Origin: Candidatus Moraniibacteriota bacterium
Lineage (GTDB): Bacteria; Patescibacteriota; Minisyncoccia; Moranbacterales; UBA1568
Direction: 5' to 3'
DNA: 64,000 nucleotides
NCBI GenBank assembly: GCA_016182385.1
Contig: JACPGV010000002.1
Coordinates: 125,190 to 189,189, forward strand
A program made the position numbers and the translations under genes. This document shows, piece by piece, positions 1 to 64,000 of this stretch; within the stretch, counting starts at the first letter, position 1; the number at the start of each line of letters is the position of its first letter. The notes below the pieces were generated by a model. That model saw only the letters and a program-made list of their open reading frames with translations. It was not told where the DNA came from and made no database searches.

Positions 1-761
1 AAAACGCGATGATGCTTGCCGCCGGCTGTCCGGGGAAAACCATTATTCGAGTAGCCGCCGCCGAACCACACGTGGAAGATTTGGGGCGGTTTCTTGTCGC
101 GATGGGCGCTCGCATCAAGGGATTGGGGACACATACACTGGAAATTATCGGATCAAGAAAATTACGTGGAGCGAAACACACAATTATTCCTGATGCCAAT
201 GAAGCGGCAACATTTCTTATTCTTGGAGTAGCTACCGGAAGTCCGCTTACCGTTAAAAACGCTCGAGCAGAACATATGGATATTGTTTTGGAAAAACTGC
301 GAGAGTTTGGAGCGGATTTTAAGGTAGGAAAAAACGTGATAACTGTCATACCGGCAAAACGATTGAAAGCGGTAGGGAAAATCGATACGCGTACGTATCC
401 CGGATTGCCGACGGATGTGCAGGCTCCGTTTGGGGTGCTCGCGACTCAGGCGCTTGGTGAGACGCTGGTATTTGATACGATTTTTGAAGGAAGATTTAAC
501 TACGTGTCGGAGCTTGAAAAAATGGGCGCCAAATCGATTGTACTTAATCCCCATCAGGTGGTTCTGTATGGGAAAACGCCACTTCGAGGAACAATTATCA
601 AGAGTTATGATCTTCGGGCCGGTGCGGCACTTATTATCGCGGCGCTTGTGGCCAAGGGAAAAACGATTATTGAGGACATCTACCAAGTAGACCGCGGATA
701 TGAGAGAATAGAAGAGCGGTTACAGAAAATTGGCGCACGTATACGCCGTATCAATATCTGA
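1..761 (+). CDS. murA: UDP-N-acetylglucosamine 1-carboxyvinyltransferase MurA, C-terminal part (5' end outside window)
   Basis: Translation ends ...IEDIYQVDRGYERIEERLQKIGARIRRINI, the conserved MurA C-terminus; internal GLPTDVQAPF.. region. Reading frame is open from the window edge; TGA stop at 759-761. Confidence 0.85.
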   Translation, partial: NAMMLAAGCPGKTIIRVAAAEPHVEDLGRFLVAMGARIKGLGTHTLEIIGSRKLRGAKHTIIPDANEAATFLILGVATGSPLTVKNARAEHMDIVLEKLREFGADFKVGKNVITVIPAKRLKAVGKIDTRTYPGLPTDVQAPFGVLATQALGETLVFDTIFEGRFNYVSELEKMGAKSIVLNPHQVVLYGKTPLRGTIIKSYDLRAGAALIIAALVAKGKTIIEDIYQVDRGYERIEERLQKIGARIRRINI

Positions 762-835
762 AAATACTGCGAATGCGCCTGATGATGATTACGCAAAAAA
801 TCGCATACTTGTAAAATCCGTAATGCCGATGTGTT

Positions 836-1852
836 ATGAAGCCCGTATTTTTGAGAAAAATAGGCATTGATCTTGGAACGGCGAATACCTTGGTGTTTAT
901 TCCCGGTCAAGGAGTTGTTATCAATGAGCCATCCGTGGTGGCTATTTCTCTTTTGGAAAATAAAGTATTGGCAGTTGGGAATGAAGCGAAGGAAATGTTG
1001 GGACGCACGCCTGATACGATTGTCGCCAGTCAACCATTGAAAGATGGGGCTATCGCGGATTATCGTATTACGGAGGCAATGTTGAAATATTTTATTAATC
1101 GTGTGAGCGGACGAGTGCGTTTTTTTCGTCCGGAAGTTGTTCTTTCTATTCCTGCGGGCATTACGTCAACAGAACGTCGTGCGGTGATTGATGCGGCGCT
1201 CAAAGCGGGAGCGAAGGCCGCGTATGTCGTGAAAGAGCCTATTCTTGCCGCGATTGGTGCCGGTATTCCCATTCATACGGCACAAGGTAACATGATCATC
1301 AATATTGGTGGTGGCACATCGGAAATCGCCATTATTTCTCTTGGTGGTGTGGTGGCGGCGCACAGTGCCCGTGTGGGAGGCAACCGTATCGATCAGGCTA
1401 TTTCCGATTATATTAAACGCAAGTATAGTTTGGCGATTGGTGATCGAACGGCGGAGGAAATAAAAATGAAAATCGGTTCGGCGATCGCTCAGGTCAAGGA
1501 AGAACACATGGAGGTGCGCGGGCGTGATCTTATGGGTGGTTTGCCGAAGACTATTCCCATTTCTTCCAACGAAGTGACGGAGGCTATTCAAGATGAATTG
1601 CGTGAAATTATCAATGTCATCAAACAGGTGCTTCAGGAAACACCACCGGAGCTGGCGGCGGATATTATGGATAAAGGCATGGTGCTCTCCGGAGGGACGG
1701 CTCAGCTAAAATATCTTGATCAGCTTATTTCCAAAACAATCAACGTGCCGTGTTATGTGGCGGACGACCCGGCATTTTGTGTCGTGAAGGGGACCGGTAT
1801 CGTGCTTGAGAATCTTGATATTTATAAGAGAAGCATTATGCTCGCCAAGTAA
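836..1852 (+). CDS. mreB: rod shape-determining protein MreB (actin homolog)
   Basis: 338 aa; N-terminus IGIDLGTANTLVF, DGAIADY, MIINIGGGTSEIAIISLGG, VLSGGTAQL; full-length actin-fold MreB signature. Confidence 0.9.
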   Translation: MKPVFLRKIGIDLGTANTLVFIPGQGVVINEPSVVAISLLENKVLAVGNEAKEMLGRTPDTIVASQPLKDGAIADYRITEAMLKYFINRVSGRVRFFRPEVVLSIPAGITSTERRAVIDAALKAGAKAAYVVKEPILAAIGAGIPIHTAQGNMIINIGGGTSEIAIISLGGVVAAHSARVGGNRIDQAISDYIKRKYSLAIGDRTAEEIKMKIGSAIAQVKEEHMEVRGRDLMGGLPKTIPISSNEVTEAIQDELREIINVIKQVLQETPPELAADIMDKGMVLSGGTAQLKYLDQLISKTINVPCYVADDPAFCVVKGTGIVLENLDIYKRSIMLAK

Positions 1853-1905
1853 TCAATGAAAAAACAGGAGACGGAAAAGAATTTCGTCGATCGTTGTGAT
1901 GTCGT

Positions 1906-2982
1906 ATGTTGATCGGTATTGATGCCTCTCGAGCATTTTTGAAAAAACGAACGGGTATTGAGGAATATGCTTATCAGGTCATACGTCATTTACGTTTTCA
2001 ACTTCCAGAAGATGTTTGTGTGGTTTTGTATATTCGATCCGATCAGGACGTGACGTTTGATCTTCCAAAACAGTGGAGAGTGAAAAAAATGTGGGCGCCA
2101 CGATTGTGGACTCAGGCACGATTGTCTCTGGAGATGTTTTTTCATCGACCGGATATCCTCTTTGTGCCGGCACATACGGTACCGATTATTCATCCCCAAA
2201 AAACAATCGTGACTATTCATGGTCTTGAATATGAATTTTGTAAAGAAGCGTATTCGTTGTGGGAACGATGGTATATGCGACTTTCCATTTGGTTTTCGTG
2301 CCGTGCCGCCGAAATGGTTGTTTGTGTTTCGGAAAACACGAAACAAGATGTCATGAGATTGTATAATGTGGCGGAGAAAAAAATACAAGTGATCCACGAG
2401 GGTTTTGAAGAACATGGGATTATGAATCAGTCAGGCACCCTATCAACGGATATACCATACTTTTTATTTATTGGTAGATTGGAGGAACGGAAAAATATCG
2501 TGCGTGTCATTGAGGCATTTGAAACATTGAAAGAGCGATATCGGATTCCGCAAAAACTTCTGCTTGTCGGAAAACCGGGATATGGATATGAAAGAATAAA
2601 AAAGAAAATTACGGAAAGCAAGTATCAAGATATGATTGTGGAAAAAGGATATGTGAGCGAAGAAGAAAAATGGAATCTTCTGAAGAATGCCGATATTTTT
2701 CTTTTTCCGACACTTTATGAGGGATTTGGTATACCGGTACTTGAAGCACAAAGTATGAGAATACCGGTAGTGACGTCAAAGGTTTCTTCGCTTCCCGAAA
2801 TATCCGGAGAAGGAGCGATATTGGTGGATCCGGGCGATGTGGAGAGTATAGTCGAAGGAACGCACAGGCTTTTTTCTGATCAAGGCATTCGAGATGATAT
2901 AATAGAAAAAGGAGTAGATAATGTACATCGTTTTGGCTGGAAACGATGCGCTCGTGATCTTGCTGTTTTTTTCTCTCAGTAG
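1906..2982 (+). CDS. glycosyltransferase family 1 (GT4-type, retaining)
   Basis: 358 aa; C-terminal EGFGIPVLEAQSMRIPVVTS motif (E-x7-E of GT1); FLFIGRLEERKN linker typical of GT-B enzymes. Confidence 0.8.
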   Translation: MLIGIDASRAFLKKRTGIEEYAYQVIRHLRFQLPEDVCVVLYIRSDQDVTFDLPKQWRVKKMWAPRLWTQARLSLEMFFHRPDILFVPAHTVPIIHPQKTIVTIHGLEYEFCKEAYSLWERWYMRLSIWFSCRAAEMVVCVSENTKQDVMRLYNVAEKKIQVIHEGFEEHGIMNQSGTLSTDIPYFLFIGRLEERKNIVRVIEAFETLKERYRIPQKLLLVGKPGYGYERIKKKITESKYQDMIVEKGYVSEEEKWNLLKNADIFLFPTLYEGFGIPVLEAQSMRIPVVTSKVSSLPEISGEGAILVDPGDVESIVEGTHRLFSDQGIRDDIIEKGVDNVHRFGWKRCARDLAVFFSQ

Positions 2983-3000
2983 TAAGCGTGGTCTGATAGA

Positions 3001-4146
3001 TTGAAGATGACTGTAAATATGAATAAGCATCGACAAAAAAAAATAGCGCTCGTCCATGACTTTCTCGTTTCCTACGGCGGAGCGGAGCGGGTATTTCAGG
3101 TGATGGCGGAGATGTTTCCCGACGCGCCAATCTATACGCTTCTTGCGGACCAGGAGATTGTTACGCGATATTTTCCCGGTCGTGAGGTGCGTGTTTCGTG
3201 GCTTTGTCGTCTGCCGAAATTTCTCAAAAAACGATATCGTTTTTTTCTCCCATTTTTTCCGGCGGCGGTGGAAGCGTTTGATTTGCGTGATTTTGACTTG
3301 GTTCTTTCTTCGTCCGGAGCGTGGGGAAAGGGGATTGTCACGCGTCTTGATACGACACATATCGCTTATCTTCATTCGCCGATGCGATACGCGTGGGATT
3401 ATCACGAACAATATCTCGCTGAGATCGCTTCTCGGTCAGGGAAGAAGAAACCCGGTATATTCACGCGGCTTCTTCTTTCCTACATGCGTTTGTGGGATAG
3501 GCAAGCGGCGGAGCGCCCGGATATTCTTTTGGCAAACTCTCAATACACACAGGCGCGCATAGAAAAATATTATCGTCGGAAAAGTACGGTTCTTTATCCG
3601 CCAGTGACGCTTTCTCGTTCTTTTTCTGCTTTTGCTAAGGAAGTGTCGCGTGGCGATTATTTTCTTTTGGTGTCGCGGTTGACTCGTTCCAAAAAGGTGG
3701 ATGTGGCCATCGAGGCTTTTAACAAACTTGGCATATCTCTCGTGATTGTGGGGAGCGGAAGGGAAGAGAATTGTTTGCGCGAACAGGCGAGAAAGAATAT
3801 TACTTTTATGGGATTTGTTGATGATGAAAAATTGGCCACATTGTATGCCGGGGCGCGCGCGCTTATTTTTCCTTCTGAAGAAGATTTTGGGATGACAGCA
3901 GTAGAAGCGCTTTCTTTTGGTACGCCGGTCATTGCTTTTGATTATGGCGGCGTGAGAGAGATTGTTGAAATCGGAAAAACAGGAGAGACATTTCACGCGC
4001 AAACGCCTGAGGTATTAGCGGAGGGCGTGCGCCGATTTTTACAGCGGGAGGGGACATATGATGAGTCAATGATGAAGCAGAGCGCGAAACGATTTAGTCA
4101 GGAGCGGTTTCAGACAGAACTTGGGAAATTGATTCAAGAATTTTAG
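3001..4146 (+). CDS. glycosyltransferase family 1
   Basis: 381 aa; EDFGMTAVEALSFGTPVIAFDYGGVREIV and FLLVSRLTRSKKVD motifs; N-terminus IALVHDFLVSYGGAERV typical GT-B. Start may be at one of the downstream in-frame Met codons (MTVNMNK). Confidence 0.8.
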   Translation: MKMTVNMNKHRQKKIALVHDFLVSYGGAERVFQVMAEMFPDAPIYTLLADQEIVTRYFPGREVRVSWLCRLPKFLKKRYRFFLPFFPAAVEAFDLRDFDLVLSSSGAWGKGIVTRLDTTHIAYLHSPMRYAWDYHEQYLAEIASRSGKKKPGIFTRLLLSYMRLWDRQAAERPDILLANSQYTQARIEKYYRRKSTVLYPPVTLSRSFSAFAKEVSRGDYFLLVSRLTRSKKVDVAIEAFNKLGISLVIVGSGREENCLREQARKNITFMGFVDDEKLATLYAGARALIFPSEEDFGMTAVEALSFGTPVIAFDYGGVREIVEIGKTGETFHAQTPEVLAEGVRRFLQREGTYDESMMKQSAKRFSQERFQTELGKLIQEF

Positions 4147-4196
4147 GAAAAGAAGAGTAATTTTGTGTTTGTGAAAAATTCGTACGCTAAGAAAAT

Positions 4197-5090
4197 ATGA
4201 TACATATTATCGGTCATAAAAAAGAACGAGAGCGATTGCGATGGGCAAGAGAGAGGAATTGTGTTGCACAGAGTTATATTTTTTTTGGACCGCAGGGTAT
4301 TGGAAAAAGTTTGTGCGCGTTAGAATTTTCTTGCGCGCTTGTCGGGGAGCCTTTTTTTACGCCGAGTGATGATCAACCGACGCCACTTGATGTTTTGGTG
4401 ATGCGGCCACGAGAGGAAGAAAAGCGTGGCGTCATCAAGGTGAAAAATATTGCCGCGGAAGATGTTCGGGAGGCGCTGCGATTTCTTTCTTGTTATCCGG
4501 CATCTGGAAAATATCGGGTTGTTATTATTGAAGAGGCACACAAGCTTTCCCTTTCGGCTCAAAATGTTCTTTTGAAAACTTTGGAAGAGCCCAATCCGTC
4601 GGCGGTCATTATTTTAGTGACGCATGAAAAAGGAACGCTGGGAGAGACGATTCTTTCGCGAACGCAGAATATGCGTTTTGATTTTGTTTCGGAAGAAGAA
4701 ATGATGGCTACTATTGATCAGAACGGACAAGACATCGCCCCATTCTTTTTTTCTCTTGGCCGGCCGGGAATGATTTTTCGAGCGCTTCATTTTCCTCAGG
4801 AATTTATTCGTGAAAAGGAGGCTTTGACGCGTCTTTTCAAACTTTCTTCACTTCCTCTCGTCGAGCGAATGAAACTTGCTGAAGAATTAGGAAAGAATAT
4901 TCCGCAAGCTGTCCGTCTTTTGGAATGGTGGTTACCTGGTCTTCATGCGCAGGCACTCCGTGATACCGACACGTGGCGGACCGCTCGTTTTTTTGTTCTT
5001 CTTGAGTTAACGGAAACAACTCTTCGTTTACTCAAAACGACTCAAGCGAATGGAAGGCTTCTTTTGGAAAAACTTTTTTTTTCGGTATAA
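4197..5090 (+). CDS. holB: DNA polymerase III delta-prime subunit (clamp-loader AAA+ protein)
   Basis: 297 aa; QSYIFFGPQGIGKSLCALEFSCALVG P-loop-like box, VVIIEEAHKLSLSAQNVLLKTLEEP sensor region, typical HolB architecture. Confidence 0.75.
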   Translation: MIHIIGHKKERERLRWARERNCVAQSYIFFGPQGIGKSLCALEFSCALVGEPFFTPSDDQPTPLDVLVMRPREEEKRGVIKVKNIAAEDVREALRFLSCYPASGKYRVVIIEEAHKLSLSAQNVLLKTLEEPNPSAVIILVTHEKGTLGETILSRTQNMRFDFVSEEEMMATIDQNGQDIAPFFFSLGRPGMIFRALHFPQEFIREKEALTRLFKLSSLPLVERMKLAEELGKNIPQAVRLLEWWLPGLHAQALRDTDTWRTARFFVLLELTETTLRLLKTTQANGRLLLEKLFFSV

Positions 5091-5096
5091 AACGTT

Positions 5097-6053
5097 ATGT
5101 GGTTTTTTGAAAAAACAACAAGAAAACAATCAGCGGCGCGTTTTTTGCGAAAAGCTCCTTTGGAACGAAAAGAGCGTCGCATCGTTGTAGAGACAAAAAA
5201 GCCTTTTTTCTCTTTGGGGATGGTGGTTCTCTGGGGAGTATTTACGGCAACAGTGATCTATAGCCTTCTTTTTTCTTCTTTTTTGGTTATTACGAAGAAA
5301 ACGACAGATGGCGTTGAAAAATTATCAATTGAAGAAGTGGAGAGGGTCGTCGATGAAGAGCTTTCTGGTAAACAAGGATATGTGTTTTTTAAGAAAAATT
5401 TTATTCTCTTTGATTCACAACGACTGGAAGAACGGTTGATCGCGGAATTCCCACTTATTCGTACGGCACGGGTAGTGAAAACATTTCCTGATACTTTGCG
5501 TATTGTTATTGAAGAGCGAGAGAAAATCTTTTTGTGGTGTTCTCAAGAGCAGTGTTTTGTGATTGATGAACAAGGAAAAGCGCGTGATGGTGAAAAGACA
5601 TCGGATGTTCGTTATGAACCTTTTATTTTATCAGTAACGGATCTGAGTGCTCGGCCGATCACTATTGGCAAGGAAGCGGTAGCCTCTGATTATGTGCGAT
5701 TCGTGCGCGATTTTTTTGTTCTTTTTCCTCAAGAGACGGGTATTTTTTTAGAGTCTCATTGTACGACCAGTTCTCGTTTTGCTGACGAAGTACGCATAAA
5801 AACAAAAGAAGGTTGGAGTGTCTACGTTCGTACCAAAGGTGCCGTTACGGATGCTCTGGCGGTTATTCAGGTTTTATTGGAAAAAGAGTTACCGGCCGAA
5901 AAGCGAGAACGACTGGAATATATTGATGCTCGCGTAGAAAACCGTTTGTATTATGTGCTACGTGATGAAGGGGGCGAAGAAGAAAAGATTATGCCCGAAA
6001 TAGCGGAAACGTCTTCCGAGGAAAAGAGCGCGTCAAAGAAGAAAAAGAAGTAA
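5097..6053 (+). CDS. ftsQ: cell division protein FtsQ/DivIB-like (POTRA domain)
   Basis: 318 aa; single N-terminal TM helix (FFSLGMVVLWGVFTATVIYSLLF) followed by POTRA-like IRTARVVKTFPDTLRIVIEEREKIFLW; lysine-rich tail. Confidence 0.6.
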   Translation: MWFFEKTTRKQSAARFLRKAPLERKERRIVVETKKPFFSLGMVVLWGVFTATVIYSLLFSSFLVITKKTTDGVEKLSIEEVERVVDEELSGKQGYVFFKKNFILFDSQRLEERLIAEFPLIRTARVVKTFPDTLRIVIEEREKIFLWCSQEQCFVIDEQGKARDGEKTSDVRYEPFILSVTDLSARPITIGKEAVASDYVRFVRDFFVLFPQETGIFLESHCTTSSRFADEVRIKTKEGWSVYVRTKGAVTDALAVIQVLLEKELPAEKRERLEYIDARVENRLYYVLRDEGGEEEKIMPEIAETSSEEKSASKKKKK

Positions 6054-6135
6054 CGAAAAATGTAGCAAGAAGCAGGGGGTAAGTAGTAAGAAGAGGGATC
6101 GGTATAAAAAAAGAGGTGGAAGCCTCTTTTTTTAC

Positions 6136-8031
6136 TTACCACTTCGTTTCGGGAATATAGTAGATGAAAATAGAATCTCCGGCGCGCGTTACCGGTTCGA
6201 TGTTTTTGAGCCATTCGTAATTTCTTTCGTGAGCGGGGCGTTTTTTATAGAGACTCTCTTGATAGAAGAATGATGAAATGGCATACCAGCCAGCCTCCGG
6301 CTCGCGTTTATCCCACCAAGAAACATAGGTATCACCGAGATAATATTCTGGCCTCGCGCCGCCGAAATAATCGGTGCGTATGATATCAATAGGGGGAAGA
6401 TTTTTTGTTGTATCGCAAAAACGTGTTTCTTGGATAGTGAAAGAACCATTTTTGCAACGGTTATGTTGCTTTACGAAGGCGCCAAGGTTTTTGAGATCTT
6501 GTCCCCAGTCATAGTTTGAATCGGTAACGAATCGATAGCCTTGTAAATGGCCGCCGGCCGCGATATTGAAATAGGAAAGATAGTGAGGGTAAGCGAGAAT
6601 ACCTATGGACACAATACAGAACGTTGTAATTCCAAGAAGAAAAGAAAAAACAGATGTTTGTGGAAAGAGGGTCGTCACTCGTTTGAAAAGATGAAAGAGG
6701 GCGATAGCCATAAGCATATAGAGGAAGGGGAGAATGGGAAAAAGATGGCGAAAGCCAATCGTTAAGTTTCCGGTAATGCTTATATAGCCGTAAAAAATGA
6801 TAAAGAACAAAGAGAGCGCTAAAGCGATATGTTCATGGAAGATTTGAGTAGCAAAGGAGAAGATGTTTTTTGACCAAGAGCGTCGTAGTGCCGATACGCC
6901 ACGAAAGAAAGCGAAGAAAGTGGTAAGGAGGAGAAGAAAAAGAAAAGGGAGAGTTTCTTTGAGTGTGAATACCACGGGAAAGTACCAGGGAGATGAAACA
7001 TCGGAGACAGCGCCAAGAAAATAGTGCGTATTACCACTGGCGACACGAGCAAATACCATGAAAACACCGAGAAAGTACTCGCTGAACGGTTTGAGGAAGG
7101 AGGAACCGCTTGTTGTGACGACAAAGGAGTGGGCAAACTGCGCAAAAAGATTTTTTTGTCCGAGAAAATGATCCGCCAGGGCGACTAGCTTTTCTCCCGG
7201 CATATTGAAAGTATTGAAAAAATACACGATCCAGATAAGGATAAAGCAGATGAGAATGCTTCCTAAGAATTTTCCACTATATTGAAGAAGGGACATCGTG
7301 AGGAAAGAAAGAGTGGTACGAGAATCCGTGAGGAGTTGTTTTTTGGTGAGAGCATACAGTATGACAAAAAGACCGAAAACAGGAAAAAGCAAAACAGCAG
7401 AAAATTTTGTCAATTGGGCGAGGCCGAGCAATACGCCGGAAAGAAGAATGTTTTTCGGCGAGGGATTTTTGAGAAAACGGACAAATCCGTAAAAAACAAA
7501 AAAAATGAACGCGGCGCTTCCGATATCGGTGGTGACATAATGATTGTGGGCGATGATATTGGGGTCGAAAGCGTACAGCATTGTCGCGAATAACCCGGCC
7601 AGTGTTCCTCCAAGCTCGCGTGTCCAGAAAAAAATAACTCCTCCCAGAATGAGGGAGATAATGACAATGGGAGCGCGCGACCAAAAAAGAATGGCGTCAG
7701 CGTCATTGCACAGGTGCTCGGGCCGAGCGCAATTGATGAAGAGATCGCCGATAGTCCACTGTTCGTTGATACCTGATTGCCATTCCGAAGAAGAAAGAGG
7801 AAAGGTGATATCAAGAAAAAGAAGGGGGAGTCCGGAAAGATCTTTGATGAGAGGCGGATGTTCGGGGTTGAGACGCATATCGCCATAGCGGACATAGCTG
7901 TAAGCCGCCGGAATGTGTGCTTTTTCATCAAAAATGGCTGATTCTTGCGCGGCCACTAAAAAAGAAAGTACTCCATGAACGAGGAGAAGGGCGGCGATAA
8001 TAACAAAAGCATTTTTTTTGATGCATTCCAT
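6136..8031 (-). CDS. polytopic membrane glycosyltransferase, GT39/ArnT/PMT-like (dolichyl- or undecaprenyl-phosphate-sugar dependent)
   Basis: 631 aa, >10 predicted TM helices, N-terminal loop with acidic residues, large C-terminal soluble domain; architecture of GT-C glycosyltransferases. Confidence 0.55.
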   Translation of the reverse strand: MECIKKNAFVIIAALLLVHGVLSFLVAAQESAIFDEKAHIPAAYSYVRYGDMRLNPEHPPLIKDLSGLPLLFLDITFPLSSSEWQSGINEQWTIGDLFINCARPEHLCNDADAILFWSRAPIVIISLILGGVIFFWTRELGGTLAGLFATMLYAFDPNIIAHNHYVTTDIGSAAFIFFVFYGFVRFLKNPSPKNILLSGVLLGLAQLTKFSAVLLFPVFGLFVILYALTKKQLLTDSRTTLSFLTMSLLQYSGKFLGSILICFILIWIVYFFNTFNMPGEKLVALADHFLGQKNLFAQFAHSFVVTTSGSSFLKPFSEYFLGVFMVFARVASGNTHYFLGAVSDVSSPWYFPVVFTLKETLPFLFLLLLTTFFAFFRGVSALRRSWSKNIFSFATQIFHEHIALALSLFFIIFYGYISITGNLTIGFRHLFPILPFLYMLMAIALFHLFKRVTTLFPQTSVFSFLLGITTFCIVSIGILAYPHYLSYFNIAAGGHLQGYRFVTDSNYDWGQDLKNLGAFVKQHNRCKNGSFTIQETRFCDTTKNLPPIDIIRTDYFGGARPEYYLGDTYVSWWDKREPEAGWYAISSFFYQESLYKKRPAHERNYEWLKNIEPVTRAGDSIFIYYIPETKW

Positions 8032-8040
8032 AGGGAAGAA

Positions 8041-9711
8041 TTAAGGATGATTTTTTATTGGTGGTAAAACGATGATATCGAAATCGCCCCCATTTCGTTC
8101 TGGTCCATTCATGTCAATATGTTTCGTGAAGGCATCGGGGTAGAAATTTTTGAATTGATCGGCGATAGTCTGATCATAATGAAGCATAAGAATAATACCC
8201 GGCTGGCGAAATTTTGTTTCTTGGTTGATAATTTCCAGATTAGCGACGCGTCCGTAGGTCAAAAAGTAGGTCGGATGCGCAAAAACGGGCAAATGAAATC
8301 GGTCGGTATTCCCGTTTTTATCGATGAGGAGATATTTGTGCGTTTCCGCGGGGAGTGTCAGTAAATAGCGCCCCATGTTGGTGTAGGTTTCATTGAAAGA
8401 GGCGGCCGCTTTCTCGCTTTTGGCAAAAAATACGAAATATTTTGTTAGGTTGAACAAAGCACTGGTTCCGAGGGCGATGGCAAGAAAGGAAAGAAAGATG
8501 ATGCGTGTTCCCCAAGGAGAGTGGAAGGCTTTTTTTACCATCCAAAAAGCGGCGAGACCAGCCAGAAGAAATACAGGTGTTTGGGTACCGATGGAGCGGA
8601 GCGCGTGAGGGAGGCCTTCATCGGTGAGAAACTCTGGTACAAGCATCGTAAAAAATATTCCTAAAAGAAAAACGTTGGTGACGAGCCGTGTGTCGCGATC
8701 TTTGTCTCGAAATCGTCGGCCGAAGAGTATTACGGTTTGCGAGACAATGAAAAGAAAGCCGGCGATGAAGAGCGCTCCCGTAATCGGATCCAAAATAGGG
8801 TAGGGAGGGTAGTTGTGTCGCCAGTTTTGATCACCAAAAAAATTGTATTTGATGAGCGATATGGAAAAGGTTTTGGCGAGTGTTCCCAAAAGATCGCCAT
8901 GATTGATTTGTGGAGAAAAAACAGAAATATGAGAAGAACGAGAAGCAAAATCGTCGGGGTGAGAGAGAAAAAAATGATAGAGCATTGGTGAAGCGGTCAG
9001 GAACGCGCCGAAAAGAAAAAGAGCGATATGTTTCCAAAAACGACTGAGGAAACATTCGTAAGAAAGCATGAGGACGGGTAGGAGGAGGATGAGAATAAGG
9101 GGCGCGACACGAAAAGCGATATAGGTGTGGAGACCAAGTCCGAATATGAGTCCGGCAAAAAGAAAATAAAGGGGTTTTTTGGTGCGTAAACCACGAAAAA
9201 GAAAATAGAAGGAAAAAGAAAGAAGAAACGTTGTCATGATCGCGCGGAAACCGATACGTGAAAAATTGATGGCCCAGTAAGAAGTGGCAAGCATGAACGC
9301 CGCCAGAAGCCCTACGCCACGCCGGTGAAAGAGCTCTTTACCAAGGAGATAGATTCCTAAAACCGAAAGGGTACCAAATATTGCCGACCAAAGCTTGAGG
9401 CCGAGAATGGTGTTGCCAAAGAAAGCGATGGAGAGTGCTTGGAGATTGATAAAAAAGCCCTCCCGACCGAAATTAGCCGGATAAAAAAGTTCAAACGTTT
9501 TGGTTTCCAGAGCATGAATGGCATCGACGCCGTTGGCCGCCTCATCAGGATAGATGCCTGCCGGGATATGTTCGATATCGTAGAGGCGAATAAAAAAAGC
9601 AAAAATAAGCAAAGCGACGAGAGAGATGATGGTACTGAGGCGGATTCTTTTCGAAGGAGAGAGAACACTCATATTATTTTTTTGTATCATTTCTTTTTTT
9701 GTTGGAAACAT
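8041..9711 (-). CDS. polytopic membrane glycosyltransferase, GT39/ArnT/PMT-like
   Basis: 556 aa; YPDEAANGVDAIHALETK... first-loop DE motif typical of ArnT/PMT family, many TM helices; tandem with the upstream paralog. Confidence 0.6.
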   Translation of the reverse strand: MFPTKKEMIQKNNMSVLSPSKRIRLSTIISLVALLIFAFFIRLYDIEHIPAGIYPDEAANGVDAIHALETKTFELFYPANFGREGFFINLQALSIAFFGNTILGLKLWSAIFGTLSVLGIYLLGKELFHRRGVGLLAAFMLATSYWAINFSRIGFRAIMTTFLLSFSFYFLFRGLRTKKPLYFLFAGLIFGLGLHTYIAFRVAPLILILLLPVLMLSYECFLSRFWKHIALFLFGAFLTASPMLYHFFLSHPDDFASRSSHISVFSPQINHGDLLGTLAKTFSISLIKYNFFGDQNWRHNYPPYPILDPITGALFIAGFLFIVSQTVILFGRRFRDKDRDTRLVTNVFLLGIFFTMLVPEFLTDEGLPHALRSIGTQTPVFLLAGLAAFWMVKKAFHSPWGTRIIFLSFLAIALGTSALFNLTKYFVFFAKSEKAAASFNETYTNMGRYLLTLPAETHKYLLIDKNGNTDRFHLPVFAHPTYFLTYGRVANLEIINQETKFRQPGIILMLHYDQTIADQFKNFYPDAFTKHIDMNGPERNGGDFDIIVLPPIKNHP

Positions 9712-9754
9712 GCTAAAATTATAGCAAAATTGTTATCAAAAAGAAAATAAAATA

Positions 9755-12700
9755 ATGCTTGAAAGATTCTTTAGGGGAAATGTTCGTAAAGATGCGACTG
9801 ACGATTCTCCCGGTGGCAGTGGGTCTCCGGAAAAAGAGGGCGCGATCGTTTTGTTGTCCCAGCAACCAGCTTCTTCTCAAGAGTGGCAGAATCAAAAAAA
9901 GAATTTTATTGTTCGCATTAGAGAAGTCGGCAAGAATGGTTTTCGTGTGGTTATTCATGATCGACGTCGAGGCGAAGACACGAGAGAAACGAAAGAAATG
10001 TCTCTTGATGCACTCAAAGCTCTTTTGTTGAGTGAGGGCTGTGCGCTTGTTGAGGCGCCTGTTGTGGCAAAGGTATCTCCGATAGCGCCTTTACCAACAC
10101 AAAAGGAAACCGTTGAGGAATCGCCCAAAAAAGAAAATGGAGAGAAAAACGTTTTGTTTGATCGGTTTTGTGCCATTGATGAAGAAATAAGGAAAAAAAC
10201 GGAAGAGGTAAGCGCTCTGATATCCGCGTTTCAGGGAAAAACCCTCCCGGAAAACGTAACAAACACTTATGAAAAGATATACGCGCGATACAGTGCTTTG
10301 GTTGACGAAAGCGACGCCTTCACGGAAGCAATAAACGCTCAGGATTCTCATACCGTCGATAAAGAAGCAGTAAAGCAACAAGAGAAATATTTACAAGGGT
10401 TTTCTCAGTGTGTGAATGATTTTTCTTCGTTGCGAGAGCAATTGAGCACTCAAGAGGTGCCATCAAGCGTTCCTTTGCCAAAAAAAACAACGGAGGGTGA
10501 TGACAAGATAAAAAGAGAGAAAAAAGAAGAACGTGTCTTGCGGGACTTTGAACAAAAAGTGATGTCTTTGCAAGAAGATTTTCGTCGCTCGATAGAAGAG
10601 GTCTCGGATATGGAAGGCCTTGTGGCGATTGGCACAAAAGAGTCACGGAGACGTATTTTTTTGGATAAGAAAGATCCGCAATGGAACGATGTTGCCAAAA
10701 AACTTTCACGCCCAGGAGCGGTTCAGGCAATGGCATTTCTTGAAGGAGTGAACAAGGAACTTCTTGATAGGTGGAAGAGAAAAAAAGAAGAATTGAAACA
10801 GCAATCGACACCTGTCAAAGAAACAAAAAAAAGAGGGAACCAGGAAGAGCCGGTAGTATCCGTGGTACCACAAGGAAAGGATGTTGTAAGGACAGCGAGC
10901 GTTCCTAAAAGATCAATGAGACGAAGAGGAGGAAAAGGAGGACAGGTGCCATTGGAGGACGCATCACAAGAACAAAATCCGGGAGAAAAGCAAAATGGAG
11001 CGGGAAAGAAGAAAGAGGGAGAAATCAACAAGGAATCAGCTAATGAAGAAGAAAAGACCCTGGCAGAGCTTACGAAGGCAAGGATTCTTTCTAACGAGGA
11101 TTTCATTCGTGGAGGTGCTCAGTATGTAAAAGATGATTCGGCAATCGATGGATTTCGATTGGATGTTACAGAAGAGCAAAAAAAAGCCGCGCAGGCGGAA
11201 ATGGAAAAAGAGCTTGCTGAAAAAGAGAAGCGCACAAAAGAACAAGAAGAACAGATGATGGGAAGTCGAGAGCTTTTTAAAGAGGAGCTTGTAAAAGGTG
11301 GCGCGGGTGTTTTTTATGATGAGAATGGTCAGGCGTTTATTGATCCGACAGCCGAACAAAGAGAAGCCTTGCAAAAAGAAGGCTCTCATCATCCTAGCAA
11401 GGTGGTAAAAAAAGAAGAAGAATTACTAGAGAAAAAGAATGGCGAAGGAGGTGGAGGTGATTTGTCGCCAGAAGAAAGAGAAAAAGGGGGAGAGGAGACA
11501 TTGTATGAGAAAATAGCGCGTCTTACCGAGGAGGTTGATACATTGAGAGAGAAATATATTAAAGAAGATTTTGAGCAAACGACGACGATGAAAAAACTAA
11601 AAAGTTTTTTTCGTTTGTCGGAAAATACGGCGGCACCGGAGCTTTCTTGGAGAAAATTGTATCAAGAAAAAATAAGGGAACTTCAGCGGGCAGAACTGCA
11701 AACGGTAGAAAGTGATACGGAGGATATTCATCGTTCCAAAGAAGATATTCAGGAAGGAAAGGGCCGATTGCTTGAGTATTATAGATTACAGGAGGCGATC
11801 AACGTTATTGACGCGCGTACAAAGTATCGCGCCGAATCAGAAACCTTTTTGGGAAAAGGTAAAGATGTTTTGATGGCGTTGGGAAGAAAATATAATGCTC
11901 TTTCTTTCAAGAAGAAGATGCTTCTTACCGGCGCGTTGACAGTGGGAGCGCTTGCTTCAGGCGGTATCGCTTCCGGTGCTTTGGCCGGAATGTTTATTGG
12001 AGTAAAAAGGGTATTGTCTGGCGCGGCGACAGCCGCCGGAACAGAAGCGTCTTGGGAAAAAATTTCTGAGAAGCGGAAGGCGTCGCAAGCGGAAAAGATA
12101 AAAAGGGAAATAGAAGAAAGGGTAGCGGGCGGAATGAACATGGAAGATTTGCAAAAAACTTTAGCGGAAGATGTTGGGACGGTTGATACAAAATTGCAAA
12201 AAGAGAAACGCGCGAAATCCTTTCGAAGAAGTGCTTCTCTTTTGGCTGGAGTGACGGTTGGTGGCGGAGGACTTTTGGCTGATGCTTTGATGACCGATCA
12301 TGTTTCGGAAGGGGTATCATCAAAGGAAATACTGCCGAAAGAGATGTCGCAAAACGTGATAGAAAAACCCGTTACCTCCTCCACGCCCTCTTTTTCTCTC
12401 GAACAAACGCTTGATGCGCGTGATAAGATGATAGGAGAAACAAGACGAGAGATTATTGACGAATTGGAGAGAGGAAACCAGGGTGTCGCTCAAGAAGCAC
12501 CTTCTTCGTCCTCATCAGTTTCTTCTCTTGAGCCCCTCATACGAGCTCATGAGGAGGTGACTCGTTCAGGAATGATACGGGGAGAGGAGACTCTTTTGGA
12601 AGAAAAACGAAACATCTTGCCGCAAACATCTGATGTGGCGGTAGAAACGAAAACATCTTTTGTAGAACAGACGCCTCGATTGCAAGCGCGCGCCGACAAT

Positions 12701-13036
12701 TGGTTCCAGCAGATTTTTCAGAGCGAGTACGTTTCTCCCGGGCAAGATGCTTTTTTTGATCGGCAAAAAATCGGCGGGACGAAACTTCTGGATATGATGC
12801 GTGATGCAAGATTGTACCGAGAAGGGTCTTTTTCTGGATATACCACAGGACTCAATGCTGAACAGATCAAAAGTTTCGCGGAGTTTTCCAAGAATACGGA
12901 AACGATAATTGGTCATCCTGCGATGAAAGAACTGTTACGCGCTCATCCCAATGCGACTATTGATGACTTTTTGAGGTCGGTGGCGCCACTTGTTCCTCGT
13001 GGGAAGCGGTTGGGACTTTTTACGACGGCAGTGTAA
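9755..13036 (+). CDS. giant hypothetical protein (1093 aa), E/K-rich coiled-coil with internal Gly/Ala-rich hydrophobic segments
   Basis: Long uninterrupted ORF, strongly charged low-complexity sequence (EEKK repeats), two hydrophobic G/A-rich stretches (LLTGALTVGALASGGIASGALAGMFIGV; LLAGVTVGGGGLLADAL) and a C-terminal approx 200 aa globular region. No recognisable enzymatic motif. Confidence 0.55.
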   Translation: MLERFFRGNVRKDATDDSPGGSGSPEKEGAIVLLSQQPASSQEWQNQKKNFIVRIREVGKNGFRVVIHDRRRGEDTRETKEMSLDALKALLLSEGCALVEAPVVAKVSPIAPLPTQKETVEESPKKENGEKNVLFDRFCAIDEEIRKKTEEVSALISAFQGKTLPENVTNTYEKIYARYSALVDESDAFTEAINAQDSHTVDKEAVKQQEKYLQGFSQCVNDFSSLREQLSTQEVPSSVPLPKKTTEGDDKIKREKKEERVLRDFEQKVMSLQEDFRRSIEEVSDMEGLVAIGTKESRRRIFLDKKDPQWNDVAKKLSRPGAVQAMAFLEGVNKELLDRWKRKKEELKQQSTPVKETKKRGNQEEPVVSVVPQGKDVVRTASVPKRSMRRRGGKGGQVPLEDASQEQNPGEKQNGAGKKKEGEINKESANEEEKTLAELTKARILSNEDFIRGGAQYVKDDSAIDGFRLDVTEEQKKAAQAEMEKELAEKEKRTKEQEEQMMGSRELFKEELVKGGAGVFYDENGQAFIDPTAEQREALQKEGSHHPSKVVKKEEELLEKKNGEGGGGDLSPEEREKGGEETLYEKIARLTEEVDTLREKYIKEDFEQTTTMKKLKSFFRLSENTAAPELSWRKLYQEKIRELQRAELQTVESDTEDIHRSKEDIQEGKGRLLEYYRLQEAINVIDARTKYRAESETFLGKGKDVLMALGRKYNALSFKKKMLLTGALTVGALASGGIASGALAGMFIGVKRVLSGAATAAGTEASWEKISEKRKASQAEKIKREIEERVAGGMNMEDLQKTLAEDVGTVDTKLQKEKRAKSFRRSASLLAGVTVGGGGLLADALMTDHVSEGVSSKEILPKEMSQNVIEKPVTSSTPSFSLEQTLDARDKMIGETRREIIDELERGNQGVAQEAPSSSSSVSSLEPLIRAHEEVTRSGMIRGEETLLEEKRNILPQTSDVAVETKTSFVEQTPRLQARADNWFQQIFQSEYVSPGQDAFFDRQKIGGTKLLDMMRDARLYREGSFSGYTTGLNAEQIKSFAEFSKNTETIIGHPAMKELLRAHPNATIDDFLRSVAPLVPRGKRLGLFTTAV

Positions 13037-13054
13037 TCTTTAACGTCTCTCTTT

Positions 13055-13363
13055 ATGGCACTTAATGAAAAAACATTGGAAAAAGATTTGATTGCAACAT
13101 TTCATCTGGAAGAATTACCCAAGGAAAAACAGCAGGCTCTGCTCGCTCGTATCGGTGAGGCTTTGTTGAGACGCGTTTTTTTGGAAACAATGGAAAAATT
13201 GGATACGGAAGACGTTGTTTTGTATGAGCGTTTGGTGAAAGAAAATGCGTCGCAAGAGCAAATGGAGACGTTTCTCGAGAATAAGATTCCGGGGTATAAT
13301 GTCTTTGTTCGTGGGGTGGTCGCGAAGTTTACCGAGGAAATGAAACGAGCGACGGCTCAGTGA
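13055..13363 (+). CDS. hypothetical protein (102 aa)
   Basis: ORF tightly spaced after the giant protein; helical, no known motif. Confidence 0.45.
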   Translation: MALNEKTLEKDLIATFHLEELPKEKQQALLARIGEALLRRVFLETMEKLDTEDVVLYERLVKENASQEQMETFLENKIPGYNVFVRGVVAKFTEEMKRATAQ

Positions 13364-13399
13364 GCGGAGAATTATTGATAATGAGTAACATGAGCATTT

Positions 13400-13828
13400 A
13401 TGGTTGAAGAAATTATTGGTGGAGAAAATGAGACGTTTTCGGAGAATCCAGAAAAGAATCCGAGAGAAGATATAATAGGAGGAGAGGTGATGTCGATACC
13501 AGAACAGGAACCTTCTTCTGAGGGCGCAAGTGAACAAGTAGAAACGAAGCTTGATACGCTACTTGCCAAACAATCTTCTTCTAGTGTGTCGGGGAGCACT
13601 CATGATGACGGCGTGGTCGCGATGGATGCCAAAAGTGTCGACGTGATGACCGATGAGGAGAGTAAGATACAGATGCTTTTGGATTTGGCGAGTACGAAGG
13701 GCGTGGTGCATGCCGTGAAGGTGGCGCGTAAGTTGAATGATTATTACGCTTTGGATTGCATGCATGATGAGCTTGTAGATAAGTTCTATGATGGTCTTTT
13801 GGAGCGGGGATTGATAGAAAAAGAATAG
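13400..13828 (+). CDS. hypothetical acidic protein (142 aa)
   Basis: ORF directly upstream of the ATPase gene, same strand, acidic composition. Confidence 0.45.
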   Translation: MVEEIIGGENETFSENPEKNPREDIIGGEVMSIPEQEPSSEGASEQVETKLDTLLAKQSSSSVSGSTHDDGVVAMDAKSVDVMTDEESKIQMLLDLASTKGVVHAVKVARKLNDYYALDCMHDELVDKFYDGLLERGLIEKE

Positions 13829-13870
13829 AGGACCACAGGGAGGGGTCATATAAAAACAAAAGAGCGTATT

Positions 13871-16360
13871 ATGGAGGGCTTTGATTTGAATATTTTTTTG
13901 GTGCCATTGACATCGTTACTGGCTTTGATAGCTCTTATAAGCGGTGCATTTTTGGTGGCCCGCAGTTTTTTTCGTTTTCGTTATCAAATCAATCAATCCA
14001 TGAATATGGATCTTGAGGTGATACGAGTAACGCATAAAGAAGTGCCTGAGGGACAGTCCCGCGAACAAAGCGCTGAAGCATGGAAAGAGGAAATTTTTGC
14101 TATGGAACGACTACTTTCTTCTTTGGCCGTACTCAAACCAAAGGGGGGTATGTGGAAAAGTTTGTTTTTTGATACTCCGACTATTATTTTTGAAATAGCC
14201 AATCCTTCTTCGAGCGAAGAAATTTCTTTTTATTTAAGTTTGCCGAAACGTTTTCGAGAAAGCGCGGAAAAACAAATTCATAGTTTTTTTCCGCAAGCCG
14301 TTATTGAAAAGATACCGGACTACACCATTTTTTCTCCGCAGAGCTTCACAGCCTTATCGGTGCTTACGCTCAAGTACAGTCACGCGCTTCCTTTGCGAAC
14401 CTATCGTATGGTTGACGTTGATCCTTTGAATGAGATTTCTAATGCGTTGAGTAAATTGAACACCATTGAGGAGGGTGCCGCCATTCAGTTGGTGTTGACG
14501 CGCGTTGGTTCGGGCTGGCGTAAAAAGGGGAAAGCCATCGCTCAAAAAATGCAGGAGGGAAAACGCTTGAAGGACGCCCAGTCTTCTTCTGTTGCTAAAG
14601 AATTGGCAGCAGAAATGGGTAAAGGGATGGTGGGGGCCTTGGCCGGAAGAAAAAAAGAATCTCTTCCTGAAGAAAAAAAGGTAGTAGCGCTTACACCGGA
14701 GGAACAAGAATTGTTGAAGTCGATTGATGAAAAAACAAACAAAAATGCTTTTCGGGTTAATATTCGTCTCATCGCTTCGGCAACTACGGAAGAACGAGCG
14801 GAGGAGATTCTTTCTCACATGGAAAATGCTTTTGGCCAATTTGAAAATCCAGAAGTAAATATGTTTCGCGTGAAGCATCGTAGTAAAAACAAACGTTCCG
14901 TGTATGATTATATTTTTCGTAATTTTGATGATGATGTTGAGATGACACTTACGGTTGATGAAATCGCCAGTATTTTTCATTTTCCCATTTCTACGACAAA
15001 AACACCGAAAATAAAATGGCTGAAAGCCGGAGCCGCGCCACCGCCGGTCAATATTCCAAATGAAGGAGCGTTGCTTGGTTTTAACGATTATCGTGGAACG
15101 AAAACCGATATCCGTATCACGGATAATGATCGTCGTCGGCATATGTACGTGATCGGACAAACCGGTGTCGGTAAATCGAATTATTTGCAAGAAATGGCGA
15201 AAAAAGATGCCAAATCCGGCAGAGGATTTTGTTTTATCGATCCTCATGGTGATGCCATTGAAGATATTTTGACAGCCATTCCCAAAGAGCGTGCCGAAGA
15301 TGTTATTGTATTTGATCCCGCGGATATTGGTCGCCCGATCGGTATCAATATGCTGGAATATGATCCGGAACATCCCGAGCAAAAAACATTCGTTATCAAT
15401 GAAATGATTGGTATTTTCGATCAATTGTATGATTTGAAAGCGACTGGTGGTCCGATGTTTGAACAATACATGAGAAATGCCATGCTCCTTATTATGGAAG
15501 ATCCGGAAAGTGGTTCGACACTTTTGGAAATATCGAAAGTGCTCGCTGATGAAGATTTTCGTCGTTATAAGCTTGAAAAATGTTCCAATCCTATAGTGCG
15601 CGATTTTTGGATTAAGGAGGCGGAAAAGGCTGGGGGAGAGGCGGCACTTGCCAATATGGTGCCGTACATTACATCCAAGTTAACAGCTTTTATCAGTAAT
15701 GATATGATGCGGCCGATCATTGCCCAACAAAAAAGCACGATTGATTTTCGAGAGATTATGGATGGTGGAAAGATTTTGCTCATCAATCTTTCCAAGGGAA
15801 AAATCGGAGAAATTAATGCCCGATTGCTTGGTATGGTTGTGGTAGGGAAGATTTTAATGGCGGCGCTTTCCCGTGTCAATACACCGGAAAATGAGCGACG
15901 CGATTTTTATCTTTATCTGGACGAGTTCCAAAACGTTACAACCACGTCTATTGCTCAAATTCTTTCAGAAGCCCGCAAATATCGTCTCGTTCTTATTTTG
16001 GCACACCAGTTTATCGGACAATTGAAAGAAGAAATATCAAAAGCGGTTTTTGGCAATGTTGGCTCTCTGGTGTCATTCCGCGTTGGACCGGAAGACGCGG
16101 AGTTTCTTGAAAAACAATTCGCCCCTGTTTTTACCGCGAGCGATATCATGAATGTCGATAATTACAATTGTTTTGTGCGACTTCTTATGAATAATGAGTT
16201 GACCAAGCCATTCAATATGAAGACATATCCGCCAACCCTTGGAAATCAAGAAATAGCGAACGCGCTGAAAGAACTTTCTCGTTTGCGTTATGGTCGTGAT
16301 GCCGCGATTGTAAACCGGGAAATCATGAGTCGTATCAAGTTGACCGAACGATTGCAATGA
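13871..16360 (+). CDS. membrane-anchored VirB4/VirD4(TraG)-family type IV secretion/conjugation ATPase
   Basis: 829 aa; N-terminal TM helix; Walker A VIGQTGVGKSNYL followed by FIDPHGD (DPKGE-like box of TraG/VirD4/VirB4), Walker B FYLYLDEFQNV, and ILAHQFIGQL (conserved Q..QL box of coupling proteins). Confidence 0.7.
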   Translation: MEGFDLNIFLVPLTSLLALIALISGAFLVARSFFRFRYQINQSMNMDLEVIRVTHKEVPEGQSREQSAEAWKEEIFAMERLLSSLAVLKPKGGMWKSLFFDTPTIIFEIANPSSSEEISFYLSLPKRFRESAEKQIHSFFPQAVIEKIPDYTIFSPQSFTALSVLTLKYSHALPLRTYRMVDVDPLNEISNALSKLNTIEEGAAIQLVLTRVGSGWRKKGKAIAQKMQEGKRLKDAQSSSVAKELAAEMGKGMVGALAGRKKESLPEEKKVVALTPEEQELLKSIDEKTNKNAFRVNIRLIASATTEERAEEILSHMENAFGQFENPEVNMFRVKHRSKNKRSVYDYIFRNFDDDVEMTLTVDEIASIFHFPISTTKTPKIKWLKAGAAPPPVNIPNEGALLGFNDYRGTKTDIRITDNDRRRHMYVIGQTGVGKSNYLQEMAKKDAKSGRGFCFIDPHGDAIEDILTAIPKERAEDVIVFDPADIGRPIGINMLEYDPEHPEQKTFVINEMIGIFDQLYDLKATGGPMFEQYMRNAMLLIMEDPESGSTLLEISKVLADEDFRRYKLEKCSNPIVRDFWIKEAEKAGGEAALANMVPYITSKLTAFISNDMMRPIIAQQKSTIDFREIMDGGKILLINLSKGKIGEINARLLGMVVVGKILMAALSRVNTPENERRDFYLYLDEFQNVTTTSIAQILSEARKYRLVLILAHQFIGQLKEEISKAVFGNVGSLVSFRVGPEDAEFLEKQFAPVFTASDIMNVDNYNCFVRLLMNNELTKPFNMKTYPPTLGNQEIANALKELSRLRYGRDAAIVNREIMSRIKLTERLQ

Positions 16361-16464
16361 GAGGAGCGGAACTGTTTTGGCCGAAGGAGAGACATTGATA
16401 ATTTTTTGTAGCAAAAAACACGCTAAGGAGAGAGGCGTGTTTTTTTGAAATGTAAAGAAGGATT

Positions 16465-18927
16465 TTATTCCTGAATCTCAATTTTAAAGGAGAGAAGGGT
16501 ATGATTGGTCATAATGAAGAGTTCGTTGTTTTTTTCGTTGACGACAAAAGAGAGGGCATCAGGAATTTTTTCTAATGAATACCGACGGAAGAGGGTTCCA
16601 TCTTGGCGGAAAATATAAAACATTTTCTGTGAAGCATCGAGAGCGTAGATATGCGTGAGATCTGGCGCGGTAAAGAGGGTCGTGAGAGTAAAAGGGGTGT
16701 CCGGTAAAGAAAACCGTGTGACGAGACGTCCCCGGAAAAAAGAAGAAAGGGTATTATCGGGACAAGAAAGAAAGAGTGTTTCGTGAATGGCGAATGTCGC
16801 GTTGTCTTCACAGGAAGTCTTTTCTTTGAGCCAAAAAGAGGCAGTGCCGAAACCGCCCGTAGCTCGTGGAAAGCGATAGATCTGATCGTGCGCGCTATCG
16901 AGGGCGTAAAGATACGTGAGGTATGTTCCGATGCTTTGAATATCAGCCCCTTCAGGGATATCCAGGTTGTTTTTGGTAAAGGCGTGAGTGATGGAGCTGA
17001 AAGAATAAAGTTCTTTTTTTGTGGTATAGAGGAAAATGAGACTCAGATCGTCCATAGCTGTCGCGAGACGGATAGTTCCGTTTTCTCTTGGAAAGGAATA
17101 TGTTTTTTGCTCACGGAGACTGAAAACAGTATTTTCGCCGATACCGTAAACTTCGTTATCGAGGAGGACTATTTTAATGAAAGGCGCTTCTTGAGTGGCG
17201 AGAGTGGAACCGTTTTCCAGGGAAGGAAATTTTTTATTATTTAGAGAAGAAAGAGATTCTATAGTTTCTTCATTTTCTAGAATTGTGTTCGGTGTTTCTT
17301 TTGTTGTTGCGGGACGTGTTGTCAGGAAAAAAAGAGTAAGAGAGAGAAGGGAAAGGAAGATCACTACAGAAAAAAATATTTTTTTCTGTAGTGGTGAGAG
17401 GGCGATATAACGAAGAGAAAGCGTTCGAAAGAGAACGCGTAAATGAAAAAGGAGCTTGTTTGAGACGTTTCCCAATTTGCGCCGAGCGATAGCGAGAGAA
17501 AGGAGAAGCTGGTTGGATATGCCGGGAGTTATTTTTTTCTGGTTATTTTTTTGATAGAAGGAGGCTATTTTTTCTTTGAGAAAATCAGGCGTTTCTGGAA
17601 TTGTTGCGGGATCAATCATTGTTACGGAATCAGTCGGAGAGAAAGAAGGTTCTTCGGATATTTTTTCGATTATTGAAGAATCTTTCTTGAGATGACGGAG
17701 AAAAGAGGTTGTTTTGACTTTCTCTTGTGCTACAAGAATGTTTTTTTGCCATTTTTTCTTCAAAAAACGTCCTGTGTTGCGTGAAACGAGAAAGAGTTTT
17801 TCCGTTCCTTGATAAAGAGAGAGTGAACCCTGTTTGCCTACTTTGCGAAAAAATCTTTTTTGTCCGGCAAAAAAATCATTAAACGCGTGAAGAATATTTT
17901 GAAAAAAGAGTGACAACCGCTCGATTGACGGATGTGATGCCGAAGAATCAGGAGTGTTCCCGTGCACATAAATATGTCCGGTTTTTGAATCAATATAATC
18001 CTTTGGTAAGGGGTCTTTTTCTTCTGGAGCGTTTTCCGCTGTTGCGATAGATGTAGGGGATTTTTCAATAAAAGTAGCGTTACTGAAGGCATTCATTACT
18101 GAAGCGTCTTGACGCGTTTCGGAAGAGTGTTTTTTGGGGGATTCTTGAATAATTTTTTCCTCGCAATCGATGATAAAAATACCGCTTCTATCAAGCTCGT
18201 TGGTAATGGCTGTACGTAAAAATTGAGCAAATTGCTCTTTATTCATGCGAGCGACTTGTTTTTCTAGAAGATCGAGAGGAAGTAGGGAGAGGGGTTCGGG
18301 AGAAGTAAAAATAATCTTATCTTCCGGCAAAAGTCTCCCACTCGAAACCTCGACGAAAGTTTTTATGGGGTGTGAAGAGGATTCTTCTGACGCAAGGCCA
18401 ACGCTTATTTCCGAGAGGGTGCCATTACGTGATAATAAAATAGTCCCTTGGCCGGTAACGGAAAAATGAATATTGTTTTTTTCGATTATTCCGAGAGTCC
18501 CGTGAAGTTTTCCAAGCCAAGAAATGTTTCCGTGTTTGACAAGCTCGGCCAGGGCGAGATTTATTTTATGGAGGGCGGCTTCGAAACTTTCGATGGCGCC
18601 GCGACGGGGGTTATTGAAATATTCTTTGCGAGCGACTGAGGAAAGGAAATTGACGATATACGCGGCATCTTCACTTTTTTCGGTTATTTCAAAAATTCCT
18701 ATGAGCGTACCTAAAGACGCGGCGACGACGTTTTCTCCGCTATAATGGAACGTTTTGATAAAAGGTTCATAGGAGCGATTGCCGACGACGAGAATTTCGG
18801 TAATCTCTTTTTCGATCTCTGTGAGAACCTTTGGTTTTTCTTGGCGTTTTTTCTCCGACATAACACGGGCAAAACAAGTCAAAACAATAGAAAGAGATTT
18901 TTCTTCAAACCTCTCACAGTATACCAT
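16465..18927 (-). CDS. hypothetical bitopic membrane protein (820 aa) with C-terminal repeat (beta-propeller-like) domain
   Basis: Long ORF, central TM helix (IFFSVVIFLSLLSLTLFFLTT), C-terminal repeats of the type IYALDSA/IYRF, FYIFRQDG; convergent with the ATPase gene. Confidence 0.5.
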   Translation of the reverse strand: MVYCERFEEKSLSIVLTCFARVMSEKKRQEKPKVLTEIEKEITEILVVGNRSYEPFIKTFHYSGENVVAASLGTLIGIFEITEKSEDAAYIVNFLSSVARKEYFNNPRRGAIESFEAALHKINLALAELVKHGNISWLGKLHGTLGIIEKNNIHFSVTGQGTILLSRNGTLSEISVGLASEESSSHPIKTFVEVSSGRLLPEDKIIFTSPEPLSLLPLDLLEKQVARMNKEQFAQFLRTAITNELDRSGIFIIDCEEKIIQESPKKHSSETRQDASVMNAFSNATFIEKSPTSIATAENAPEEKDPLPKDYIDSKTGHIYVHGNTPDSSASHPSIERLSLFFQNILHAFNDFFAGQKRFFRKVGKQGSLSLYQGTEKLFLVSRNTGRFLKKKWQKNILVAQEKVKTTSFLRHLKKDSSIIEKISEEPSFSPTDSVTMIDPATIPETPDFLKEKIASFYQKNNQKKITPGISNQLLLSLAIARRKLGNVSNKLLFHLRVLFRTLSLRYIALSPLQKKIFFSVVIFLSLLSLTLFFLTTRPATTKETPNTILENEETIESLSSLNNKKFPSLENGSTLATQEAPFIKIVLLDNEVYGIGENTVFSLREQKTYSFPRENGTIRLATAMDDLSLIFLYTTKKELYSFSSITHAFTKNNLDIPEGADIQSIGTYLTYLYALDSAHDQIYRFPRATGGFGTASFWLKEKTSCEDNATFAIHETLFLSCPDNTLSSFFRGRLVTRFSLPDTPFTLTTLFTAPDLTHIYALDASQKMFYIFRQDGTLFRRYSLEKIPDALSFVVNEKNNELFIMTNHTLLSFKIEIQE

Positions 18928-19082
18928 AAAAAAGCTCTTTGCAGAGAGCTTTTATGTCAAAAGGAGCGATTGTTTCGTAAGAGGGAGAAAAAGGCGTTTT
19001 TTTGACTTCTCGTGCCCTTTTTTTTATACTGTCAGAGAGGCTTATTTTTTTATTTCTTATTTCCCTAACGAAAGAAAACCCT

Positions 19083-19688
19083 ATGTCGCTTGTTTTGTTC
19101 GATGCTCTGTTTGGCTCCAAGGCTCGTTCTCGTCTTATTCGATTTTTTCTTTTGAACCCCGGCACAGAGTTTTTTGCGGCCGATATTTCCGAAAAAACGT
19201 TGGTATCAAGACATGAGGTAGCGCGAGAACTTTTGCGTTTGGCAAAAATCAAACTTATCATCGCTCGTTCTCGAAAAGGAAAGAAGGGTTTTATTGTTAA
19301 CGAAGAATTTCCATTTTATACGGAACTCAAAAGCCTTGTGTCCAAGCTCAACGTGCACGCACAATCACAAGTGTTTCGCAAATTAAAAATAGTTGGTGAA
19401 GTAAAACTCATTCTTATTAGTGGATTGTTTTTGAATTATCCCAAAAGTAAGGTGGATATGATTTTGGTTGTGAATAACGTCAATCGGGCGAAGTTGCGTC
19501 AAGCGATAACACATCTGGAAGCGGAAGTAGGCAAGGAAATCCGGTTTGTTCTTATGAGCAGTGAAGAGCTGCATTATCGTCTCAATATGTTGGATCGTTT
19601 TTTTATAGAATTTTTGGAGGGACCGTATGAAGAAGTGGTCAATCGTATACCGGAGTTGAAACGTTTTATTGCCGGATTGAAGAAATAG
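19083..19688 (+). CDS. hypothetical protein with N-terminal winged-helix-like segment
   Basis: Start chosen at MSLVLFDALFGSKARSRLIRFFLLNPG...; region resembles wHTH (ArsR/MarR-like) DNA-binding fold; rest unassigned. Confidence 0.45.
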   Translation: MSLVLFDALFGSKARSRLIRFFLLNPGTEFFAADISEKTLVSRHEVARELLRLAKIKLIIARSRKGKKGFIVNEEFPFYTELKSLVSKLNVHAQSQVFRKLKIVGEVKLILISGLFLNYPKSKVDMILVVNNVNRAKLRQAITHLEAEVGKEIRFVLMSSEELHYRLNMLDRFFIEFLEGPYEEVVNRIPELKRFIAGLKK

Positions 19689-19722
19689 TTTTGAGTCTTT
19701 CAATTTAAAGACGTGGCGAAAT

Positions 19723-20805
19723 ATGACTCTTCTTGTGATTATTTTTCTTGGTATTCTTGTCGCCGGACTTTTTTTGTGGGCTTTTTTTTCATGGCGGGAA
19801 AGGACTTCCTCGCTTGATTTTCTGCGTCGTGATACGGAGGCGATGCAACGGAAGCTCGATGAACAGTGGCGCTCTTTTTCGGGCGCTCTCAATCAGCAAC
19901 TGGCTCATTTTCAGCAGACACTTGATAATCGATTGGCGGATTCCAGTCGTCGTCTTGATGAACGTCTTGATGGGGCGGCACGTTCATATGCTGATGTGCA
20001 AAAAAGCCTCGAACAAGTCAAGCAATCAAGTGAGAGAATTTTTGAAGTCGGAAAAGAAGTTGCTTCCCTTCAGGAAATTCTCAAGGCGCCAAAAATTCGT
20101 GGTGGCTTTGGAGAGCTTATGCTCAAAGATCTCCTCGCGCAGATGTTGCCCAAAGAAAATTTTATTTTGCAACACGCGTTCAAAAGTGGTGAAGCAGTGG
20201 ACGCACTTATTAAACTTAAGGGAGGTTCGGTCAGTGTTGATTCGAAATTTCCTTTGGAAAACTTCAAAAAAGTTCTATCGGCCAAGACCGACGAAGAACG
20301 AAAAACGGCGAGACGGTCGTTTTATGTTGATGTCAAAAAACACGTGGACGCGATTGCGACCAAGTATATTGTTCCCGAAGAGGGGACGCTTGATTTTGCT
20401 CTTATGTATATTCCGGCGGAAAACGTGTATTATGAGGTGATTATCAAAGATGATGATGGACAGGGACTGCTTGATTATTTGACCACAAAAAGAATTATCC
20501 CGGTTTCTCCGAACTCTTTTTATGCCTATATGCGCACCATCCTTTTTGGCCTACAGGGATTGCAAATAGAAAAACGGGCAAAGGAAATTATGGGACAATT
20601 GGAAAAACTTACAAGAGAGCACGAACGGTTTTCGAAAGAATTTGATGTTTTGGGAAGCCATATCGGAAACGCTCATAAAAAATTTGAGGACGCGGAAAAA
20701 TATTTGCACCGAGTAGGGGATCACTTGGAGCGTGCTCGTTTGGGCGTGGAACAGGAGTCGCCGCGCGTAGAGGGCGCGGAGGATAAAAATGATGGAGCAT
20801 TATGA
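19723..20805 (+). CDS. rmuC: DNA recombination protein RmuC
   Basis: 360 aa; N-terminal TM helix then long coiled coil and C-terminal RmuC nuclease-like region (GGFGELMLKDLL..., YIVPEEGTLDFALMYIPAENVYYEV). Confidence 0.8.
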   Translation: MTLLVIIFLGILVAGLFLWAFFSWRERTSSLDFLRRDTEAMQRKLDEQWRSFSGALNQQLAHFQQTLDNRLADSSRRLDERLDGAARSYADVQKSLEQVKQSSERIFEVGKEVASLQEILKAPKIRGGFGELMLKDLLAQMLPKENFILQHAFKSGEAVDALIKLKGGSVSVDSKFPLENFKKVLSAKTDEERKTARRSFYVDVKKHVDAIATKYIVPEEGTLDFALMYIPAENVYYEVIIKDDDGQGLLDYLTTKRIIPVSPNSFYAYMRTILFGLQGLQIEKRAKEIMGQLEKLTREHERFSKEFDVLGSHIGNAHKKFEDAEKYLHRVGDHLERARLGVEQESPRVEGAEDKNDGAL

Positions 20806-21191
20806 ACGCAACACGCTGGCAGGATGACATAATCAGGGAGGAAGAAGGTGTTTCATTTTTTCGAAATAATATCGTGCGCGTTTTAATGGGCGGGACGATA
20901 TTTTTTTTGCTTACGCATTTTTTTGTTTTGGCTTATTTCGCTCGTCCTACCGAGAGGAGCATGATTTTACACTACAATGTTTATTTTGGTGTTGAAATAC
21001 AGAGTGCCTGGTGGCAACTCTTTCTTTTGCCGTTGGCGGGAGTGTTTTTTTTCATGGTACATGGTATTTTTGCCAGACGACTCTATAGGGCCTGTGAGAG
21101 GATTGCCGCATATTTGCTCTTATTGGGAGCATGGATGCTGAATGTTGGACTGCTTATTGCCGGCGGGGGCGTTGCTTTTATTAATTATTAG
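20802..21191 (+). CDS. small hypothetical membrane protein
   Basis: 129 aa, 3-4 TM helices, start overlaps rmuC stop (ATGA). Confidence 0.4.
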   Translation: MNATRWQDDIIREEEGVSFFRNNIVRVLMGGTIFFLLTHFFVLAYFARPTERSMILHYNVYFGVEIQSAWWQLFLLPLAGVFFFMVHGIFARRLYRACERIAAYLLLLGAWMLNVGLLIAGGGVAFINY

Positions 21192-21194
21192 AGT

Positions 21195-22235
21195 ATGTTT
21201 TTTGAGCTTTTTTTTGCTCCTCTTCTCATAGTTTTTTCTCTTACGGTTGGTCTTATTTTGCTTTTTTTGCTGACCCCTCTTTTTCGACGGTCCGTGTGGC
21301 GCGTCTCGAAGCGCCATGGTGTCAAGGGAAGCATTTCTCGCCTGGGTGGAGTGGCCATGCTTCTTGCTTTTGTATTTACTGTTTTTTTTGATCCTCACCT
21401 TGTTTTGACAAAGGAAATGTACGGTTTATTTTTTGGCGGAGCGCTCATACTGCTTTTTGGCTTGTGGGATGATTTGAGTGAACTTGGTTGGAAGGTTCAG
21501 ATTTTTTTTCAAGTGACGCTTTCGGCGCTTATGTTTATTTTCGGCGTTCGTATTATGGCCGTTACCAATCCTTTCGGCGGTATGTGGACTTTGCCATACG
21601 GAGAATTCGTCATACCGGGATTTTTTATTCTTCTTTTTTGGATGCTTTTGGTGATGAATGCTATTAACTGGCTTGATGGGCTTGATGGGCTGTGTGGCGG
21701 TGTCACGGCTATTACTTTTTTGACGATTTTCTTTTTGAGTCTGCGTCCCGAGGTGTATCAGCCACCAATTGCTATTTTGGCTATTATTGGTTTTGGCGCG
21801 AGTCTGGGTTTTCTTGTTTTTAATATGCATCCAGCTCGTATTCTTGCGGGAACAGTCGGTTCCATGTTTCTTGGATTTCTCATCGCTCTTCTCGCGGTAA
21901 TTGCCGGAACGAAAATAGCTACGGCGCTTCTCGTTCTTTCTTTGCCCATAGCCGATGCTGTTTTTGTTATTTGGCAACGTTTGCGTGACGGCGTCTCAGT
22001 CTTTCAATCCGATAAGCGTCATTTGCACTATAAACTGCTTGAATTGGGTTGGTCCGAGGGTCGTGTCGCCGCCTTCTTTTTTGTGGTAACGGCGATTATT
22101 TCCTTGATTGCTTTGTTTACGGAGGCGTTGGGAAAATTGTTCGCTCTTGCTGGTATTTTGATTGTCCTTTTTTCTTTGTTGTTCTTCGTGGAGTATGTTG
22201 TCCGACAAAAAAGAAACGAGAAAAAAACAGTATGA
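21195..22235 (+). CDS. glycosyltransferase family 4 phospho-sugar transferase (MraY/WecA family)
   Basis: 346 aa polytopic; MNAINWLDGLDGLCGG (NAxNxxDGxDGL motif of MraY/WecA), cytoplasmic loop DDLSELGWK. Confidence 0.8.
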   Translation: MFFELFFAPLLIVFSLTVGLILLFLLTPLFRRSVWRVSKRHGVKGSISRLGGVAMLLAFVFTVFFDPHLVLTKEMYGLFFGGALILLFGLWDDLSELGWKVQIFFQVTLSALMFIFGVRIMAVTNPFGGMWTLPYGEFVIPGFFILLFWMLLVMNAINWLDGLDGLCGGVTAITFLTIFFLSLRPEVYQPPIAILAIIGFGASLGFLVFNMHPARILAGTVGSMFLGFLIALLAVIAGTKIATALLVLSLPIADAVFVIWQRLRDGVSVFQSDKRHLHYKLLELGWSEGRVAAFFFVVTAIISLIALFTEALGKLFALAGILIVLFSLLFFVEYVVRQKRNEKKTV

Positions 22236-22693
22236 AAAAGAAACTTTTTTTGAGAAAAATAGTTTTTGTTATCATAGGCGGAGTATCTTGTATCCTCTTT
22301 TGGTTTGTGATCAAAACAGTATTTTTTCCCGTTCAAATACCACAGGAATCTTTTTTTGTTGAGTTTCATGGAAAACGTTTATTGCTTGAGCGTGCCGTTA
22401 CCGAGGAGGCGCGGGCATTAGGATTAGGAAAGAGGGATTCTTTGTGTTCCTCGTGCGCTTTGCAGTTTATTTTTGAAACACCGGGAAGGTATCTTTTTTG
22501 GATGAAAGACATGCGATTTCCTATTGATATCGTGTGGCTTCGTGGTGAAGAGGTAGTTTTTATCGTTCATAATGCTCAGCCGGAATTTCTTGGGGTTTTT
22601 GATCCGGGTGTTTTTGCGGACACTGTTTTTGAGTGTAACGCCGGTGAAGCAAAAAATCTTCGTGAGGGGGATCGGGTGCGTTTTTTGCATTAA
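22232..22693 (+). CDS. DUF192 family protein (COG1430-like)
   Basis: Start moved to MKKKLFLRKIVFVII (overlaps stop of upstream gene); signal/TM then MRFPIDIVWL... typical of DUF192. Confidence 0.55.
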   Translation: MKKKLFLRKIVFVIIGGVSCILFWFVIKTVFFPVQIPQESFFVEFHGKRLLLERAVTEEARALGLGKRDSLCSSCALQFIFETPGRYLFWMKDMRFPIDIVWLRGEEVVFIVHNAQPEFLGVFDPGVFADTVFECNAGEAKNLREGDRVRFLH

Positions 22694-22794
22694 GAGCCTT
22701 GGATTTTTTAGGATAGATACAACAAAATCCCGCCGTTGCGGGATTTTGTTATCAATACGAAGAAAGAACGGTTTTTCTCTCCATGCGGTTAGCG

Positions 22795-23385
22795 TTAGCG
22801 ATAGGCGCTCACGCGAGCGGAGTATTTCTTTAGATTCTGCAATTGTCTCTCGTTCAGTGTTTTCGATTTCTCAATACTTTGCTTAATAAGATTTTTCGAG
22901 AATTCTATCGAAGTGTTCGGTGTTACAGAGCTACGGAAGCCCGAGTTTTTACGAAGATAATCTTCGATGTAAACCTTTTGTTCAGCGGTCAAGGATGAAT
23001 CAGGATTCTTTTCGAGATAGTGCGCGAGAGCACGGCGTGCCAAATGCGTTTGACCGTTTCCTCGTTCAGCTTTCTCAATAAATGAAGTTTCTGTTTCTTG
23101 ACTCAATTCAGTCGTTACTACGACGCCACTTGTTTTCACCTCTGCTTTTACGGTGTTTTTTGACTGGGAAGGCGTTTGTGTGTCAGCCTTTTCATCACCT
23201 TTGGTTTCGAGGAGTGTCGCCTCATCTTGATCGGTGAGAGTATCCGTGCGTTGTGAATACGAATAAATGCCAAGAGCGATCGCTGCAACAATGAACACGC
23301 TGACGATGATACGCAGATTTTCTTGAATCCATGCCTTGACTTGATCGGCTGAAGACTCTTCGAAAATAGGTTCTTGCTGTTCCAT
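22795..23385 (-). CDS. hypothetical bitopic membrane protein (196 aa)
   Basis: Good SD (AGAGAGGTGA) before ATG; one TM helix (IIVSVFIVAAIALGIYSY), charged extracytoplasmic region. Confidence 0.5.
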   Translation of the reverse strand: MEQQEPIFEESSADQVKAWIQENLRIIVSVFIVAAIALGIYSYSQRTDTLTDQDEATLLETKGDEKADTQTPSQSKNTVKAEVKTSGVVVTTELSQETETSFIEKAERGNGQTHLARRALAHYLEKNPDSSLTAEQKVYIEDYLRKNSGFRSSVTPNTSIEFSKNLIKQSIEKSKTLNERQLQNLKKYSARVSAYR

Positions 23386-24001
23386 GTGTTCACCTCTCTT
23401 TCTAGCTTAACGAATAAGATTGTCAAAGTGCCGCTTTCGTTGAAGCCGTCGACTTGCCAAAACTATCTTTTATGGCATTGGCAAGCCATCTATCGACCCC
23501 CTGTCTTTGTATACTACGTCTTTGAAAAATGACTGTCAACTGGACAAATGAACGTTTTTTTGTCCTGGTGAAAGAAGGAAAGATCGGATAGATGCACCAT
23601 GAAGAGGGTGTGGAAATTTTTTTAATGAAATATATTTTTTATGGAAAGAGGAATGCGCGCGTGTTTCGAAGTTTGCTTCTGATGATTCGCGTAATGGAAG
23701 AGATTTGTTTTTGAGTGATAAGAGAAAAATATTTTTTATGGAATGTTTTGAAATATTTTGTGAGAAAGAGTAAAAAGAAAAAATATTTTTTCTTGTATTG
23801 GTGTTATGGAGTATTGACAAGAATTTTTTTTCTTTGCTTTTTTTGAAAAAAGAGTATAATAAAAACATACGGAAACTTTTTCTGTATCACGCACAAAAAA
23901 AATTCTGTGTCGTGTAAAATAAAAAATAAACCTTTCTCTTCTTGTGTCGCATAAACAGATGCGCGCAAAATGAAGAGATGGTGTAGGAGGAGGTGAGTAT
24001 T

Positions 24002-24097
24002 ATGGCAGCCAAGAAAAAAGTCGCGAAGAAAAAGGCTACAAAGAAAGTAGCTCGCAAAAAGACAACCAAGAAGAAGGCTACAAAGAAGCGCAAGTAA
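24002..24097 (+). CDS. small lysine/alanine-rich basic protein (31 aa, MAAKKKVAKKKATKKVARKKTTKKKATKKRK)
   Basis: Strong SD GGAGGAGGTGA 7 nt upstream of ATG; followed 35 nt later by a GC hairpin terminator; composition mirrors K/A/T tails on L31, S9 and RpoA in this window. Confidence 0.5.
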   Translation: MAAKKKVAKKKATKKVARKKTTKKKATKKRK

Positions 24098-24132
24098 TAT
24101 TGCATTCTTTCGTTCTTTTGGTTTAAAAACAA

Positions 24133-24172
24133 AAAATCCCCGTAAATCGGGGGTTTTTGTTTTTTTTGAAAA
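24133..24172. terminator. bidirectional rho-independent terminator (AAAAATCCCCGTAAATCGGGGGTTTTTGTTTTTTT)
   Basis: Perfect GC hairpin flanked by A-tract and T-tract, between convergent small ORF and prmC. Confidence 0.75.
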
Positions 24173-24177
24173 GGTAT

Positions 24178-25095
24178 TTATAGCGAAAGAACGACAACAC
24201 GATCGCGACTGGAGAGGTCGGGATGGATGGTAAAGGTAGCTTTTGGAAAGTTTTTTGAAAAATACTGCTTGATAAGAGGTGTTTGCTCGGGACTGATTTC
24301 AAGAAAAAGCATGACTGATTGTTTTTGAGAAGTTTGACTTTTTTCGCGATCGCGAAAAAAGTCAGTATTGAGAGATTTCACTTGGTCGAACAAGCGGTAG
24401 TAATGGTCGAGGCCAACCTGAGCGCTTACGAGGGCGGTTTTTGGTTCGAATATTTTCACATCGTCTTCGGCGGATTGCCAGATTTTTTCGGAAAGATAGG
24501 GGAGATTGGCAACGATGATGATTTCGTTTGCTGTTACAAGTTTCTCTTTTAAAGGATCAAGAAAATTTCCTTCGTAAAACGATATGATATTTTCGACGTT
24601 ATGACGCTTGGCGTTTTTTTTCGCAACGTTGAGAGCTTTTGAAGAGATATCAGTGGCATGGAATGTGTAGGTTGGATTTTTTATTTCTTTTGCGAGAGTA
24701 ACAACAATATTCCCGCTCCCTGTTCCGATATCAGTCAAAAATATAGCTTGAGTTGACGGTCGTCGTTTCGTGTCACTTTTTATTTTTTCCAAAATGAGTT
24801 CGATAAGGAGCTCTGTCTCGGGACGAGGAATGAGTGTTGCGGGAGTGACTTGGAAGTCACGACCGTAGAATTCTTTGTGCCCGACGACATAAGCAACCGG
24901 CTCGTGTTTTGCTCGGCGAGAGAAATATTCGCGCGCTTTCGTTTCTGTTCTGGTATCGAGTTCGTATTCTGGATGCGCGAAGAGGAAGGTTTTGTCTTTG
25001 TTAGTCGCGTGCGCAAGCAGTACGAAAAAATCCTCCGGTGCGATTTTCTGACCAGCGGAAGAGAGAAATTCTTTTTGGAGTTTTTTGAGGATCAC
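24178..25095 (-). CDS. prmC: release factor glutamine N5-methyltransferase PrmC (HemK)
   Basis: 305 aa; SAM motif DIGTGSGNIVVTLA and catalytic VANLPYL (NPPY motif); located directly downstream of prfA as in the prfA-prmC operon. Confidence 0.85.
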   Translation of the reverse strand: MILKKLQKEFLSSAGQKIAPEDFFVLLAHATNKDKTFLFAHPEYELDTRTETKAREYFSRRAKHEPVAYVVGHKEFYGRDFQVTPATLIPRPETELLIELILEKIKSDTKRRPSTQAIFLTDIGTGSGNIVVTLAKEIKNPTYTFHATDISSKALNVAKKNAKRHNVENIISFYEGNFLDPLKEKLVTANEIIIVANLPYLSEKIWQSAEDDVKIFEPKTALVSAQVGLDHYYRLFDQVKSLNTDFFRDREKSQTSQKQSVMLFLEISPEQTPLIKQYFSKNFPKATFTIHPDLSSRDRVVVLSL

Positions 25096-25177
25096 GACTT
25101 TTTCTGATGTTATTTCGAGTTTTTTTGAGGAACCCTTTTGTTTTTTTTCAGATTCCTGTTGATGCGTTTGGGAGTTT

Positions 25178-26275
25178 TTATTTTTCCGACTGTTTCTCTA
25201 GCTTGCGGCGGATATCTTCTTGTTCGAGAACATCGAGAATCTGGTCGAGGGCGCCGTTTAATATTTGAGGGATACCGCTCCATGATTCTTTGATACGATG
25301 GTCGGTGATGCGATCTTGGGGAAAATTGTAGGTACGGATTTTTTCACTGCGGTCACCGGTACCGATTTGACTTTTGCGTGCGTCACCAAGCTCTTTGGCG
25401 CGGCGCTCTTCTTCTGCCTGATAGAGGCGCGAACGAAGCACTTTCATCGCTTTTTCCTTGTTTTTAATTTGCGATTTTTCATCTTGACAGGAAACCACCA
25501 CCCCGCTTGGAACGTGGGTGATACGTACAGCGCTATAAGTCGTGTTGACTGACTGACCACCAGGGCCAGATGAGCAAAACGTGTCGATACGGAGATCTTG
25601 CGGGTTGATGACGATTTCCACGTCTTCGGCTTCCGGCAAAACAGCAACGGTTGCAGTCGAGGTATGGACACGGCCCATTTTTTCGGTTTCGGGAACGCGT
25701 TGGACACGATGTACACCGGATTCGTATTTCATTTTTCGGTATACGGAGATTTCGCCTGTGCCGCGGTTGATTTCAAAAACTGCCTCTTTGAAGCCGCCTA
25801 CCTCGGTTTGATTGGAATGAAGCATCGTGACGCGCCAGTTTTGTTTTTCAGCGTAGTGTGAATACATTCGAAAAAGCTCTGCCGCAAAAAGAGAGGATTC
25901 ATCGCCGCCGGCGCCGGCGCGGATTTCAACGATAATATCTTTGTCATCATGTGGATCTTTAGGAAGAAGAAGGCGTTTCAATTCTTCTTCAAGCGAGGCT
26001 TTCTCTTCGGCAAGTGTGACGTTTTCTTCTATAGCGAGGCTTTTTAATTCAGAATCGACTTCATCGGAATGAGTGAGTTCTGCATTGTCACGCATTGTTT
26101 TTTCGATGGCGCGAAAACGCTCGATACGCTCCATGATGAGATCGAGCTCTGTTTTTCGGCGGCCAAGAGTAGCAAGTGTTTTTGGATCACGCGTGATGTT
26201 TGGATCGCTTAAGCGTTTTGTGATATCCGCGTGTTCATGTTCAATTTCGACAAGAAGAGCATTCATAATTTCCAA
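25178..26275 (-). CDS. prfA: peptide chain release factor 1
   Basis: 365 aa; GGQ motif [11 protein letters not shown]; codon-recognition region [17 protein letters not shown] matches RF1 PxT type, not RF2 SPF. Confidence 0.85.
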
Positions 26276-26411
26276 TTTTTATCGGAGAAGGTCATTGTTG
26301 TTTCTCCTCCTCAATTATGTTTTGTTGAATAAAAAACCCGTCTAGGGGTGAGACGGGAGCTTTTTTCGGGTTGAGATATTTCAAGTACAAGAAAAAAGCG
26401 CGAGAGGGACG

Positions 26412-26708
26412 CTACGCGGCTTTTTTTACGACTTTCTTCTCTTTTTTTGGAGTTTCTTTTTCAGCTTTCACTTTAGGGGCTTTTTTACGAGCAATTTTTG
26501 CAGCGACTGACTTTTCGGAAAGCTTTTTGAAACGATCAACACGACCGGTAGTATCAATAAATTTCTTTTTACCGGTATAAAACGGATGACACTGAGAACA
26601 AATTTCGGTATGCATGGCGTCAACCGTTGATCCAGTTTCCAAAACAGCGCCGCAAGCGCAGGTAATGGTGGTTGTAGCTGTATAGTGAGGGTGAATGCCT
26701 TGTTTCAT
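26412..26708 (-). CDS. rpmE: 50S ribosomal protein L31 with lysine-rich C-terminal extension
   Basis: Start placed at MKQGIHPHY; C..C and HPFYTG motifs of L31; about 35 aa K/A-rich tail. The ORF-track start further upstream lacks homology. Confidence 0.8.
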
Positions 26709-27075
26709 AGGATGCTTCTTCTTTCCTGATAAAGTTTTTATACCCAAAGAGTGTAACATGGCTTTTGGAAATTGACAACCCCTCACTTTTTCTACGATGA
26801 TGGTATTCGAATGGGCCTATGGCGATAAAGAGCCAGAAAAGAAGGTTTTTATAAAGAGAATTCTTTTATTATTAACCGTAAAGGGAAGCTCTTGCCAGAT
26901 GGAAATTTCTTTGGTACACTGTCTCCCGTACGTATCTATCGCTTTTTTGCGGTGGAGTGGAAAATCAGACATATGTCGTCAGGATCCGTTCCTGGCCTGC
27001 TCGTGCAGTGCTTTCAGGATCCGTTGAGGCGATGTAGGTGGCGCCCGTTTATATCGGGTGTATAATTTTATAAGG

Positions 27076-27876
27076 ATGTCTACAATTATGTCAGAGACAA
27101 CTGTAGCGCACGTTGTTGCGCAAGATGCCAAAACGGCAGTGACGAGCGAACACTATTTCGCTTCTTTTGATTTCAGTAAACTTGATGCCGGGCTGGAGGC
27201 TCTTCTCAAGTCGGGAGTTCATTTTGGACACCTGAAATCTCGTCGTCATCCGAAAATGGATCCATATATTTTTACTACGCGTAAGAATATAAATATCATT
27301 GATTTGCAGAAAACAGCGGAAAAGCTTGATGAAGCCGCCAATTTTCTTTCCGGTATCGTCAAAGAAGGCAAGCCGATTCTTTTTGTCGGTATGAAGAAAC
27401 AGACGCATGAAACAGTTCAGTCTATTGCTCAGCGCTTGGGGGAATCGTACGTTATTGATCGTTGGCTTGGAGGAACACTTACCAATTTCAAAATGATTCG
27501 TGGGCGGGCGCGGTATCTCAATGAGGGCGCGGAAAAAATGGCGCGAGGGGATTTCAAAAAGTATACAAAATTTGAACAAGCAAAAAAGAACGAAGAACTT
27601 GAAAAATTGGAAAAAAAGGTTGGTGGAATTAAGCATTTGGAACAATTGCCCGGGGCTATTGTTATTGCCGATGTCAAAGAAGCTGGCTTGGTAATAAGCG
27701 AGGCAAGAAAAATGAATGTTCCGATAATTGGCATTGTAGACACGAATACTGATCCGAGTTTTGTCGATTATCCCATTCCGGGGAATGATGACGCTCTTTC
27801 TTCGTTGCGCGTCCTTTTTGGCGCTTTGGGAAAGGCTATTCTTTCGTCAAAAGAGAGTGTCGTTCAGAAGGGGTAA
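27076..27876 (+). CDS. rpsB: 30S ribosomal protein S2
   Basis: LLKSGVHFGHLKSRRHPKMDPYIFTTRKNINIIDLQKT and IVDTNTDP motifs; exact start codon uncertain (27058/27076/27085). Confidence 0.85.
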   Translation: MSTIMSETTVAHVVAQDAKTAVTSEHYFASFDFSKLDAGLEALLKSGVHFGHLKSRRHPKMDPYIFTTRKNINIIDLQKTAEKLDEAANFLSGIVKEGKPILFVGMKKQTHETVQSIAQRLGESYVIDRWLGGTLTNFKMIRGRARYLNEGAEKMARGDFKKYTKFEQAKKNEELEKLEKKVGGIKHLEQLPGAIVIADVKEAGLVISEARKMNVPIIGIVDTNTDPSFVDYPIPGNDDALSSLRVLFGALGKAILSSKESVVQKG

Positions 27877-27894
27877 AAGTTGTAATAAAAAAAT

Positions 27895-28479
27895 ATGAGC
27901 ACGATGGAGCAAATAAAAAATCTTCGTGAAAAAACCGGTGCCGGTATTGTAGATGTCAAAAAAGCGCTTGATGAAGCAAAGGGAGATGAGGTGAAGGCCA
28001 TCGAAATTCTTCGCAAGCGTGGACAGGATAAGGCGCTCAAGAAAAGCGATCGAGAAGCTCTTGAAGGAATCGTCGTGGCGTATGTTCACTCCAATAATCG
28101 AATGGGCGCTTTGTTGAAACTTTCTTGTGAAACGGATTTTGTTGCCCGAAACGAGGAGTTCCGCGAATTGGGACACGATATCGCCATGCATGTCGTTGCC
28201 GCCGCGCCACAATTTGTAAAAGCGGAAGATGTTCCGGATGCTCTTGTGGAGAAAGAAAAGATTATTTGGCGAGAGCAGTTGGTTCGTGAGGGTAAGCCTG
28301 AGGAGATGTTTGAAAAGATTATGATGGGGAAGGAAGAGAAGTTCCGCAAGGATATTTCCCTTTTAACACAGAGTTTTATCAAGGATCCGACAAAAACGGT
28401 TGGTGAGTTATTGACCGAAAAAATTCACAAAATTGGAGAAAATATTCAAGTGAGTAGTTTTATTCGGTACGAAATGTAG
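27895..28479 (+). CDS. tsf: elongation factor Ts
   Basis: 194 aa; LREKTGAGIVDVKKAL UBA-like N-terminus and core EF-Ts fold; rpsB-tsf synteny. Confidence 0.9.
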   Translation: MSTMEQIKNLREKTGAGIVDVKKALDEAKGDEVKAIEILRKRGQDKALKKSDREALEGIVVAYVHSNNRMGALLKLSCETDFVARNEEFRELGHDIAMHVVAAAPQFVKAEDVPDALVEKEKIIWREQLVREGKPEEMFEKIMMGKEEKFRKDISLLTQSFIKDPTKTVGELLTEKIHKIGENIQVSSFIRYEM

Positions 28480-28534
28480 TATATTGATGTAGGAGAGTGT
28501 TAACTATCGGGCCGAGAGCGGCCCCGCGTATCTC

Positions 28535-29437
28535 ATGTGGTATCTTACTGTCCCGCCCATTATTGTTGTTGTCAGTCTCCTGCTCGTGTTGTGGTATCTT
28601 TCACGCAGGGGAGCTGATCCCGTTATCGCGGAAAAAGTCTCTCAAGGAGAACGGGAAGCTTTGAAGAAGGCGTCTTTTTTTCGTACGAAATCTTTTTTCT
28701 TGCGAGTCTTGGAAAAAACAGCACAGCGTTTTAAAGTGCAATCGTTGCGAATGCACAATACGCTTCATGTATGGACGCAATCTTTAAAAGAGCGTCGAAG
28801 ATTATTTCAAGAAAAAACTTCTCCGATGCCGCCCGTTGATGCCAAAGAAGAATATTCGATATCGCAAGAAATAGCTTCTTTTTCCGCTCCTGTTGTTTCA
28901 GAAAAAAAAGAGATTGCTCATCGTGGGAATCTCTTGCGTCGTTTTTTTGGCAAAGAAACGGTGGTAAAAGATGAAGTGCAGGCGTCTCTCACAAATATCA
29001 AGGAAGAGCGGGTATTTGATGGAGAAAAAAAATCGCAAGAACAAGAAAGAATAATAACATTTGAACAACCTCTTGTCCGCCGGCGCAAGGAAGAGACAAT
29101 TCGTGAATCCATTCTTGAGCCGCGACCCACCGTAAGCGATAAGGTTGCGCGTCCCGAATCGGTTAAAAAGAATCTTTTCAAGCGAGAAACACGTGCGCGT
29201 GAAGAAGATTTTATTGCTCGCATAGCAGTCAATCCAAAGGACTTTACTGCGTATGAGGGGCTGGGCGATTATTATCTTGAGATTGGTAATGTGAAGGATG
29301 CCAAAGAATGTTATCGACAAGTACTCAAGCTTTCACCGGTGCATCGAATGGTGAAGATCAAGATACGTCGTTTGGAAAAAATTCTTTCTCAAAAATCAGA
29401 TGACGAATCTCTTGAGAACGAAAGAATAATAGGGTAA
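28535..29437 (+). CDS. hypothetical membrane-anchored protein with C-terminal TPR-like helix pair
   Basis: 300 aa; N-terminal TM helix; C-terminal AYEGLGDYYLEIGNVKDAKECYRQVLKLSP TPR motif. Confidence 0.5.
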   Translation: MWYLTVPPIIVVVSLLLVLWYLSRRGADPVIAEKVSQGEREALKKASFFRTKSFFLRVLEKTAQRFKVQSLRMHNTLHVWTQSLKERRRLFQEKTSPMPPVDAKEEYSISQEIASFSAPVVSEKKEIAHRGNLLRRFFGKETVVKDEVQASLTNIKEERVFDGEKKSQEQERIITFEQPLVRRRKEETIRESILEPRPTVSDKVARPESVKKNLFKRETRAREEDFIARIAVNPKDFTAYEGLGDYYLEIGNVKDAKECYRQVLKLSPVHRMVKIKIRRLEKILSQKSDDESLENERIIG

Positions 29438-29463
29438 AATAGAGAGACGCGTTTTTTGATCGT

Positions 29464-29537
29464 GCCACCTTAGCTCAGCTGGTTAGAGCAACAGTTTTGT
29501 AAACTGTGGGTCCTCGGTTCGAATCCGAGAGGTGGCT
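29464..29537 (+). tRNA. tRNA-Thr (anticodon TGT)
   Basis: Cloverleaf: acceptor GCCACCT/AGGTGGC, D-arm GCTCAGCTGGTTAGAGC, anticodon loop TTTGTAA, T-arm GGTTCGAATCC; no encoded CCA. Confidence 0.85.
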
Positions 29538-29566
29538 CAAGAGAAATGAAAAAGAGATGGTTTTTT

Positions 29567-29650
29567 GGGTAGGTGGCGGAGTGGTCAATCGCAGCAGACT
29601 GTAAATCTGTCGTCCTTCGGACTTCGGGGGTTCGAATCCCTCCCTGCCCA
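29567..29650 (+). tRNA. tRNA-Tyr (anticodon GTA), long variable arm
   Basis: Acceptor GGGTAGG/CCTGCCC, anticodon loop ACTGTAAAT, long variable arm, T-arm GGGGGTTCGAATCCCTC; 29 nt after tRNA-Thr. Confidence 0.85.
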
Positions 29651-29699
29651 CGAGAATAAACTATAAAAGCACCCAGTAATGGGTGCTTTTATAGTTTTG

Positions 29700-29853
29700 T
29701 TTTGAGGAGAGAGGGATGCGAACGGACAGGAACGAGTAGCGAGCGAAGGCGAGCTAAATGAGTGTCGACGGATGCGCGTGAGCAAGCATTCGTCGTTGCC
29801 CCGGGCAACGAAGTCGTCAGCAGACGACGAGGCGGAAATCCCTCCCTGCCCAC
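29700..29853 (+). repeat. tRNA-linked structured repeat element, unit 1 (core GAGTAGCGAGCGAAGGCGAGCTAAATGAGTGTCGACGGATG...; ends with copy of tRNA-Tyr 3' end GAAATCCCTCCCTGCCCAC)
   Basis: Follows a hairpin terminator (29661-29692). 5' part is degenerate antisense of the T-arm (AGGGATGCGAACGG). Core is shared with the 61248-61391 copy. Confidence 0.7.
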
Positions 29854-29898
29854 AAAAAGCAAAATCCCGTGCCATCAAGACACGGGATTTTGCTTTTT

Positions 29899-29976
29899 GG
29901 GTAGGAGGAAGCCAACTGCTTGGCTTCCGAGAGGGGTGAGAATCTTTACCCGCCTTTGGCGGGCCTCCCTACCCAC
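29899..29976 (+). repeat. tRNA-like hairpin element, unit 2 of tandem (GGGTAGG...CCTACCCAC closing stem mimicking the tRNA-Tyr acceptor)
   Basis: Preceded by its own hairpin terminator (29854-29897). Perfect 7-bp terminal stem GGGTAGG/CCTACCC, internal hairpins GAAGCCAA-CTGC-TTGGCTTC and CCCGCC-TTTG-GGCGGG. Ends ...CCTCCCTACCCAC, resembling the tRNA-Tyr 3' end. Confidence 0.55.
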
Positions 29977-30066
29977 TGATCGACACAAAAGCGACTTGTC
30001 TCGCGCCGGGCATTTTTTTCTTTATGAGTTATAATGAAGAAACAGACTAAATTTTCGTTTAATTGA

Positions 30067-30726
30067 ATGAATAAAATAATGATTATGAAAAAAGTATTAG
30101 CAATGAGCTTGGTAGTGTTTGGTACGGTATTTTTGGCCGGATGTGGACAATGGCAAACAAGTCAGACACAGTTAACAACGCCGGCTCCTGTGGCACAACA
30201 ATCACCGATGGATTCTTCGGTTCCAACGCAGCCAACACTTCAGAAACAAGAAGTTCAAGATAAGACCGTGCCGGTTCCAAGCAACTGGACAACGTACACC
30301 GACTCCAGATATGGGTTTGAATTAAGATTACCAGGCGAACTAATCGAACAAATTTTTTTTGAAGGTTCGGTAACTGTTTCAGGAAAAACATACAAAACGA
30401 TTCAGTTGACGAATGTGGGCGCTAATGGGGAAAGCGTAAGGATTATTAAGGGATGGTCAAACCCCGCTATTGATCCGTATGGTAATAAGCAATACTCCAA
30501 TGAGCCACAAATTGCCTTAAGCGGAATAACGTGGAACGTGTTCTATAACCCAGAACAAGACTTGGCCGGTTGTGAGATGGCAACGTTTCAAACGCTGATG
30601 CCAAATGGAAACGACACGATTGTGGTTTACAAACATGATCCAACCGAATGCCCAGGTAATTCTGAAAAATCGCCGAGTATTGCTTTCCTCAAACAAGCGC
30701 TTTCTACTTTCAAGTTTACAAAATAA
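30067..30726 (+). CDS. hypothetical lipoprotein
   Basis: 219 aa; signal peptide with lipobox LAGC (MKKVLAMSLVVFGTVFLAGCGQ); no catalytic motif. Confidence 0.55.
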   Translation: MNKIMIMKKVLAMSLVVFGTVFLAGCGQWQTSQTQLTTPAPVAQQSPMDSSVPTQPTLQKQEVQDKTVPVPSNWTTYTDSRYGFELRLPGELIEQIFFEGSVTVSGKTYKTIQLTNVGANGESVRIIKGWSNPAIDPYGNKQYSNEPQIALSGITWNVFYNPEQDLAGCEMATFQTLMPNGNDTIVVYKHDPTECPGNSEKSPSIAFLKQALSTFKFTK

Positions 30727-30851
30727 GGCCGTCAAAACCCTTTCTTATTAGGAGTGGTGATTTTTATTTTTTCACTCTAGACTTTTTGTAAAAAAACGCT
30801 AGAATAAGAAAAGTCTCAACGAATAGTTGAGGCTCGTATTTTTGAAAATAA

Positions 30852-30924
30852 GCCGTTGTAGCTCAGCTGGTAGAGCACCACCATGGTAAGGTGGGGGTCA
30901 CCGGTTCAATCCCGGTCAACGGCT
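30852..30924 (+). tRNA. tRNA-Thr (anticodon GGT)
   Basis: Acceptor GCCGTTG/CAACGGC, anticodon loop ATGGTAA, T-arm GGTTCAATCC. Confidence 0.85.
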
Positions 30925-30949
30925 CAGAAATGACTTCAAGTCTGGTTTT

Positions 30950-31093
30950 TTGGAAGGTAAGAAAAAGCGGAGAAGGGGATTGAACGGGGAAGGGGTCGGG
31001 AAACGGGAGTTTCCTGTTCGGGGTGACAGCGCATCGCCAGAGGGCGGAAGCCCTATGGAGAGCGAAGCGAGTGAAATCCGAGTCAACGGCTCA
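30950..31093 (+). repeat. tRNA-linked structured repeat element (contains GGGGATTGAACGGGG antisense T-arm piece and GAGAGCGAAGCGAG core; ends with GAAATCCGAGTCAACGGCTCA, a copy of the tRNA-Thr 3' end)
   Basis: Direct comparison with the tRNA-Thr(GGT) 3' end (AATCCCGGTCAACGGCTCA). GC-rich, no coding potential; ORF 30950-31198 in the track is a spurious translation of this element. Confidence 0.65.
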
Positions 31094-31184
31094 AAAAGGA
31101 CGGAAAACCAAGGTTTGGTGTTGACGAAAAACGATTTTTCCCGTACAGTGAAAAAGCTTTGTAAATCGTTTGAAGGTTGGAATT

Positions 31185-31346
31185 ATGGGACAAATTAAGG
31201 ATACGTTGGCAAAAATGAAATGTTCCGCTTGCGGACGTATTACGCATTACACTAAACGGAACAAGAAAAAGGTAAAGGAAAAGCTCGAGCTCTCCAAATA
31301 CTGCCGTTTTTGCAAGAAGAACGTGACACACACCGAGAGCAAATAG
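31185..31346 (+). CDS. rpmG: 50S ribosomal protein L33
   Basis: Not in the ORF track (53 aa): MGQIKDTLAKMKCSACGRITHYTKRNKKKVKEKLELSKYCRFCKKNVTHTESK; C..C...Y.T.KN...LEL.KYC..C..H.H.E.K signature of L33. TTGACG-17-TACAGT promoter about 50 nt upstream; conserved rpmG-tRNA-Trp synteny. Confidence 0.8.
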   Translation: MGQIKDTLAKMKCSACGRITHYTKRNKKKVKEKLELSKYCRFCKKNVTHTESK

Positions 31347-31392
31347 CTCTCGGTTTTGGTATACTGTAGAGGTGATTAAAAAATGAGAAAAT

Positions 31393-31463
31393 GGGGGTGT
31401 CGTATAATGGTAGTACAAGGGTCTCCAAAACCCTTTGCGTGGGTTCGATTCCTACCACCCCTG
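31393..31463 (+). tRNA. tRNA-Trp (anticodon CCA)
   Basis: Anticodon loop CTCCAAA, T-arm GTGGGTTCGATTCCTAC, acceptor with G:U at pair 1-72; 3-bp D stem. Confidence 0.75.
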
Positions 31464-31477
31464 CGGAATTGTTTTTT

Positions 31478-31549
31478 GGCCCCATCGTCTATCGGCTAGG
31501 ACATCAGGTTCTCATCCTGAAAAGAGGGGTTCGATTCCCCTTGGGGCTA
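31478..31549 (+). tRNA. tRNA-Glu (anticodon CTC)
   Basis: Acceptor GGCCCCA/TGGGGCT, anticodon stem TCAGG/CCTGA with loop TTCTCAT, T-arm AGGGGTTCGATTCCCCT. Confidence 0.8.
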
Positions 31550-31703
31550 CAGATTAACCAAAACCTCCAGGAATCATCATGGAGGTTTTGGTTTATGTAT
31601 CTAGGGGGAATCGAAGGGCGCGAGTAGAATCTGAGCGAGCGAGGATTCTGTGTGTAGCGCCCAGGCTCCGAGTCGGAGCGAGGAGGATTCCCCTTGGGGC
31701 TAC
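31550..31703 (+). repeat. tRNA-linked structured repeat element (bidirectional terminator hairpin AAAACCTCCA-GGAATCATCA-TGGAGGTTTT; antisense T-arm piece GGGGGAATCGAAGG; core GAGTAGAATCTGAGCGAGCGAGGATTCTG; ends with GGATTCCCCTTGGGGCTAC, a copy of the tRNA-Glu 3' end)
   Basis: Near-identical second copy at 61046-61199 behind tRNA-Glu(TTC); the hairpin loop is reverse-complemented between the copies. Confidence 0.75.
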
Positions 31704-31830
31704 AGGTATTAATAAAAATCACCCTTCTTTTTAGAGGGAGTGATTTTTATTGGGATTTTTCGTACTGACTTGACAGGAGCAGATAATTTTCCTATAAAGC
31801 TATTTCAGCACTTTAATAGGAGGAAGTGTC

Positions 31831-32490
31831 ATGAAAGTTCTTTTTTGTATTTTTTTGTTTTTGTTTCAGGGCGTTTCATTCGCTCAGAGCATTTCGCTTG
31901 AAGGAGGGTCGTTGATTGTTCCCTCCCGGTATCCCTACGCTGATAAGCCCTTGGTGACGGGCCCTGTTGTGGTTAGTTGCCACAATAGCGACTGCCGATA
32001 TGTGATAAAGCAAAAGAAGGGCTTTAAAGACGCCGGAGCGCTAGTGTTTGAAAGCGTTTCGGGTGGTTTCGGATGGTATGGAATTCTCGGTAGTTTTGAA
32101 CATTCCTCCCTCGTTGTTAATGAGAATATCCCGCCAGTCTGTGGTGTTAGAGGTGGCTGTATGCGTCTTCCGAGTCATTTTTCTGTCGTTAAAAAGGAGC
32201 GGCAGATATATGGAGGCGTGGGAATCTCGTATCATCAGAGTTTGACCAAGCAGGTAAATATCGTTTGGCAACTTGGGGTAGCAGGGAACGTGAACAGGGA
32301 TAAAGAATTATTCGCTACCCGGCACCAATTCCAGCTTGCTATAAAGGGAGAATACAAGCTGGATCGTCATGTTGGTATCGTGGCGGGGTATACGCACTCT
32401 TCCAATGGATACGATTTACGCATCCCGGGAAGTAAAAGACCGAACGCGGCAGTAGAGCGTCTGTCGTTCGGGATGCGCTACACGTTTTGA
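31831..32490 (+). CDS. secreted beta-barrel-like protein, possibly PagL-like lipid A deacylase fold (His-x-Ser-Asn-Gly motif, C-terminal aromatic residue)
   Basis: 219 aa; signal peptide; alternating-hydrophobic beta strands; AGYTHSSNGYD resembles the PagL HxSNG catalytic motif; ends ...GMRYTF like OM beta-barrels. Confidence 0.45.
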   Translation: MKVLFCIFLFLFQGVSFAQSISLEGGSLIVPSRYPYADKPLVTGPVVVSCHNSDCRYVIKQKKGFKDAGALVFESVSGGFGWYGILGSFEHSSLVVNENIPPVCGVRGGCMRLPSHFSVVKKERQIYGGVGISYHQSLTKQVNIVWQLGVAGNVNRDKELFATRHQFQLAIKGEYKLDRHVGIVAGYTHSSNGYDLRIPGSKRPNAAVERLSFGMRYTF

Positions 32491-32599
32491 TTTTTGACTG
32501 CCTTGAGCAGTCTTTTTTTTGTCGAAATACGGATTTGCGTATAGTAAGGCTTTGATTGTGTGAGGTGTGCTAAAATATATTTGTTTAATATTATCTTTT

Positions 32600-33313
32600 A
32601 TGTCTACCCTTATTTTCGATATTGAGACTGTCGGGGAGGATTTTGATTCTCTCGACGAAACGAGCCAAGACGTGCTCACACGTTGGATCAAGAAGGAATC
32701 TGAAAGCGGAGAGAGCTACACGACGGCTTTGGGCGATCTGAAGAACGGAATGGGCTTTTCGCCGCTTACGGGATCTATCATCACTATTGGGATGTATGAT
32801 GGCGAGCGGGGACGTGGCGCAGTGTATTATCAATCCTCGCCCGGTAGGGAAGACAAGAACTTCGAAGAAGACGTCTATAAGTTCGAAGTGATGACGGAAG
32901 AGGAAATGCTTCGGAAATTCTGGGACGTGGTGGAAAAGTATGATACGTTTGTCACCTTCAATGGTCGTCAGTTCGATGTACCGTTTCTCATGGTGCGTTC
33001 GGCGATTCACGGTATCCGTCCGACAAAAAACCTTCTCGCCAATCGTTATCTCAACTATCATCCGCAGAACGCGCGGCATATCGATCTGTATGATCAGCTC
33101 ACATTCTACGGGGCGATGCGGAAGAAAGGGAGTCTTCATCTTTGGTGTCGGGCATTTGATATTGAAAGCCCCAAGGCACAGGGTGTCGACGGCGATGATG
33201 TGAAGACGCTTTTTGACCGGGGTCAGAGCGCGGATGTCGCTCGTTACAATTCCCGTGATCTCAAGGCCACGTACGAACTCTATCGAAAGTATGTAGATTA
33301 CCTGCAGTTCTAA
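32600..33313 (+). CDS. RNase H-like fold 3'-5' exonuclease domain protein (DEDD family, YprB-like)
   Basis: Start placed at MSTLIFDIETVG (Exo I motif DxE); ...VTFNGRQFDVPFL (Exo II), HIDLYD (Exo III-like). Confidence 0.55.
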   Translation: MSTLIFDIETVGEDFDSLDETSQDVLTRWIKKESESGESYTTALGDLKNGMGFSPLTGSIITIGMYDGERGRGAVYYQSSPGREDKNFEEDVYKFEVMTEEEMLRKFWDVVEKYDTFVTFNGRQFDVPFLMVRSAIHGIRPTKNLLANRYLNYHPQNARHIDLYDQLTFYGAMRKKGSLHLWCRAFDIESPKAQGVDGDDVKTLFDRGQSADVARYNSRDLKATYELYRKYVDYLQF

Positions 33314-33384
33314 TTATCCCTTGTTTTCAGTATTTTTTCCTGCTATACTCTCGACTATACATTTCGGTTTTTTTCAAGAAAACT

Positions 33385-34461
33385 ATGGGAATTGAAGACG
33401 AATTAAAGGTATTTAAAGCGCGTCTCGATAAGAAGATTGAGGCTCATTTTTCCTCGGTTATACAAGAAACAAAAAAGGAGGACGAGTTTGTCGCTTCTAC
33501 TTTGGAGTACGCAAAGGAGATGTTGCTTGGTGGTGGTAAACGACTGAGGGCCGCCTTTATGTATCATGGATATTTGGGCGCTGGTGGGAGAGAGGAAGAA
33601 AAGATCCTTTTGGCATCGATGAGTATTGAATATATACATCTTTTTCTTTTGGTACATGACGACATCATCGATCGGGATGATCAGCGCCATGGCTTTGAGA
33701 CGCTTCATCGATATTATGCCAATAAAGGAAAATATCTTTTTCCAAAAAAAGACACAGAACACTTTGGTAATGCCATGGCGATTATTGTCGGAGATGTTTT
33801 GAGCGCTTTAGGTAATGACATTATTTTTCGTTCAGATTTTCCTTTGGAGAAAAAATTCGCCGCACTTTCCAAGCTGCAAAATATTATTTCGTATACCGTT
33901 ATCGGACAAACGCGGGATGTATATATGGAATATTTAGGGAAAGCGAGCGAGGAAGAAATTCTTGCCATGTATAAAAATAAGACTGCCAAATATACCGTTG
34001 AGGGGCCGCTTCACCTCGGAGCTCTTTTGGCGGGAGCCGATGAAGCGCTTCTGGAAAAATTTTCCGCTTACGCGATACCACTCGGTATTGCTTTTCAGAT
34101 ACAGGATGATATTTTGGGTATTTTTGGAGATGAACAACGTTTGGGAAAGCCGGTCGGGTCGGACATCAAGGAAGGGAAAATTACCCTTTTGGTGACGAAG
34201 GCTCTGCACAGGGGATCGGCGGTAGAGCAAAAACGCATTCGAGAGATTCTTTCTTTGGGGGAACGTCTTACAAGAGATGATATCGTGGAATTTCGTGGTT
34301 TGATAGAAAAAACCGGCGCTCTCGATGCCACAAAAAAACTGGCGCTTGAATATATAGAGAAAGGAAAGGAGACTTTAGAAGGTTTGCGCGGCACGCTTAA
34401 GGAACCGTCATGGAAATTTCTTTCTGATATTGCTTTGTATATGTGTCAACGAAAATATTAA
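33385..34461 (+). CDS. polyprenyl diphosphate synthase (trans-isoprenyl diphosphate synthase; GGPP/FPP synthase family)
   Basis: 358 aa; first Asp-rich motif LLVHDDIIDRDDQRHG and second FQIQDDILG; GKRLRA chain-length region. Confidence 0.8.
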   Translation: MGIEDELKVFKARLDKKIEAHFSSVIQETKKEDEFVASTLEYAKEMLLGGGKRLRAAFMYHGYLGAGGREEEKILLASMSIEYIHLFLLVHDDIIDRDDQRHGFETLHRYYANKGKYLFPKKDTEHFGNAMAIIVGDVLSALGNDIIFRSDFPLEKKFAALSKLQNIISYTVIGQTRDVYMEYLGKASEEEILAMYKNKTAKYTVEGPLHLGALLAGADEALLEKFSAYAIPLGIAFQIQDDILGIFGDEQRLGKPVGSDIKEGKITLLVTKALHRGSAVEQKRIREILSLGERLTRDDIVEFRGLIEKTGALDATKKLALEYIEKGKETLEGLRGTLKEPSWKFLSDIALYMCQRKY

Positions 34462-34472
34462 TTTTTTCTATT

Positions 34473-35192
34473 ATGTCCCAAACAGAAGAAAAAGATTTTA
34501 TCCCTCGGCATGTGGTGATTATTCCTGATGGAAATCGTCGCTTTGCTTCCGAAAGAGGATGGGAGCCATGGGAAGGGCATGAGGCTGGAGCAAAAAATAC
34601 GGAAAAAATTGTTAAAGAAGCTCGACGTTTGGGTATTCGGGAACTTTCTTTTTGGGGATCGTCGCTTGAAAATTTGAGCAAGCGACCATTTGCCGAGAGT
34701 CAAGCGCTTCTCCGTATCTACGAAACCTATTTTAAGAAAATACTTACCGGGGAAGATATTCATAAGGATCAAGTACGTATTCGTTGTATTGGTCGTTGGG
34801 AGGAACAATTTCCTGAATCTTTAAAGAAAACAATCGCTGAATGTTTGCAGGTAACCAAAGGATACGACAAATTTTCCCTTAATTTTTTCCTGGCTTATTC
34901 CGGAGATGATGAAATGCGAGAGGCCTTTGAAAAAGTGGCTATGCGTCTTGAGCCGGGAAAGAAAGTGACAAACGAGATGATAAAGCAAAATCTTATGACA
35001 CGTGAGTTGCCACCAGTCGATCTCCTCATCCGTACGGGAGGGGAGCCACATTTATCGGCGGGGTTTATGATGTGGGATATTGCCAATACACAGTTGTATT
35101 TTTCAGAAAAATATTACCCTGATTTTGACGAAAAAGCTTTTGAAGAGGCTCTTTTGGAATATGCCGCCCGAGGGCGTCGTTTTGGAAAATAG
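34473..35192 (+). CDS. uppS: undecaprenyl diphosphate synthase (cis-prenyltransferase)
   Basis: Start at MSQTEEKDFIPRHVVIIPDGNRRFA (UppS HxAIIMDGNxRWA box), ...ELSFWGSSLENLSKR, C-terminal RRFG. Confidence 0.85.
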   Translation: MSQTEEKDFIPRHVVIIPDGNRRFASERGWEPWEGHEAGAKNTEKIVKEARRLGIRELSFWGSSLENLSKRPFAESQALLRIYETYFKKILTGEDIHKDQVRIRCIGRWEEQFPESLKKTIAECLQVTKGYDKFSLNFFLAYSGDDEMREAFEKVAMRLEPGKKVTNEMIKQNLMTRELPPVDLLIRTGGEPHLSAGFMMWDIANTQLYFSEKYYPDFDEKAFEEALLEYAARGRRFGK

Positions 35193-35232
35193 CCCTTTTT
35201 TCTTGTTAAAAATAGGAACCGTATTTTTGGGT

Positions 35233-35261
35233 TTGACAATATTTTAATCTTCCTCTACAAT
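35233..35261 (+). promoter_or_regulatory. sigma70-like promoter TTGACA-17-TACAAT upstream of infA
   Basis: Exact -35 TTGACA (35233-35238), 17-nt spacer, -10 TACAAT (35256-35261); about 165 nt before the infA ATG. Confidence 0.55.
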
Positions 35262-35427
35262 ACAGGGTACATTTTGAAAAACTGCATAGAAAGCGGAAAA
35301 GAGAGGGTTTGCAAGAACGCGTTTCAGGAACGAGGAAAGAATTGCTTACCAGACGAAGACTTCTCTATTTTTTTGTTGTTAGATGATATTCTCTTTTTTG
35401 TTTTTCAGCCGTTTCCAAAAGTACTCT

Positions 35428-35649
35428 ATGGCAAATAATAAGGAACTGATTCGTGTTGAGGGAGAGGTAATAGAAACTTTACCGAGTACCACATTTCGTG
35501 TTCGTCTTGATAACGGCCATGAAGTTCTCGCTCATATTTCCGGTCGGATGCGAGTGCATTATATCCGCCTTCTTCCCGGGGATCGAGTTACTTTGGAGAT
35601 GAGTCCCTACGATCTTTCCAAAGGAAGAATCGTGCAGAGAATGAAATAA
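35428..35649 (+). CDS. infA: translation initiation factor IF-1
   Basis: 73 aa [73 protein letters not shown]; canonical S1-like IF-1. Confidence 0.9.
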
Positions 35650-35736
35650 AATGTTCCTCTTACAATATACGCGGAGAAGCGCGAGGGAGAAGGTTCGTAT
35701 ATTGGTAAAATTTGTAAAATTCCAAGTCATCATTAT

Positions 35737-35850
35737 ATGAAGGTACGTGCCTCAATCAAAAAAATTTGTGCTCATTGCAAAATCGTGAAGCGCCGAGGGG
35801 TGCTCTATGTTATTTGTGTGAATCCCAAGCACAAACAGCGCCAAGGTTAA
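35737..35850 (+). CDS. rpmJ: 50S ribosomal protein L36
   Basis: Not in the ORF track: [37 protein letters not shown] (C..C...C...H zinc ribbon of L36); infA-rpmJ-rpsM synteny. Confidence 0.85.
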
Positions 35851-35925
35851 ACGGTTTTGGTTTCGTGGTATGGAGTGAGCAAAAGAGAGGCTCCAAACCA
35901 ATAGCAAACAACTAAAAATTACACT

Positions 35926-36315
35926 ATGATTCGTATCGCCGGTATCAACATCCCTGATAATAAGAGAATTGAAGTCGCATTGACATATATTTATGGCATT
36001 GGTTTGCCGACGAGTCAGAAAATTCTTCGGGAGCTTGATATTGATGCTGATATACGGACAAAAGATATTCCTAATGAAGTAGCGAACCGTTTGCGTGAAG
36101 CTATCGAGAAGAAGCATCGGGTTGAAGGGGAGCTTCGCCATGTTGTCAAACAAAACATCAAACGCTTGAAAGAAATCGGTTGTTATAGGGGAACTCGTCA
36201 TCAGAAAGGACTTCCTTGCCGTGGTCAGCGCACCAAGACCAATACGCGTACTATCCGCGGGAATGTGCGTAAGACTATGGGCAGTGGTCGTAAGAAGGCG
36301 TCGGATAAGACATAA
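35926..36315 (+). CDS. rpsM: 30S ribosomal protein S13
   Basis: MIRIAGINIPDNKRIEVALTYIYGIG...; 129 aa. Confidence 0.9.
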   Translation: MIRIAGINIPDNKRIEVALTYIYGIGLPTSQKILRELDIDADIRTKDIPNEVANRLREAIEKKHRVEGELRHVVKQNIKRLKEIGCYRGTRHQKGLPCRGQRTKTNTRTIRGNVRKTMGSGRKKASDKT

Positions 36316-36411
36316 AATGAAGTTTTATAGCTCCCGATAAACCCCCGAAGAATATTTTGGAGTTATGCCGGAAGCGAGAAATTGAAAGCTAACAGCTATT
36401 AAGTGTACTTT

Positions 36412-36840
36412 ATGGAAGAAACAGTGAAGACAACTGAAACTACGGAAGCCTCTGAGGCGACAGCCGCAAAAAAGACGAAGAAGTCAAAGCGGCAAATTCT
36501 CAAAGGAAGAGTGAGTATTCAGTGTACCTATAACAACACCATTATTACTATTGCCGATATGAACGGTGCTGTTTTGGGATGGTCTAGCTCTGGCCATTTG
36601 AGTTTCAAGGGTGCAAAAAAATCCACTCCTTATGCTGCTACCCAAGTGGTTGCCGACGTATCGGAGAAGGTGAAGAAATACGGTTTGCAGGAATTGGAAG
36701 TTTTTGTAAAAGGTGTGGGGAGTGGTCGCGAGGCGTCTATTCGCGCTTTGGTAAATAACGGTTTTAATTTAACGACGATTAAGGATATCACTCCTATTCC
36801 TCATAATGGTTGTCGTCCACGTCGTCCACGTCGTATTTAA
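36412..36840 (+). CDS. rpsK: 30S ribosomal protein S11
   Basis: GRVSIQCTYNNTIITIADMNGAVLGWSSSGHLSFKGAKKSTPYAA... S11 core; N-terminal T/A/K-rich extension; start 36403 or 36412. Confidence 0.85.
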   Translation: MEETVKTTETTEASEATAAKKTKKSKRQILKGRVSIQCTYNNTIITIADMNGAVLGWSSSGHLSFKGAKKSTPYAATQVVADVSEKVKKYGLQELEVFVKGVGSGREASIRALVNNGFNLTTIKDITPIPHNGCRPRRPRRI

Positions 36841-36852
36841 TGGAATTGGTAT

Positions 36853-37485
36853 ATGGCTAATAATCTTGATGCAAAATGTAGGCTTTGTCGTCGTTCCGGA
36901 GAGAAACTTTTTCTCAAGGGAGATCGTTGTCTGTCGCCAAAGTGCGCTATGGTTCGTCGACCGTATGCTCCTGGTATTCATGGTCATACGCCTTCGCGTG
37001 GTGGAAGTGAATTCGGAAGACAGCTCGCGATGAAACAAAAGATCAAGCGATTGTACGGAGTCATGGAGCGGCAATTTCGTCATCATTTTGATGAGGTGCG
37101 AAAGACACCGGGTATTACCGGAGACCAGCTTCTTTCTCGCTTGGAACGTCGTTTGGATAATGTCGTGTATCGATTGGGTTTCGCGGCTTCTCGGAGCCAG
37201 GCAAAACAACTTGTTTCGCACAAGATGTTTGAAATAAACGGAAAACGCGTGAACATACCCTCTTTTGAAGTACGCGTTGGTGATGTGATTGTTCTCAAAG
37301 AAAACAAGAAAGAAAAACAATTTTTCAAAACACAATCGGAAATTTTGAAAAATAAGAAGGATGTGCCTCATTGGCTGGAACTTGATGCGGAAAAACTTTC
37401 CGGGAAGGTCTTGGCTATGCCTGGTCGTGACGATGTTGGTGTTCGAGTTGATGCTCAGATGGTTGTCGAATATTATTCCAAGTAA
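36853..37485 (+). CDS. rpsD: 30S ribosomal protein S4
   Basis: MANNLDAKCRLCRRSGEKLFLKGDRCLSPKC zinc ribbon and S4 domain (RLDNVVYRLGFAASRSQAKQLVSH). Confidence 0.9.
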   Translation: MANNLDAKCRLCRRSGEKLFLKGDRCLSPKCAMVRRPYAPGIHGHTPSRGGSEFGRQLAMKQKIKRLYGVMERQFRHHFDEVRKTPGITGDQLLSRLERRLDNVVYRLGFAASRSQAKQLVSHKMFEINGKRVNIPSFEVRVGDVIVLKENKKEKQFFKTQSEILKNKKDVPHWLELDAEKLSGKVLAMPGRDDVGVRVDAQMVVEYYSK

Positions 37486-37576
37486 TTTTTTAATTAATAC
37501 GTAAGTGCCTAACATGTTTCCGGTGAAAGGTTATTGACAAAGGGGTCCGACCGTTCATCCGAAACTAAAAAATGGT

Positions 37577-38368
37577 ATGCAAACAATAACTTCTCCACAG
37601 AGTCCGAAATATACAGCGATCGGTGAAAACCACGGGAAATTTGAAATTCTCGGTTGTTATCCCGGATATGGTACAACGCTTGGTAACGCGCTTCGTCGAG
37701 TTCTTCTTTCCTCTTTGGAGGGTGCGGCCGCCAAATCAGTAAAAATCAAGGGTGTTTCTCATGAATTTTCGACGATTGACGGCGTCATGGAGGATGTCGT
37801 GCAAATTATTCTCAATCTCAAGCAAGTGCGTTTCAAGTTGCATGACGACGAGCCGATAAAGATTACTTTGAAGAATAAAGGCGAGGGGCAAGTGACTGCC
37901 AGTATGTTCAAAACTCCATCAAACGTCGAAGTGGTGAATGGAGATCAGATAATCGCTACGGTGACCGATAAGAAAACAGATTTGGAAATAGAAGTGGAGA
38001 TTGATAAGGGTGTTGGTTATGTTCCGGCGGAAAGCCGAGAGCGTGAAGAGCGTGAAATTGGCGTGATTGCCATTGATGCTATTTATACGCCGGTCAAGCG
38101 CGTGAATTATGAAATTGAAAACATGCGTGTCGGAAAGCGTACGGATTATGATAAGGTGACGATTGAAGTGGTGACCGATGGAAGCGTAAGTCCGACGGAG
38201 GCTTTTGAGAAAAGCGTTTCTATTCTCGTATCGCAGTTTTCCGCGTTGACACAAATGGAAAAAGAAGGAGGAGTAACGGAAGAAGAAACGAAGACGGATG
38301 AGGTTGTTGTTGCCAAAGAAGAAAAAGCTGAAAAGAAATCCGCGAAGAAGAAAAAATCTGAAGAATAA
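37577..38368 (+). CDS. rpoA: DNA-directed RNA polymerase alpha subunit, N-terminal domain only (no alpha-CTD), lysine/glutamate-rich tail
   Basis: 263 aa; alpha-NTD motifs (FEILGCYPGYGTTLGNALRRVLLSS..., dimerisation and beta/beta' contact regions) end at about residue 225, followed by low-complexity EEETKTDEVVVAKEEKAEKKSAKKKKSEE; no HhH alpha-CTD. Confidence 0.8.
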   Translation: MQTITSPQSPKYTAIGENHGKFEILGCYPGYGTTLGNALRRVLLSSLEGAAAKSVKIKGVSHEFSTIDGVMEDVVQIILNLKQVRFKLHDDEPIKITLKNKGEGQVTASMFKTPSNVEVVNGDQIIATVTDKKTDLEIEVEIDKGVGYVPAESREREEREIGVIAIDAIYTPVKRVNYEIENMRVGKRTDYDKVTIEVVTDGSVSPTEAFEKSVSILVSQFSALTQMEKEGGVTEEETKTDEVVVAKEEKAEKKSAKKKKSEE

Positions 38369-38387
38369 TTGATCGCAATAGTGAAGT

Positions 38388-38753
38388 ATGAAGCATAGAC
38401 ACACAGGCCGCGTTTTGAGTCGCGGACGCAATCAGCGACGAGCCCTTCTTAAAACTCTTTTGGGGAGCCTTATTTTGCGTGAACATATCACTACTACCGA
38501 AGCGAAAGCAAAAGAGGTGAAGAGTCTCATTGATCAGATCATCAATAAGGCAAAGGTAGGGAGGAGTAATGCGGATCGTCTTCCTGCGATTATTCGTGAA
38601 TTAGCCGGATATATCCCGGCGGTGGCTTCCAGAAAAATCCTTTCAGATTTTGGTGCCCGTTTTGATGGTCGAACCAGTGGATATACCAGAGTGTTGAAGC
38701 TTGACCGACGTAAAAGCGATAGTGCTAAAATGGCCGTCATCGAATTTGTATAA
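38388..38753 (+). CDS. rplQ: 50S ribosomal protein L17
   Basis: MKHRHTGRVLSRGRNQRRALLKTLLGSLILREHITTTEAKAKE...; 121 aa. Confidence 0.85.
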   Translation: MKHRHTGRVLSRGRNQRRALLKTLLGSLILREHITTTEAKAKEVKSLIDQIINKAKVGRSNADRLPAIIRELAGYIPAVASRKILSDFGARFDGRTSGYTRVLKLDRRKSDSAKMAVIEFV

Positions 38754-38758
38754 AGCAT

Positions 38759-39175
38759 ATGACACAAGCAAAGAAAATCATGGTTGATCGAAAGTATCAT
38801 CTTTTCAACGCTCAGGGAAAGGTGCTCGGTCGTTTAGCGACGGAGATTGCCACTATTCTTATGGGTAAGAATAAAGTGACGTACACGCCACACATTGATG
38901 GTGGCGATTTTGTGGTGGTTATCAACGTTGATGGTATTGATATCACTGGCAATAAGCGTGAGGGGAAAGTATACCATCGTTTTAGTGGATACCCTGGTGG
39001 TATTACGTCTGTTACTTTTAAGGAGCAAGTGAAACGTGACTCTCGAAAGGTTTTGTATCAAGCGGTGTATAATATGCTTCCGAAGAATAAATTACGCGAT
39101 CGTATGCTCAAGCGTCTCCTTTTGAATAAGAAGACTGAACACGGAGCAAAGGTTATTCACGTGACTCACGAATAA
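38759..39175 (+). CDS. rplM: 50S ribosomal protein L13
   Basis: VDRKYHLFNAQGKVLGRLATEIATILMGKNK...; 138 aa. Confidence 0.9.
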   Translation: MTQAKKIMVDRKYHLFNAQGKVLGRLATEIATILMGKNKVTYTPHIDGGDFVVVINVDGIDITGNKREGKVYHRFSGYPGGITSVTFKEQVKRDSRKVLYQAVYNMLPKNKLRDRMLKRLLLNKKTEHGAKVIHVTHE

Positions 39176-39190
39176 ATTTTTTTAACTGGT

Positions 39191-39667
39191 ATGGCAACAA
39201 CGAAGAAGGTTACAACAAAGAAAGCGACGACGACAAAAACAGCTGTCGCGAAAAAGAAGGAGGCGGTAAAAGATGATCGATATGTGTATGCTGTCGGTCG
39301 TCGAAAAACGGCTGTAGCGCAGGTGCGTCTTTATGCGGTGTCTCAAGCTGAAACCATGATGGTGAACAACCGAACAGTACGTGAGTATTTTGGTACGCTC
39401 GCTTTGGAGACGGTAGCGCTTTCTCCTCTCAAAGCTTGTGGATTGGAAGAAGCTTTTAAGGCGACTGTTTTGGTGCGAGGTGGCGGGCTCAATGGTCAGG
39501 CTGATGCTATAAAATTGGGCGTTGCTCGTGCCCTTTTGAAACATGATGTTCTTCTTCGTCCGACGCTAAAAGCGCAGGGATTTCTTACTCGTGATGCTCG
39601 TGCTGTCGAACGTAAGAAGCCAGGTCTCAAAAAGGCTCGTCGTGCACCACAGTGGGCGAAGCGCTAG
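39191..39667 (+). CDS. rpsI: 30S ribosomal protein S9 with T/K-rich N-terminal extension
   Basis: YVYAVGRRKTAVAQVRLY..., ends ...KKARRAPQWAKR as S9; about 30 aa ATTKKVTTKK extension. Confidence 0.85.
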   Translation: MATTKKVTTKKATTTKTAVAKKKEAVKDDRYVYAVGRRKTAVAQVRLYAVSQAETMMVNNRTVREYFGTLALETVALSPLKACGLEEAFKATVLVRGGGLNGQADAIKLGVARALLKHDVLLRPTLKAQGFLTRDARAVERKKPGLKKARRAPQWAKR

Positions 39668-39692
39668 TTTTGAATTATTTTCTATTGAGAAT

Positions 39693-39726
39693 AGAAAGCC
39701 CCGATTTTTCGGGGCTTTTATTTTCC
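39693..39726 (+). terminator. rho-independent terminator after rpsI (AAAGCCCCGATTTTTCGGGGCTTTTATTTT)
   Basis: GC hairpin plus T-run immediately after the rpsI stop. Confidence 0.7.
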
Positions 39727-39852
39727 TAATGAAATAAGTGTAACGAGAACTTGCTTTCGTTACCGAGTGAGTGACGGAAACAGAGAAGAGAATACCGCGC
39801 GGCTTATCTCGCGGTAAATACCATTTATTTTTCTTGAAAAAAGTTTTTCGTT

Positions 39853-41328
39853 TTAACGAAGGCTGAAGAAATCAATAGGTGGTCCAGAAAGGAAAAGACG
39901 GGCTACCGCGTTTCCGTTATTTTTTTGATCAGTGATGAAGTAGAGAGCGTCTTCTTCAAAGCGTGAGAGCACTTGCAAGAGAGAAGAGGGCGTCGTAATA
40001 ATGTCGACGATATTGCGACGATCGCGGCTGTCTATCTCAATAATTTTGATGGTTTTATCAGTAGAGAAAAAAACATGTTCGTAATCACGGGTCCATTGGA
40101 TATTGGAGAGCAGGGAAGAGAAACGAGCGATTTGGATAACGGTATCCGGTTCTCGTATCGGTTGAACATCCCAAAGACGAGTAAAGTATACGGAAATTTC
40201 ATTGTCCGTGAAAAAAAGAAGTTTTTTTCCGTCATCGGAGAACTGGACGCCGCGAACATTTTTTTCGGTGACTTTTCGCAGGGGCGCGCTTTGGAGGGAT
40301 GATTTATTGAACATGAATAACGCGCCAGAAACTTTTTCTCTCAGGGAAAGCCGGGTATCATCATATACAACAAGAGAATAGGGTTTTTCGGGTGAATCTA
40401 TCGGCGTGAGGGTAATTTGAATGGGAGTGGTTTGATTATTAGCGTCAACGGGAATCTTATATACGATCCCGTTTTCTTTTTGAAGATAATAGATATTTTT
40501 TCCAGAAATATCATATGTTTGTATATTTTCTCTTACTAAGAAAGGGTTTTTTTGTGTAGCTTCCGTGTCAATTCGATAGAGTTGATCGCCTGCTTGGTAG
40601 AGAAGAAAGTTTTTGAAAACAGGATCCCAGCGAGGATTTTTTATTTCGTCGTTCGGTACGAGATCATTGAGAAGAAAAGAGGTCTTGTCATTTTTTTTGA
40701 CAACGAAATAGAGACGACGATTTTCTTGTTCGGCTGGTATTATCAACTTTTCGCTTTCCGGATCCCATTCGATATTTTCTTCATTGCCACGAAATAAAGA
40801 GGCATTTTCCAGTGAAAATACGGTTTCATCGGTCAATCTTTCATTCACATCGATAACATCGACGGAAAAAACTCCTTCTTTGTTTTTGGCGACAGCGAAA
40901 AGACCCTTTTCGAGAGCTTGGAATATTCTTGTGGCAAAGGCAGTTTGGGGAAGGACCTCTGGAACATCATATTTTTTGACGAGGAGAACATTCCAAAATT
41001 CCGTGGAAAGCCCACTATGGATAACTATTTTTTTTGACCAAGGCACATAGCCGGGAGCAGAAATTTCCAGAAAGTGTTCACCGGGGGCAAGTCCGTCAAT
41101 GTGGATGGAATTATTGATGATGCCAAGGCGTTTTTGAGGAACAAGTTCTCCGTTAATGCGGATATCAACCGTTTCAGGAGTGGATTTGACGGTTACTGAT
41201 CCGGTGTAGATAAAAATACCTCGTTCCAAGTTGAAGCGGTATCCAAACGCATTAAAAAGCGTCAGACCGGCAGTGACGAAAAAAGAAAAAGAAAATAAAC
41301 AAAAAAGAATGAATCGTCCTCGTTTCAT
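39853..41328 (-). CDS. hypothetical membrane-anchored protein with PD40/WD40-like beta-propeller repeats
   Basis: 491 aa; N-terminal TM helix; repeats such as DDGKKLLFFTDNEISVY resembling TolB PD40 repeats. Confidence 0.5.
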   Translation of the reverse strand: MKRGRFILFCLFSFSFFVTAGLTLFNAFGYRFNLERGIFIYTGSVTVKSTPETVDIRINGELVPQKRLGIINNSIHIDGLAPGEHFLEISAPGYVPWSKKIVIHSGLSTEFWNVLLVKKYDVPEVLPQTAFATRIFQALEKGLFAVAKNKEGVFSVDVIDVNERLTDETVFSLENASLFRGNEENIEWDPESEKLIIPAEQENRRLYFVVKKNDKTSFLLNDLVPNDEIKNPRWDPVFKNFLLYQAGDQLYRIDTEATQKNPFLVRENIQTYDISGKNIYYLQKENGIVYKIPVDANNQTTPIQITLTPIDSPEKPYSLVVYDDTRLSLREKVSGALFMFNKSSLQSAPLRKVTEKNVRGVQFSDDGKKLLFFTDNEISVYFTRLWDVQPIREPDTVIQIARFSSLLSNIQWTRDYEHVFFSTDKTIKIIEIDSRDRRNIVDIITTPSSLLQVLSRFEEDALYFITDQKNNGNAVARLFLSGPPIDFFSLR

Positions 41329-41443
41329 AATGTTTGTATAATAGCACTTATGGCTTAAAAAAGCAATTTTTTAACTTTTTTGATAATATTTTTTTGACAG
41401 CATGTTTCGGGACGTGTACACTGGCGGTGTTTTGTAGAAACGT

Positions 41444-41938
41444 ATGATTGATATTTTTTCGATTCTTCATCTTCCGAAAAATATTGCGGGCGACATTTCC
41501 CTCTTGCTTCTTTTTGTGGTGATCAGCCTTGTTTTTGGTTTCATTTTTGGTCGTTGGAAACTTATTAATATTCTCATCAATGTGTATATCGCCATTGCCT
41601 TCATGAGTGTTTTTCCGGCGCAATTTTTCGCTTTTTCCGCGTATGGAAAAGCCGTTGTTTTTCTTCTTCTTTTGGTGACTCTTTCCTTCGTTGATAAACG
41701 ATTGTTTGATTTACATATTTCTAGCGCTGGAACAGATTTTTTTTGGCGCCTATTTGTCACGAGTATTTTGGTGGCGGGTATGGTAGTGAGTGCGACCCTT
41801 TCTTTTTTGCCAAAAGGAGTAGCCTTAGATTTGATCTCTAGTGTGGTATATGAATATTTTGCTTCTCCTTTGGCGGTAATTTTTTGGATGATTGTCCCGC
41901 TTCTTTCCCTTCTTTTTATCAATAATCGACTGAAGTAA
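41444..41938 (+). CDS. hypothetical polytopic membrane protein (164 aa)
   Basis: 4-5 predicted TM helices; no motif. Confidence 0.45.
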   Translation: MIDIFSILHLPKNIAGDISLLLLFVVISLVFGFIFGRWKLINILINVYIAIAFMSVFPAQFFAFSAYGKAVVFLLLLVTLSFVDKRLFDLHISSAGTDFFWRLFVTSILVAGMVVSATLSFLPKGVALDLISSVVYEYFASPLAVIFWMIVPLLSLLFINNRLK

Positions 41939-42038
41939 TTGTTCGCGGGATGGACGTTTGAAAAAAACCTTTTAATAAAGGATTTTTTGTAACTTTTTTT
42001 CTTTCTTGTTTGCAAAAAACAAGAAGCCTTTTTTGCCC

Positions 42039-42066
42039 TTGACAGAGCATACAAACTTGCTATACT
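42039..42066 (+). promoter_or_regulatory. candidate rRNA promoter TTGACA-16-TATACT
   Basis: -35 TTGACA 42039-42044, -10 TATACT 42061-42066, about 245 nt upstream of the 16S 5' end. Confidence 0.55.
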
Positions 42067-42310
42067 AGACAAGCAATCTAAATGTAAATAGATTGCTTTT
42101 GTTTCTTTTTGTTTTTACAAAAAGGGTGAGCACTTTAACAATTGAGCCAAAACAATAAAATTAATCGCAATTTTTTGCGGTTAGTCCTCACTTGGAAATC
42201 GCTTCGGCGATGGAAGAGTGATTACGGAAACTCTATTCTACAATGAATCTGAAATCTTTTTGAGTGAGATATATCAAAGAGAGTTTGAGCAATCAAATGA
42301 TTCGCATATC

Positions 42311-43809
<1,499 letters not shown>

Positions 43810-44005
43810 AGGGAGTAAATGGTGTACATGTTACTTGTATCTTCGGATAGAAGTAACCAAGAGTTGAGAGTCAATCTCAAATTCTTAACCAATTATGGTC
43901 GCTCATTACGATTTAGTTGTCAGCGTTTCGACAAAGACAACCGTAGTAATGAAACATAATTTAGAGTTACGTAATAGAAGGACTAGCCGCAAAAGTTTGT
44001 GAATA

Positions 44006-44036
44006 AAAAACACCTTTTATTTGAGGTGTTTTTTGT
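44006..44036 (+). terminator. rho-independent terminator downstream of 16S (AAAAAACACCTTTTATTTGAGGTGTTTTTTGTTTT)
   Basis: Hairpin CACCT..AGGTG with flanking A- and T-tracts about 200 nt after the 16S 3' end. Confidence 0.65.
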
Positions 44037-44278
44037 TTTAGTTTGCTGGAAAATGAGTTAATTCGTTTTGGATAAAAAGAGTGCTTGCTTATGGTTTCGA
44101 AAGAACGACTAGAAAAATTTAAACAACTTTTTTAATATGATCTAATATAGTCAAAATATAAGGAAAAATGATATAAAAATTATGGCTTATTATAAACATA
44201 TATATAAAAAATTGAATACATTATTGATTTATTATATCAAAAATGATATAATTAAGGTATAAAAATGATATAAAACTT

Positions 44279-45346
44279 ATGCCAAAAATTACCAGCAATA
44301 AACTAAACGAACGGCAAAACGTTATATTAGTTTTTATCGAAGACAGTAAATCTGTTTCAATTGGACAGATTTTTGAGCATATCCAAAATGGTTTTGAGAA
44401 GATTACGAGGATAACTGTTTCAAGAGATTTGGAAAAATTGCTAAACATCAATTTAATTGAAAAACAAGGAAAATCAAAAAGAACTATCGTTTATCGGATT
44501 TCGTCCCAGTATTCGATGCTGAAAAAAATTGATGTTGAAAAATATTTTGCTCAAGATGTTGACCAACGAAAAATCAGAGAAACTTTTAACTTTGATATTT
44601 TTAGTCAATTGAAAGATATTTTCACTGAGACTGAAAAAAACAGACTCTCAGAGCTGAATGATATTTACCGAGATAAGATAAAGGACATTGCACCAGATGC
44701 TTTTAGAAAGGAAATTGAGAGACTAAATATCGATTTTAGCTGGAAGTCTTCCAAGATTGAGGGTAATACTTACAGTTTGCTAGAAACCGAACAGCTTATC
44801 AAAAACCAGCAAGAAGCCTCAGGTCATACCAAGGAGGAGGCCGTGATGATTTTGAATCACAAGAAGACTCTGGACTATATTGGAAATAATAAAAAGGATT
44901 TCCAATTGGTATCTGTTGCTAAGATTGAAAATGTCCATTCTTTTCTGGTAGATGGTTTGAACGTGACCAAAAATTTGAGAAAAAGTTTGGTAGGAATAAC
45001 TGGCACGAATTACAAGCCATTGGATAATGAATTCCAAATCAGAGAGGCTTTAGAAAAGACTTGTCAAACAGTCAATGAAACAAAAAACGTTTTTGAAAAA
45101 GCGGTGATTTTGATGTTGCTTATCGCATATATCCAGCCGTTTGTTGATGGCAATAAAAGAACGAGTCGTTTAAGTGGCAATGCCGTTTTGCAATCGTTTG
45201 ATTCCTGTCCGCTTTCGTATCGCAGTATGGACGAAATTGAATACAAAAAGGCGATTTTACTATTCTATGAGCAGAATAATATCTCATACTTCAAGGAATT
45301 GTTCTTGAAGCAGTTTGAGTTTGCTGTGGAAAATTACTTCGGATGA
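44279..45346 (+). CDS. HTH-Fic/DOC family protein with degenerate Fic motif (QPFVDGNKRTSR instead of HPFx[DE]GNGRxxR)
   Basis: 355 aa; N-terminal wHTH (ITRITVSRDLEKLLNINLIEK), central Fic core ...AVILMLLIAYIQPFVDGNKRTSRLSGNAVL; coding GC is much lower (about 33-35%) than surrounding genes. Confidence 0.75.
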   Translation: MPKITSNKLNERQNVILVFIEDSKSVSIGQIFEHIQNGFEKITRITVSRDLEKLLNINLIEKQGKSKRTIVYRISSQYSMLKKIDVEKYFAQDVDQRKIRETFNFDIFSQLKDIFTETEKNRLSELNDIYRDKIKDIAPDAFRKEIERLNIDFSWKSSKIEGNTYSLLETEQLIKNQQEASGHTKEEAVMILNHKKTLDYIGNNKKDFQLVSVAKIENVHSFLVDGLNVTKNLRKSLVGITGTNYKPLDNEFQIREALEKTCQTVNETKNVFEKAVILMLLIAYIQPFVDGNKRTSRLSGNAVLQSFDSCPLSYRSMDEIEYKKAILLFYEQNNISYFKELFLKQFEFAVENYFG

Positions 45347-45437
45347 AAACAAAAAAATTCCTAAAGGTTTTTTTATCTATTCGAACATAATCAATGTTAT
45401 ATTGTTGGTGAATAATACCTCAATATGAAACAGTGAT

Positions 45438-46382
45438 ATGAATCAGGAAAAATTGGGGAGAAAACTGGTCAAAGGGGAATTATTTGATTTGATGTTATAT
45501 AGAGCGCTTCAGAAACAAACGCGAGGTGATCTGGCGAGTCTTTTTGATGAACTCATTCCCGTGGAGGAGCGACATTATGCTTTTTGGGAAAATTTTTTTC
45601 AGATACATGATATTCGTTTGAGTTTGTTGGATCGATTTCGAATCTGGTTTTTCAAGTTTTTTTGTCGGATATTTGGGACAGCAGGAGTCAATCTTCTTCT
45701 TGAAGCGATAGAAATCAATGGTATAAAAAAATATCTCGCGGTTTGGGAGCTGTATAAAAATGAACCAGTAGGGGTTGCTGTTCGTAACATTCTTGACGAT
45801 GAGTTTCGTCATGAAGACGCGATTATTTCTGATAAGATTGATCGAAAAATTCACCCGGAAAGAATTAGAAATGTTTTTTTGGGATTAAATGATGGTTTGG
45901 TAGAAATTCTCGGCGCGGTAAGTGGATTTTTTATAGCGTTTCAAACACTTCCTCTGGTATTGGTGGCGTCATGTACCGTGGCCATCGCAGGTGCGTTTTC
46001 AATGGCGGCCGGCGCTTTTGTGGCTGTTGGAGCAGAACGTGAAGCAGAAGGAGTAGAAAGAAGTAAAAAACGATACTTAGGAGAAGGAGAGGAAAATACG
46101 CGGTCGGAGCGTCCTTTAGGGGCAGCAATCTTGGTTGGCGCCTCATATCTTTTTGGGGCGGCAATACCGATTGTACCAGTGTTTTTTGGATCGGAAAGTG
46201 TGGTTGTATCAATGGTTGTTTCTGGTATTATCGTTTCCATTGTATCGATGATCCTTTCTTTTCTTTCCGGCATGGATATAAGGCGTCGTGTAGCTACCAA
46301 TCTCGTTATCATTGCTCTTGCCGTTGGCGTGACGGCATTTATTGGATATGGAGCGCGATTATTGTTTGGTGTAGAAGTGTAA
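45438..46382 (+). CDS. VIT1/CCC1 family Fe/Mn transporter with N-terminal ferritin-like (rubrerythrin-like) domain
   Basis: 314 aa; N-terminal ferritin-like helices (EERHYAFWENFF..., DDEFRHEDAII), then GLNDGLVEILGAVSGF and 4-5 TM helices typical of VIT1. Confidence 0.7.
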   Translation: MNQEKLGRKLVKGELFDLMLYRALQKQTRGDLASLFDELIPVEERHYAFWENFFQIHDIRLSLLDRFRIWFFKFFCRIFGTAGVNLLLEAIEINGIKKYLAVWELYKNEPVGVAVRNILDDEFRHEDAIISDKIDRKIHPERIRNVFLGLNDGLVEILGAVSGFFIAFQTLPLVLVASCTVAIAGAFSMAAGAFVAVGAEREAEGVERSKKRYLGEGEENTRSERPLGAAILVGASYLFGAAIPIVPVFFGSESVVVSMVVSGIIVSIVSMILSFLSGMDIRRRVATNLVIIALAVGVTAFIGYGARLLFGVEV

Positions 46383-46419
46383 TCGGGACACTACCTTTCT
46401 TCGTGATATAATAAACGAT

Positions 46420-47841
46420 ATGTCACGAAAGGAAAAACAGCATCGGCAGAAACAATTTTTGCGGCGTTTGTTTCGTCTCCATCTGGTATTGACGGCAATT
46501 TTTCTTGGCGGGTATTTTTCTGTTGTTTTGTTTGATCCGGGATTTTTTTCTTATGATATCCGACAAAAATATCGTCTTTTCGCTGACGATATTGTCGTAT
46601 CGGCTGTTGTGCTTGGACCACCTGCGACACCGGTAGTGACAGCTACTTCGATATGCAATACTTCTACTGGAACGTTGAGCGTATCGCTTGATTGGGCTGA
46701 TGATCCAAATACGTATACTTATGATATCGATCGTGATAGTCTCCCCCTTGTCAGCGGCCTTTCCGCTTCTTCTTATAGTGATACGACTGTTTCACTGGCT
46801 ACGACGTATTCGTATGTTGTCACGGCCAATGGTCCTATGGGTCCGGGGTTTGCCGCATCCGCGCCGGTGTCTGTCACCACACACTCCGAATGTGAAATCA
46901 CCGCGCCCACCCCGACGGTAACAATCACTTCTTTTGATGGAAGTAGCGTTGGTTCGTATGATGGTATGCCACGGGTAAGTCACCGGCGACCGAAATTTGC
47001 CGGAACAACCAATATTCCCAATGCGACGATACAGGTAGTTGTCGGTCCGCTTTCCAGTATTGCTATTCAGTTTTCCGCCAATGCTAATGGATATTGGGAA
47101 TGGCGTCCGACATCAGGACTCCCCACTGGAACGCAAACATTTACGGTGACAGCGATTGATCCGCTTGATAATGCTCGACAGGCCAGTACATCGCTTCAAT
47201 TTGGTATCAAGAAACGCGATGACGAGGGCGGTGGTGGATCGACGCCTCTTATAGTGACCACGCCATCAAAAGGAGGTATTTCTGAAAAACCGGCAACGGC
47301 GCCACTTGATTTTTCTCTTTCTATCGAAAATGAAAACGACGAGGTACTGCAGGGTGGTGAAATTCGATCACGCATTGTTATCAAAAAGGTTGTTCAGCAG
47401 TATGATGGACAGACGGTTCCTATCCGCTATCGATTTTTAGATAAACAAGGAAACACGATACGCTCTTTTTTGCATGAAGGAAAATTGAAACGGGGACAAA
47501 TTATAGAAGAAACATTTGCCGTGCCCCTCTACGTCGCTTCCGGCGCGTATTCTCTACAAGCAGAAATAATGCTTGATGACATCATCGTCAGTCGCATGAA
47601 TGGTTTTTTGATTATTGAGCTTCCGTTGGTCCAGCTTGGTGGCGGGGTGACAATTTCTTACGCAGAAATAATGCATCAATTTGGATGGATATCACTCCTT
47701 CTCCTTCTCTCGTTTCTTTTGTGGATTTTTATGTTTTTGCGTGAGTATTGGATGTATTTGCATGCTTTTCGACATGTCGCTGAAGAACAGCTAAAAAAAG
47801 CGGGTTTTTTGACCCGTAAAAGAAAGGGGGTGGCACGATGA
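46420..47841 (+). CDS. hypothetical surface protein with Ig/Fn3-like domains, N- and C-terminal TM helices
   Basis: 473 aa; TM near the N-terminus, Thr/Ser-rich beta-rich repeats (TGTLSVSLDWADDPNTYTYDIDRD; TFTVTAIDPLDNA), C-terminal TM (WISLLLLLSFLLWIFMF). Confidence 0.5.
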   Translation: MSRKEKQHRQKQFLRRLFRLHLVLTAIFLGGYFSVVLFDPGFFSYDIRQKYRLFADDIVVSAVVLGPPATPVVTATSICNTSTGTLSVSLDWADDPNTYTYDIDRDSLPLVSGLSASSYSDTTVSLATTYSYVVTANGPMGPGFAASAPVSVTTHSECEITAPTPTVTITSFDGSSVGSYDGMPRVSHRRPKFAGTTNIPNATIQVVVGPLSSIAIQFSANANGYWEWRPTSGLPTGTQTFTVTAIDPLDNARQASTSLQFGIKKRDDEGGGGSTPLIVTTPSKGGISEKPATAPLDFSLSIENENDEVLQGGEIRSRIVIKKVVQQYDGQTVPIRYRFLDKQGNTIRSFLHEGKLKRGQIIEETFAVPLYVASGAYSLQAEIMLDDIIVSRMNGFLIIELPLVQLGGGVTISYAEIMHQFGWISLLLLLSFLLWIFMFLREYWMYLHAFRHVAEEQLKKAGFLTRKRKGVAR

Positions 47842-48152
47842 CAACGGTGAAGATTCTTTTTATCGGAATGGATTCGGTGACCATAGCGATTTTTATGCTC
47901 ATTCTTGTTTTTTCCATCGGTATCGTATGGCGCGTGGAAAAAGAGCTTGATTTGTCGTACAAGTTTTTTGTGTTGGCGGCTGGATGTTTGACGTTGGCGG
48001 AAATTCTTGGGTTTTATGCTCATCCACCTTTTGAGCTGGTGGCTTTTGACAAGGGGTTACGATTGGGAGGAGCAATTTTTCTTCTTGTAAGTGTTTTTCT
48101 GATGAGGGATCTTATTCGGAAATTAGATGGTGAAAAGGAGCCAAGAAAATAA
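47838..48152 (+). CDS. small hypothetical membrane protein (104 aa)
   Basis: Start overlaps the upstream stop (ATGA); 3 TM helices; followed by a bidirectional GC hairpin terminator at 48166-48205. Confidence 0.4.
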   Translation: MTTVKILFIGMDSVTIAIFMLILVFSIGIVWRVEKELDLSYKFFVLAAGCLTLAEILGFYAHPPFELVAFDKGLRLGGAIFLLVSVFLMRDLIRKLDGEKEPRK

Positions 48153-48203
48153 ACACTTGAAATAAAAACCCGCCGTGGCATTGCCCGGCGGGTTGTTGTT
48201 TTT

Positions 48204-48629
48204 TTAGAAGGTTATCTCGCGGAATTCCGTGAGATAATATTCGTCTTTTACTGCTACTTTTTTTATTATGAAGTAAGCTCCTTTCTTAAAGCTTACTTGG
48301 GCCCCCAGGATCGAATCAATGAATGCCTGGGCTTCTTCACAGTTTTTAGCAACTTTTTTTTCTTTTAGGAGAACGATAAATCCCCTCTTTGTTCTTTTTT
48401 TTCTCAAGATTCCTACTCTGTGGAGGGGATTGTTCCCCAGGAATATCACCCGAAGTCGATTTCCGACTTCGAAAAGCTCTGGCCCCCTCCTTGTTCGAAA
48501 ATTCGAACTTCTGAGGCACAAAATCGGGTGCCCCAGATTAAATGGTAGTACTTTTTCCATCTTTCCTCCTTTTTGAGTTGTTAAAAAAACAATAACTTTA
48601 TTTATAGCAAGAATAGGTTTATTTGTCAA
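48204..48629 (-). CDS. hypothetical protein (start probably at internal MEKV, about 48563)
   Basis: ORF of 141 aa on the minus strand after the bidirectional terminator; no motif recognised. Confidence 0.35.
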   Translation of the reverse strand: MTNKPILAINKVIVFLTTQKGGKMEKVLPFNLGHPILCLRSSNFRTRRGPELFEVGNRLRVIFLGNNPLHRVGILRKKRTKRGFIVLLKEKKVAKNCEEAQAFIDSILGAQVSFKKGAYFIIKKVAVKDEYYLTEFREITF

Positions 48630-48691
48630 TGGCGCAAGGTTGATTTATTTTATAAAAGATGCTATTGTAGAAGGAATAAAAATGCTATTTT

Positions 48692-49222
48692 ATGGCTTAT
48701 TTATCGACTCCAAAATTGATTTTCCCTACAAAAGATTATCGTGTTACAGGGCTTCCGTTTGGGAAAAAATCATCTCATGGGGGAGTATTTTGGGGAGTGC
48801 ACCTTGGGGAAGATTATTTTGCTTCCGCCGGTACGGATGTGTATGCGTGTGGGCGTGGCACGGTGGTATATGCGGCATTACATGCGGGTTCTCAAGAAAA
48901 AGGAAACTGGGGTCACGTTATTATTATTCGTCATAAAAGCCCTTATTCCAGACGTGTTTTTTATTCACTCTATGGCCACCTGGGAACGAGTTTCAAACGT
49001 ATTGGTGAAAAAGTGGCGCTTGGCGAGCCTATTGGGTTTATTGGTGAGGGGAATACCCCAGAAAATGGCTTTTGGCCGGCACATTTGCATTTTGGGATAT
49101 ATATGGGCCCATGGAAGAAAGAAGTTTTGCCGGGATATTGGAAGGAGGGCGAGCAGAGAACGCGAATGGAGTGGTGGATAAATCCAAGTGAGTTTATTGT
49201 TGATTACGAAAAAAAAGAGTAA
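48692..49222 (+). CDS. M23 family metallopeptidase (LytM-like peptidoglycan endopeptidase)
   Basis: 176 aa; HxxxD (HLGEDYFASAGTDV), GHVIIIRH, YGHLG, AHLHFGIY zinc-ligand motifs of peptidase M23. Confidence 0.75.
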   Translation: MAYLSTPKLIFPTKDYRVTGLPFGKKSSHGGVFWGVHLGEDYFASAGTDVYACGRGTVVYAALHAGSQEKGNWGHVIIIRHKSPYSRRVFYSLYGHLGTSFKRIGEKVALGEPIGFIGEGNTPENGFWPAHLHFGIYMGPWKKEVLPGYWKEGEQRTRMEWWINPSEFIVDYEKKE

Positions 49223-49548
49223 ACCGCTTCTTAAAGCGGTTTTTAATATTCTTGCCCGACATTCTTCTGTGTCTTTGAAATATCAATTTCCTACGTGGTG
49301 CAGAATACTTGAATTAGTCCGAACGCATTTCGCCGCCTGCGGCGGCGAGGAAGCCCCCTGCGAAAATTCGGAAAGGCAGCGGAGCCGCACCGCTGACAAT
49401 TTCAAGTTTTTCTTTGACGGTATTTAATTCAGAATTCGTAAGCGAACACCAAATGCAAATATATTTTATGATAAATTCAGGAAAAAATTAAAAAAAGGGC
49501 TCCACACACGACTACTCGTGGGGAGCCCTTTGGGTTGTGGCGTATTGG

Positions 49549-49728
49549 CTACCTACACCCTAAAAGACGGGCGATGATGCCTCCCCACAACATGTGAGCG
49601 ATGTTGTGGCCGGTTTGCGCGAACCGGTTAACGTCCTCTTTGAAACTTACATCAAAGAAAACATCGATCGCTATAACAACGATGGGGCCGATGATCATTA
49701 CTCCAAGGAATTCAAGAACTTTTTTCAT
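49549..49728 (-). CDS. small hypothetical membrane protein (60 aa)
   Basis: SD AAAGGAGA 7 nt upstream of ATG (MKKVLEFLGVMIIGPIVVIAID...), single TM helix. Confidence 0.4.
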   Translation of the reverse strand: MKKVLEFLGVMIIGPIVVIAIDVFFDVSFKEDVNRFAQTGHNIAHMLWGGIIARLLGCR

Positions 49729-49899
49729 CACATCTCCTTTAATTGGTGTTGTTTTCTGCGGCACTTTACCGCAGAAAACAACGTTGGATGACGTAACTAA
49801 TATAGCATATATGCACTTGAAAGTCAAGCGTAACATAAAAAGCCCATATTTTATGGCTTTTTTTGGCTTTCGTATTGAATTAAAAATGTTCTTCCATGT

Positions 49900-49998
49900 A
49901 AACGAAATTGCGAATTCCGTTTTGAGTCAAAAACACAATACGCGCGAGCCGCCGAGCGAAGCGAGGCGACTTCTGAATCCTTGACTTTTCCAACGCGG
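49900..49998 (-). repeat. tRNA-Arg-adjacent GC-rich element carrying the shared motif CCGAGCGAAGCGAGG (plus-strand orientation)
   Basis: Immediately 3' of tRNA-Arg(TCG) on its strand; contains GAGCGAAGCGAG as in the other tRNA-linked elements; ORF 49601-49984 in the track is a spurious translation. Confidence 0.45.
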
Positions 49999-50072
49999 TG
50001 CGCTCGGAGGGGATCGAACCCCCGACCCTCTGGTTCGAAGCCAGATGCTCTAATCCACTGAGCTACGAGCGC
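49999..50072 (-). tRNA. tRNA-Arg (anticodon TCG)
   Basis: Reverse complement GCGCTCGTAGCTCAGTGGATTAGAGCATCTGGCTTCGAACCAGAGGGTCGGGGGTTCGATCCCCTCCGAGCGCACC; anticodon loop CTTCGAA. Confidence 0.8.
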
Positions 50073-50168
50073 GGAGAATATAACTCTTCTAAACCTACCT
50101 TAGATAAAATGTTCCGTCAAATAATATTTTGGTGTATACTGACAGTGTCTTATTATTAAAAAATTTTT

Positions 50169-50942
50169 ATGTCAGAAAACTTGGTAAATACTTTGAAAGG
50201 TTTCTCTTTGGCGTTGCTTGCTGTTGCGGCAGTGGGATATGTCTATCAGTATGGGCGTTTTATTGATCAGACCTATCCAACAAGAACATTTTCGGTTGAT
50301 GGTGAAGAAAAAATTGAATTAGCAAATGATATTGCCCTGTTTACCGCAAGCGTTGTTACAGAAGGCGGAAAGAATGTAGGAGAGATTCAGAAAAGAAATG
50401 TAGAAAAAATGAACGCTATCAATGAATTCTTGAAAGAGCAGGGTGTTGAAGAAAAAGATTTACAAACTGAGCAGTATTCTCTCTCTCCTCGTTATAGTTA
50501 TCCGAGCTGTGAAGGACAAACGGTATGTCCCCAGCCTTTCATTAGTGGATATACTCTCACCCAAACGCTTTCGGTGAAAGTGCGTGACATGGATAAAATA
50601 GGCGATATTCTTTCTGGTGTTACCACAAAGGGTACTCAGTCTGTTTCAGGGGTAAGTTTTACGGTTGACGACACTGATGTTGCCAAGCAAAAGGCACGCA
50701 CTCTGGCCATAGAAAAAGCGCAAAAGAAAGCTCGTGATATGGCTAAGGCGGGAGGATTCAAATTGGGAAAGCTCGTTTCTCTTTATGAGGATCAGGGAAT
50801 TATGTCCGCCACGGATATTGGATATGGCGGCATGGGTGGCGGTATCATGGAGGCCAAGGCTATCCCAGTAGCGCCTATTATTGAACCCGGTACTCAGTCG
50901 GGAAAAGCACGCGTGACGCTCACGTATGAAATAAAAAATTAG
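50169..50942 (+). CDS. SIMPL/DUF541 domain protein (periplasmic/secreted oxidative-stress-associated family)
   Basis: 257 aa; N-terminal TM anchor; SIMPL-like core ...VSGVSFTVDDTDVAKQKARTLAIEKAQKKARDMAKAGGFKLGKLVSLYE. Confidence 0.65.
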   Translation: MSENLVNTLKGFSLALLAVAAVGYVYQYGRFIDQTYPTRTFSVDGEEKIELANDIALFTASVVTEGGKNVGEIQKRNVEKMNAINEFLKEQGVEEKDLQTEQYSLSPRYSYPSCEGQTVCPQPFISGYTLTQTLSVKVRDMDKIGDILSGVTTKGTQSVSGVSFTVDDTDVAKQKARTLAIEKAQKKARDMAKAGGFKLGKLVSLYEDQGIMSATDIGYGGMGGGIMEAKAIPVAPIIEPGTQSGKARVTLTYEIKN

Positions 50943-51006
50943 CGGTTGACGTAAAGATAAAGAAAAACCCTCTCGACAACGAGAGGGTTTTTTATGAAGT
51001 TAAGCA

Positions 51007-51465
51007 TTAAGCTGTCGGAGGGACGCTACTTTTACAGCACTCACCACCGTTGTCTTCATTACAGCAGTCTTTGCAACGAGGGCAGGGGCATTTGGCAAAA
51101 AGCATCAAGCCACCAATAATGGCAATGTTCTTTAGGAATGATGTTATCTGCATTTGAGCGTTGTCGCCATTCCAGTTCATATGATACATGAGTGTGGCAA
51201 GTACCGTGAATACGATAAGCATCCATGCCGCCTGTGATGGGCGGAAATTAAGAAGAAGCATGAGACCGCCACCAAGCTTGAGGACAATAGCGACTACGGT
51301 AGCGAGTGTCGCGATACCAGCGAGGCCCCAGGGGGTAAGTCCTGATTCTACGAATTTTGCCGTACCGGAAAAATTCGTTAAAAAGTTAAAACCGCCTACA
51401 ACAAATATGAGAGACAAAAACACACGCGGCAAGTGTTTTGTTCCGAAACAAGCGTCTTTTGACAT
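51007..51465 (-). CDS. DoxX-like membrane protein with cysteine-rich C-terminal tail
   Basis: 152 aa; 4 TM helices of DoxX type; C-terminus CPCPRCKDCCNEDNGGECCKSS (9 Cys in 22 aa). Confidence 0.5.
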   Translation of the reverse strand: MSKDACFGTKHLPRVFLSLIFVVGGFNFLTNFSGTAKFVESGLTPWGLAGIATLATVVAIVLKLGGGLMLLLNFRPSQAAWMLIVFTVLATLMYHMNWNGDNAQMQITSFLKNIAIIGGLMLFAKCPCPRCKDCCNEDNGGECCKSSVPPTA

Positions 51466-51688
51466 ATCGCAAAATATTAAAAAGTTATTCTCCTTCTTTT
51501 ATTATAGGGGAAAAGTGTTCTTTTTAAAATTTTTTGTCAACTCTGTTTTTATAAAAAAAGTAAAAGAAAATAAAAAAAGGCTGTAGAAGGGCATTTTTTC
51601 GTTTTTTAGAAAAAAATATTTTGTGCGGGAAAGGGGAAAGATATCGGTAGATCTATTTTTTGAAAAAAAAGCATGAAATACTCAAAGG

Positions 51689-51760
51689 GGTGACTACAGG
51701 GAATCGAACCCTGATTCATGGTACCACAAACCATTGTCCTACCATTGAACGATAGTCACC
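51689..51760 (-). tRNA. tRNA-His (anticodon GTG) with G-1
   Basis: Reverse complement GGTGACTATCGTTCAATGGTAGGACAATGGTTTGTGGTACCATGAATCAGGGTTCGATTCCCTGTAGTCACC; extra 5' G pairing with discriminator C, loop TTGTGGT. Confidence 0.8.
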
Positions 51761-51828
51761 CCTTTGTTTACTTCTTTTGTTCAAAGAAAAGGCCTAGAAG
51801 TCCGCGGTTTCCCGCCTGCCAAAGTCTG

Positions 51829-51900
51829 TGCCCCGAGAGGGAATCGAACCCCCATCAACGGCTTAGAAGTCCGCGGCTCTATCCATTGAGCTATCGGGGC
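51829..51900 (-). tRNA. tRNA-Arg (anticodon TCT)
   Basis: Reverse complement GCCCCGATAGCTCAATGGATAGAGCCGCGGACTTCTAAGCCGTTGATGGGGGTTCGATTCCCTCTCGGGGCA; A31-G39 mismatch in anticodon stem lowers confidence. Confidence 0.65.
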
Positions 51901-51930
51901 AAGCCCAAATCATTTTCTTTTCTTCACGTG

Positions 51931-52003
51931 TGGGTGTAGTAGGGATCGAACCTACGACCGTTGGCTTAAGAGGCCACTGCTCTACCAACTGAGCTATACA
52001 CCC
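51931..52003 (-). tRNA. tRNA-Lys (anticodon CTT)
   Basis: Reverse complement GGGTGTATAGCTCAGTTGGTAGAGCAGTGGCCTCTTAAGCCAACGGTCGTAGGTTCGATCCCTACTACACCCA; anticodon loop CTCTTAA. Confidence 0.75.
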
Positions 52004-52095
52004 GTTATTTGATGATGTTTTTTCAAGAAAAACAAAAAGCGTTTTTACCAAAACGCAAAGCAATGGTAACAAGAAACATCATTTTTGTAAAGGTT

Positions 52096-53388
52096 CTATG
52101 AGTGAATTTTTTTGTAATCCTCCCATTGTTTTTTTGACCAATTAGAGGGCTTTTCTTTGAGGGGTTCTTCTCCCGGATGAGGAAAAAGAGCGGGTGATTT
52201 GTAATTGCTCCAAAAGCTATCATTGATAATAATATTTCCCGAAGTATCCGTAACGAGCTGACTAAAAACGGTTTTCATGCTGCCATCGGGGTTACTTTGA
52301 AGTACGTGAGGTCCATCAATAGAAACAGCGCGACCATCTTTGGTTCCATAAAAACGAAAGGTCAGCTCTGTTCCTTCAATTGTTGGTTGCATAAGGATAG
52401 CCCCCGGTGTGTTGTTGACAAAAGCGAGATCGGGCTTGGGAATGTAAATGGTGGCATCCATGCCGTAAGGACGATAGTAACGAACAGGGTAAGCGTGATT
52501 GCGCCGCTCGGTGATTTTCATCCCGCTGTGAATAGCGGCACGAAATACCGTGCTCGACACCTGACAAATGCCACCACCGAATTCCGGAACGGTTTCGTTG
52601 TGTTTGATGACCAATTCTGGAAGATATCCGTGTTCGCCATCGACTTCGCCGAGATATTTTACAAAAGAAAATTCTTCACCGGGGGCGATGATAATGTTTT
52701 CAAACTGCTGGAGAGCTCGTTTGATATTGTAAATACGATTTTTTGGAGAACCGCGGAAATCGGTTTTTCCTTCGCCAATGAGTTCATGAAGTCCCAATCG
52801 TTCACGATCGTCAGCCGTAAGTTTTGGTTTGATGATTTCTGTCGGAAGAACGATAGTCTTTTTTTCGAGATCCGCTGTTTGGAAAAAATCCAAAAGAAGA
52901 ACCATAGCCTCTTTTTCTTTGAGACGGTAACCGTTTTTTTCAGGTGTGGTAATAACTACTTTGCCATCGACAACACCAAAGCGCGCGTCGCTTGGTTCTT
53001 GGAGTGTTTTTTCCTTGAGTTCGGTTATAAAATTTTCTAATGCCAAGGTATCGACAGTGCTTGTAAGAATATTAATTACTCGTTCATGCGCATGACGAGA
53101 GAGAGAAAATTCACAGAAAAAATAAGCGTGTGGACAATGAGAAATATCTTCTATTTCAGATCGAATTTTTGGTGAACGGACGATCTTGGTATCCAGATGG
53201 GTAAAGCGAGAAATATCCTCAAGAGAAAGAGCTTCTTGATATTCACCAGCCTTGAGTGTGATCGGACCGGGTAGAGCAGCTGATACTGGAAGTGGAGAAA
53301 AAACGAAAAAAAAGAACATAACAAAAACACCCCAAAACGGTAAGGGCAGATTTTTTTTCTGGATATATTGAAGAGGGGTATCATTCAT
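52096..53388 (-). CDS. VanW family protein (membrane-anchored)
   Basis: 430 aa; N-terminal TM; C-terminal VanW-like core (GGICQVSSTVFRAAIHSGMKITERRNHAYPVRYYRPYGMDATIY). Confidence 0.7.
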   Translation of the reverse strand: MNDTPLQYIQKKNLPLPFWGVFVMFFFFVFSPLPVSAALPGPITLKAGEYQEALSLEDISRFTHLDTKIVRSPKIRSEIEDISHCPHAYFFCEFSLSRHAHERVINILTSTVDTLALENFITELKEKTLQEPSDARFGVVDGKVVITTPEKNGYRLKEKEAMVLLLDFFQTADLEKKTIVLPTEIIKPKLTADDRERLGLHELIGEGKTDFRGSPKNRIYNIKRALQQFENIIIAPGEEFSFVKYLGEVDGEHGYLPELVIKHNETVPEFGGGICQVSSTVFRAAIHSGMKITERRNHAYPVRYYRPYGMDATIYIPKPDLAFVNNTPGAILMQPTIEGTELTFRFYGTKDGRAVSIDGPHVLQSNPDGSMKTVFSQLVTDTSGNIIINDSFWSNYKSPALFPHPGEEPLKEKPSNWSKKQWEDYKKIHS

Positions 53389-53450
53389 AGAACAAAACCG
53401 GTTTCGTGGTAAAAAGAAACCGGCAGAAAAAAGAAAAATTCCTGAACGTT

Positions 53451-53999
53451 TTAGAATCCGCGTACTTGAATTTTTTTCGTTTTTGTTGTGTCGGCTTTGG
53501 GTAAGCGGATAGTAAGAATTCCATTTTTTAATGAGGCATCAGCTTTTTCCGGAATAACATCAACTGGGAGTAAGACAGAACGCGAAAAAGATCCCCAGTA
53601 ACATTCTTGATAGTAATAATTGCTATTTTCCACGATTTCTTCATTTTTTCGTTCACCTTTGACGGTAACCATATCATTATTAATGGAAACATCAAGATCT
53701 TCCGGTCTGACGCCGGCAATAGTCGACTTGATAACGATATCATTTTCTGTTTGATATACATCGATAGTCAATTGTCCTTCTGATCCGTCGTTTTCCATTG
53801 TGCTTGCCTGTCCAAAAGAAGCAGTCGCTCCCCAGGAATCTTCGTTGCGGATAGGAAAGGCATGTGATGGTTCGTTCATAGTGTTTGTTTCTTTTTCTTC
53901 GTTATAAACCGGAATGGATTCTTCGTAATTTTCTTCATCACGAATATCTTTAGCGCCGGTCAATCGCTCAAAAAACGAGCGTTTTTGTTTAGTGGTCAT
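53451..53999 (-). CDS. Hsp20/alpha-crystallin family small heat-shock protein
   Basis: 182 aa; alpha-crystallin domain GQLTIDVYQTENDIVIKSTIAGVRPEDLDVSINNDMVTVKGER...GILTIRLPK. Confidence 0.8.
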   Translation of the reverse strand: MTTKQKRSFFERLTGAKDIRDEENYEESIPVYNEEKETNTMNEPSHAFPIRNEDSWGATASFGQASTMENDGSEGQLTIDVYQTENDIVIKSTIAGVRPEDLDVSINNDMVTVKGERKNEEIVENSNYYYQECYWGSFSRSVLLPVDVIPEKADASLKNGILTIRLPKADTTKTKKIQVRGF

Positions 54000-54089
54000 A
54001 CCTTGACGATTTAGGTAATAAAAATCATATTTTCAGTATACGTCATTCCAAAAACTGATGCAAGAATAATGAACTGAGCATTTCTTATG

Positions 54090-54881
54090 TTAATCCGCGA
54101 GAGCAATTTTTAGTTTGGCCAGTGCGGCGGCGGCAGTGGTGCGAAAGGTACCGATGGCTTTATTTATGGCCGCTTTCTTCGTATTTGAGAGAGATTCGAT
54201 TTGAGAACGGACTTTTTCAGCGTTTTGTTTGTCTGTTTTGAGTTGGCTGCGAGCCGCTTTGAGACTGTTGCGGAAATTTTTCTTTATTTCTACTGTTGTT
54301 TTCCCGTTGTCACAGTCGGTTTTTACTTGAGCGACTGCCGCGTCTACTGCGGATTTAAATTTTGTTTGCGCATCTTTCATTGATGTTTCACGAGAGGTAA
54401 TCGCACTATCAACCCCATCACGAAAAGATTTGATAGCTGAGTCAACAGCAGCTTGCCGAGTGTCGACAGCCTCTTCTATTGTTTGTTTGAAAACAAGGAC
54501 AGCATCTTTTTCTTCCTCAGTATCGGCACGCGCTTCAAGACGCTCGTACCACTCGGCGCGGCGAGCATCGGAGGCGGAGCGAAAATCAGAGAGTTTGTTG
54601 TCGCGGGAGTCTCGACGCTCTTCCAATTGTTCTTCTTTTCCATCAAGAAAATCAGTAACTTTTTCTTGTCGTTCAGCAATATTTTTGGCTATTTTTTCTG
54701 CTGTGGCGGTAAAATTAGCGCAAAATTCTTCGGTGTTTTTAATTTTCAGATTAATCGGTGGAAGATCTATTTTTGGGGTAAGGTCAATGGTAGGAAACGT
54801 CCACGCAAAAGTAGTGGGTGCGGAAAAAATAAACAGAACGCTTAAGCTAAAAACAAGGAATTTAGTATTCATCTTCGTCAT
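54090..54881 (-). CDS. hypothetical secreted coiled-coil protein
   Basis: 263 aa; signal peptide (FLVFSLSVLFIFSAPTTFA), helical A/K/E-rich repeats. Confidence 0.45.
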   Translation of the reverse strand: MTKMNTKFLVFSLSVLFIFSAPTTFAWTFPTIDLTPKIDLPPINLKIKNTEEFCANFTATAEKIAKNIAERQEKVTDFLDGKEEQLEERRDSRDNKLSDFRSASDARRAEWYERLEARADTEEEKDAVLVFKQTIEEAVDTRQAAVDSAIKSFRDGVDSAITSRETSMKDAQTKFKSAVDAAVAQVKTDCDNGKTTVEIKKNFRNSLKAARSQLKTDKQNAEKVRSQIESLSNTKKAAINKAIGTFRTTAAAALAKLKIALAD

Positions 54882-55221
54882 AAGATTGTCCTAAATCATT
54901 AATAATTTTACTGCCGGTATCAAGGGAAGAAATTTCACCGGTAGTTTCTTCGGTGAGGGTGTTTTGGTCGCCGCTAACATCATCGGTGATTTTTTTGACG
55001 ATATCATCAATATTTTCTTTTTCTGAAGGAGAATCGTTTTTGGTTGGTGTCGGGGTGGGCGCTGACGTGTCTTTCTTTTCTTTTTCTCCTGTTGTTTGCG
55101 CGGTCGGCAGAGTGTTTGTGTCATCGCTTGTTTTACGCGATCCGAGCCAGTATGCTCCGAAAAAAATCGCCGCCACAAGAACAATGCCCAAAACAATCTT
55201 TAACCAAGGCTTCTGTTCCAT
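54862..55221 (-). CDS. hypothetical membrane-anchored acidic protein
   Basis: 119 aa; N-terminal TM (LKIVLGIVLVAAIFFGAYWLG), T/D/E-rich tail; overlaps the downstream gene start by 20 nt. Confidence 0.4.
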   Translation of the reverse strand: MEQKPWLKIVLGIVLVAAIFFGAYWLGSRKTSDDTNTLPTAQTTGEKEKKDTSAPTPTPTKNDSPSEKENIDDIVKKITDDVSGDQNTLTEETTGEISSLDTGSKIINDLGQSYDEDEY

Positions 55222-55292
55222 AACATTTTTCCTGAAGAAATTATGTTTTTATTGTAGCACAGGAAGAGAAAATGTCGAAAAAAGTCAATATC

Positions 55293-55745
55293 CTAAAGAA
55301 AAATCAAAAAAGAGTTATAAAGACCGTGCAGGAGGATGGCGGTAAAAAGGGTAAAAAATACGAAAGGTCGGGGAAAGCGAGATATCGCGAAAAAAAGAGA
55401 AAAACCGGTAGTCATATGCACGAGAAAAATACCGGTAAGATTAAGAAGAGAAGGGAAATGGGTAGTCATGGTGATAGTAAGGATTTCTGTGCAGGAAAAA
55501 CCAACCCCGAATAAACCGCCGAGCAGAAGAAGACGAAAAAAAGAAGGAAGGGATGTAGAGTGCGCAAACCTTATTATGTATTGTTTGAGAAAAAACAATT
55601 TGCACGTTTCTTCTATAAAAACAAAAAACCATAAAGAAAAGAATCCTCTGAGAGGAAGAAGAAAGACGCTAGAAAAGAGGAGTTCTACAATGAGAGCGAA
55701 GCCGGCTGCGAGAAGACCGAAAATAAAAATAATGAGAGGAGGCAT
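55293..55745 (-). CDS. hypothetical polytopic membrane protein
   Basis: 150 aa, 4 TM helices; stop 4 nt after valS. Confidence 0.4.
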   Translation of the reverse strand: MPPLIIFIFGLLAAGFALIVELLFSSVFLLPLRGFFSLWFFVFIEETCKLFFLKQYIIRFAHSTSLPSFFRLLLLGGLFGVGFSCTEILTITMTTHFPSLLNLTGIFLVHMTTGFSLFFAISRFPRPFVFFTLFTAILLHGLYNSFLIFL

Positions 55746-55748
55746 AGA

Positions 55749-58700
55749 TTAGTTTTGTAATGATGCCAGATGATTTTTGATATCAAGAAGCTGTTTTTGC
55801 GATTCTTTGAGTTTGCCGTGTTTTGTTTCGATGATTTCTTTTTTAGCGCGTTCGATAAAGTTTTTGTTCGAGAGTTTGGCTTCGAGTGTCGCGATATATT
55901 TTTCTTTTTCGTCTTTTTCTTTTGTGAAGCGCGCCCGTTCTTTGGCGATATCGACGACGCCATCGAGATGAAGGAAAGCAGAGAGGAGTCCGTATTGGAC
56001 GCGAAGAGTGTTTTTCGGCGCGACAGCGCTTTTGAGTGTTTGAAGTTTATCGATGCGCGCGAGACGTTTGAAAATTTCTTCGTTGCCACGAAGGGTTTGT
56101 TCGGACTCGCCGAAAGCGCTCACAGTCATCTTTTGTGCCGGATCGATATGGTAAGCCGCGCGGACATTGCGGATAGTCGAGATGAGTCCTTTCACGAGCT
56201 CGAAGCGATTTTCCGTGGCGATTTCAAGTTTTGTCGTATCGAATTCTGGCCACTTGGCGATCATCAGAAATTCGTTCGTATCGAAATGGAACGTCTGGTG
56301 TATGGCTTCGGTGACGAACGGCATAAAGGGATGCCAGAGTTTGAGGATTTTGTCGAAAGCGTAGCGGAGCAGGGCATCGTTTTTCTCGACCTTGTGCACT
56401 TCGACATACCAGTCGGCGAAATCACCCCAAGTGAACTCGCGGAGCTCTTCGGCGGCGAGCGAAAGCTCGTAGCGTTCGAGGTGGCGTGTGATGTCGCGGA
56501 CGATCGCGTGGAGTTTTTTTATCAGGTACTGGTCTGCATCCGTCTTTGGCTCTGGCGGCGTATTCGTTTTTTCTGTCATGGTGCCGACATAACGCGCGAG
56601 ATTCCAAAGCTTGTTGGTGAAATTACGCATCATAACGATCTTTTCATCTGAGAGCCTGAGATCGTTGCCGGGTGTTGAACCGGAAATAAGTGCCATACGA
56701 AGCGCGTCAGCACCGTATTTTTCTGAAACCGTGAGCGGGTCGATTACGTTGCCGAGACTTTTACTCATCTTGCGACCCTGTTCGTCGCGGACGAGGCCGT
56801 GAAGATAGATGGTGTCGAAAGGGTGTGTGTCGAGGAGATATTCCGTCATAAGAATCATCCGTGCCACCCAGAAAAAGAGGATGTCATAGCCGGTTTCGAG
56901 GAGACTGGTCGGATGATAATTTTTGAAATCAACCGCGTTTTCATCTGGCCAGCCGAGCGTTGAGAACGTCCACAATCCCGACGAGAACCACGTATCGAGC
57001 GTATCAGGATCTTGTTCAAAGAAATGATGGCCACAATATTCGCATGGCTTGAGAATATCAATAGAAAGCGGAGTGGCATTCGGGAACCTTTTGATGTTCA
57101 TGATGGATTCTGGTGTAACACCTTGTATTTTTCTCCAGAGTGCGCGCAGTACGGCTCCATGGCTCGTTATGAGCACGTTTTTATGGGAATGTTTTTCAAG
57201 ATGTTCCGAGACTGCTTTCCAGATTCTGTTTTCTGCCTCCTCATAACTTTCATTATTAGCGGATTTTCCATTGTATTTTTGGAGATCTGGGAATCGTTTT
57301 TTCGTTTCTGAATATGATAGGCCTTCGGCTTTGCCCATATTTCTTTCTTGGAGACGGTCATCAATGATGATTTCATCCACTCCTATTTTTTTACCGATGA
57401 TTTTGGCTGTTTCGTGTGCTCGAGAAAGGTGTGAGCTGAAGATAACTCCGATATTTTCAGCGGCGAGTTTTTCTGCTGTAAGACGTGCCTGTTCGCGTCC
57501 GGTTTCGTTGAGCGGAATATCAGTGGTTCCGGCGTTGATTTCTTTCTTGTTCCAATCTGTTTCTCCATGGCGCACAAAAAACCATCGGGACTTTACGGTT
57601 GCGTTGATGCGTTCTTTTTTGCAGGAGAGACAGTACCACACGGGAATGCGATGGCCGAACCAAATCTGGCGTGAGATACACCAGTCGCGGAGATTGTCGA
57701 TCCAGTGGAAGTATGTTTTGGAGAATCGTTCGGGGAGAAGAGTAATTTTTCCTGGCCCGACGGCTTCGCGCATCAGTTGTTTGAGTGTCGTCTTTTTTCC
57801 ACTATGGTCGAATTCTTTGTTCACCGCTACGAACCATTGGCGCATCGGGATGATTTCGAGTACGTCTTCGTAGCGATCGCTTGTCCCGACGTTTTGTGTG
57901 ATGTCTTCTTCTTTCTCAATGAGATCGTTCTCACGGAGCCAGAGGACGAATTTTTCACGCGCTTCGAGTGTTGTGAGGTGGGCATAGTCTTGGCCCGCTT
58001 CGGCCGTCATGGTTCCGTCAGTGTCGATGACTTGGATGAGATCGATTTCTGGATGACGCTCACGCATTTCGAAATCGGCATGACTGTGGGCGGGTGTGAC
58101 GCCGACCGCGCCGGTACCAAACGCGGGGTCGACGGATTCGTCCGCGATGATTTTGATTGCAAGCGGTTTGGCGGAGCCTACGTCGGCAGTGAATGTTTGC
58201 CCGATGTATTTTTTGTAACGTTCGTCATCCGGATGGACAGCGATAGCCGTATCGCCGAGCTTGGTTTCGGGACGGGTGGTCGCGATGGCGATAGGAAAAT
58301 TTTTCGAGTAGCGGAAGGTATAGAGTTTTGCTTGCCGTTCAATAGTGACGACCTCATCGTCGGAACAGGTGGACTGCCCCTTGATCGTCCAGTTGACGAC
58401 ACGATAACCGCGGTAGATGAGTCCGTCATCATACATTTTTTTGAAGGCGGTACGGACAGAAAGACTGCGTTTTTCATCGAGTGTGTAGGCTTCGCGCGAC
58501 CAGTCGAGTGACGCGCCCATTTTTTTGGTCTGATGGACGATCGTGTCGTGACTTTGCTGAGCAAATGTTTCAATACGTTTCAAAAATTCTTCCCGACCGA
58601 GATCGAAGCGGGTTTTTTGTTCTTCTTTCCAAAGAATGTTTTCCACTTTGCTTTGTGTGGCGACAGCGGCGTGGTCAGTGCCGGGGATCCAAAGTGTCCG

Positions 58701-58949
58701 ATCTCCCTTCATCCGATGGTAGCGGACGATCGTATCCTCAATGGCGAGCATCGCGGCATGGCCGGCATGAAGCGTGCCGGTGACATTCGGCGGGGGAAGG
58801 ACGATCGAAAAAGTCGGTTTCGTTTCGTCAGTGATATTTTTTTTGATGCAGATATCGGGATTGAAGAGACCGCTTTCTTCCCATTTGGAATAAAGCTCGT
58901 TTTCCCACTCCTTGGCATCGTATGTTTTCGGAATATTGTTTTCATTCAT
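55749..58949 (-). CDS. valS: valyl-tRNA synthetase with an inserted histidine-phosphatase (PGAM-like) domain
   Basis: 1066 aa; class I motifs PPPNVTGTLHAGHA (HIGH) and KMSKSLGN; WCISRQIWFGHRIPVWYC and DPDTLDTWFSSGLW anchors; C-terminal coiled coil. Between the CxxC pairs (LSCKKE ... CEYCGHH) lies a domain of about 190 aa with FVRHGETDWN, SSHLSRAHETAKII, ITSHGAVLRAL. Confidence 0.9.
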   Translation of the reverse strand: MNENNIPKTYDAKEWENELYSKWEESGLFNPDICIKKNITDETKPTFSIVLPPPNVTGTLHAGHAAMLAIEDTIVRYHRMKGDRTLWIPGTDHAAVATQSKVENILWKEEQKTRFDLGREEFLKRIETFAQQSHDTIVHQTKKMGASLDWSREAYTLDEKRSLSVRTAFKKMYDDGLIYRGYRVVNWTIKGQSTCSDDEVVTIERQAKLYTFRYSKNFPIAIATTRPETKLGDTAIAVHPDDERYKKYIGQTFTADVGSAKPLAIKIIADESVDPAFGTGAVGVTPAHSHADFEMRERHPEIDLIQVIDTDGTMTAEAGQDYAHLTTLEAREKFVLWLRENDLIEKEEDITQNVGTSDRYEDVLEIIPMRQWFVAVNKEFDHSGKKTTLKQLMREAVGPGKITLLPERFSKTYFHWIDNLRDWCISRQIWFGHRIPVWYCLSCKKERINATVKSRWFFVRHGETDWNKKEINAGTTDIPLNETGREQARLTAEKLAAENIGVIFSSHLSRAHETAKIIGKKIGVDEIIIDDRLQERNMGKAEGLSYSETKKRFPDLQKYNGKSANNESYEEAENRIWKAVSEHLEKHSHKNVLITSHGAVLRALWRKIQGVTPESIMNIKRFPNATPLSIDILKPCEYCGHHFFEQDPDTLDTWFSSGLWTFSTLGWPDENAVDFKNYHPTSLLETGYDILFFWVARMILMTEYLLDTHPFDTIYLHGLVRDEQGRKMSKSLGNVIDPLTVSEKYGADALRMALISGSTPGNDLRLSDEKIVMMRNFTNKLWNLARYVGTMTEKTNTPPEPKTDADQYLIKKLHAIVRDITRHLERYELSLAAEELREFTWGDFADWYVEVHKVEKNDALLRYAFDKILKLWHPFMPFVTEAIHQTFHFDTNEFLMIAKWPEFDTTKLEIATENRFELVKGLISTIRNVRAAYHIDPAQKMTVSAFGESEQTLRGNEEIFKRLARIDKLQTLKSAVAPKNTLRVQYGLLSAFLHLDGVVDIAKERARFTKEKDEKEKYIATLEAKLSNKNFIERAKKEIIETKHGKLKESQKQLLDIKNHLASLQN

Positions 58950-59277
58950 ATGGTGTACGATACCAAAAAAAAGACTTTATTTCAAGGAAAAAAGAAAAGA
59001 CCGATGGATGATACCATACGGTCTTCGGGAGTTCTTGAATCATGACGGCGACACTTCCTGACCGACCTGCTTCGTTGCCGTGAATATATTGTCCCCGGTC
59101 GTTGTAGACATAATAGACGTCATCCATCGGGCCTAAGCGTTTTTTATTGTGGGCGTCGGCTTTTTTGATGGCTTTATCTTTTGAGTCAAAATCTCCCACT
59201 AAATAATCTTCTTTGGCGAAGAGGTCGACACCAACAACTCGGGTCTGGCCAGAAGGCGCTTTAAGTTGGGCATTCAT
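58942..59277 (-). CDS. hypothetical protein (112 aa)
   Basis: Start at MNAQLKAPSGQ preceded by SD AAAGGAGA; stop overlaps the valS start by 8 nt (operon). Confidence 0.45.
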   Translation of the reverse strand: MNAQLKAPSGQTRVVGVDLFAKEDYLVGDFDSKDKAIKKADAHNKKRLGPMDDVYYVYNDRGQYIHGNEAGRSGSVAVMIQELPKTVWYHPSVFSFFLEIKSFFWYRTPYE

Positions 59278-59611
59278 CTTGATCTCCTTTTTAAAATAAC
59301 TGTTCCAAAATAGAACCTGACAGTGTAGCAAGATTTTAATTGTCAATGGCGTGCGTCGTTATCAGTAAGAGGTGTGTAATGCAAGTAATGATATCTTTTA
59401 GGTTGAAGAGCAATATTTTTATATACAGTGGACACTAAAAAACATTTAAAATGAATTAAACAAAATAGAACAAAATAGAATAGTCTTACAATTTACGCAA
59501 TTGCTTAAATTGTAAGACTTTTTTGTGGTGGTAGTAGAGAGAGATGTTTTTAGTGTAAAGGTAGGTTCGCGTCGGCCCACCCGTAGCAAGGATAGCGTGG
59601 CGGGTAGAGAT

Positions 59612-60775
59612 TTAGCACAATGGTAGATTGGCGTCTGGATCAAGTGAGAGAAAATTTGTTTTGAGTTTTTCGCGGCTGGTATTATCCATGTTCGCGTAGC
59701 GGTAGGCGGCGGCGACACCGATCATCGCAGCGTTGTCGAGGGAGTAAGCAAATTCTGGCGTAGAGAATATCACTTCATCACTTGGAGGTTTAGCCTCTAA
59801 GTTGATGGAGTGGATTGTGTTGTGGAGTTGTTCGCGTAAGCGCACGTTGGCTGAGACACCTCCGGCGATAGTAAATGTTTTTGGTCGATATTCAAGAATC
59901 GCCTTTTTTGATTTTTCGACGAGCACATCAACGACCGCTTCTTGAAATTCGTGACAGACCATATCGATAAATGTTTTATCTTTTATTTCCGCCTCGTGTT
60001 TTTTGAGAAAATAGAGCACCGCGGTTTTCAGTCCAGAAAAAGAAAAATTATAGTTGTTGGTATCTATCATCGGTCGAGGAAATAATTTTTTGTTTGTCGT
60101 ATTATTTTCGTTGCGATAGATGTCGGCGCGTTTGGCGACAAGGGGACCGCCGGGATAAGAAAGCCCAAGCATTTTGGCTACTTTGTCGAATGCTTCACCG
60201 GCGGCATCATCTTGTGTTTCGCCCAAAAGCTCATAATGGAAATGGTTACGCATGAGCATAAGTTGTGTGTGTCCACCAGAGACGATAAGCGCGATCAGGG
60301 GAAAGAGAGAGTGCTGAGTATTGAATAGGGAATCAAATTCACCTTTCGTATTTTTTTGATTTTTATCGATAGTTGGTAGGTCATTTTCGATATTTTGCGA
60401 ACCGACAAAGTTTGCGTATATGTGCCCTTCCAGGTGATTGATACCGATAAGCGGTTTTTTCCAAACAAGAGACAGTGTTTTGGCGGCAGTAACACCGATA
60501 AGAAGCGCCGGCATAAGCCCGGGTCCTTGAGTGACGGCGATAAGGTCAATGTTTTTTGGAGTCATTTTTGCGCGCTCCAAAGTTTCTTCGATCACGGGAA
60601 CAATGTTTTTGATATGTTCGCGCGAGGCGAGATCGGGGACGACACCACCCCATTTGGCATGGAGCGAGGCCTGAGAAGATACAGTGTTGACAACGACGGA
60701 CGCGATATTATCTTGCCATTTTATGATAGCGGCAGCTGTTTCGTCACAGGATGTTTCGAGAGAGAGAATATTCAT
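59612..60775 (-). CDS. tsaD: tRNA N6-threonylcarbamoyladenosine synthase TsaD (Kae1/Gcp family)
   Basis: 387 aa; MNILSLETSCDETAAAI, GHIYAN, SGGHTQL, metal-binding GxxFD motifs; small N/T-rich insertion. Confidence 0.85.
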   Translation of the reverse strand: MNILSLETSCDETAAAIIKWQDNIASVVVNTVSSQASLHAKWGGVVPDLASREHIKNIVPVIEETLERAKMTPKNIDLIAVTQGPGLMPALLIGVTAAKTLSLVWKKPLIGINHLEGHIYANFVGSQNIENDLPTIDKNQKNTKGEFDSLFNTQHSLFPLIALIVSGGHTQLMLMRNHFHYELLGETQDDAAGEAFDKVAKMLGLSYPGGPLVAKRADIYRNENNTTNKKLFPRPMIDTNNYNFSFSGLKTAVLYFLKKHEAEIKDKTFIDMVCHEFQEAVVDVLVEKSKKAILEYRPKTFTIAGGVSANVRLREQLHNTIHSINLEAKPPSDEVIFSTPEFAYSLDNAAMIGVAAAYRYANMDNTSREKLKTNFLSLDPDANLPLC

Positions 60776-60973
60776 ATGTTTACTCTACCGACCGGAAGGA
60801 GAAATGGCAAGAAAGGAAGATGCTTGCTTTTTGGTGGGTTTTTGCTAGAATGTTTTCGCAGATGGCTTCTGTTTTTTTGTATTCGTTTTTATTTGTTATA
60901 CAAAAACAAAGAGCACCGAGGAGGATTATATTGAAAAAAAGCAGAGAGAAGCAAATAGGTAAATTTCATAGAC

Positions 60974-61045
60974 GGCCCCATCGTCTATCGGTTAGGACAT
61001 CAGGTTTTCATCCTGAAAAGAGGGGTTCGATTCCCCTTGGGGCTA
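60974..61045 (+). tRNA. tRNA-Glu (anticodon TTC)
   Basis: Same scaffold as tRNA-Glu(CTC) at 31478 but D-loop TCGGTTAGG and anticodon loop TTTTCAT. Confidence 0.8.
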
Positions 61046-61199
61046 CAGATTAACCAAAACCTCCATGATGATTCCTGGAGGTTTTGGTTTATGTATCTAG
61101 GGGGAATCGAAGGGCGCGAGTAGAATCTGAGCGAGCGAGGATTCTGTGTGTAGCGCCCAGGCTCCGAGTCGGAGCGAGGAGGATTCCCCTTGGGGCTAC
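61046..61199 (+). repeat. tRNA-linked structured repeat element, second copy of the 31550-31703 element (hairpin loop reverse-complemented: TGATGATTCC)
   Basis: About 99% identical to 31550-31703 outside the 10-nt loop; ends with GGATTCCCCTTGGGGCTAC. Confidence 0.75.
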
Positions 61200-61247
61200 C
61201 AATTGAAACAAACATCTACTCTTTCAGGAGCAGATGTTTGTTTTTGT

Positions 61248-61391
61248 GTTTCAGAAAAATCGAACCAGCAGGAGTGAGTAGCGAGCGAAGGTGAGCTAAA
61301 CGAGTGTCGACGGATGTGAATGAGCATCCGTCGCTACCCAGAACAATGAAGCGGTCAGTAGGCCGCGAGGCGGAATTTTTCTTGGGGTTAC
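61248..61391 (+). repeat. tRNA-linked structured repeat element, tandem unit 2 (antisense T-arm piece AAATCGAACCAGCAGG; core GAGTAGCGAGCGAAGGTGAGCTAAACGAGTGTCGACGGATG...; ends with degenerate tRNA-Glu 3' copy GGAATTTTTCTTGGGGTTAC)
   Basis: Preceded by hairpin terminator AAACAAACATCTACTC..GAGCAGATGTTTGTTTTT; the core is shared with 29700-29853 with compensatory hairpin changes. Confidence 0.7.
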
Positions 61392-61546
61392 TGATGAGTT
61401 AAAAAGTTCCTAGGCTTGTTTTGGGAGCTTTTTAATTTTGAATATGTTGCAATGGCGTTGCGGCACGCTTCGTTGACTTTTTTGGCATGTATGTTTAACT
61501 GGATAACAAGAGGGATTCTCTTCAAACACTACGAAGGAGGCTCGTA

Positions 61547-62098
61547 ATGCACTCAATTTTTGAAGAAGAAAAGCGTTCTTTAGCACTTTTGCCTAGCTAT
61601 CTTGCCATGATAGAGGCCTCGGTCGATTCGAAGATGTTTCGACAATTGTTTGTGACCGAATATGATGGTAGTCACACTGATGTTATTGGCAATGGCGATC
61701 TTGCCTGCGCTTTTTATGTGTCGGCGCTACTCCATATATTCAATTTGGTGAAGACGGGAGTACACACTACGGTTGACAAGACGGAGTGGGACATGACGGT
61801 TCTTTCTCAGTGGTATCTGTTGCCATCGAATACTGTTTCGGTTATGCGTCACCATCTGTCACAAATGCCCCGAGGAAGTGTCATTATCTGGGGAAAGAAA
61901 ATGTGTACCGATGGTTTGCAGCATCGTCACATCGGTTTTTATATGGGCGAAAAAGAGGCCATTAGTAATAGGCCCGATCAAGGCTCTCCTCAGAGACACC
62001 ATTATACTTTTGGGGAAAATGACGATGGCAGTCCGGTGAGGCCCATTGAAAAGGTGTACTTTCATCCTTTGCTCGAAGCCTTACCGACCGTAGAATAA
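61547..62098 (+). CDS. hypothetical protein, possibly papain-like (NlpC/P60/CHAP-type Cys...His) fold
   Basis: 183 aa; GDLACAFYVSALL (candidate nucleophile Cys) and HRHIGFYMG (candidate His); weak. Confidence 0.4.
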   Translation: MHSIFEEEKRSLALLPSYLAMIEASVDSKMFRQLFVTEYDGSHTDVIGNGDLACAFYVSALLHIFNLVKTGVHTTVDKTEWDMTVLSQWYLLPSNTVSVMRHHLSQMPRGSVIIWGKKMCTDGLQHRHIGFYMGEKEAISNRPDQGSPQRHHYTFGENDDGSPVRPIEKVYFHPLLEALPTVE

Positions 62099-62292
62099 AC
62101 ATCATACCGCGGAATACAGACTTGTTGTTCCCGGTTACAAAAATTTACCGGCAAATTTTGTCGGTTTTTTATTTTCGAACAGAGCAAAAAAACGACAAAA
62201 GTCTGATTGAGCGCTTCGTGCATCTTTATTTTTTTGGAGATGTTGGAGAGAGAATCGAGAATGAAAGAAGGATATCCGTGAGTGAGTATATA

Positions 62293-63549
62293 TCAAAACT
62301 CCAGGGTATGAGTTTCCGCTATCTTGCCATAGGCGAGGGCGCTTGGGCGGACGGTGCGTTTCTGTGTCACATAATCGATCTCGATGAGACCAAAGCGCGG
62401 CCAAAATCCTTTATCCCACTCGAAATTGTCGAGGAGCGACCAATAGAAGTAACCACGGACATCGATACCCATCTCGATAGCCTGATGGATAAAACGCAAA
62501 TGTTCTTTGATAAATGATTCGCGTTTTGTGTCGAGCGCGTCGGCTAGGCCATTCTCGGTGATATAAAGAGGGAGATGAAAACTATTCAGCCAGCGCAAAA
62601 TATGGAAAATACCTTCGGGATAGACTTCCCATCCCAAATCGCTTTCGGAATGATCTTTATTGTGATCGCGGCGAATAAACTTTAGTCGATTGTGAAAATA
62701 ATATTGCACGGTAAGAAAATCATGATGTCCACGGGTAAGACGAAGCATGTATTCATTGGTGAAAAAATGAGCAATGCTGACACTTAGCTTGTCTAGCCAT
62801 GATGTTTTTTGGTAGGGGACAAAGGATTGTAAAATATTGGCGAGACCCACCTCTGCATTTGAATCGATTTTGTGAATAGCATGAAAAGCGCGATTGTGCG
62901 CTCTGGCAAGAATATGAAATACGCGATACGCGCGCCAGAGGCTTTTTTCTTGAGGTGGCCAATTACCATTTACATAAGAGGCTCCGATAACAGAAGTTGG
63001 CTCGTTGAGCGTGATCCAAAAGCGTACCTCATTTTTATATTGCGAAACAATATGTTTTGCGTACCGCTCAAAGTACTTTGGAAACTCTTGACTGTGTACG
63101 CCACCTTTTTCGGCGAGCCAGAGAGGGAGTGTCCAGTGCCACAGAGTTACAAAGGGCTCCAGTCCGCGTTCATGGAGAGTCGTGAGTACTTCGTGGTAAT
63201 GATCGATGGCTTCTTGATTGAATTTTCCTTCTTCTGGTTCGATGCGAGACCACTCGATGGAGAAACGATGAGCATTGTGATGTAATGATTGCGCTAAATC
63301 AAAATCCTCGCGGAATTTTTTGTAATGATCACAAGCGGCGCCGGAAAGGTAGTTTTTTGGATTTTCTGCTTCCGGTTGAATACGCTCCCAGTGCGGAAGA
63401 TGTCCAAATTTTTTGTAGGCTTCTTTGGCGAGGCGGACGGCATTTTTCTTTTCCCACTCAGACCAGTCATTGCGCGTATGGCCCTCTACTTGATGGGATG
63501 AGGTAGCGGCGCCCCAGAGGAAATCTTTTGGAAAACGAAGAAGCGTCAT
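62293..63549 (-). CDS. glycoside hydrolase family 1 beta-glucosidase
   Basis: 418 aa; FLWGAATSSHQVEG, catalytic acid/base TLNEP and nucleophile ITENG motifs, YFYWSLLDNFEW. Confidence 0.85.
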   Translation of the reverse strand: MTLLRFPKDFLWGAATSSHQVEGHTRNDWSEWEKKNAVRLAKEAYKKFGHLPHWERIQPEAENPKNYLSGAACDHYKKFREDFDLAQSLHHNAHRFSIEWSRIEPEEGKFNQEAIDHYHEVLTTLHERGLEPFVTLWHWTLPLWLAEKGGVHSQEFPKYFERYAKHIVSQYKNEVRFWITLNEPTSVIGASYVNGNWPPQEKSLWRAYRVFHILARAHNRAFHAIHKIDSNAEVGLANILQSFVPYQKTSWLDKLSVSIAHFFTNEYMLRLTRGHHDFLTVQYYFHNRLKFIRRDHNKDHSESDLGWEVYPEGIFHILRWLNSFHLPLYITENGLADALDTKRESFIKEHLRFIHQAIEMGIDVRGYFYWSLLDNFEWDKGFWPRFGLIEIDYVTQKRTVRPSALAYGKIAETHTLEF

Positions 63550-63846
63550 AAGAAGATAAAAAAATCAGAAAGAAATCTTATTCAAATTGTACTATACACT
63601 GATGAAAAAAGAAAAAAACCACAAATACATGATTTGTGGTGGAATACGGTGAAGGTTTGGTTTAGCTTGAGATGTTGATTTCTCAGCAGAGGTTTTCGCG
63701 TGCTTGCTTATACCTCATCCAAAACGAGGGCAACCACCTATAGTCTGATCTTAGATCCGCGAGATAATGTCTTGCTTCAGATATCAAAAGTTTTTTCCGG
63801 TCAACATTGACTTTTTGGCTTAAAAAAAGTATTTTGTAAATATACT

Positions 63847-64000
63847 ATGGATGAAACGTTTCATTTTCCCGATCCCAAGACCACTATACCAAAGCAACGA
63901 TTTTTCCAACGGATGATCGAGATGATTCCCGGATTTTTGACGTGGACCACGCTTTTGGGCATGCTAGCCCTTTCTTTCTTTTTGCCGGTGTGGGCGGCGA
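63847..64000 (+). CDS. hypothetical membrane protein, N-terminal fragment (continues beyond window)
   Basis: MDETFHFPDPKTTIPKQRFFQRMIEMIPGFLTWTTLLGMLALSFFLPVWAA; TM helix begins; open to the window end. Confidence 0.35.
   Translation, partial: MDETFHFPDPKTTIPKQRFFQRMIEMIPGFLTWTTLLGMLALSFFLPVWAA

Follow-up and report, generated by a model that had tools for sequence, protein, structure and literature searches.

The window, by which we mean the whole 64-kb stretch of DNA that was analysed, contains an operon of three to four genes. They encode a giant protein of 1093 aa, a DUF5663-family protein of 102 aa, a partner protein of 142 aa, and an 829-aa ATPase of the VirD4/TrwB type and DUF8128 subtype. 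This ATPase belongs to the VirD4/TrwB branch (coupling proteins, T4CPs) of the FtsK-HerA superfamily and is not a VirB4, FtsK, or HerA protein. It may be an ATP-driven hexameric translocase that serves as the missing coupling protein of the Patescibacteria type IV secretion system (T4SS), which is encoded elsewhere. This reading is tentative, and its chance of being correct is put at slightly less than even. CPR bacteria (Patescibacteria) are host-dependent, and the T4SS is essential to them. The locus, which consists of a domesticated coupling ATPase with dedicated partner proteins, is a candidate for the energising receptor of this system.

Table 1. Features of the operon and of the convergent neighbouring gene, with positions in the window
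Feature	Positions	Strand	Basis or remark
1093-aa E/K-rich "giant" ORF	9755-13036	+	ORF call
Giant, conserved core (residues 560-860)	11432-12334	+	occupancy and identity profile, alignment
Giant, Gly/Ala segment 1 (residues 722-750)	11918-12004	+	in conserved core
Giant, Gly/Ala segment 2 (residues 826-846)	12230-12292	+	in conserved core
102-aa DUF5663-family ORF	13055-13363	+	ORF call; helical protein
142-aa partner ORF	13400-13828	+	ORF call
142-aa protein, C-terminal domain (residues 76-142)	13625-13825	+	conserved helical domain
829-aa DUF8128 + T4CP ATPase ORF	13871-16360	+	ORF call
ATPase, N-terminal membrane helix (residues 8-30)	13892-13960	+	hydropathy 2.34; model helix at residues 6-44
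ATPase, DUF8128 N-terminal alpha/beta domain (residues ~46-370, ~330 aa)	14006-14980	+	precomputed PF26449 match
ATPase, RecA-like ATPase domain	15068-16240	+	motif script, alignment, model
ATPase, Walker A	15155-15178	+	within RecA-like domain
ATPase, IDPHGD motif	15233-15253	+	within RecA-like domain
ATPase, all-alpha insertion (residues 504-608)	15380-15694	+	model helices between Walker A and Walker B
ATPase, Walker B	15905-15937	+	within RecA-like domain
ATPase, R702/K703 arginine-finger region	15968-15988	+	within RecA-like domain
ATPase, Q-box	15995-16024	+	within RecA-like domain
820-aa bitopic protein ORF	16465-18927	-	ORF call

As shown in Table 1, four co-directional ORFs are followed by a convergent one, and these five ORFs as well as the ATPase motifs lie exactly where the initial annotation had placed them. 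The four co-directional genes are separated by gaps of 18, 36, and 42 nt. The ATPase gene is located on the core chromosome, where it is flanked by genes for ribosomal proteins, tRNA synthetases, and the cell envelope. In the 64-kb window there is no ORF of VirB4 size or with a VirB4 Pfam match. The absence of a relaxase, a pilin, and VirB6, as noted initially, holds for the scanned ORFs of the window, and none of these ORFs matches the MPF-FATA T4SS set (VirB4, VirB3/PrgI, VirB6, VirB8, cell-wall hydrolase). Genetic linkage to a relaxase or VirB4-type T4SS, one of the marks of a T4CP, is absent from the 64-kb window.

The motifs of the ATPase were located by script. Walker A (GQTGVGKS) is found at residues 429-436, FIDPHGD at 455-461, Walker B (FYLYLDEFQNV) at 679-689, EARKYRL at 700-706, and the Q-box (ILAHQFIGQL) at 709-718. 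In 82 homologues with 40-83% identity, G429, G432, G434, K435, D457, P458, H459, and G460 are invariant, and so are D684, E685, R702, K703, Q713, and Q717. Judged from its sequence, the ATPase has the P-loop, Walker A/B, arginine finger, and Q-box of a T4CP. There is one strong membrane helix, where classical T4CP members have two. The residues that follow the helix are rich in R and K, and by the positive-inside rule the remainder of the protein is predicted to be cytoplasmic. The domain between the helix and the ATPase domain has a precomputed match to PF26449 (DUF8128) at E<=1e-5, as do all listed homologues, and its position N-terminal to the ATPase domain places the protein in the DUF8128-containing T4CP subfamily. 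A profile of this N-domain gave no match in PDB sequences or in a Pfam set without the PF26449 model. Some family members are longer (1040-2006 aa), and their extensions are Pfam-free only; in the two examined (P0181 and P0185) the tails are long, disordered, and rich in Pro, Ala, Ser, and Gln.

Pfam profiles place the window ATPase with the coupling proteins: TrwB_AAD_bind scores 33.7 bits (cut-off 20.5) and TraG-D_C 26.4 (cut-off 22). Among 24 diverse relatives, TrwB_AAD_bind and TraG-D_C each match 23 and T4SS-DNA_transf matches 13, and there are six weak AAA_10 matches, four weak FtsK_SpoIIIE matches, and three HerA_C matches. PDB sequence matches include DotL and TrwB. The structure used for comparison is an AlphaFold2 model (m530db3a1fb70, mean pLDDT 85.4) built from the alignment of 82 sequences. 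In Foldseek it matches TrwB with E 4e-13 (TMt 0.63-0.66, rmsd ~5 Å) and Cag-beta with TMt 0.57. A DUF87 match (26.5 bits) is limited to the P-loop region common to the superfamily. For the NCBIfam T4CP equivalogs (TraD, TraG, CD1115) the ATPase falls far under every cut-off, so it is not a member of those subfamilies.

The initial annotation had assigned the ATPase to a VirB4/VirD4 superfamily and had proposed a Pfam search. The VirD4/TrwB part of this assignment stands, with TrwB_AAD_bind over its cut-off and the TM-score to TrwB given above. The VirB4 part does not: neither AAA_10 nor CagE_TrbE_VirB matches the window ATPase, and hhalign against a Bacillus plasmid VirB4 gives probabilities of 2.9% (whole protein) and 1.0% (N-domain). 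VirB4 (TrwK) has a two-domain build of similar length and the best Foldseek E-value (5e-16, nearly global over ~920 columns), with a TM-score of only 0.30 for which the ATPase domain alone could account. HerA was also rejected, since HerA_C reaches E 0.042 and 12.9 bits against a cut-off of 22; in Foldseek, HerA gives TMt 0.52-0.55 with an rmsd of 14-15 Å. So was FtsK/SpoIIIE, for which the window ATPase has no Pfam match and which is not among the best 50 Foldseek matches listed. A placement in FtsK/HerA with neighbours that are not conserved, the outcome that would speak against the annotation, was looked for and not found, since the T4CP profiles and TrwB fit and the small genes are conserved with the ATPase.

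The ATPase is found in 80 GTDB species-representative genomes with 66-82% identity, always at one collinear locus, and at E<=1e-30 its family comprises 5,853 representatives of 50%-identity clusters. Therefore, the observation is not due to chance. With a median identity of 70%, the ATPase is second among 14 local genes; a 228-aa gene has 73% and the others have 32-62%. The CPR ATPase is under very strong purifying selection. In 10 of 11 CPR contexts outside Moranbacteria, no relaxase or VirB4-type T4SS is found within ±8-10 kb of it. The sole context with T4SS-like neighbours is Pacebacteria L084, where T4SS_pilin and a cell-wall hydrolase are found directly downstream.

Coupling-protein homologues away from virB4 have already been described in Patescibacteria. 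Quinonero-Coronel et al. 2025 (PMC12102498) report 5,713 T4CP homologues in 2,918 of 3,035 genomes, of which only 148 are near virB4; the VirB4 system is usually elsewhere, near dnaA. The published prevalence is 96% of assemblies for T4CP and ~80% for VirB4. This difference is expected with two T4CP paralogues if each gene is detected in ~80% of assemblies, and it is therefore no evidence of independence. The window ATPase is most likely one of these "T4CP homologues", together with SEML1_0142 and SEML1_0293 of Ca. Southlakia epibionticum (Wang et al. 2023), which have the same annotation (DUF87, TraM-recognition, T4SS DNA-binding), are chromosomal, and are located apart from virB4. Neither of these papers gives an account of DUF8128, of the conserved partners, or of the split into essential and non-essential paralogues, and the sole homologue cited in PMC12102498 is the non-essential one. 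What is new here is the operon partners and the link to essentiality.

This link comes from Southlakia, the one CPR bacterium that can be manipulated genetically. Over residues 10-823, the window ATPase has 40% identity to a Saccharimonadales clade, which shares synteny with SEML1_0138-0144. The layout of two small ORFs followed by the ATPase is that of SEML1_0140-0142. From synteny, size, annotation name, and an unbootstrapped NJ tree, we infer that SEML1_0142 is orthologous to the window ATPase. In the published Tn-seq tables, SEML1_0142 is scored ES/ES/ES and its input insertion sites fall from 114 to 11, 11, and 9, and SEML1_0141 is essential with insertion sites falling from 9 to 0. The essentiality of this ATPase and of its small upstream partner is not discussed in that paper. 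Note that SEML1_0142 is already "ES" at the first time point, when most T4SS genes are "GD". It may thus have an additional or different role compared with the T4SS.

The ATPase and FtsK are of a common superfamily, and a chromosome-handling DNA pump, that is, a membrane-anchored FtsK/SpoIIIE-like translocase for segregation or division, was also considered. This would fit the housekeeping-like conservation of the ATPase, the Class I essentiality of SEML1_0142, and the core replication and division genes next to the ATPase (holB and ftsQ in the window; dnaX, dnaB, recR or gyrBA in other CPR classes). In addition, the long Pro/Gln-rich tails of some Saccharimonadales members recall the linkers of FtsK. 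However, the neighbourhood differs between CPR classes, so the linkage to replication genes is not specific. The FtsK_SpoIIIE model, which does not match the window ATPase, matches relatives only weakly (4 of 24), and the protein has the all-alpha insertion of T4CPs and not the alpha/beta/gamma domains of FtsK. FtsK itself is reported in transcriptome papers on Saccharibacteria TM7x. A DNA pump is quite improbable.

Classical T4CPs (TrwB of R388, VirD4/Cag-beta, TraD, and DotL) share with the window ATPase the RecA-like domain, its all-alpha insertion, and the motifs Walker A/B, IDPxGD, and Q-box. As to the membrane anchor, they have two helices where the window ATPase has one predicted helix, and they are only 15-18% identical to it. 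The window ATPase, unlike them, has the extra ~330-aa DUF8128 between the anchor and the ATPase domain and has no linkage to a relaxase or T4SS. Closer relatives in architecture exist on mobile elements, namely conjugative elements of Gram-positive bacteria and large Bacillus phages. An 885-aa "DUF87 domain-containing protein" on a B. subtilis plasmid (NZ_CP154917) has the same DUF8128 + T4CP architecture and catalytic motifs; hhalign with the ATPase family gives a probability of 100% (E 6e-45) over 676 columns, N-domain included. Its aligned part lacks the N-terminal membrane helix of the window ATPase. Its gene is followed by those for a replication-relaxation protein, conjugal transfer proteins, and VirB4 (AAA_10, E 8e-116). 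Another DUF8128-type protein, WP_331738717, is encoded on the Embleya linear plasmid NZ_CP108778, again with a replication-relaxation protein directly after it, and this locus also has PrgI, an upstream "ATP-binding protein", and NlpC/P60. A third, UUV46674 of Bacillus phage vB_BanS-Thrax4, is a DUF8128-type coupling protein that adjoins a replication-relaxation protein, and tblastn covers 85-93% of the ATPase query in phages. These plasmid and phage relatives are 22-30% identical to the window ATPase. They are found on mobile elements with a relaxase-like gene directly after them, and in plasmids also with VirB4, PrgI, and a hydrolase. In contrast, the CPR gene is found on the core chromosome, lacks a relaxase, and has its own small partners.

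The homologues in Bacillus phages and plasmids raise the question of whether the locus is what remains of a prophage or of an integrated conjugative element, or whether the ATPase is a HerA- or mad8-like defence protein, in either case without a core cellular role. There is a full-length match to PHROG 5156 (E 9e-89), and there are matches to PADLOC mad8 (E 9e-14) and, weakly, to HerA. Nevertheless, the locus is collinear and vertically inherited in the 80 species genomes at the identity given above, and the Southlakia counterpart is essential. The flanks of the ATPase are of housekeeping type and are free of integrase and relaxase genes as well as of further mad or defence genes. The defence-system (mad8/HerA) and prophage (PHROG 5156) readings were rejected because of genomic context and conservation, and for a remnant or defence origin as a whole the chance is the slimmest of all.

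The 142-aa protein consists of an acidic low-complexity N-terminal half and a conserved helical C-terminal domain of ~60 aa. Its family is present in 84 of the 91 ATPase-anchored sources, with a median gap of 48 nt to the ATPase start. In a scan anchored on this C-terminal domain, all loci that extend at least ~215 nt downstream have the ATPase on the same strand after 13-360 nt. The family is also found directly upstream of the ATPase in L084, L086, L087, L089, and L090. The CPR ATPase is always preceded by a small ORF with a disordered N-terminal half and a short helical C-terminal domain; homology among these small upstream proteins of different CPR classes is not detectable. The 102-aa protein matches Pfam DUF5663 (PF18908) with E 1.5e-3 and 19.5 bits, under the cut-off of 23.7. 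The precomputed annotation also gives DUF5663, and jackhmmer ties the protein to DUF5663 ORFs at the same position in Doudnabacteria L082 (E 3e-21) and Pacebacteria L084 (E 1e-19). By profile comparison, a match across the ~84-position model, the 102-aa protein is a DUF5663 member. Its family is found in 69 of the 91 sources. The synteny comparison proposed in the initial annotation thus bears out that both small genes are conserved with the ATPase outside Moranbacteria. A literature search on DUF8128 and DUF5663 found no papers.

The giant is rich in E (12.4%) and K (9.6%). Of its two Gly/Ala-rich hydrophobic segments (residues 722-750 and 826-846), only the first passes the Kyte-Doolittle threshold of 1.6. 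The protein is fast-evolving (median identity 29%) and its conservation is limited to the core (~residues 560-860), which includes the motifs LREKY (residues 596-606) and RKYNAL (residues 711-716) before the Gly/Ala segments. It has no sequence match in Pfam, NCBIfam, PADLOC, PHROG, or PDB. Its jackhmmer family is found in 60 of the 91 sources, every time upstream of the ATPase operon. In Doudnabacteria and Pacebacteria, too, the ATPase has DUF5663 and a large charged membrane protein upstream. Comparison of the giant core with these positional counterparts (1019 aa in Doudnabacteria and 393 aa in Pacebacteria) gives hhalign probabilities of 23% and 2%, which are not significant. Sequence comparison shows homology of the giant in Moranbacteria and in one further relative only. 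The giant is a candidate membrane scaffold.

As coupling protein of the Patescibacteria T4SS, the ATPase would form a membrane-bound hexamer that uses ATP and hands a macromolecule (a protein, possibly DNA) to an envelope channel. The channel served would be the Patescibacteria VirB4-type T4SS, which is encoded in its own cluster. In Southlakia no coupling protein can be recognised in this cluster (PMC10633639). The Gly/Ala-rich giant and DUF5663 may be accessory or scaffold subunits. Cag-beta, one of the Foldseek matches, has been solved in complex with its regulator CagZ (entry 8dol). The cagZ gene adjoins the Cag-beta gene, and TraD binds TraM. By analogy, the 142-aa protein could be an adaptor or regulator of the ATPase, like CagZ for Cag-beta and TraM for TraD. 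The function would be indispensable, as for the syntenic SEML1_0142 and SEML1_0141. If the ATPase is a receptor for the T4SS, its partners lead directly to the substrate that is transported.

The chief rival explanation is a CPR-specific translocation machine that is independent of the T4SS, in which the ATPase, the small partner, DUF5663, and the giant form an export or import apparatus of their own. The layout would recall either a T7SS-like system, in which small helical proteins and a large scaffold in the membrane accompany the ATPase, or an archaeal Ced-type DNA importer; NCBIfam gives weak matches of the ATPase to CedD and CedB. The operon partners are conserved with the ATPase and T4SS genes are not, and the essentiality class of SEML1_0142 is more immediate than that of most T4SS genes. 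Exaptation of T4CPs is left possible by Quinonero-Coronel et al. (PMC12102498). On the other hand, all characterisable relatives outside CPR adjoin a relaxase-like gene, conjugation genes are present as well on the Bacillus and Embleya plasmids, and the phage case could be mobilisation in trans. The operon has no identifiable channel-forming component, the hydrophobic segments of the giant are weak, and the same hhalign comparisons leave homology of the giant across CPR classes unsupported. We consider such a machine somewhat unlikely. The stronger statement, that the DUF8128 ATPase and its partners are an essential, CPR-wide, VirB4-independent translocation machine descended from a conjugative coupling protein, is more doubtful still. 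An ATPase that works alone would represent a new translocation system. The stronger statement, if true, would mean that the largest uncultivated radiation of bacteria has a secretion or uptake system that had so far escaped recognition. Either reading, this one or the coupling protein of the T4SS, is testable in the existing Southlakia genetic system.

The 820-aa protein is convergent and bitopic, as initially described: its gene is on the minus strand and it has a single strong membrane helix at residues 517-537. A conserved N-domain (residues ~60-250) is assigned cytoplasmic. The C-terminal part has weak matches (E 0.01-0.1) to NHL or PknD-sensor-like beta-propellers, and except for these the protein has no match in Pfam, NCBIfam, PADLOC, PHROG, or PDB. 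Of 81 Moranbacteria loci, 60 have its gene close to the ATPase, and the insert that separates the two varies in size (0-6.6 kb). Outside Moranbacteria it is found once (L089), 6 kb from the ATPase and beside a homologue of the 228-aa gene, which speaks against the suggestion that it is part of a T4SS-like machine. It probably is not part of the ATPase unit and travels with the 228-aa gene.

The earlier idea that the locus itself is a highly reduced or divergent T4SS or conjugation machine, with the 820-aa protein included, draws on the T4CP-family ATPase, the uncharacterised membrane proteins around it, and the lack of a better annotation. It is very improbable: VirB4, the defining T4SS component, is missing, the 820-aa gene segregates with the 228-aa gene and not with the ATPase, and a separate VirB4 cluster exists in ~80% of Patescibacteria assemblies. 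What the locus has is a coupling-type ATPase and partners without known fold in a core-chromosome segment. Some Moranbacteria have an insert between the 820-aa gene and the ATPase, and its content is miscellaneous.

The 829-aa ATPase is a VirD4/TrwB-type coupling protein (T4CP). It is 100% identical to the NCBI entry 'DUF87 domain-containing protein [Candidatus Moranbacteria bacterium]' and passes the Pfam gathering cut-off for TrwB_AAD_bind, TraG-D_C, and DUF87; precomputed annotation assigns its N-terminal half to DUF8128 (PF26449). Among 24 diverse family representatives at 30-50% identity, these three Pfam families are each matched by 23 and T4SS-DNA_transf by 13, the minor families being AAA_10 (6), FtsK_SpoIIIE (4), and HerA_C (3). 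A PDB sequence search places DotL and TrwB on top and HerA lower. In the AlphaFold2 model (82-sequence alignment, mean pLDDT 85.4), a long N-terminal helix (residues 6-44) is predicted together with an alpha/beta N-domain (~46-370), a RecA-like domain, and, between Walker A and Walker B, a seven-helix block (504-608) that in the model corresponds to the T4CP all-alpha domain. Among PDB structures, Foldseek aligns the model with TrwB at TM 0.63-0.66 (rmsd ~5 Å), with Cag-beta at 0.57, and with HerA at 0.52-0.55. The top E-values belong to full-length TrwK/VirB4, yet at a TM of only 0.30, and by hhalign the family profile and the N-domain alone each reach <3% probability against a genuine Bacillus VirB4. 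The assignment follows from these Pfam, PDB, Foldseek, and hhalign results. Of the VirB4/VirD4 superfamily membership proposed in the initial annotation, the VirD4 part therefore stands and the VirB4 part does not. FtsK and HerA, named there as the alternative placement, are rejected by the same profiles and PDB searches, and an FtsK-like role on the chromosome is unlikely.

The window comes from the core chromosome of a Candidatus Moranbacteria (CPR/Patescibacteria) genome. Around the locus are genes for a glycosyltransferase, DNA polymerase III delta', an FtsQ-like protein, two PMT_2 glycosyltransferases, RmuC, and an MraY/WecA-like transferase; ribosomal proteins, RpoA, ValRS, and TsaD are encoded farther away. 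All five ORFs and all ATPase motifs of the initial annotation are found precisely where it placed them, and the key residues are invariant across 82 homologues (40-83% identity). Spacers in the co-directional run of four genes (giant, 102-aa, 142-aa, ATPase) are 18, 36, and 42 nt. It is established that the ATPase is of T4CP type, intact, and membrane-anchored, and that it forms a tight operon with a small partner. The gene order recurs on one Logan contig and is collinear in 80 GTDB species-representative Moranbacteria-like genomes. The ATPase ranks second in conservation among 14 local genes, below the 228-aa gene, and is under very strong purifying selection; that the locus is a remnant of a mobile element or of a defence system is the least probable of the readings considered.

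Features of the locus, with median identity to the window protein (window coordinates unless a comparison locus is named)
Feature	Coordinates (strand)	Length (aa)	Median identity (%)	Remark
Giant E/K-rich protein	9755..13036 (+)	1093	29	true start may lie further downstream than 9755
DUF5663 protein	13055..13363 (+)	102	40	
Small partner	13400..13828 (+)	142	43	
ATPase	13871..16360 (+)	829	70	
820-aa protein	16465..18927 (-)	820	39	convergent to ATPase
228-aa protein	19002-19688 (+)	228	73	listed start TTG
RmuC			62	
MraY-like			48	
HolB			42	
FtsQ-like			32	
Spacer before giant	9712-9754			43 nt; PMT_2 glycosyltransferase starts at 9711 (-)
Promoter-like site	9739-9710 (-)			
Fic-domain protein	44279-45346 (+)			E 1.3e-13
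Low-GC patch	44001-46000			GC 0.33 vs ~0.43
Valyl-tRNA synthetase	55749-58949 (-)	1066		
Genes after Pacebacteria ATPase	L084:12815-18481			
Homologue region, phage Thrax4	L173, record 9045-12649			
Gene downstream of Saccharimonadales ATPase	L175:11108-11689 (-)	193		

The 142-aa family (jackhmmer) is present in 84 of 91 ATPase-anchored sources at a median gap of 48 nt. In five contexts outside Moranbacteria (L084, L086, L087, L089, and L090) it likewise immediately precedes the ATPase. The link also holds in reverse: when metagenomes are scanned for the conserved C-terminal helical domain (~60 aa) of the 142-aa protein, every locus that continues for at least ~215 nt downstream has the ATPase 13-360 nt further on, in the same orientation. 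The small upstream ORF is a different one in Doudnabacteria-like, Kerfeldbacteria-like, and Saccharimonadales contexts; it shares the build of the 142-aa partner (disordered N-terminal half, short helical C-terminus) with no detectable homology to it. DUF5663 proteins occupy the equivalent position in Doudnabacteria and Pacebacteria. The giant, correctly described earlier as charged with Gly/Ala-rich hydrophobic segments (34% charged residues, two segments), is conserved only over a core, ~residues 560-860. Its position in other lineages is held by large charged proteins with two such segments (Doudnabacteria 1019 aa, L088 >1070 aa, Pacebacteria 393 aa, L090 615 aa), homology being significant for L090 only. 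The 193-aa Saccharimonadales protein of L175, positional equivalent of the non-essential SEML1_0143, combines an E/K-rich N-terminus with Gly/Ala-rich hydrophobic segments after it, as the core of the Moranbacteria giant does. The giant and the PMT_2 glycosyltransferase have divergent start codons, and a scan of the spacer between them gives one minus-strand promoter-like site only.

Clustered at 50% identity, the ATPase family counts 22,139 representatives with a threshold of E<=1e-3 and 5,853 with one of E<=1e-30, and its full-length matches extend to identities as low as 34%; named members include those from Moranbacteria, Pacebacteria, Doudnabacteria, Kerfeldbacteria, and Saccharimonadales. 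Two members from a group whose named relatives are Saccharimonadales (P0181, 1422 aa; P0185, 1842 aa) carry C-terminal extensions of ~600 and ~1000 aa that are disordered and rich in Pro/Ala/Ser/Gln, and both terminate in the conserved motif PGEVY(I/V)DE(D/T)GNV.

Outside the CPR, tblastn finds homologues of the ATPase domain in 289 plasmid records (among them Streptomyces 104, Bacillus 62, also haloarchaea and Sulfolobus). In a 27.5-kb B. subtilis plasmid an 885-aa homologue heads a conjugation operon whose next genes encode a replication-relaxation family protein, conjugal transfer proteins, and VirB4 (AAA_10, E 8e-116); the CPR family profile aligns with it over 676 columns including DUF8128 (hhalign probability 100%, E 6e-45). 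An Embleya linear plasmid has the order PrgI, 'ATP-binding protein', homologue, replication-relaxation protein, NlpC/P60. Large Bacillus phages encode full-length homologues (PHROG 5156, E 9e-89; tblastn coverage 85-93%), and in phage vB_BanS-Thrax4 a replication-relaxation protein directly follows. This recurrent pairing implies that DUF8128-T4CPs are coupling-position proteins of a Gram-positive mobile-element class using replication-relaxation proteins, and the CPR ATPase descends from, or shares an ancestor with, conjugative coupling proteins. Phages with full-length homologues include Tsamsa-like phages, SP-10, and phage G; that of Thrax4 lies within a plasmid-like module of ParM, M23 peptidase, replication-relaxation protein, tyrosine recombinase, and replication initiator.

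Unlike these elements, the CPR locus has no relaxase in the 64-kb window; VirB4 and pilin are likewise not found there. The initial annotation was right about the missing relaxase and pilin, but its reading of the locus itself as a reduced T4SS is very improbable, with no VirB4 in the window. T4SS-like neighbours are also absent from 10 of 11 contexts in other CPR lineages. The exception is Pacebacteria (L084), where two proteins without Pfam matches (118 and 599 aa) come after the ATPase, and then a T4SS_pilin (115 aa) and an Amidase_2/SpoIID protein of 1027 aa. It is reported that 2,918 of 3,035 Patescibacteria genomes have VirD4-type homologues (5,713 in total), only 148 of them near virB4, and that VirB4 clusters are usually near dnaA (Quinonero-Coronel et al. 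2025, PMC12102498). The prevalence of T4CP (96%) versus VirB4 (80%) in that study is no argument for independence, because two T4CP paralogues per genome, each gene being detected in ~80% of assemblies, would give the same.

Two T4CP-like genes of Ca. Southlakia epibionticum appear in published supplementary tables (Wang et al. 2023, PMC10633639); one of them, SEML1_0293, has strong T4CP Pfam matches and is presumably the non-essential 't4cp' cited in PMC12102498. SEML1_0141 lies 13 nt upstream of SEML1_0142 and is preceded by SEML1_0140; the main text of PMC10633639 names neither SEML1_0142 nor SEML1_0141.

Tn-seq of Southlakia genes (PMC10633639)
Gene	Length (aa)	Annotation	Calls	Sites, input -> T0/T1/T2
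SEML1_0142	1019	TraM recognition domain-containing protein	ES/ES/ES	114 -> 11/11/9
SEML1_0141	139	hypothetical	GD/ES/ES	9 -> 0/0/0
SEML1_0140	117	hypothetical	NE/GD/GD	8 -> 8/7/5
SEML1_0293	921	T4SS DNA-binding domain-containing protein	NE/NE/NE	82 -> 87/120/110

Across residues 10-823 the window ATPase shares 40% identity with a clade of DUF8128 ATPases (~1000-1036 aa) from Saccharimonadales. The neighbourhood of this clade is that of SEML1_0138-0144: upstream lie a ComM-like gene and, directly before the ATPase, small ORFs, and downstream lies a gene of 193 aa on the reverse strand. In a neighbour-joining tree (no bootstrap) the clade falls within the main CPR radiation alongside the Moranbacteria clade. 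This identity, neighbourhood, and tree position point to SEML1_0142 as the likely counterpart of the window ATPase. Two more basal groups in this unbootstrapped tree are candidates for the second T4CP paralogue.

The ATPase would act as a cytoplasmic hexamer tethered to the membrane, binding substrate possibly via the small helical partner, for which the Cag-beta/CagZ complex (PDB 8dol) is a proposed parallel. The hexamer would then drive the substrate into an envelope channel. TraD with TraM would be a second parallel to the ATPase and its small partner. The channel served is, by tentative preference, the Patescibacteria VirB4 T4SS encoded elsewhere, because all interpretable ATPase relatives are coupling proteins, the CPR T4SS cluster has no recognisable coupling protein (PMC10633639), and essentiality is common to the T4SS genes and the probable counterpart in Southlakia. 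A T4SS-independent machine incorporating the giant membrane protein is the main rival, though a rather doubtful one; hints of it are the operon-specific partners and the 'ES' call that SEML1_0142 receives from the first Tn-seq time point on, a point at which most T4SS genes count as 'GD'.

T4CP homologues away from virB4 are already published for Patescibacteria (PMC12102498). New within the literature searched are the recognition of the DUF8128 subtype and its tie to replication-relaxation elements, the conserved operon partners, the extent of ATPase conservation, and the tie to an essential Southlakia gene pair, insofar as SEML1_0142 is the counterpart.

The 820-aa gene, grouped with the ATPase in the initial annotation, is better treated as a separate unit. 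Of 81 Moranbacteria loci, 60 have it close to the ATPase, with inserts that vary between loci, and in L089 it lies 6 kb away, adjoining the 228-aa gene homologue. The 228-aa protein has a PADLOC match to the candidate defence family PDC-M05A (E 3.7e-21), and translation from the listed TTG probably gives it an artefactual hydrophobic N-terminus. Cumulative GC skew climbs across window 1-64000, every 2-kb bin being positive (0.08-0.27) regardless of gene orientation; the whole window therefore lies on a single replichore and has no origin or terminus. A Fic-domain gene lies in the sole low-GC patch, which suggests that the DNA around it is recently acquired. The valyl-tRNA synthetase contains a complete histidine-phosphatase domain (His_Phos_1, residues 457-625, E 1.4e-47), flanked on both sides by stretches matching tRNA-synt_1.

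Follow-up and report, generated by a model that had tools for sequence, protein, structure and literature searches.

Within the window (the whole stretch of DNA that was analysed, 64 kb), ARAGORN and the Rfam model RF00005 located ten tRNA genes, and six units lie behind four tRNA genes. A unit is composed of a linker of ~50 nt that is usually a terminator hairpin, a left arm representing the reverse complement of the tRNA 3′ part, a structured core of 80-110 nt, and a right arm representing a sense copy of the tRNA 3′ end. Each core is bracketed in this way by two tRNA-end copies of ~17 bases, one running backwards and one forwards. The units are 120-250 nt long and contain no ORFs, their orientation is always that of the tRNA, and each right arm in the window is followed by a terminator. 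At the tRNA-Tyr locus two units follow each other directly:

29567-29651, + strand: tRNA-Tyr(GTA); the attachment/identity segment comprises its final 17 nt (29635-29651)
29652-29706, + strand: linker of unit A, with an intrinsic-terminator-like hairpin (29658-29697) followed by a T-run
29707-29723, + strand: left arm of unit A, GAGAGAGGGATGCGAAC, a degenerate reverse complement of the tRNA-Tyr T-loop, T-stem and acceptor 3′ strand
29724-29835, + strand: core of unit A (type A), with a long-range helix and the hairpins P2, P3 and P4
29836-29853, + strand: right arm of unit A, a sense copy of the tRNA-Tyr 3′ end, 17 nt of which are exact (29837-29853)
29854-29898, + strand: terminator hairpin, which is the linker of the second unit
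29899-29976, + strand: second unit (type III), internally shortened
29899-29908, + strand: left arm of the second unit, GGGTAGGAGG
29909-29926, + strand: hairpin of the second unit, AAGCCAACTGCTTGGCTT, followed by a remnant core
29964-29976, + strand: right arm of the second unit, CCTCCCTACCCAC, bearing the A69 variant of tRNA-Tyr found in other genomes

The long-range helix of unit A is GGGCAG/CUGCCC, its hairpins are P2 (GC-GAAG-GC), P3 (GUCGACGGAUGC...) and P4 (CGUC-AGCA-GACG), and the junctions between them are conserved. The remaining units are located behind one tRNA-Thr and two tRNA-Glu genes:

30852-30925, + strand: tRNA-Thr(GGT)
30926-31093, + strand: unit D (type D), core with four hairpins
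30926-30974, + strand: linker of unit D
30975-30985, + strand: left arm of unit D, GGGGATTGAAC
31075-31093, + strand: right arm of unit D, two mismatches to the tRNA
31478-31550, + strand: tRNA-Glu(CTC)
31551-31705, + strand: unit C (type C1), two-hairpin core; linker hairpin 31556-31593, left arm 31601-31615, right arm 31685-31705
31714-31748, + strand: native tRNA-Glu terminator, located after unit C
60974-61046, + strand: tRNA-Glu(TTC)
61047-61200, + strand: unit C′ (type C1), identical to unit C from arm through core to arm; the loop of its linker hairpin (61052-61089) is flipped compared to unit C
61201-61391, + strand: unit B (type A core), 76% identical to unit A; linker hairpin 61206-61243, left arm AGAAAAATCGAAC 61253-61265, right arm GGAATTTTTCTTGGGGTTAC 61372-61391
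61401-61433, + strand: terminator-like hairpin closing the tRNA-Glu(TTC) array

The sequence thus confirmed the architecture and positions originally predicted behind tRNA-Tyr, tRNA-Thr(GGT), tRNA-Glu(CTC) and tRNA-Glu(TTC), including the tandem unit at 61253-61391. The exact sense copy of the tRNA-Tyr end, described before as 19 nt, has to be corrected to 17 nt (AATCCCTCCCTGCCCAC). A sixth locus beside tRNA-Arg(TCG) (49900-49998), which had been counted as a weaker member, contains neither arm and gave no match to a core profile, and is outside the unit family.

The same architecture was found in ~20 related Moranbacteria assemblies, and ~25 related loci agree with the claim of a structured family linked to tRNA 3′ ends. 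One true relative (L006) was obtained from the genome-collection scan and two (L028 and L029) from the metagenome scan. When 30 units from the window and the related loci were compared with the 3′ end of their cognate tRNA, the best ungapped antisense match had a median score of 11 and a maximum of 18, whereas both the non-cognate tRNAs of that locus and shuffled units scored 6, showing that the arm match is above chance. The L006 orthologue of the left arm of unit A is a 16-nt exact match, and the two arms in L036 form an 18-nt exact inverted repeat. The arms are tRNA-specific and follow local T-loop variants, as seen in L047 (AGTCGGAC / GTCCGAC) and L050 (GGGGAGTCGAA / GGACTCCCC), and the arm-arm stem is retained across tRNA identities; in unit B the pairing is maintained by four double changes (GGGG/CCCC to AAAA/TTTT). 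This helix comprises T-stem and acceptor sequence with N73 kept, and in types A, C and D it usually lacks the last 1-4 acceptor pairs, the left arm ending 1-4 nt short of the acceptor end. Outer ends of the arms are tRNA acceptor sequence and inner ends carry GAAC/GTTC-like motifs; in the right arm the inner part is often typical of the element and the outer part local. Direct repeats of the tRNA end are 12-55 nt long in the window and the related loci.

The cores could be assigned to at least five mutually unrelated types (A, C1, C2, D and III), which are freely combined with arms for tRNA-Tyr, tRNA-Glu, tRNA-Thr and tRNA-Trp; the common core GAGTAG..GAGCGA.. of the original prediction is therefore not family-wide. 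In L017, the A cores behind tRNA-Tyr and tRNA-Glu are 91% identical to each other and 83-85% identical to Tyr copies elsewhere, indicating a transfer within the genome with exchange of the arms. In the C1 helices, 95% of cells were paired, compared to 38-54% with slid partners, and double changes were seen in 12 pairs (at most 1 of 500 shuffles); the corresponding values for the A helices were 94%, 32-47% and 10 pairs (0 of 500 shuffles). These compensatory changes recur in independent copies, in agreement with the earlier suggestion of selection on structure rather than decay. Type D cores have four hairpins at fixed positions with differing sequences and lengths, and GAGCGAAGCGAG of the Thr unit forms a small, variable hairpin, in whose place the orthologues have other hairpins; linkers of D units at tRNA-Thr are unrelated in sequence, whereas arm-core-arm is conserved. 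The core loops are of the GNRA type (GGAA, GGGA, GUGA, GCGA, GCAA), tandem G.A pairs occur, and unpaired core junctions are conserved. C2 cores hold an A-tract, a terminator-like hairpin and a T-tract. Compared with L006, unit A of the window showed 93% identity, and thus is conserved to the same degree as tRNA-Tyr (92%), with 72% for the tsf DNA and 56% for the spacer. Of 33 units, 31 had the lower free energy when folded as the sense strand, with z-scores equal on both strands. An excess of G.U pairs (39 vs 8) was reduced to 10 vs 5 in helices predicted on both strands, and mismatches in the closing stem are mainly A.C, a count that is confounded by the purine-rich composition. No trans targets complementary to the conserved core motifs were detected in the window.

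Three comparisons of filled with empty or swapped sites revealed clean insertions with the tRNA 3′ end as boundary. In L006, tRNA-Thr(GGT) is immediately followed by its native flank, and the stretch corresponding to unit D (30926-31093) is absent; in the window this flank follows the distal tRNA-end copy (53/69 identity vs 36/75 for the linker). Likewise, the native terminator of tRNA-Glu(CTC) follows the distal copy in the window and directly abuts the tRNA in L006. Upstream (7.6 kb) the loci L035 and L036 of two near-identical strains have an identity of 99.3%, and downstream (694 nt) of 100%; their sole difference is a segment of 263 nt vs 244 nt beginning right after the tRNA-Tyr 3′ end, with a type III unit in one and a C1 unit plus type III remnant in the other. 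Presence/absence polymorphism, proposed before as a sign of mobility, was thus found (window/L006, L035/L036), together with swaps of cores. Tandem arrays contain up to three units, all in tRNA orientation and some of them truncated.

Genes for integrases, transposases, HUH enzymes or reverse transcriptases were found neither among the 40 ORFs of the window nor in the related-loci gene tables; the suggested check for a nearby tyrosine or serine recombinase was negative in both. Scanning IMG/VR with five core motifs yielded chance coding matches or none, and no viral contig with a core. In other loci, a family of proteins with an HTH and a further domain of no assigned function adjoins the tRNAs and is absent from the window; its assignment as homing endonuclease was dismissed, as sequence searches against Pfam, NCBIfam, PHROGs and PDB recognised the HTH only.

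A search of Rfam 15 at the gathering score matched nothing within the units, and at E<=10 only chance-level hairpin matches were obtained, in line with the original statement that the class is undescribed. No description of such elements was found in the literature either, and no element class was found that the units match. Nevertheless, they share features with several known systems. The CTX attP(+) hairpin is recombined by the host XerCD, the recombinase being a host enzyme, and integration is irreversible and yields tandem arrays. At the right junction of integrated CTX, an inverted site is followed by a spacer and a direct site, corresponding to the left arm, core, right arm layout of the units. 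Folded single-strand sites that mimic duplex targets have been described, and CTX phage, like the units, has two inverted target-like sites ~90-110 nt apart whose stem mimics the duplex target (PMC4792948); in the units the right arm has the sequence of the tRNA 3′ end and is complementary to the left arm. However, the units target the 3′ ends of tRNA-Tyr, tRNA-Glu, tRNA-Thr and tRNA-Trp instead of dif, with several targets per core, and there is only a linker of ~50 nt between unit junctions, with no phage genes and no IMG/VR match. Integron cassettes are similar in being gene-less or single-gene cassettes that are stacked in one orientation at one attachment point, with an imperfect palindrome of ~60-140 nt at the cassette end in which structure outweighs sequence. 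The attC site is recombined as a folded single strand (PMC4792948). The arm-arm stem of the units is a structure-conserved imperfect palindrome as well. In contrast to integrons, the units attach at the 3′ ends of several tRNA genes and not at attI beside intI, the sequence of their stem is that of the target, the capped cores are conserved in sequence, the AAC/GTT boxes of the R″/R′ core sites (RYYYAAC ... GTTRRRY) are not at the outer ends of the units, and a nearby integron integrase gene is lacking.

Repeats of partial tRNAs, and integrations that took place one after another at a single tRNA, have been described (bioRxiv 10.1101/2020.12.28.424599). Like the units, tycheposons and cis-mobilizable att-flanked elements have direct repeats of a partial tRNA, integrate successively, leave remnants and supply a tRNA 3′ end of their own; for the units, direct repeats with the native flank after the distal copy were observed at Thr(GGT) and Glu(CTC) compared to L006. 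Unlike the units, these elements are kilobases long, carry or once carried an integrase, and have neither an inverted target copy nor a covarying structured core; an integrase gene or remnant is absent from the units, the 40 window ORFs and the related-loci gene tables. REP/REPIN sequences with RAYT and IS200/IS605 derivatives are also small, extragenic, hairpin-rich and mosaic and often follow terminators. In IS608 an element-borne guide pairs with target and cleavage sites, resembling a left arm that could pair with the tRNA-end copy on either side, and the IS200/IS605 layout is compatible, as the unit insert starts right after the target and ends with a target copy. Their guides of ~4 nt, targets of 4-5 nt and missing tie to tRNA genes are different, however, and the 64-kb window contains no Y1 transposase gene. 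Finally, mascRNA, plant mitochondrial t-elements and acceptor/T minihelices are tRNA-like elements that act in processing or as mimics, and the units would share with them a T-stem/acceptor helix with discriminator base in a transcript that holds a true tRNA. The units differ by having no D arm, anticodon arm or intact T-loop, by the core at the T-loop position, and by a 5′ strand that is a literal antisense copy. Three further assignments were rejected: a left arm acting as primer-binding site for tRNA-primed reverse transcription, as the arm misses the tRNA 3′ terminus; a trans-splicing or group I ribozyme, as the cores are too small, belong to five unrelated types and have no Rfam match; and a MITE derived from a DDE transposon, as the arms vary with the tRNA while the core is constant and the repeat length is 12-55 nt and not fixed.

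We tentatively favour the explanation that the units are miniature cassettes without genes, each of which entered the 3′ end of a tRNA gene by recombination. The inserted piece starts with the base after the tRNA and continues through the terminator-like linker, left arm, core and second tRNA-3′-end copy to the native flank, a layout expected if a circle of ~150-250 nt (right arm, linker, left arm, core) had been inserted in the Campbell manner. The units form tandem stacks of uniform orientation and undergo decay, and exchanges of units are seen between near-identical strains. The left arm may owe its existence to pairing with the right arm in the single strand, which would rebuild the tRNA-3′-end duplex as the stem of a hairpin capped by the structured core. 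By analogy to integron attC and the CTX-phage attP(+) hairpin, this folded, target-mimicking stem may be the recombination substrate of a recombinase that would be encoded elsewhere in the genome, and the element-borne terminator could keep the restored tRNA gene functional. Against such a cassette, the cores, with their conserved unpaired positions, loops of the GNRA type and tandem G.A pairs, exceed the needs of a recombination hairpin, since attC sites show no sequence conservation (PMC4792948), and would fit a functional RNA. The tRNA-level conservation of unit A would also be expected from purifying selection in situ, and neither a recombinase gene (window, related-loci gene tables) nor a core in IMG/VR contigs was found. 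That the left arm might in addition be a programmable guide, with 10-18 nt of antisense pairing to the tRNA 3′ end or to the element-end copy setting the target, we consider rather unlikely. If true, a single core together with an unlinked enzyme could be retargeted to any tRNA by a mere change of the arms; this would be nucleic-acid-guided insertion, as single-stranded DNA or element-encoded RNA, with a logic comparable to IS608 guides or IS110 bridge RNAs and residing on non-autonomous cassettes of ~150 nt in the reduced genome of a CPR bacterium.

It is possible, albeit doubtful, that the units encode small structured RNAs derived from transcripts that read through the tRNA gene. The arm-arm helix would then copy the T-stem and acceptor stack with its discriminator base, and RNase P, RNase Z, the CCA-adding enzyme or RNase III would release and stabilise a discrete RNA of ~100-160 nt. 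The genomic dynamics would then be secondary, as gain and loss via recombination between the direct tRNA-end copies. The covarying helices of C1 and A, the fixed hairpin positions of type D, the loops, G.A pairs and junctions mentioned above, the high identity of unit A relative to tsf DNA and spacer, and the preserved arm-core-arm beside unrelated linkers at tRNA-Thr all argue for an RNA product, as do the constant orientation and the terminator after each right arm. Yet most units are separated from the tRNA by strong terminators, the linkers contain no sigma-70-like promoter, and C2 cores hold a terminator-like hairpin. Unrelated cores interchange at the same tRNA even between near-identical strains, which would be unusual for an RNA that serves the host in a defined role; furthermore, the G.U excess is confined to helices predicted on the sense strand, the closing-stem mismatches are mainly A.C, and the shortened left arm makes an imperfect minihelix mimic. 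Both ideas are compatible, as a mobile cassette could carry an RNA gene. The earlier candidates, a miniature integrative element or a tRNA-trailer RNA, thus both agree with the ~25 related loci, and the data do not choose between them.

Relics of integrated prophages or islands with a tRNA attB, of which attR and an element arm were left after deletion of cargo and integrase, appear improbable. Such elements typically show tRNA-3′-end direct repeats, accretion in tandem, and remnants (bioRxiv 10.1101/2020.12.28.424599), and one array does hold a cargo gene; but >30 units have the same compact arm-to-arm size (~100-160 nt, complete arm-core-arm), unlike random deletion end-points, their cores show compensatory evolution and tRNA-level conservation, the inverted target copy is not a feature of attR, and integrase remnants were not found nearby. 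The interpretation as decayed tRNA pseudogenes or functionless local partial duplications is contradicted and has hardly any probability left, even though the right arm is a tRNA fragment and the second Tyr unit starts with GGGTAGG, matching the tRNA 5′ end. ARAGORN and the Rfam tRNA model, even at E<=10, saw no tRNA in the units, which have no cloverleaf, left arms are reverse complements of the 3′ strand (GGGCAGG, GAGGG) and not copies of the 5′ strand (GGGTAGG, GGGGG), and the same core types stand behind different tRNAs. The structure of the units is conserved and covaries in independent copies of the lineage, which also speaks against the absence of conserved structure that had been named as a possible refutation.

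If the units are mobile cassettes, they would represent a target-matched insertion system in which one module has been re-addressed to at least four tRNA genes, in host genomes of ~1 Mb with few other mobile elements, and would raise the question how an inverted target copy is made and kept. If they yield an RNA product, they would be new lineage-specific structured RNAs that borrow the top half of a tRNA. In practice, the units may be mistaken for partial tRNAs, and they coincide with contig ends at tRNA loci of Moranbacteria metagenome assemblies, consistent with repeat-induced assembly breaks. Local inversions accompany unit loci and many contigs end inside units, both being side effects expected of a repeat family. 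One array contains an MFS transporter gene between tRNA-Glu and a degenerate copy of the tRNA-Glu 3′ end.

ARAGORN predicted ten tRNA genes in the window, in agreement with Rfam. Behind tRNA-Tyr, the order given in the original prediction (terminator, antisense T-arm, GC-rich core, sense 3' copy and a second unit) was confirmed, unit A being the first unit:

29658-29697, strong terminator hairpin of unit A, behind tRNA-Tyr
29707-29723, purine-rich left arm of unit A (GAGAGAGGGATGCGAAC), a degenerate reverse complement of the tRNA-Tyr T-arm
GC-rich core of unit A, about 110 nt
29837-29853, right arm of unit A, an exact 17-nt copy of the tRNA-Tyr 3' end
29854-29898, own terminator of the second tRNA-Tyr unit
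second tRNA-Tyr unit, opening with GGGTAGGAGG and closing with CCTCCCTACCCAC (29964-29976)

The exact sense copy is thus present, with 17 nt in place of the 19 nt claimed. tRNA-Thr(GGT), tRNA-Glu(CTC) and tRNA-Glu(TTC) are each followed by a unit of the same layout, and tRNA-Glu(TTC) by one additional tandem unit (unit B, 61201-61391, type A core). The tRNA-Arg locus, proposed as a sixth member, has neither arm and no profile match. No unit copies away from tRNAs were found in the window, and profile searches returned known copies only. All four occupied tRNA sites lie on the plus strand and the unoccupied terminal tRNAs (His, Arg-TCG) on the minus strand, numbers too small to judge; GC skew is positive throughout the window (1-64000).

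A genome-collection scan yielded one true relative, L006, and a metagenome scan two, L028 and L029; look-ups of Ts and L33 homologues added further loci, which brought the total to about 25 loci in about 20 distinct Moranbacteria assemblies, all with the Thr(TGT)-Tyr ... Thr(GGT)-rpmG-Trp-Glu tRNA cluster. The 30 units classified from the window and these loci share one layout of tRNA, linker, left arm, structured core and right arm. The linker, about 50 nt directly 3' of the tRNA, is mostly an intrinsic-terminator-like hairpin with a T-run. The left arm corresponds in reverse complement to a tRNA stretch that begins in the T-loop and reaches into the acceptor 3' strand (longest exact arm 18 nt, GGCAGGGAGGGATTCGAA, in L036); for tRNA-Tyr it carries the complement of the 3' strands (GGGCAGG, GAGGG) and is no copy of the 5' strands (GGGTAGG, GGGGG). 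The right arm repeats the final 12-20 nt of the tRNA in sense orientation (in L028 up to 55 nt, terminator included), with another terminator behind it in most cases. Antisense matching gave a median score of 11 for the cognate tRNA, compared with 6 for non-cognate tRNAs of the same locus and 6 for shuffled units. Where tRNAs form a co-oriented run, units occur behind the last one only.

The core common to the whole family that had been expected does not exist; at least five unrelated core types can be distinguished, and each of them occurs with several tRNAs.

Core types and number of classified units behind each tRNA (profile searches added further copies)
A: Tyr 4, Glu 2, Trp 1
C1: Glu 3, Tyr 2
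C2: Glu 3, Tyr 1
D: Glu 4, Thr 3, Tyr 2
III: Tyr at least 5, Glu 2

Cores have been swapped between tRNAs, and the arms match the tRNA beside them, T-loop variants of tRNA-Glu included: TCCGACT occurs with arms AGTCGGAC and GTCCGAC (L047), TTCGACT with GGGGAGTCGAA and GGACTCCCC (L050) and TTCGATT with GGGAATCGAAC and GTTCGATCCCC (L035). Exceptions are L040 and L052, where the inner right arm retains element-type sequence. L017 has A-type cores behind both Tyr and Glu; they share 91% identity with one another and only 83-85% with the Tyr copies of other genomes, and the right arm at Tyr is a chimera (GGAATTCCC|TCCCTGCCC), which shows a transfer of the core between tRNAs inside one genome with exchange of the arms.

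Comparison with L006 revealed a Campbell-like insertion of linker, left arm, core and right arm at the tRNA 3' end. Directly 3' of tRNA-Thr(GGT), L006 carries the rpmG promoter region; in the window this flank (53/69 identical) comes after the distal tRNA-end copy, and the linker is unrelated to it (36/75). Similarly, L006 has the native terminator of tRNA-Glu(CTC) directly against the tRNA; in the window that terminator adjoins the right arm. Units also accrete in tandem, as arrays of two or three exist, some members being truncated, and they have recently been exchanged between strains: L035 and L036, from different samples, share 99.3% identity across 7.6 kb upstream and 100% across 694 nt downstream and differ only directly 3' of tRNA-Tyr, in a 263-nt vs a 244-nt segment, one with a type III unit and the other with a C1 unit and a type III remnant. 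The tRNA-Glu array of L046 encloses an MFS transporter gene (1255-2409), with tRNA-Glu on one side and, on the other, a degenerate copy of the tRNA-Glu 3' end and then an A-type unit (2583-2730), so that protein-coding cargo can sit between tRNA-end repeats. The Thr(GGT)-rpmG-Trp-Glu block is inverted relative to Thr(TGT)-Tyr in L035-L037, L044, L048 and L050-L053, with end-points within the unit arrays, and the Tyr and Glu arrays therefore converge. Metagenome contigs ending inside or beside units or the tRNA cluster (L018, L030, L036, L038, L039, L042, L043, L049) are consistent with repeat-induced assembly breaks.

As minor observations, the linker hairpins at 31556-31593 and 61052-61089 have identical stems and mutually reverse-complementary loops (AGGAATCATCAT vs ATGATGATTCCT), a flip also seen between window 29658-29697 and L006 3425-3462 and between the two terminator copies of L028. 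L006 further contains, at about 4440-4480 behind the native tRNA-Glu terminator, a core-less relic with a left-arm-like joined directly to a right-arm-like sequence (CAGGGGAATCC|TTCTCTCTAGCAAGGCTACA).

Selection acts on the single-stranded fold, including the arm-arm stem. Each unit has a far more stable predicted fold than its shuffled controls (z of about -2 to -6; mean -3.9). In C1 (4 sequences), standard pairs make up 95% of pair cells, compared with 38-54% with partners slid, and 12 pairs changed on both sides, a number reached in at most 1/500 shuffles; type A (7 sequences) gave 94% vs 32-47% and ten such pairs (0/500 shuffles). For example, the C1 hairpin appears in different copies as CUCCGAG/CGAGGAG, CUCCGCG/CGCGGAG, CUUUUCG/CGAAAAG or CUUUUUG/CAAAAAG, and P4 of type A as GUCGUC..GACGAC or GCGGUC..GACCGC. 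The four hairpins of type D stay at the same positions and differ in sequence and length, and the closing stem of unit B is maintained across four adjacent double changes. Between window and L006, unit A is 93% identical, compared with 92% for tRNA-Tyr, 72% for tsf DNA and 56% for the Thr-Tyr spacer. Among the tRNA-Thr units of type D from three genomes, arm-core-arm was conserved, and side-by-side reading of the linkers revealed no evident similarity. The sense strand is more stable in 31/33 units, yet z-scores are equal on both strands; the G.U excess (39 vs 8) comes mostly from sense-only predicted helices (10 vs 5 in both-strand helices), and closing-stem mismatches are mostly A.C, which is confounded by the purine-rich composition.

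The surroundings are housekeeping genes (prfA, rpmE, rpsB, tsf, the tRNA cluster, rpmG and ribosomal protein genes), elongation factor Ts being identical to a protein named by NCBI from a Candidatus Moranbacteria MAG, and a scan of 40 window ORFs found no recombinase, transposase, HUH or reverse-transcriptase domain. Taken together, we tentatively read the units as cassettes recombined as a folded single strand, at a probability not far short of even. The arm-arm stem would rebuild the target duplex within the folded strand, which may be used by a recombinase encoded elsewhere, and the terminator carried by the element would preserve the restored tRNA transcription unit. Such use of a folded strand is described for attC sites and for the CTX-phage attP(+) hairpin, which 'mimics a ds-DNA molecule' (PMC4792948). 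Partial tRNA repeats and stacking at a single tRNA are likewise left by conventional tRNA-integrating elements (bioRxiv 10.1101/2020.12.28.424599). The main rival, doubtful but with an appreciable chance, is that the units are structured-RNA genes, excised from tRNA read-through transcripts via a mimic of the tRNA top half. GNRA-type loops, tandem G.A pairs, conserved junction nucleotides and the fixed orientation, the same as that of the tRNA, speak for RNA; however, most units are preceded by terminators, linkers lack promoter-like sites, and C2 cores contain a terminator-like A-tract/hairpin/T-tract. Mobile cassettes and RNA genes are not mutually exclusive.

Guide-directed insertion appears unlikely. 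Att relics of ordinary elements fit poorly and are improbable, and tRNA pseudogenes, likewise a poor fit, are very improbable indeed. Single features are shared with integron cassettes, CTX-type integration, tRNA-integrating islands, REP/IS200-type palindromic elements and tRNA-like processing signals, but the units lack one or more defining features of every kind that could be tested. No description of the combination (target-matched inverted and direct arms, interchangeable conserved cores, no linked enzyme) was found in Rfam or in the literature searched. The units were filed as a new form of 'cassettes recombined at a fixed attachment site'.

Other insertions were seen at tRNA genes of relatives. 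Several genomes carry beside tRNA genes a protein family of 180-216 aa, absent from the window, with an N-terminal HTH and a conserved C-domain (LLYWGEGTK, NADPEM, IRYSD):

L052 4238-4888
L014 12906-13556
L046 365-991
L017 11818-12360
L038 7390-8001
L051 4891-5499

Databases recognise only the HTH; a homing-endonuclease-like fold would be our guess. An insertion of about 230 nt in the tRNA-Tyr anticodon loop, because of which ARAGORN misses these genes, occurs in L040-L043 (L040 about 3353-3660), L051 (about 4640-4880) and L052-L055 (L052 about 5720-6060). Group I introns have been described in Patescibacteria tRNA genes (PMC13011429); Rfam gave no group I match to these insertions at gathering score. 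In the window itself, a TraG/VirD4-like ATPase gene (13871-16360) lies between two ORFs (1093 aa and 820 aa) that have no Pfam match (9755-18927), and valyl-tRNA synthetase (55749-58949, minus strand) has a His_Phos_1 (histidine-phosphatase) domain inserted at residues 457-625. The complete 16S rRNA gene is followed not by a 23S gene but by a Fic-domain gene (42311-43807 and 44279-45346), in a stretch of 33% GC compared with about 44% in the remaining window.

Follow-up and report, generated by a model that had tools for sequence, protein, structure and literature searches.

The sequence that follows each of two tRNA-Glu genes in the stretch of Candidatus Moraniibacteriota DNA analysed here (64,000 nucleotides, hereafter the window) is, in the reading that we lean towards, a non-coding, non-autonomous insertion module of about 150 bp that is specific to the 3' ends of tRNA and tmRNA genes in Moranbacteria. 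The unit lies at the exact 3' end of an intact tRNA gene, with an 18-nt direct repeat of the tRNA end on both of its sides, and the tRNA gains the unit's own predicted terminator while the native terminator is displaced downstream. A single core family follows about 23 tRNA species and one confirmed tmRNA gene, its tail nearly always agreeing with the gene upstream, and units are found in tandem arrays that include truncated and decayed copies.

Pairwise alignment and a repeat search placed both trailers in a single 226-nt repeated block (31478-31703 and 60974-61199), each copy of which consists of a tRNA-Glu gene and a 153-nt trailer, with identity spanning from the first base of the tRNA to the final base of a second copy of the tRNA end (S2). 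Two C/T mismatches fall in the tRNA, one in the D loop (31496/60992) and one that makes the anticodon CTC in one gene and TTC in the other (31511/61007). Beyond these two bases the sole difference between the blocks is the 10-nt loop of a hairpin, and the remaining 143 positions of the trailers are without any difference. An earlier note on this DNA had described near-identical tRNA-Glu trailers 29.5 kb apart and had proposed that the blocks be aligned, and the alignment yields just this picture. The same note had allowed that the two loci might be collapsed copies of one region, which is ruled out by Logan short-read contigs (SRR12113420, SRR12113421) that match the window exactly on all four flanks; as these independent contigs match both loci, the loci are two real ones. 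Three of the four contigs end 30 nt into the repeat, and the other (L002) reaches further in, near the anticodon difference. The parts of the two loci are:

31478-31550, plus strand: tRNA-Glu(CTC), from ARAGORN, Rfam (tRNA, 56.7 bits) and the sequence
31533-31550: S1, the final 18 nt of tRNA-Glu(CTC), GATTCCCCTTGGGGCTAC, from T-loop position 57 to the discriminator plus C
31556-31593, no strand assigned: term1 hairpin, its stem 31556-31569 / 31580-31593 between an A-run (left) and a T-run (right); folds at -22.8 kcal/mol, z -5.5
31570-31579, no strand assigned: term1 loop GGAATCATCA, probably the inverted version (alignment and repeat search)
31600-31615, plus strand: AS, TCTAGGGGGAATCGAA, the 5' strand of closing stem P1 (sequence, fold and P1 covariation)
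31616-31685, plus strand: family A core, a predicted three-way junction (alignments, RNAalifold and pair counts; nhmmer match 31615-31687)
31686-31703, plus strand: S2, the second tRNA-Glu 3' end (GATTCCCCTTGGGGCTAC), comprising the P1 3' strand and a single-stranded tail
31714-31748, no strand assigned: term2, native terminator of the tRNA-Glu(CTC) locus, ortholog of the hairpin directly 3' of tRNA-Glu in a close relative (L059)
60974-61046, plus strand: tRNA-Glu(TTC), two bases unlike the CTC gene (ARAGORN, Rfam and alignment)
61052-61089, no strand assigned: second term1 copy, loop 61066-61075, TGATGATTCC
61096-61199, plus strand: second AS (61096-61111), family A core (61112-61181) and S2 (61182-61199), identical to 31600-31703

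Each trailer runs from the terminator-like hairpin (term1) through AS and the family A core to S2. AS is antisense to the tRNA T loop, the 3' strand of the T-stem and the start of the acceptor 3' strand, and S2 is a sense copy of the tRNA 3' end, which is how the earlier note had read the two ends of the element. The core is predicted to form helices P2 (GGGCGCG/CGCGCCC), P2a (AGAAUCU/GGAUUCU) and P3 (CUCCGAG-UCGGAG-CGAGGAG), joined by the conserved junctions GAAG, GAGUAG, CUGUGUGUAG and GGAGGA. The plus-strand fold of the element is a three-way junction with AS:S2 as its closing stem (-50.3 kcal/mol, z -4.3), and the minus-strand fold is weaker (-36.6 kcal/mol, z -2.6). When the tRNA is included, an alternative appears in which AS and the 3' half of the tRNA pair across the hairpin to make one long hairpin (-51.7 kcal/mol, z -7.5). 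Folding with and without the tRNA therefore recovered both of the pairings that had been suggested for the ends, with each other and with the tRNA, and the stem formed by the first of these, P1, covaries in 66 relatives. The term1 hairpin, which had been described as bidirectional, has a 14-bp stem with AAAA before it and TTTTGGTTT after it and folds at about -23 kcal/mol on both strands, agreeing in form with a predicted bidirectional terminator; it is omitted by a terminator consensus scan, where the loop limit is 8 and the term1 loop is 10.

The loops of the two term1 copies, GGAATCATCA at 31570-31579 and TGATGATTCC at 61066-61075, match at 4 of 10 positions when compared directly and at 10 of 10 as reverse complements, with their orientation given by one assembly alone. 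The stem around them is a perfect 14-bp inverted repeat (AACCAAAACCTCCA / TGGAGGTTTTGGTT). Because the flanks just outside the stem keep their orientation, the inversion is confined to the loop and its end-points lie inside the stem, and the claim that the loops are exact reverse complements holds with the stem intact. A single inversion accounts for six clustered mismatches in an otherwise identical block, and the chance of two unrelated 10-mers being reverse complements is about 1e-6. The two loop versions, at -22.8 and -23.7 kcal/mol, are equally stable, on either strand, and the inversion is predicted to be neutral for the hairpin. A hairpin from another genome (L050) has the loop GGATGATTCC, which is the orientation of the TTC locus, so that the CTC copy is, from this comparison of sequences, probably the flipped one.

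True loop flips are rare: among about 75 comparable homologous hairpin pairs, oriented by their flanks, the window pair is the only case. A count of 39 flips made before this flank-based orienting was an artefact of locus orientation. When metagenomes were scanned for the exact Glu hairpin, whatever its loop, there were 0 matches. This rarity suggests that the flip is probably a minor secondary event, incidental to the module. Bacterial quasi-palindromes undergo template switching, and the flip is best explained by template switching or by recombination across the 14-bp inverted repeat. Its exact reverse-complement loop, perfect stems and unchanged flanks are those of the minute inversions of hairpin loops that occur in plastid non-coding DNA, such as the trnH-psbA spacer (PMC2903610), and in the plastids of Lobeliaceae (PMC9653739). 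In both settings a short loop becomes its exact reverse complement between perfect inverted repeats and the hairpin is unaffected, but the plastid inversions are seen between species or individuals, whereas the Moranbacteria case involves paralogous copies on one bacterial chromosome.

An assembly or consensus artefact at a palindromic hairpin within a 226-bp repeat, with the same loop or a mixture of loops really present at both loci, seems to us a most improbable source of the difference. Short-read assemblies break in the repeat and nothing independent crosses the loop, de Bruijn graphs can be confused by hairpins, and the flip is unique among the comparable pairs. The stem, however, is only 14 bp long and its flanks are non-complementary, so any k-mer of at least 21 fixes the orientation of the loop. 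The two tRNA differences lie about 60-75 nt from the loop, so phasing by single reads is possible, and an exact 10/10 reverse complement with intact stems would not be expected from error.

The window holds three more tRNA-linked modules, behind tRNA-Tyr, tRNA-Thr and tRNA-Glu(TTC), with families B, C and, putatively, D among them:

29567-29651, plus strand: tRNA-Tyr, which opens the array 29567-29976
29658-29697: hairpin after tRNA-Tyr
29706-29853, plus strand: family C unit of 148 nt, its tail the tRNA-Tyr 3' end
29855-29898: second hairpin of the tRNA-Tyr array
29899-29976, plus strand: short unit with a full acceptor-like stem, GGGTAGGAGG / CCTCCCTACCC
30852-30925, plus strand: tRNA-Thr(GGT), which opens 30852-31092
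30968-31092, plus strand: family B unit, its tail AAATCCGAGTCAACGGCTC the tRNA-Thr 3' end with 2 mismatches
61206-61243, no strand assigned: hairpin between the family A unit and an older unit (sequence)
61253-61391, plus strand: older, decayed family C unit in tandem, AS AGAAAAATCGAACC, tail AATTTTTCTTGGGGTTAC (repeat search)

The short unit at 29899-29976 contains the family D motif AAGCCAACTGCTTGGCTT, yet gives no family D profile match. In the older unit at 61253-61391 one inner hairpin has been destroyed, and P1 is preserved by a change from GGGG:CCCC to AAAA:UUUU.

We surveyed loci encoding ribosomal protein L33 (rpmG), the gene for which is adjacent in the window, in GTDB species representatives, 80 loci and the window, almost all of which are named Moranbacteria or Moraniibacteriota. 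Near L33, 65 of 308 tRNAs (21%) repeat their last 16 nt, with at most 2 mismatches, within 450 nt downstream, against 1 in an upstream control and 2 in a reverse-complement control. The repeats follow Glu(CTC) in 28 of 63 cases, Tyr in 19 of 51, Trp in 10 of 73 and Thr(GGT) in 5 of 55. In most units with a detected AS, this segment starts 42-60 nt past the tRNA and is preceded by a long hairpin with an A-run and a T-run. Clustering of the units resolved no fewer than four unrelated cores (A to D) as well as short forms, and each core was found with ends fitting different tRNAs. Profiles of the cores, with the tRNA-derived ends trimmed, gave 84 matches, 60 of them no more than 150 nt 3' of a tRNA on the same strand and a further 15 in arrays. 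One tRNA-Glu (L167) was seen without its own 3' end.

Family A was also recovered from metagenomes (97 contigs, retrieved with a 20-nt pattern), where 66 of 99 matches lie within 150 nt of a tRNA and the tails match the upstream tRNA in most cases. The tRNAs that it follows belong to the Ala, Asp, Gln, Glu, Gly, Leu, Lys, Met, Pro, Ser, Trp, Tyr and Val types, the confirmed tmRNA gene is that of L095 (Rfam, 135 bits), and the family also stands behind several tmRNA-like 3' ends that are uncalled by Rfam or ARAGORN. Two genomes (L008 and L060) each carry near-identical copies behind different tRNAs. In 104 distinct pairs, S1 and S2 share 93-100% identity across the final 14 nt of the tRNA. In 59 family A units, identity of 86-100% begins exactly at T-loop position 57, and on both sides of the repeat it falls sharply to background. 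Where the tRNA gene encodes CCA, this is copied into the tail too. About 10% of family A copies have no hairpin between the tRNA and the unit.

Comparison of related genomes revealed precise presence and absence of the units. In the close relative L059, tRNA-Glu(CTC) is without the 153-bp unit and the ortholog of 31714-31748 lies directly next to the gene, which indicates that the unit, including term1, was inserted or precisely deleted between the lineages. This empty site narrows the earlier proposal of recent duplication, gene conversion or mobility, which was right. Beyond its term2 ortholog L059 has a tiny relic of AS plus tail, and its tRNA-Tyr unit, hairpin included, is about 95% identical to the window's. 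Across such comparisons, the sequence next to an empty tRNA matched what lies beyond S2 in a filled relative in 54 of 60 instances and matched term1 in 6. The tRNA-Trp gene normally abuts tRNA-Glu, and in filled loci a hairpin, AS, core and S2 lie in between, from which it appears that the hairpin comes with the unit. The L050 locus has term1 and AS as in the window but a family D core, indicating that cores have been exchanged. The arrays contain truncated 3' halves of older units. A suggestion that the unit nearest the tRNA is the youngest was set aside: its Wilcoxon p = 0.003 was inflated by chance distal matches, and under a stricter cut-off the counts were 8, 5 and 5, which is not significant.

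Pair counts in the alignments show the core and its closing stem AS:S2 to be maintained as a predicted secondary structure on the tRNA strand. For family A, where an earlier alignment of 11 sequences (RNAalifold) was followed by one of 66 distinct copies, helices P1, P2, P2a and P3 have 85.5% of cells paired, versus 78% in shuffled alignments; none of 500 shuffles reached 85.5%, and slid partners gave 40-50%. Double changes occur at 18 of 31 pairs in the 66-copy alignment, at 23 of 41 pairs in family C and at 16 of 32 in family B, and pair 23-62, for example, reads C-G 40 times and U-G 25. Over P2 and P2a together, 46 G-U pairs stand against 4 A-C pairs. This excess indicates that the structured strand is the plus (tRNA) strand, and these counts, with the weaker fold, rule out an RNA from the minus strand. 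The loops and junctions of family A are almost invariant, and P1 covaries with the T-stem of the tRNA. The outer, acceptor-derived pairs of P1 form in only about 55% of family A copies, suggesting that AS consists mostly of the near-universal GGGAUUCGAA and a few target-specific bases. Among tRNA-like features, P1 holds the 3' strand of the T-stem and part of the acceptor strand, and only 29899-29976 has a full acceptor-like stem.

Rfam at gathering threshold over the whole window matched tRNAs and 16S rRNA only, and with E up to 10 over 29400-31800 the elements were again unmatched, by group I and II intron, tmRNA and T-box models among others; hammerhead, twister, pistol, hatchet and HDV-like ribozymes and K-turns were found neither by Rfam nor by eye. 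Pfam scans found no integrase, transposase or reverse transcriptase in the units or in the 56 ORFs of the window. A promoter scan found no sigma-70-like site ahead of any unit, nor is a -10 box conserved in the AT-rich spacer that follows the hairpin. Four matches to the family A pattern turned up in 2.9 million viral contigs; these covered only the searched 17-mer and are hence due to chance, and the family B pattern had 0. Neither a description of the module in the searchable literature nor an Rfam family for it was found. TIGR-Tas arrays (PMC12045711) and group I tRNA introns (PMC13011429) were compared and are unrelated. An IS605/TnpB-like guide model is not favoured, as the protein partner is absent, and neither is a rolling-hairpin flip/flop, as the inversion affects the loop alone and leaves the remaining asymmetric segments of the long palindrome as they are. 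Of about 25 Glu units, 3 have CCA after S2, a number near chance, and tRNA-primed reverse transcription is not favoured, CCA not being copied. Retro-element models are weakened as well by the fact that no group II introns are reported from Patescibacteria (PMC13011429).

The insertion reading draws on a repeat that starts in the T loop and reaches the 3' end, on the occurrence at tRNA as well as tmRNA genes, on presence and absence that are precise, on the arrays with relics and on the patchy distribution. Several observations weigh against it. Neither the units nor the ORFs of the window encode a recombinase, transposase or reverse transcriptase, and ordinary double-stranded site-specific recombination needs a larger circle than one of about 150 bp. 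A precise absence in a relative could be an S1-S2 deletion, and term1 varies between copies with near-identical cores, which is odd for the end of a transposon. The conserved loops and the compensated P1 of 61253-61391 are as compatible with a host function as with a selfish one. Host function is also the main rival. It would make the trailer a beneficial RNA, co-transcribed with the tRNA, whose closing stem and tail mimic the T-stem and acceptor 3' strand; it might signal to RNase P, RNase Z or the CCA-adding enzyme in processing or stability, be a decoy for the factors by which tRNA 3' ends are bound or attacked, or act as a sensor through pairing with the 3' half of the tRNA. Selection for structure on the tRNA strand, together with nearly invariant loops and junctions, argues for such an RNA, as does an S2 that keeps the unpaired acceptor tail and discriminator as in a tRNA. 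The four double changes that keep P1 in the old copy and the complete acceptor-like stem of the short unit point the same way, and the family A copies without an intervening hairpin would be co-transcribed with their tRNA. However, units are patchy and stand on only about a fifth of the surveyed tRNAs, different families occupy the same tRNA among genomes, sites are empty in close relatives, and the tandem arrays hold truncated relics. At least four unrelated cores share the common layout, and a strong terminator-like hairpin stands before most units; with this hairpin upstream and no promoter-like site, expression as RNA is only putative. On this evidence we regard a host RNA as unlikely, though a serious contender.

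Very unlikely, in our judgement, is a third account, in which the units are integration scars, the attL- or attR-proximal remnants of kilobase-sized prophages or islands that entered at the T loop through tyrosine integrases and were then internally deleted. Such islands are defined by a direct repeat of the tRNA 3' end that starts in the T loop (PMC4383910, PMC1762012), a tmRNA gene is used too, and in one locus (L027) a 376-aa ORF lies between two tails. Random deletions would not, however, have produced one and the same 105-nt family A sequence, bounded alike, in at least 66 distinct copies at about 23 tRNA species. The covariation signals selection on structure, core homologs are absent from the viral contigs beyond the chance 17-mer matches, and no integrase is nearby.

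If the units are insertion modules, entry may occur by recombination within the shared 18-nt block of the tRNA end, either Campbell-type or as gene conversion, with the T loop as the crossover point. The agent could be a trans-acting factor or the host's own recombination. The T loop is the classic target position of tRNA-integrating elements; Williams is said to have described, in 2002, a T-loop sublocation of tyrosine-integrase insertion in tRNA and tmRNA genes. The universal bases of the T loop and T-stem (GAAUCC / GGAUUC) would let a core family switch its tRNA host, with the outer, target-specific bases of AS adapting after the switch. A Glu-adapted family A unit may then recently have reached both tRNA-Glu genes, whose 3' halves are identical, spreading to the second by insertion or by conversion with the tRNA as its left limit and S2 as its right; such bounds would give identity from the first tRNA base to the end of S2. 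Later, the 10-nt loop of one copy would have been inverted by intrastrand template switching or inverted-repeat recombination. More tentatively, the units might be elements of a hitherto unrecognised sort that act through RNA: a bacterial SINE- or viroid-like mobile RNA, or a single-stranded DNA, with a folded, tRNA-like attachment site (as in the CTX phage) that is re-targetable to any tRNA, or else CPR tRNA-end mimics that process, protect or sense tRNAs, with the core as the binding or catalytic part of further machinery. In the mobile version, the S-hairpin-AS segment would copy the T-stem and acceptor duplex of the tRNA gene.

Several known systems share part of this design. In Islander, islands in tRNA and tmRNA genes are marked by a displaced tRNA 3' fragment (PMC4383910), and in mycobacteriophage Ms6 attP and attB lie in the tRNA T loop (PMC1762012). 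As in such islands and prophages, the ends of our units are marked by a complete tRNA or tmRNA gene on one side and a displaced piece of its 3' end on the other, with a repeat from the T loop to the 3' end, and tRNA and tmRNA genes, tandem arrays and precise presence and absence are common to both. Islands, however, are kilobases long and carry an integrase, whereas the Moranbacteria units are 50-200 bp, have no ORF, and have no recombinase among the 56 window ORFs searched with Pfam. Unlike islands, one core family of units serves many tRNA species, the units add an antisense copy (AS) that pairs with the displaced fragment, and their core is a covarying RNA structure.

Bacterial miniature structured repeats include MITEs, Correia elements, REP/BIME and RPE. 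The units resemble these in being small, non-coding and present in many copies per lineage, with inverted-repeat ends that fold into a closing stem, and terminator-like hairpins can be carried by both. They differ from these repeats in lying strictly at tRNA and tmRNA 3' ends, on the same strand, and in having terminal repeats that are copied from the adjacent gene and not fixed within a family: AS and S2 vary with the tRNA, the window has no transposase, and the viral contigs have no homolog of cores A and B. We know of no parent transposon for the units. Functional trailers and tRNA-like ends include the E. coli 3'ETS-leuZ sponge, the tRNA-like domain of tmRNA, viral tRNA-like structures and tRNA-derived SINEs. 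Like the units, these are RNAs that come from or resemble the region 3' of a tRNA, with an acceptor-like strand at the end; the units differ in having no full acceptor stem (with one exception), no encoded CCA rule and a modular core behind a terminator-like hairpin, and their function is only proposed. Patescibacteria also have tRNA genes that carry group I introns, at anticodon loop position 35/36 (PMC13011429). These are likewise structured RNA insertions tied to tRNA genes in the same phylum, but they interrupt the gene, whereas the units follow an intact tRNA, are far smaller and have no Rfam intron match.

The genomes of Moranbacteria are tiny, yet about one in five of the surveyed tRNA genes near rpmG carries at least one module. 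The presence of one core behind so many tRNA genes and a tmRNA suggests that tRNA 3' ends are read or copied generally, in a sequence-matched manner. For genome work, the modules cause short-read assemblies to break at tRNA genes, supply annotations with spurious partial tRNAs and can hide genes, as at L167, and the flipped loop offers a clean bacterial case of hairpin-loop inversion between paralogs. Should the units be mobile, they would be smaller than any other tRNA-targeting element known, could have their target match reset, and would provide material for studies of site-specific insertion; if they serve the host, they would represent a new layer of tRNA biology in a phylum where RNA processing is poorly understood.

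The unit behind tRNA-Glu at window 31551-31703 and its counterpart in a different species (L050:4448-4621) have orthologous hairpins and orthologous AS segments, which are antisense to the 3' side of the tRNA T-arm, but the core belongs to family A in the window and to the unrelated family D in L050. This combination of shared flanks and unlike cores implies, from sequence comparison, core replacement, in which cores would have been swapped inside two conserved edges, GAAGGG on one side and GGAGGA on the other. Whole units, comprising hairpin, AS, core and tail (the second copy of the tRNA 3' end), were also found as exact or near-exact tandem duplicates behind a single tRNA at L005, L010, L024, L047, L048, L084, L089 and L105; the tRNA-Trp loci L024 and L084 carry an additional family that has no recognisable AS.

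A decayed family C unit is present at window 61253-61391. Its inner hairpin has been destroyed and its closing stem has been preserved by four double changes, GGGG:CCCC to AAAA:TTTT, every one of them from GC to AT. Either selection on the stem or palindrome-correcting template switching could explain this retention.

At L095:112-621 (minus strand) a tmRNA gene, scored at 135 bits by Rfam, has a family A unit immediately 3' of it, and units of the same family follow tmRNA-like 3' ends (...GGTTCAAATCCACCCTCTCCGCCA) in L091, L169, L171, L172 and L183; these ends were called by neither Rfam nor ARAGORN. At L167:2400-2700 and L163:1560-1760, only the 5' part of tRNA-Glu(TTC) is present, ending at the 5' strand of the T-stem (...AAACAGGGG) and joined directly to the hairpin; AS, a core of family A and GGATTTTCCTTAGGGCTAC come next. 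Both handles denote one locus, with half of the hairpin lost in L163. The native 3' end (S1) is absent and ARAGORN gives no tRNA there. The gene may be dead, or else the tRNA is genuinely split in the T loop.

At L027:4614-5830, the tail of a family B unit and an extra copy of the tRNA-Glu tail (GAGATTTCCCCTTAGGGCTAC) enclose a gene for a predicted membrane protein of 376 aa, which is preceded by a perfect extended -10 box (TGTGATATAAT); tails can therefore have protein-coding cargo between them.

Motifs related to tRNAs or to the units were also found near tRNA-Arg genes in the window, one of which is:

51828-51900, minus strand, tRNA-Arg(TCT)

About 20 nt downstream of this gene, CCGCGGACTTCTAGGCC (51791-51807, minus strand) nearly copies its anticodon arm (GCCGCGGACTTCTAAGCC), a type of partial tRNA duplication that differs from the 3'-end copies of the units. 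Downstream of tRNA-Arg(TCG), GCCTCGCTTCGCTCGGCGG (49945-49970, minus strand) is the reverse complement of GAGCGAAGCGAGG, a motif frequent in element cores; there is no tail copy or profile hit at this place.

Elsewhere in the window are a full-length 16S rRNA gene (42311-43807) and, next to it, a gene for a Fic-domain protein (44279-45343). A 23S rRNA gene is absent throughout the 64 kb, and the rRNA genes appear to be unlinked. The region 9755-18924 encodes a VirD4/TraG-like coupling ATPase (13871-16357) with a very large protein on either side, of 1093 and 819 aa, neither with a Pfam match; these genes may specify an apparatus for DNA transfer or DNA uptake. The window also encodes an RmuC-family protein (19723-20802; Pfam, given as 1.9e-56 and reported as 7.5e-56). 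In E. coli, rmuC mutants show increased inversion at short inverted repeats, and this may be relevant to the loop flip, the reverse-complementation of the 10-nt hairpin loop between the two tRNA-Glu units of the window.
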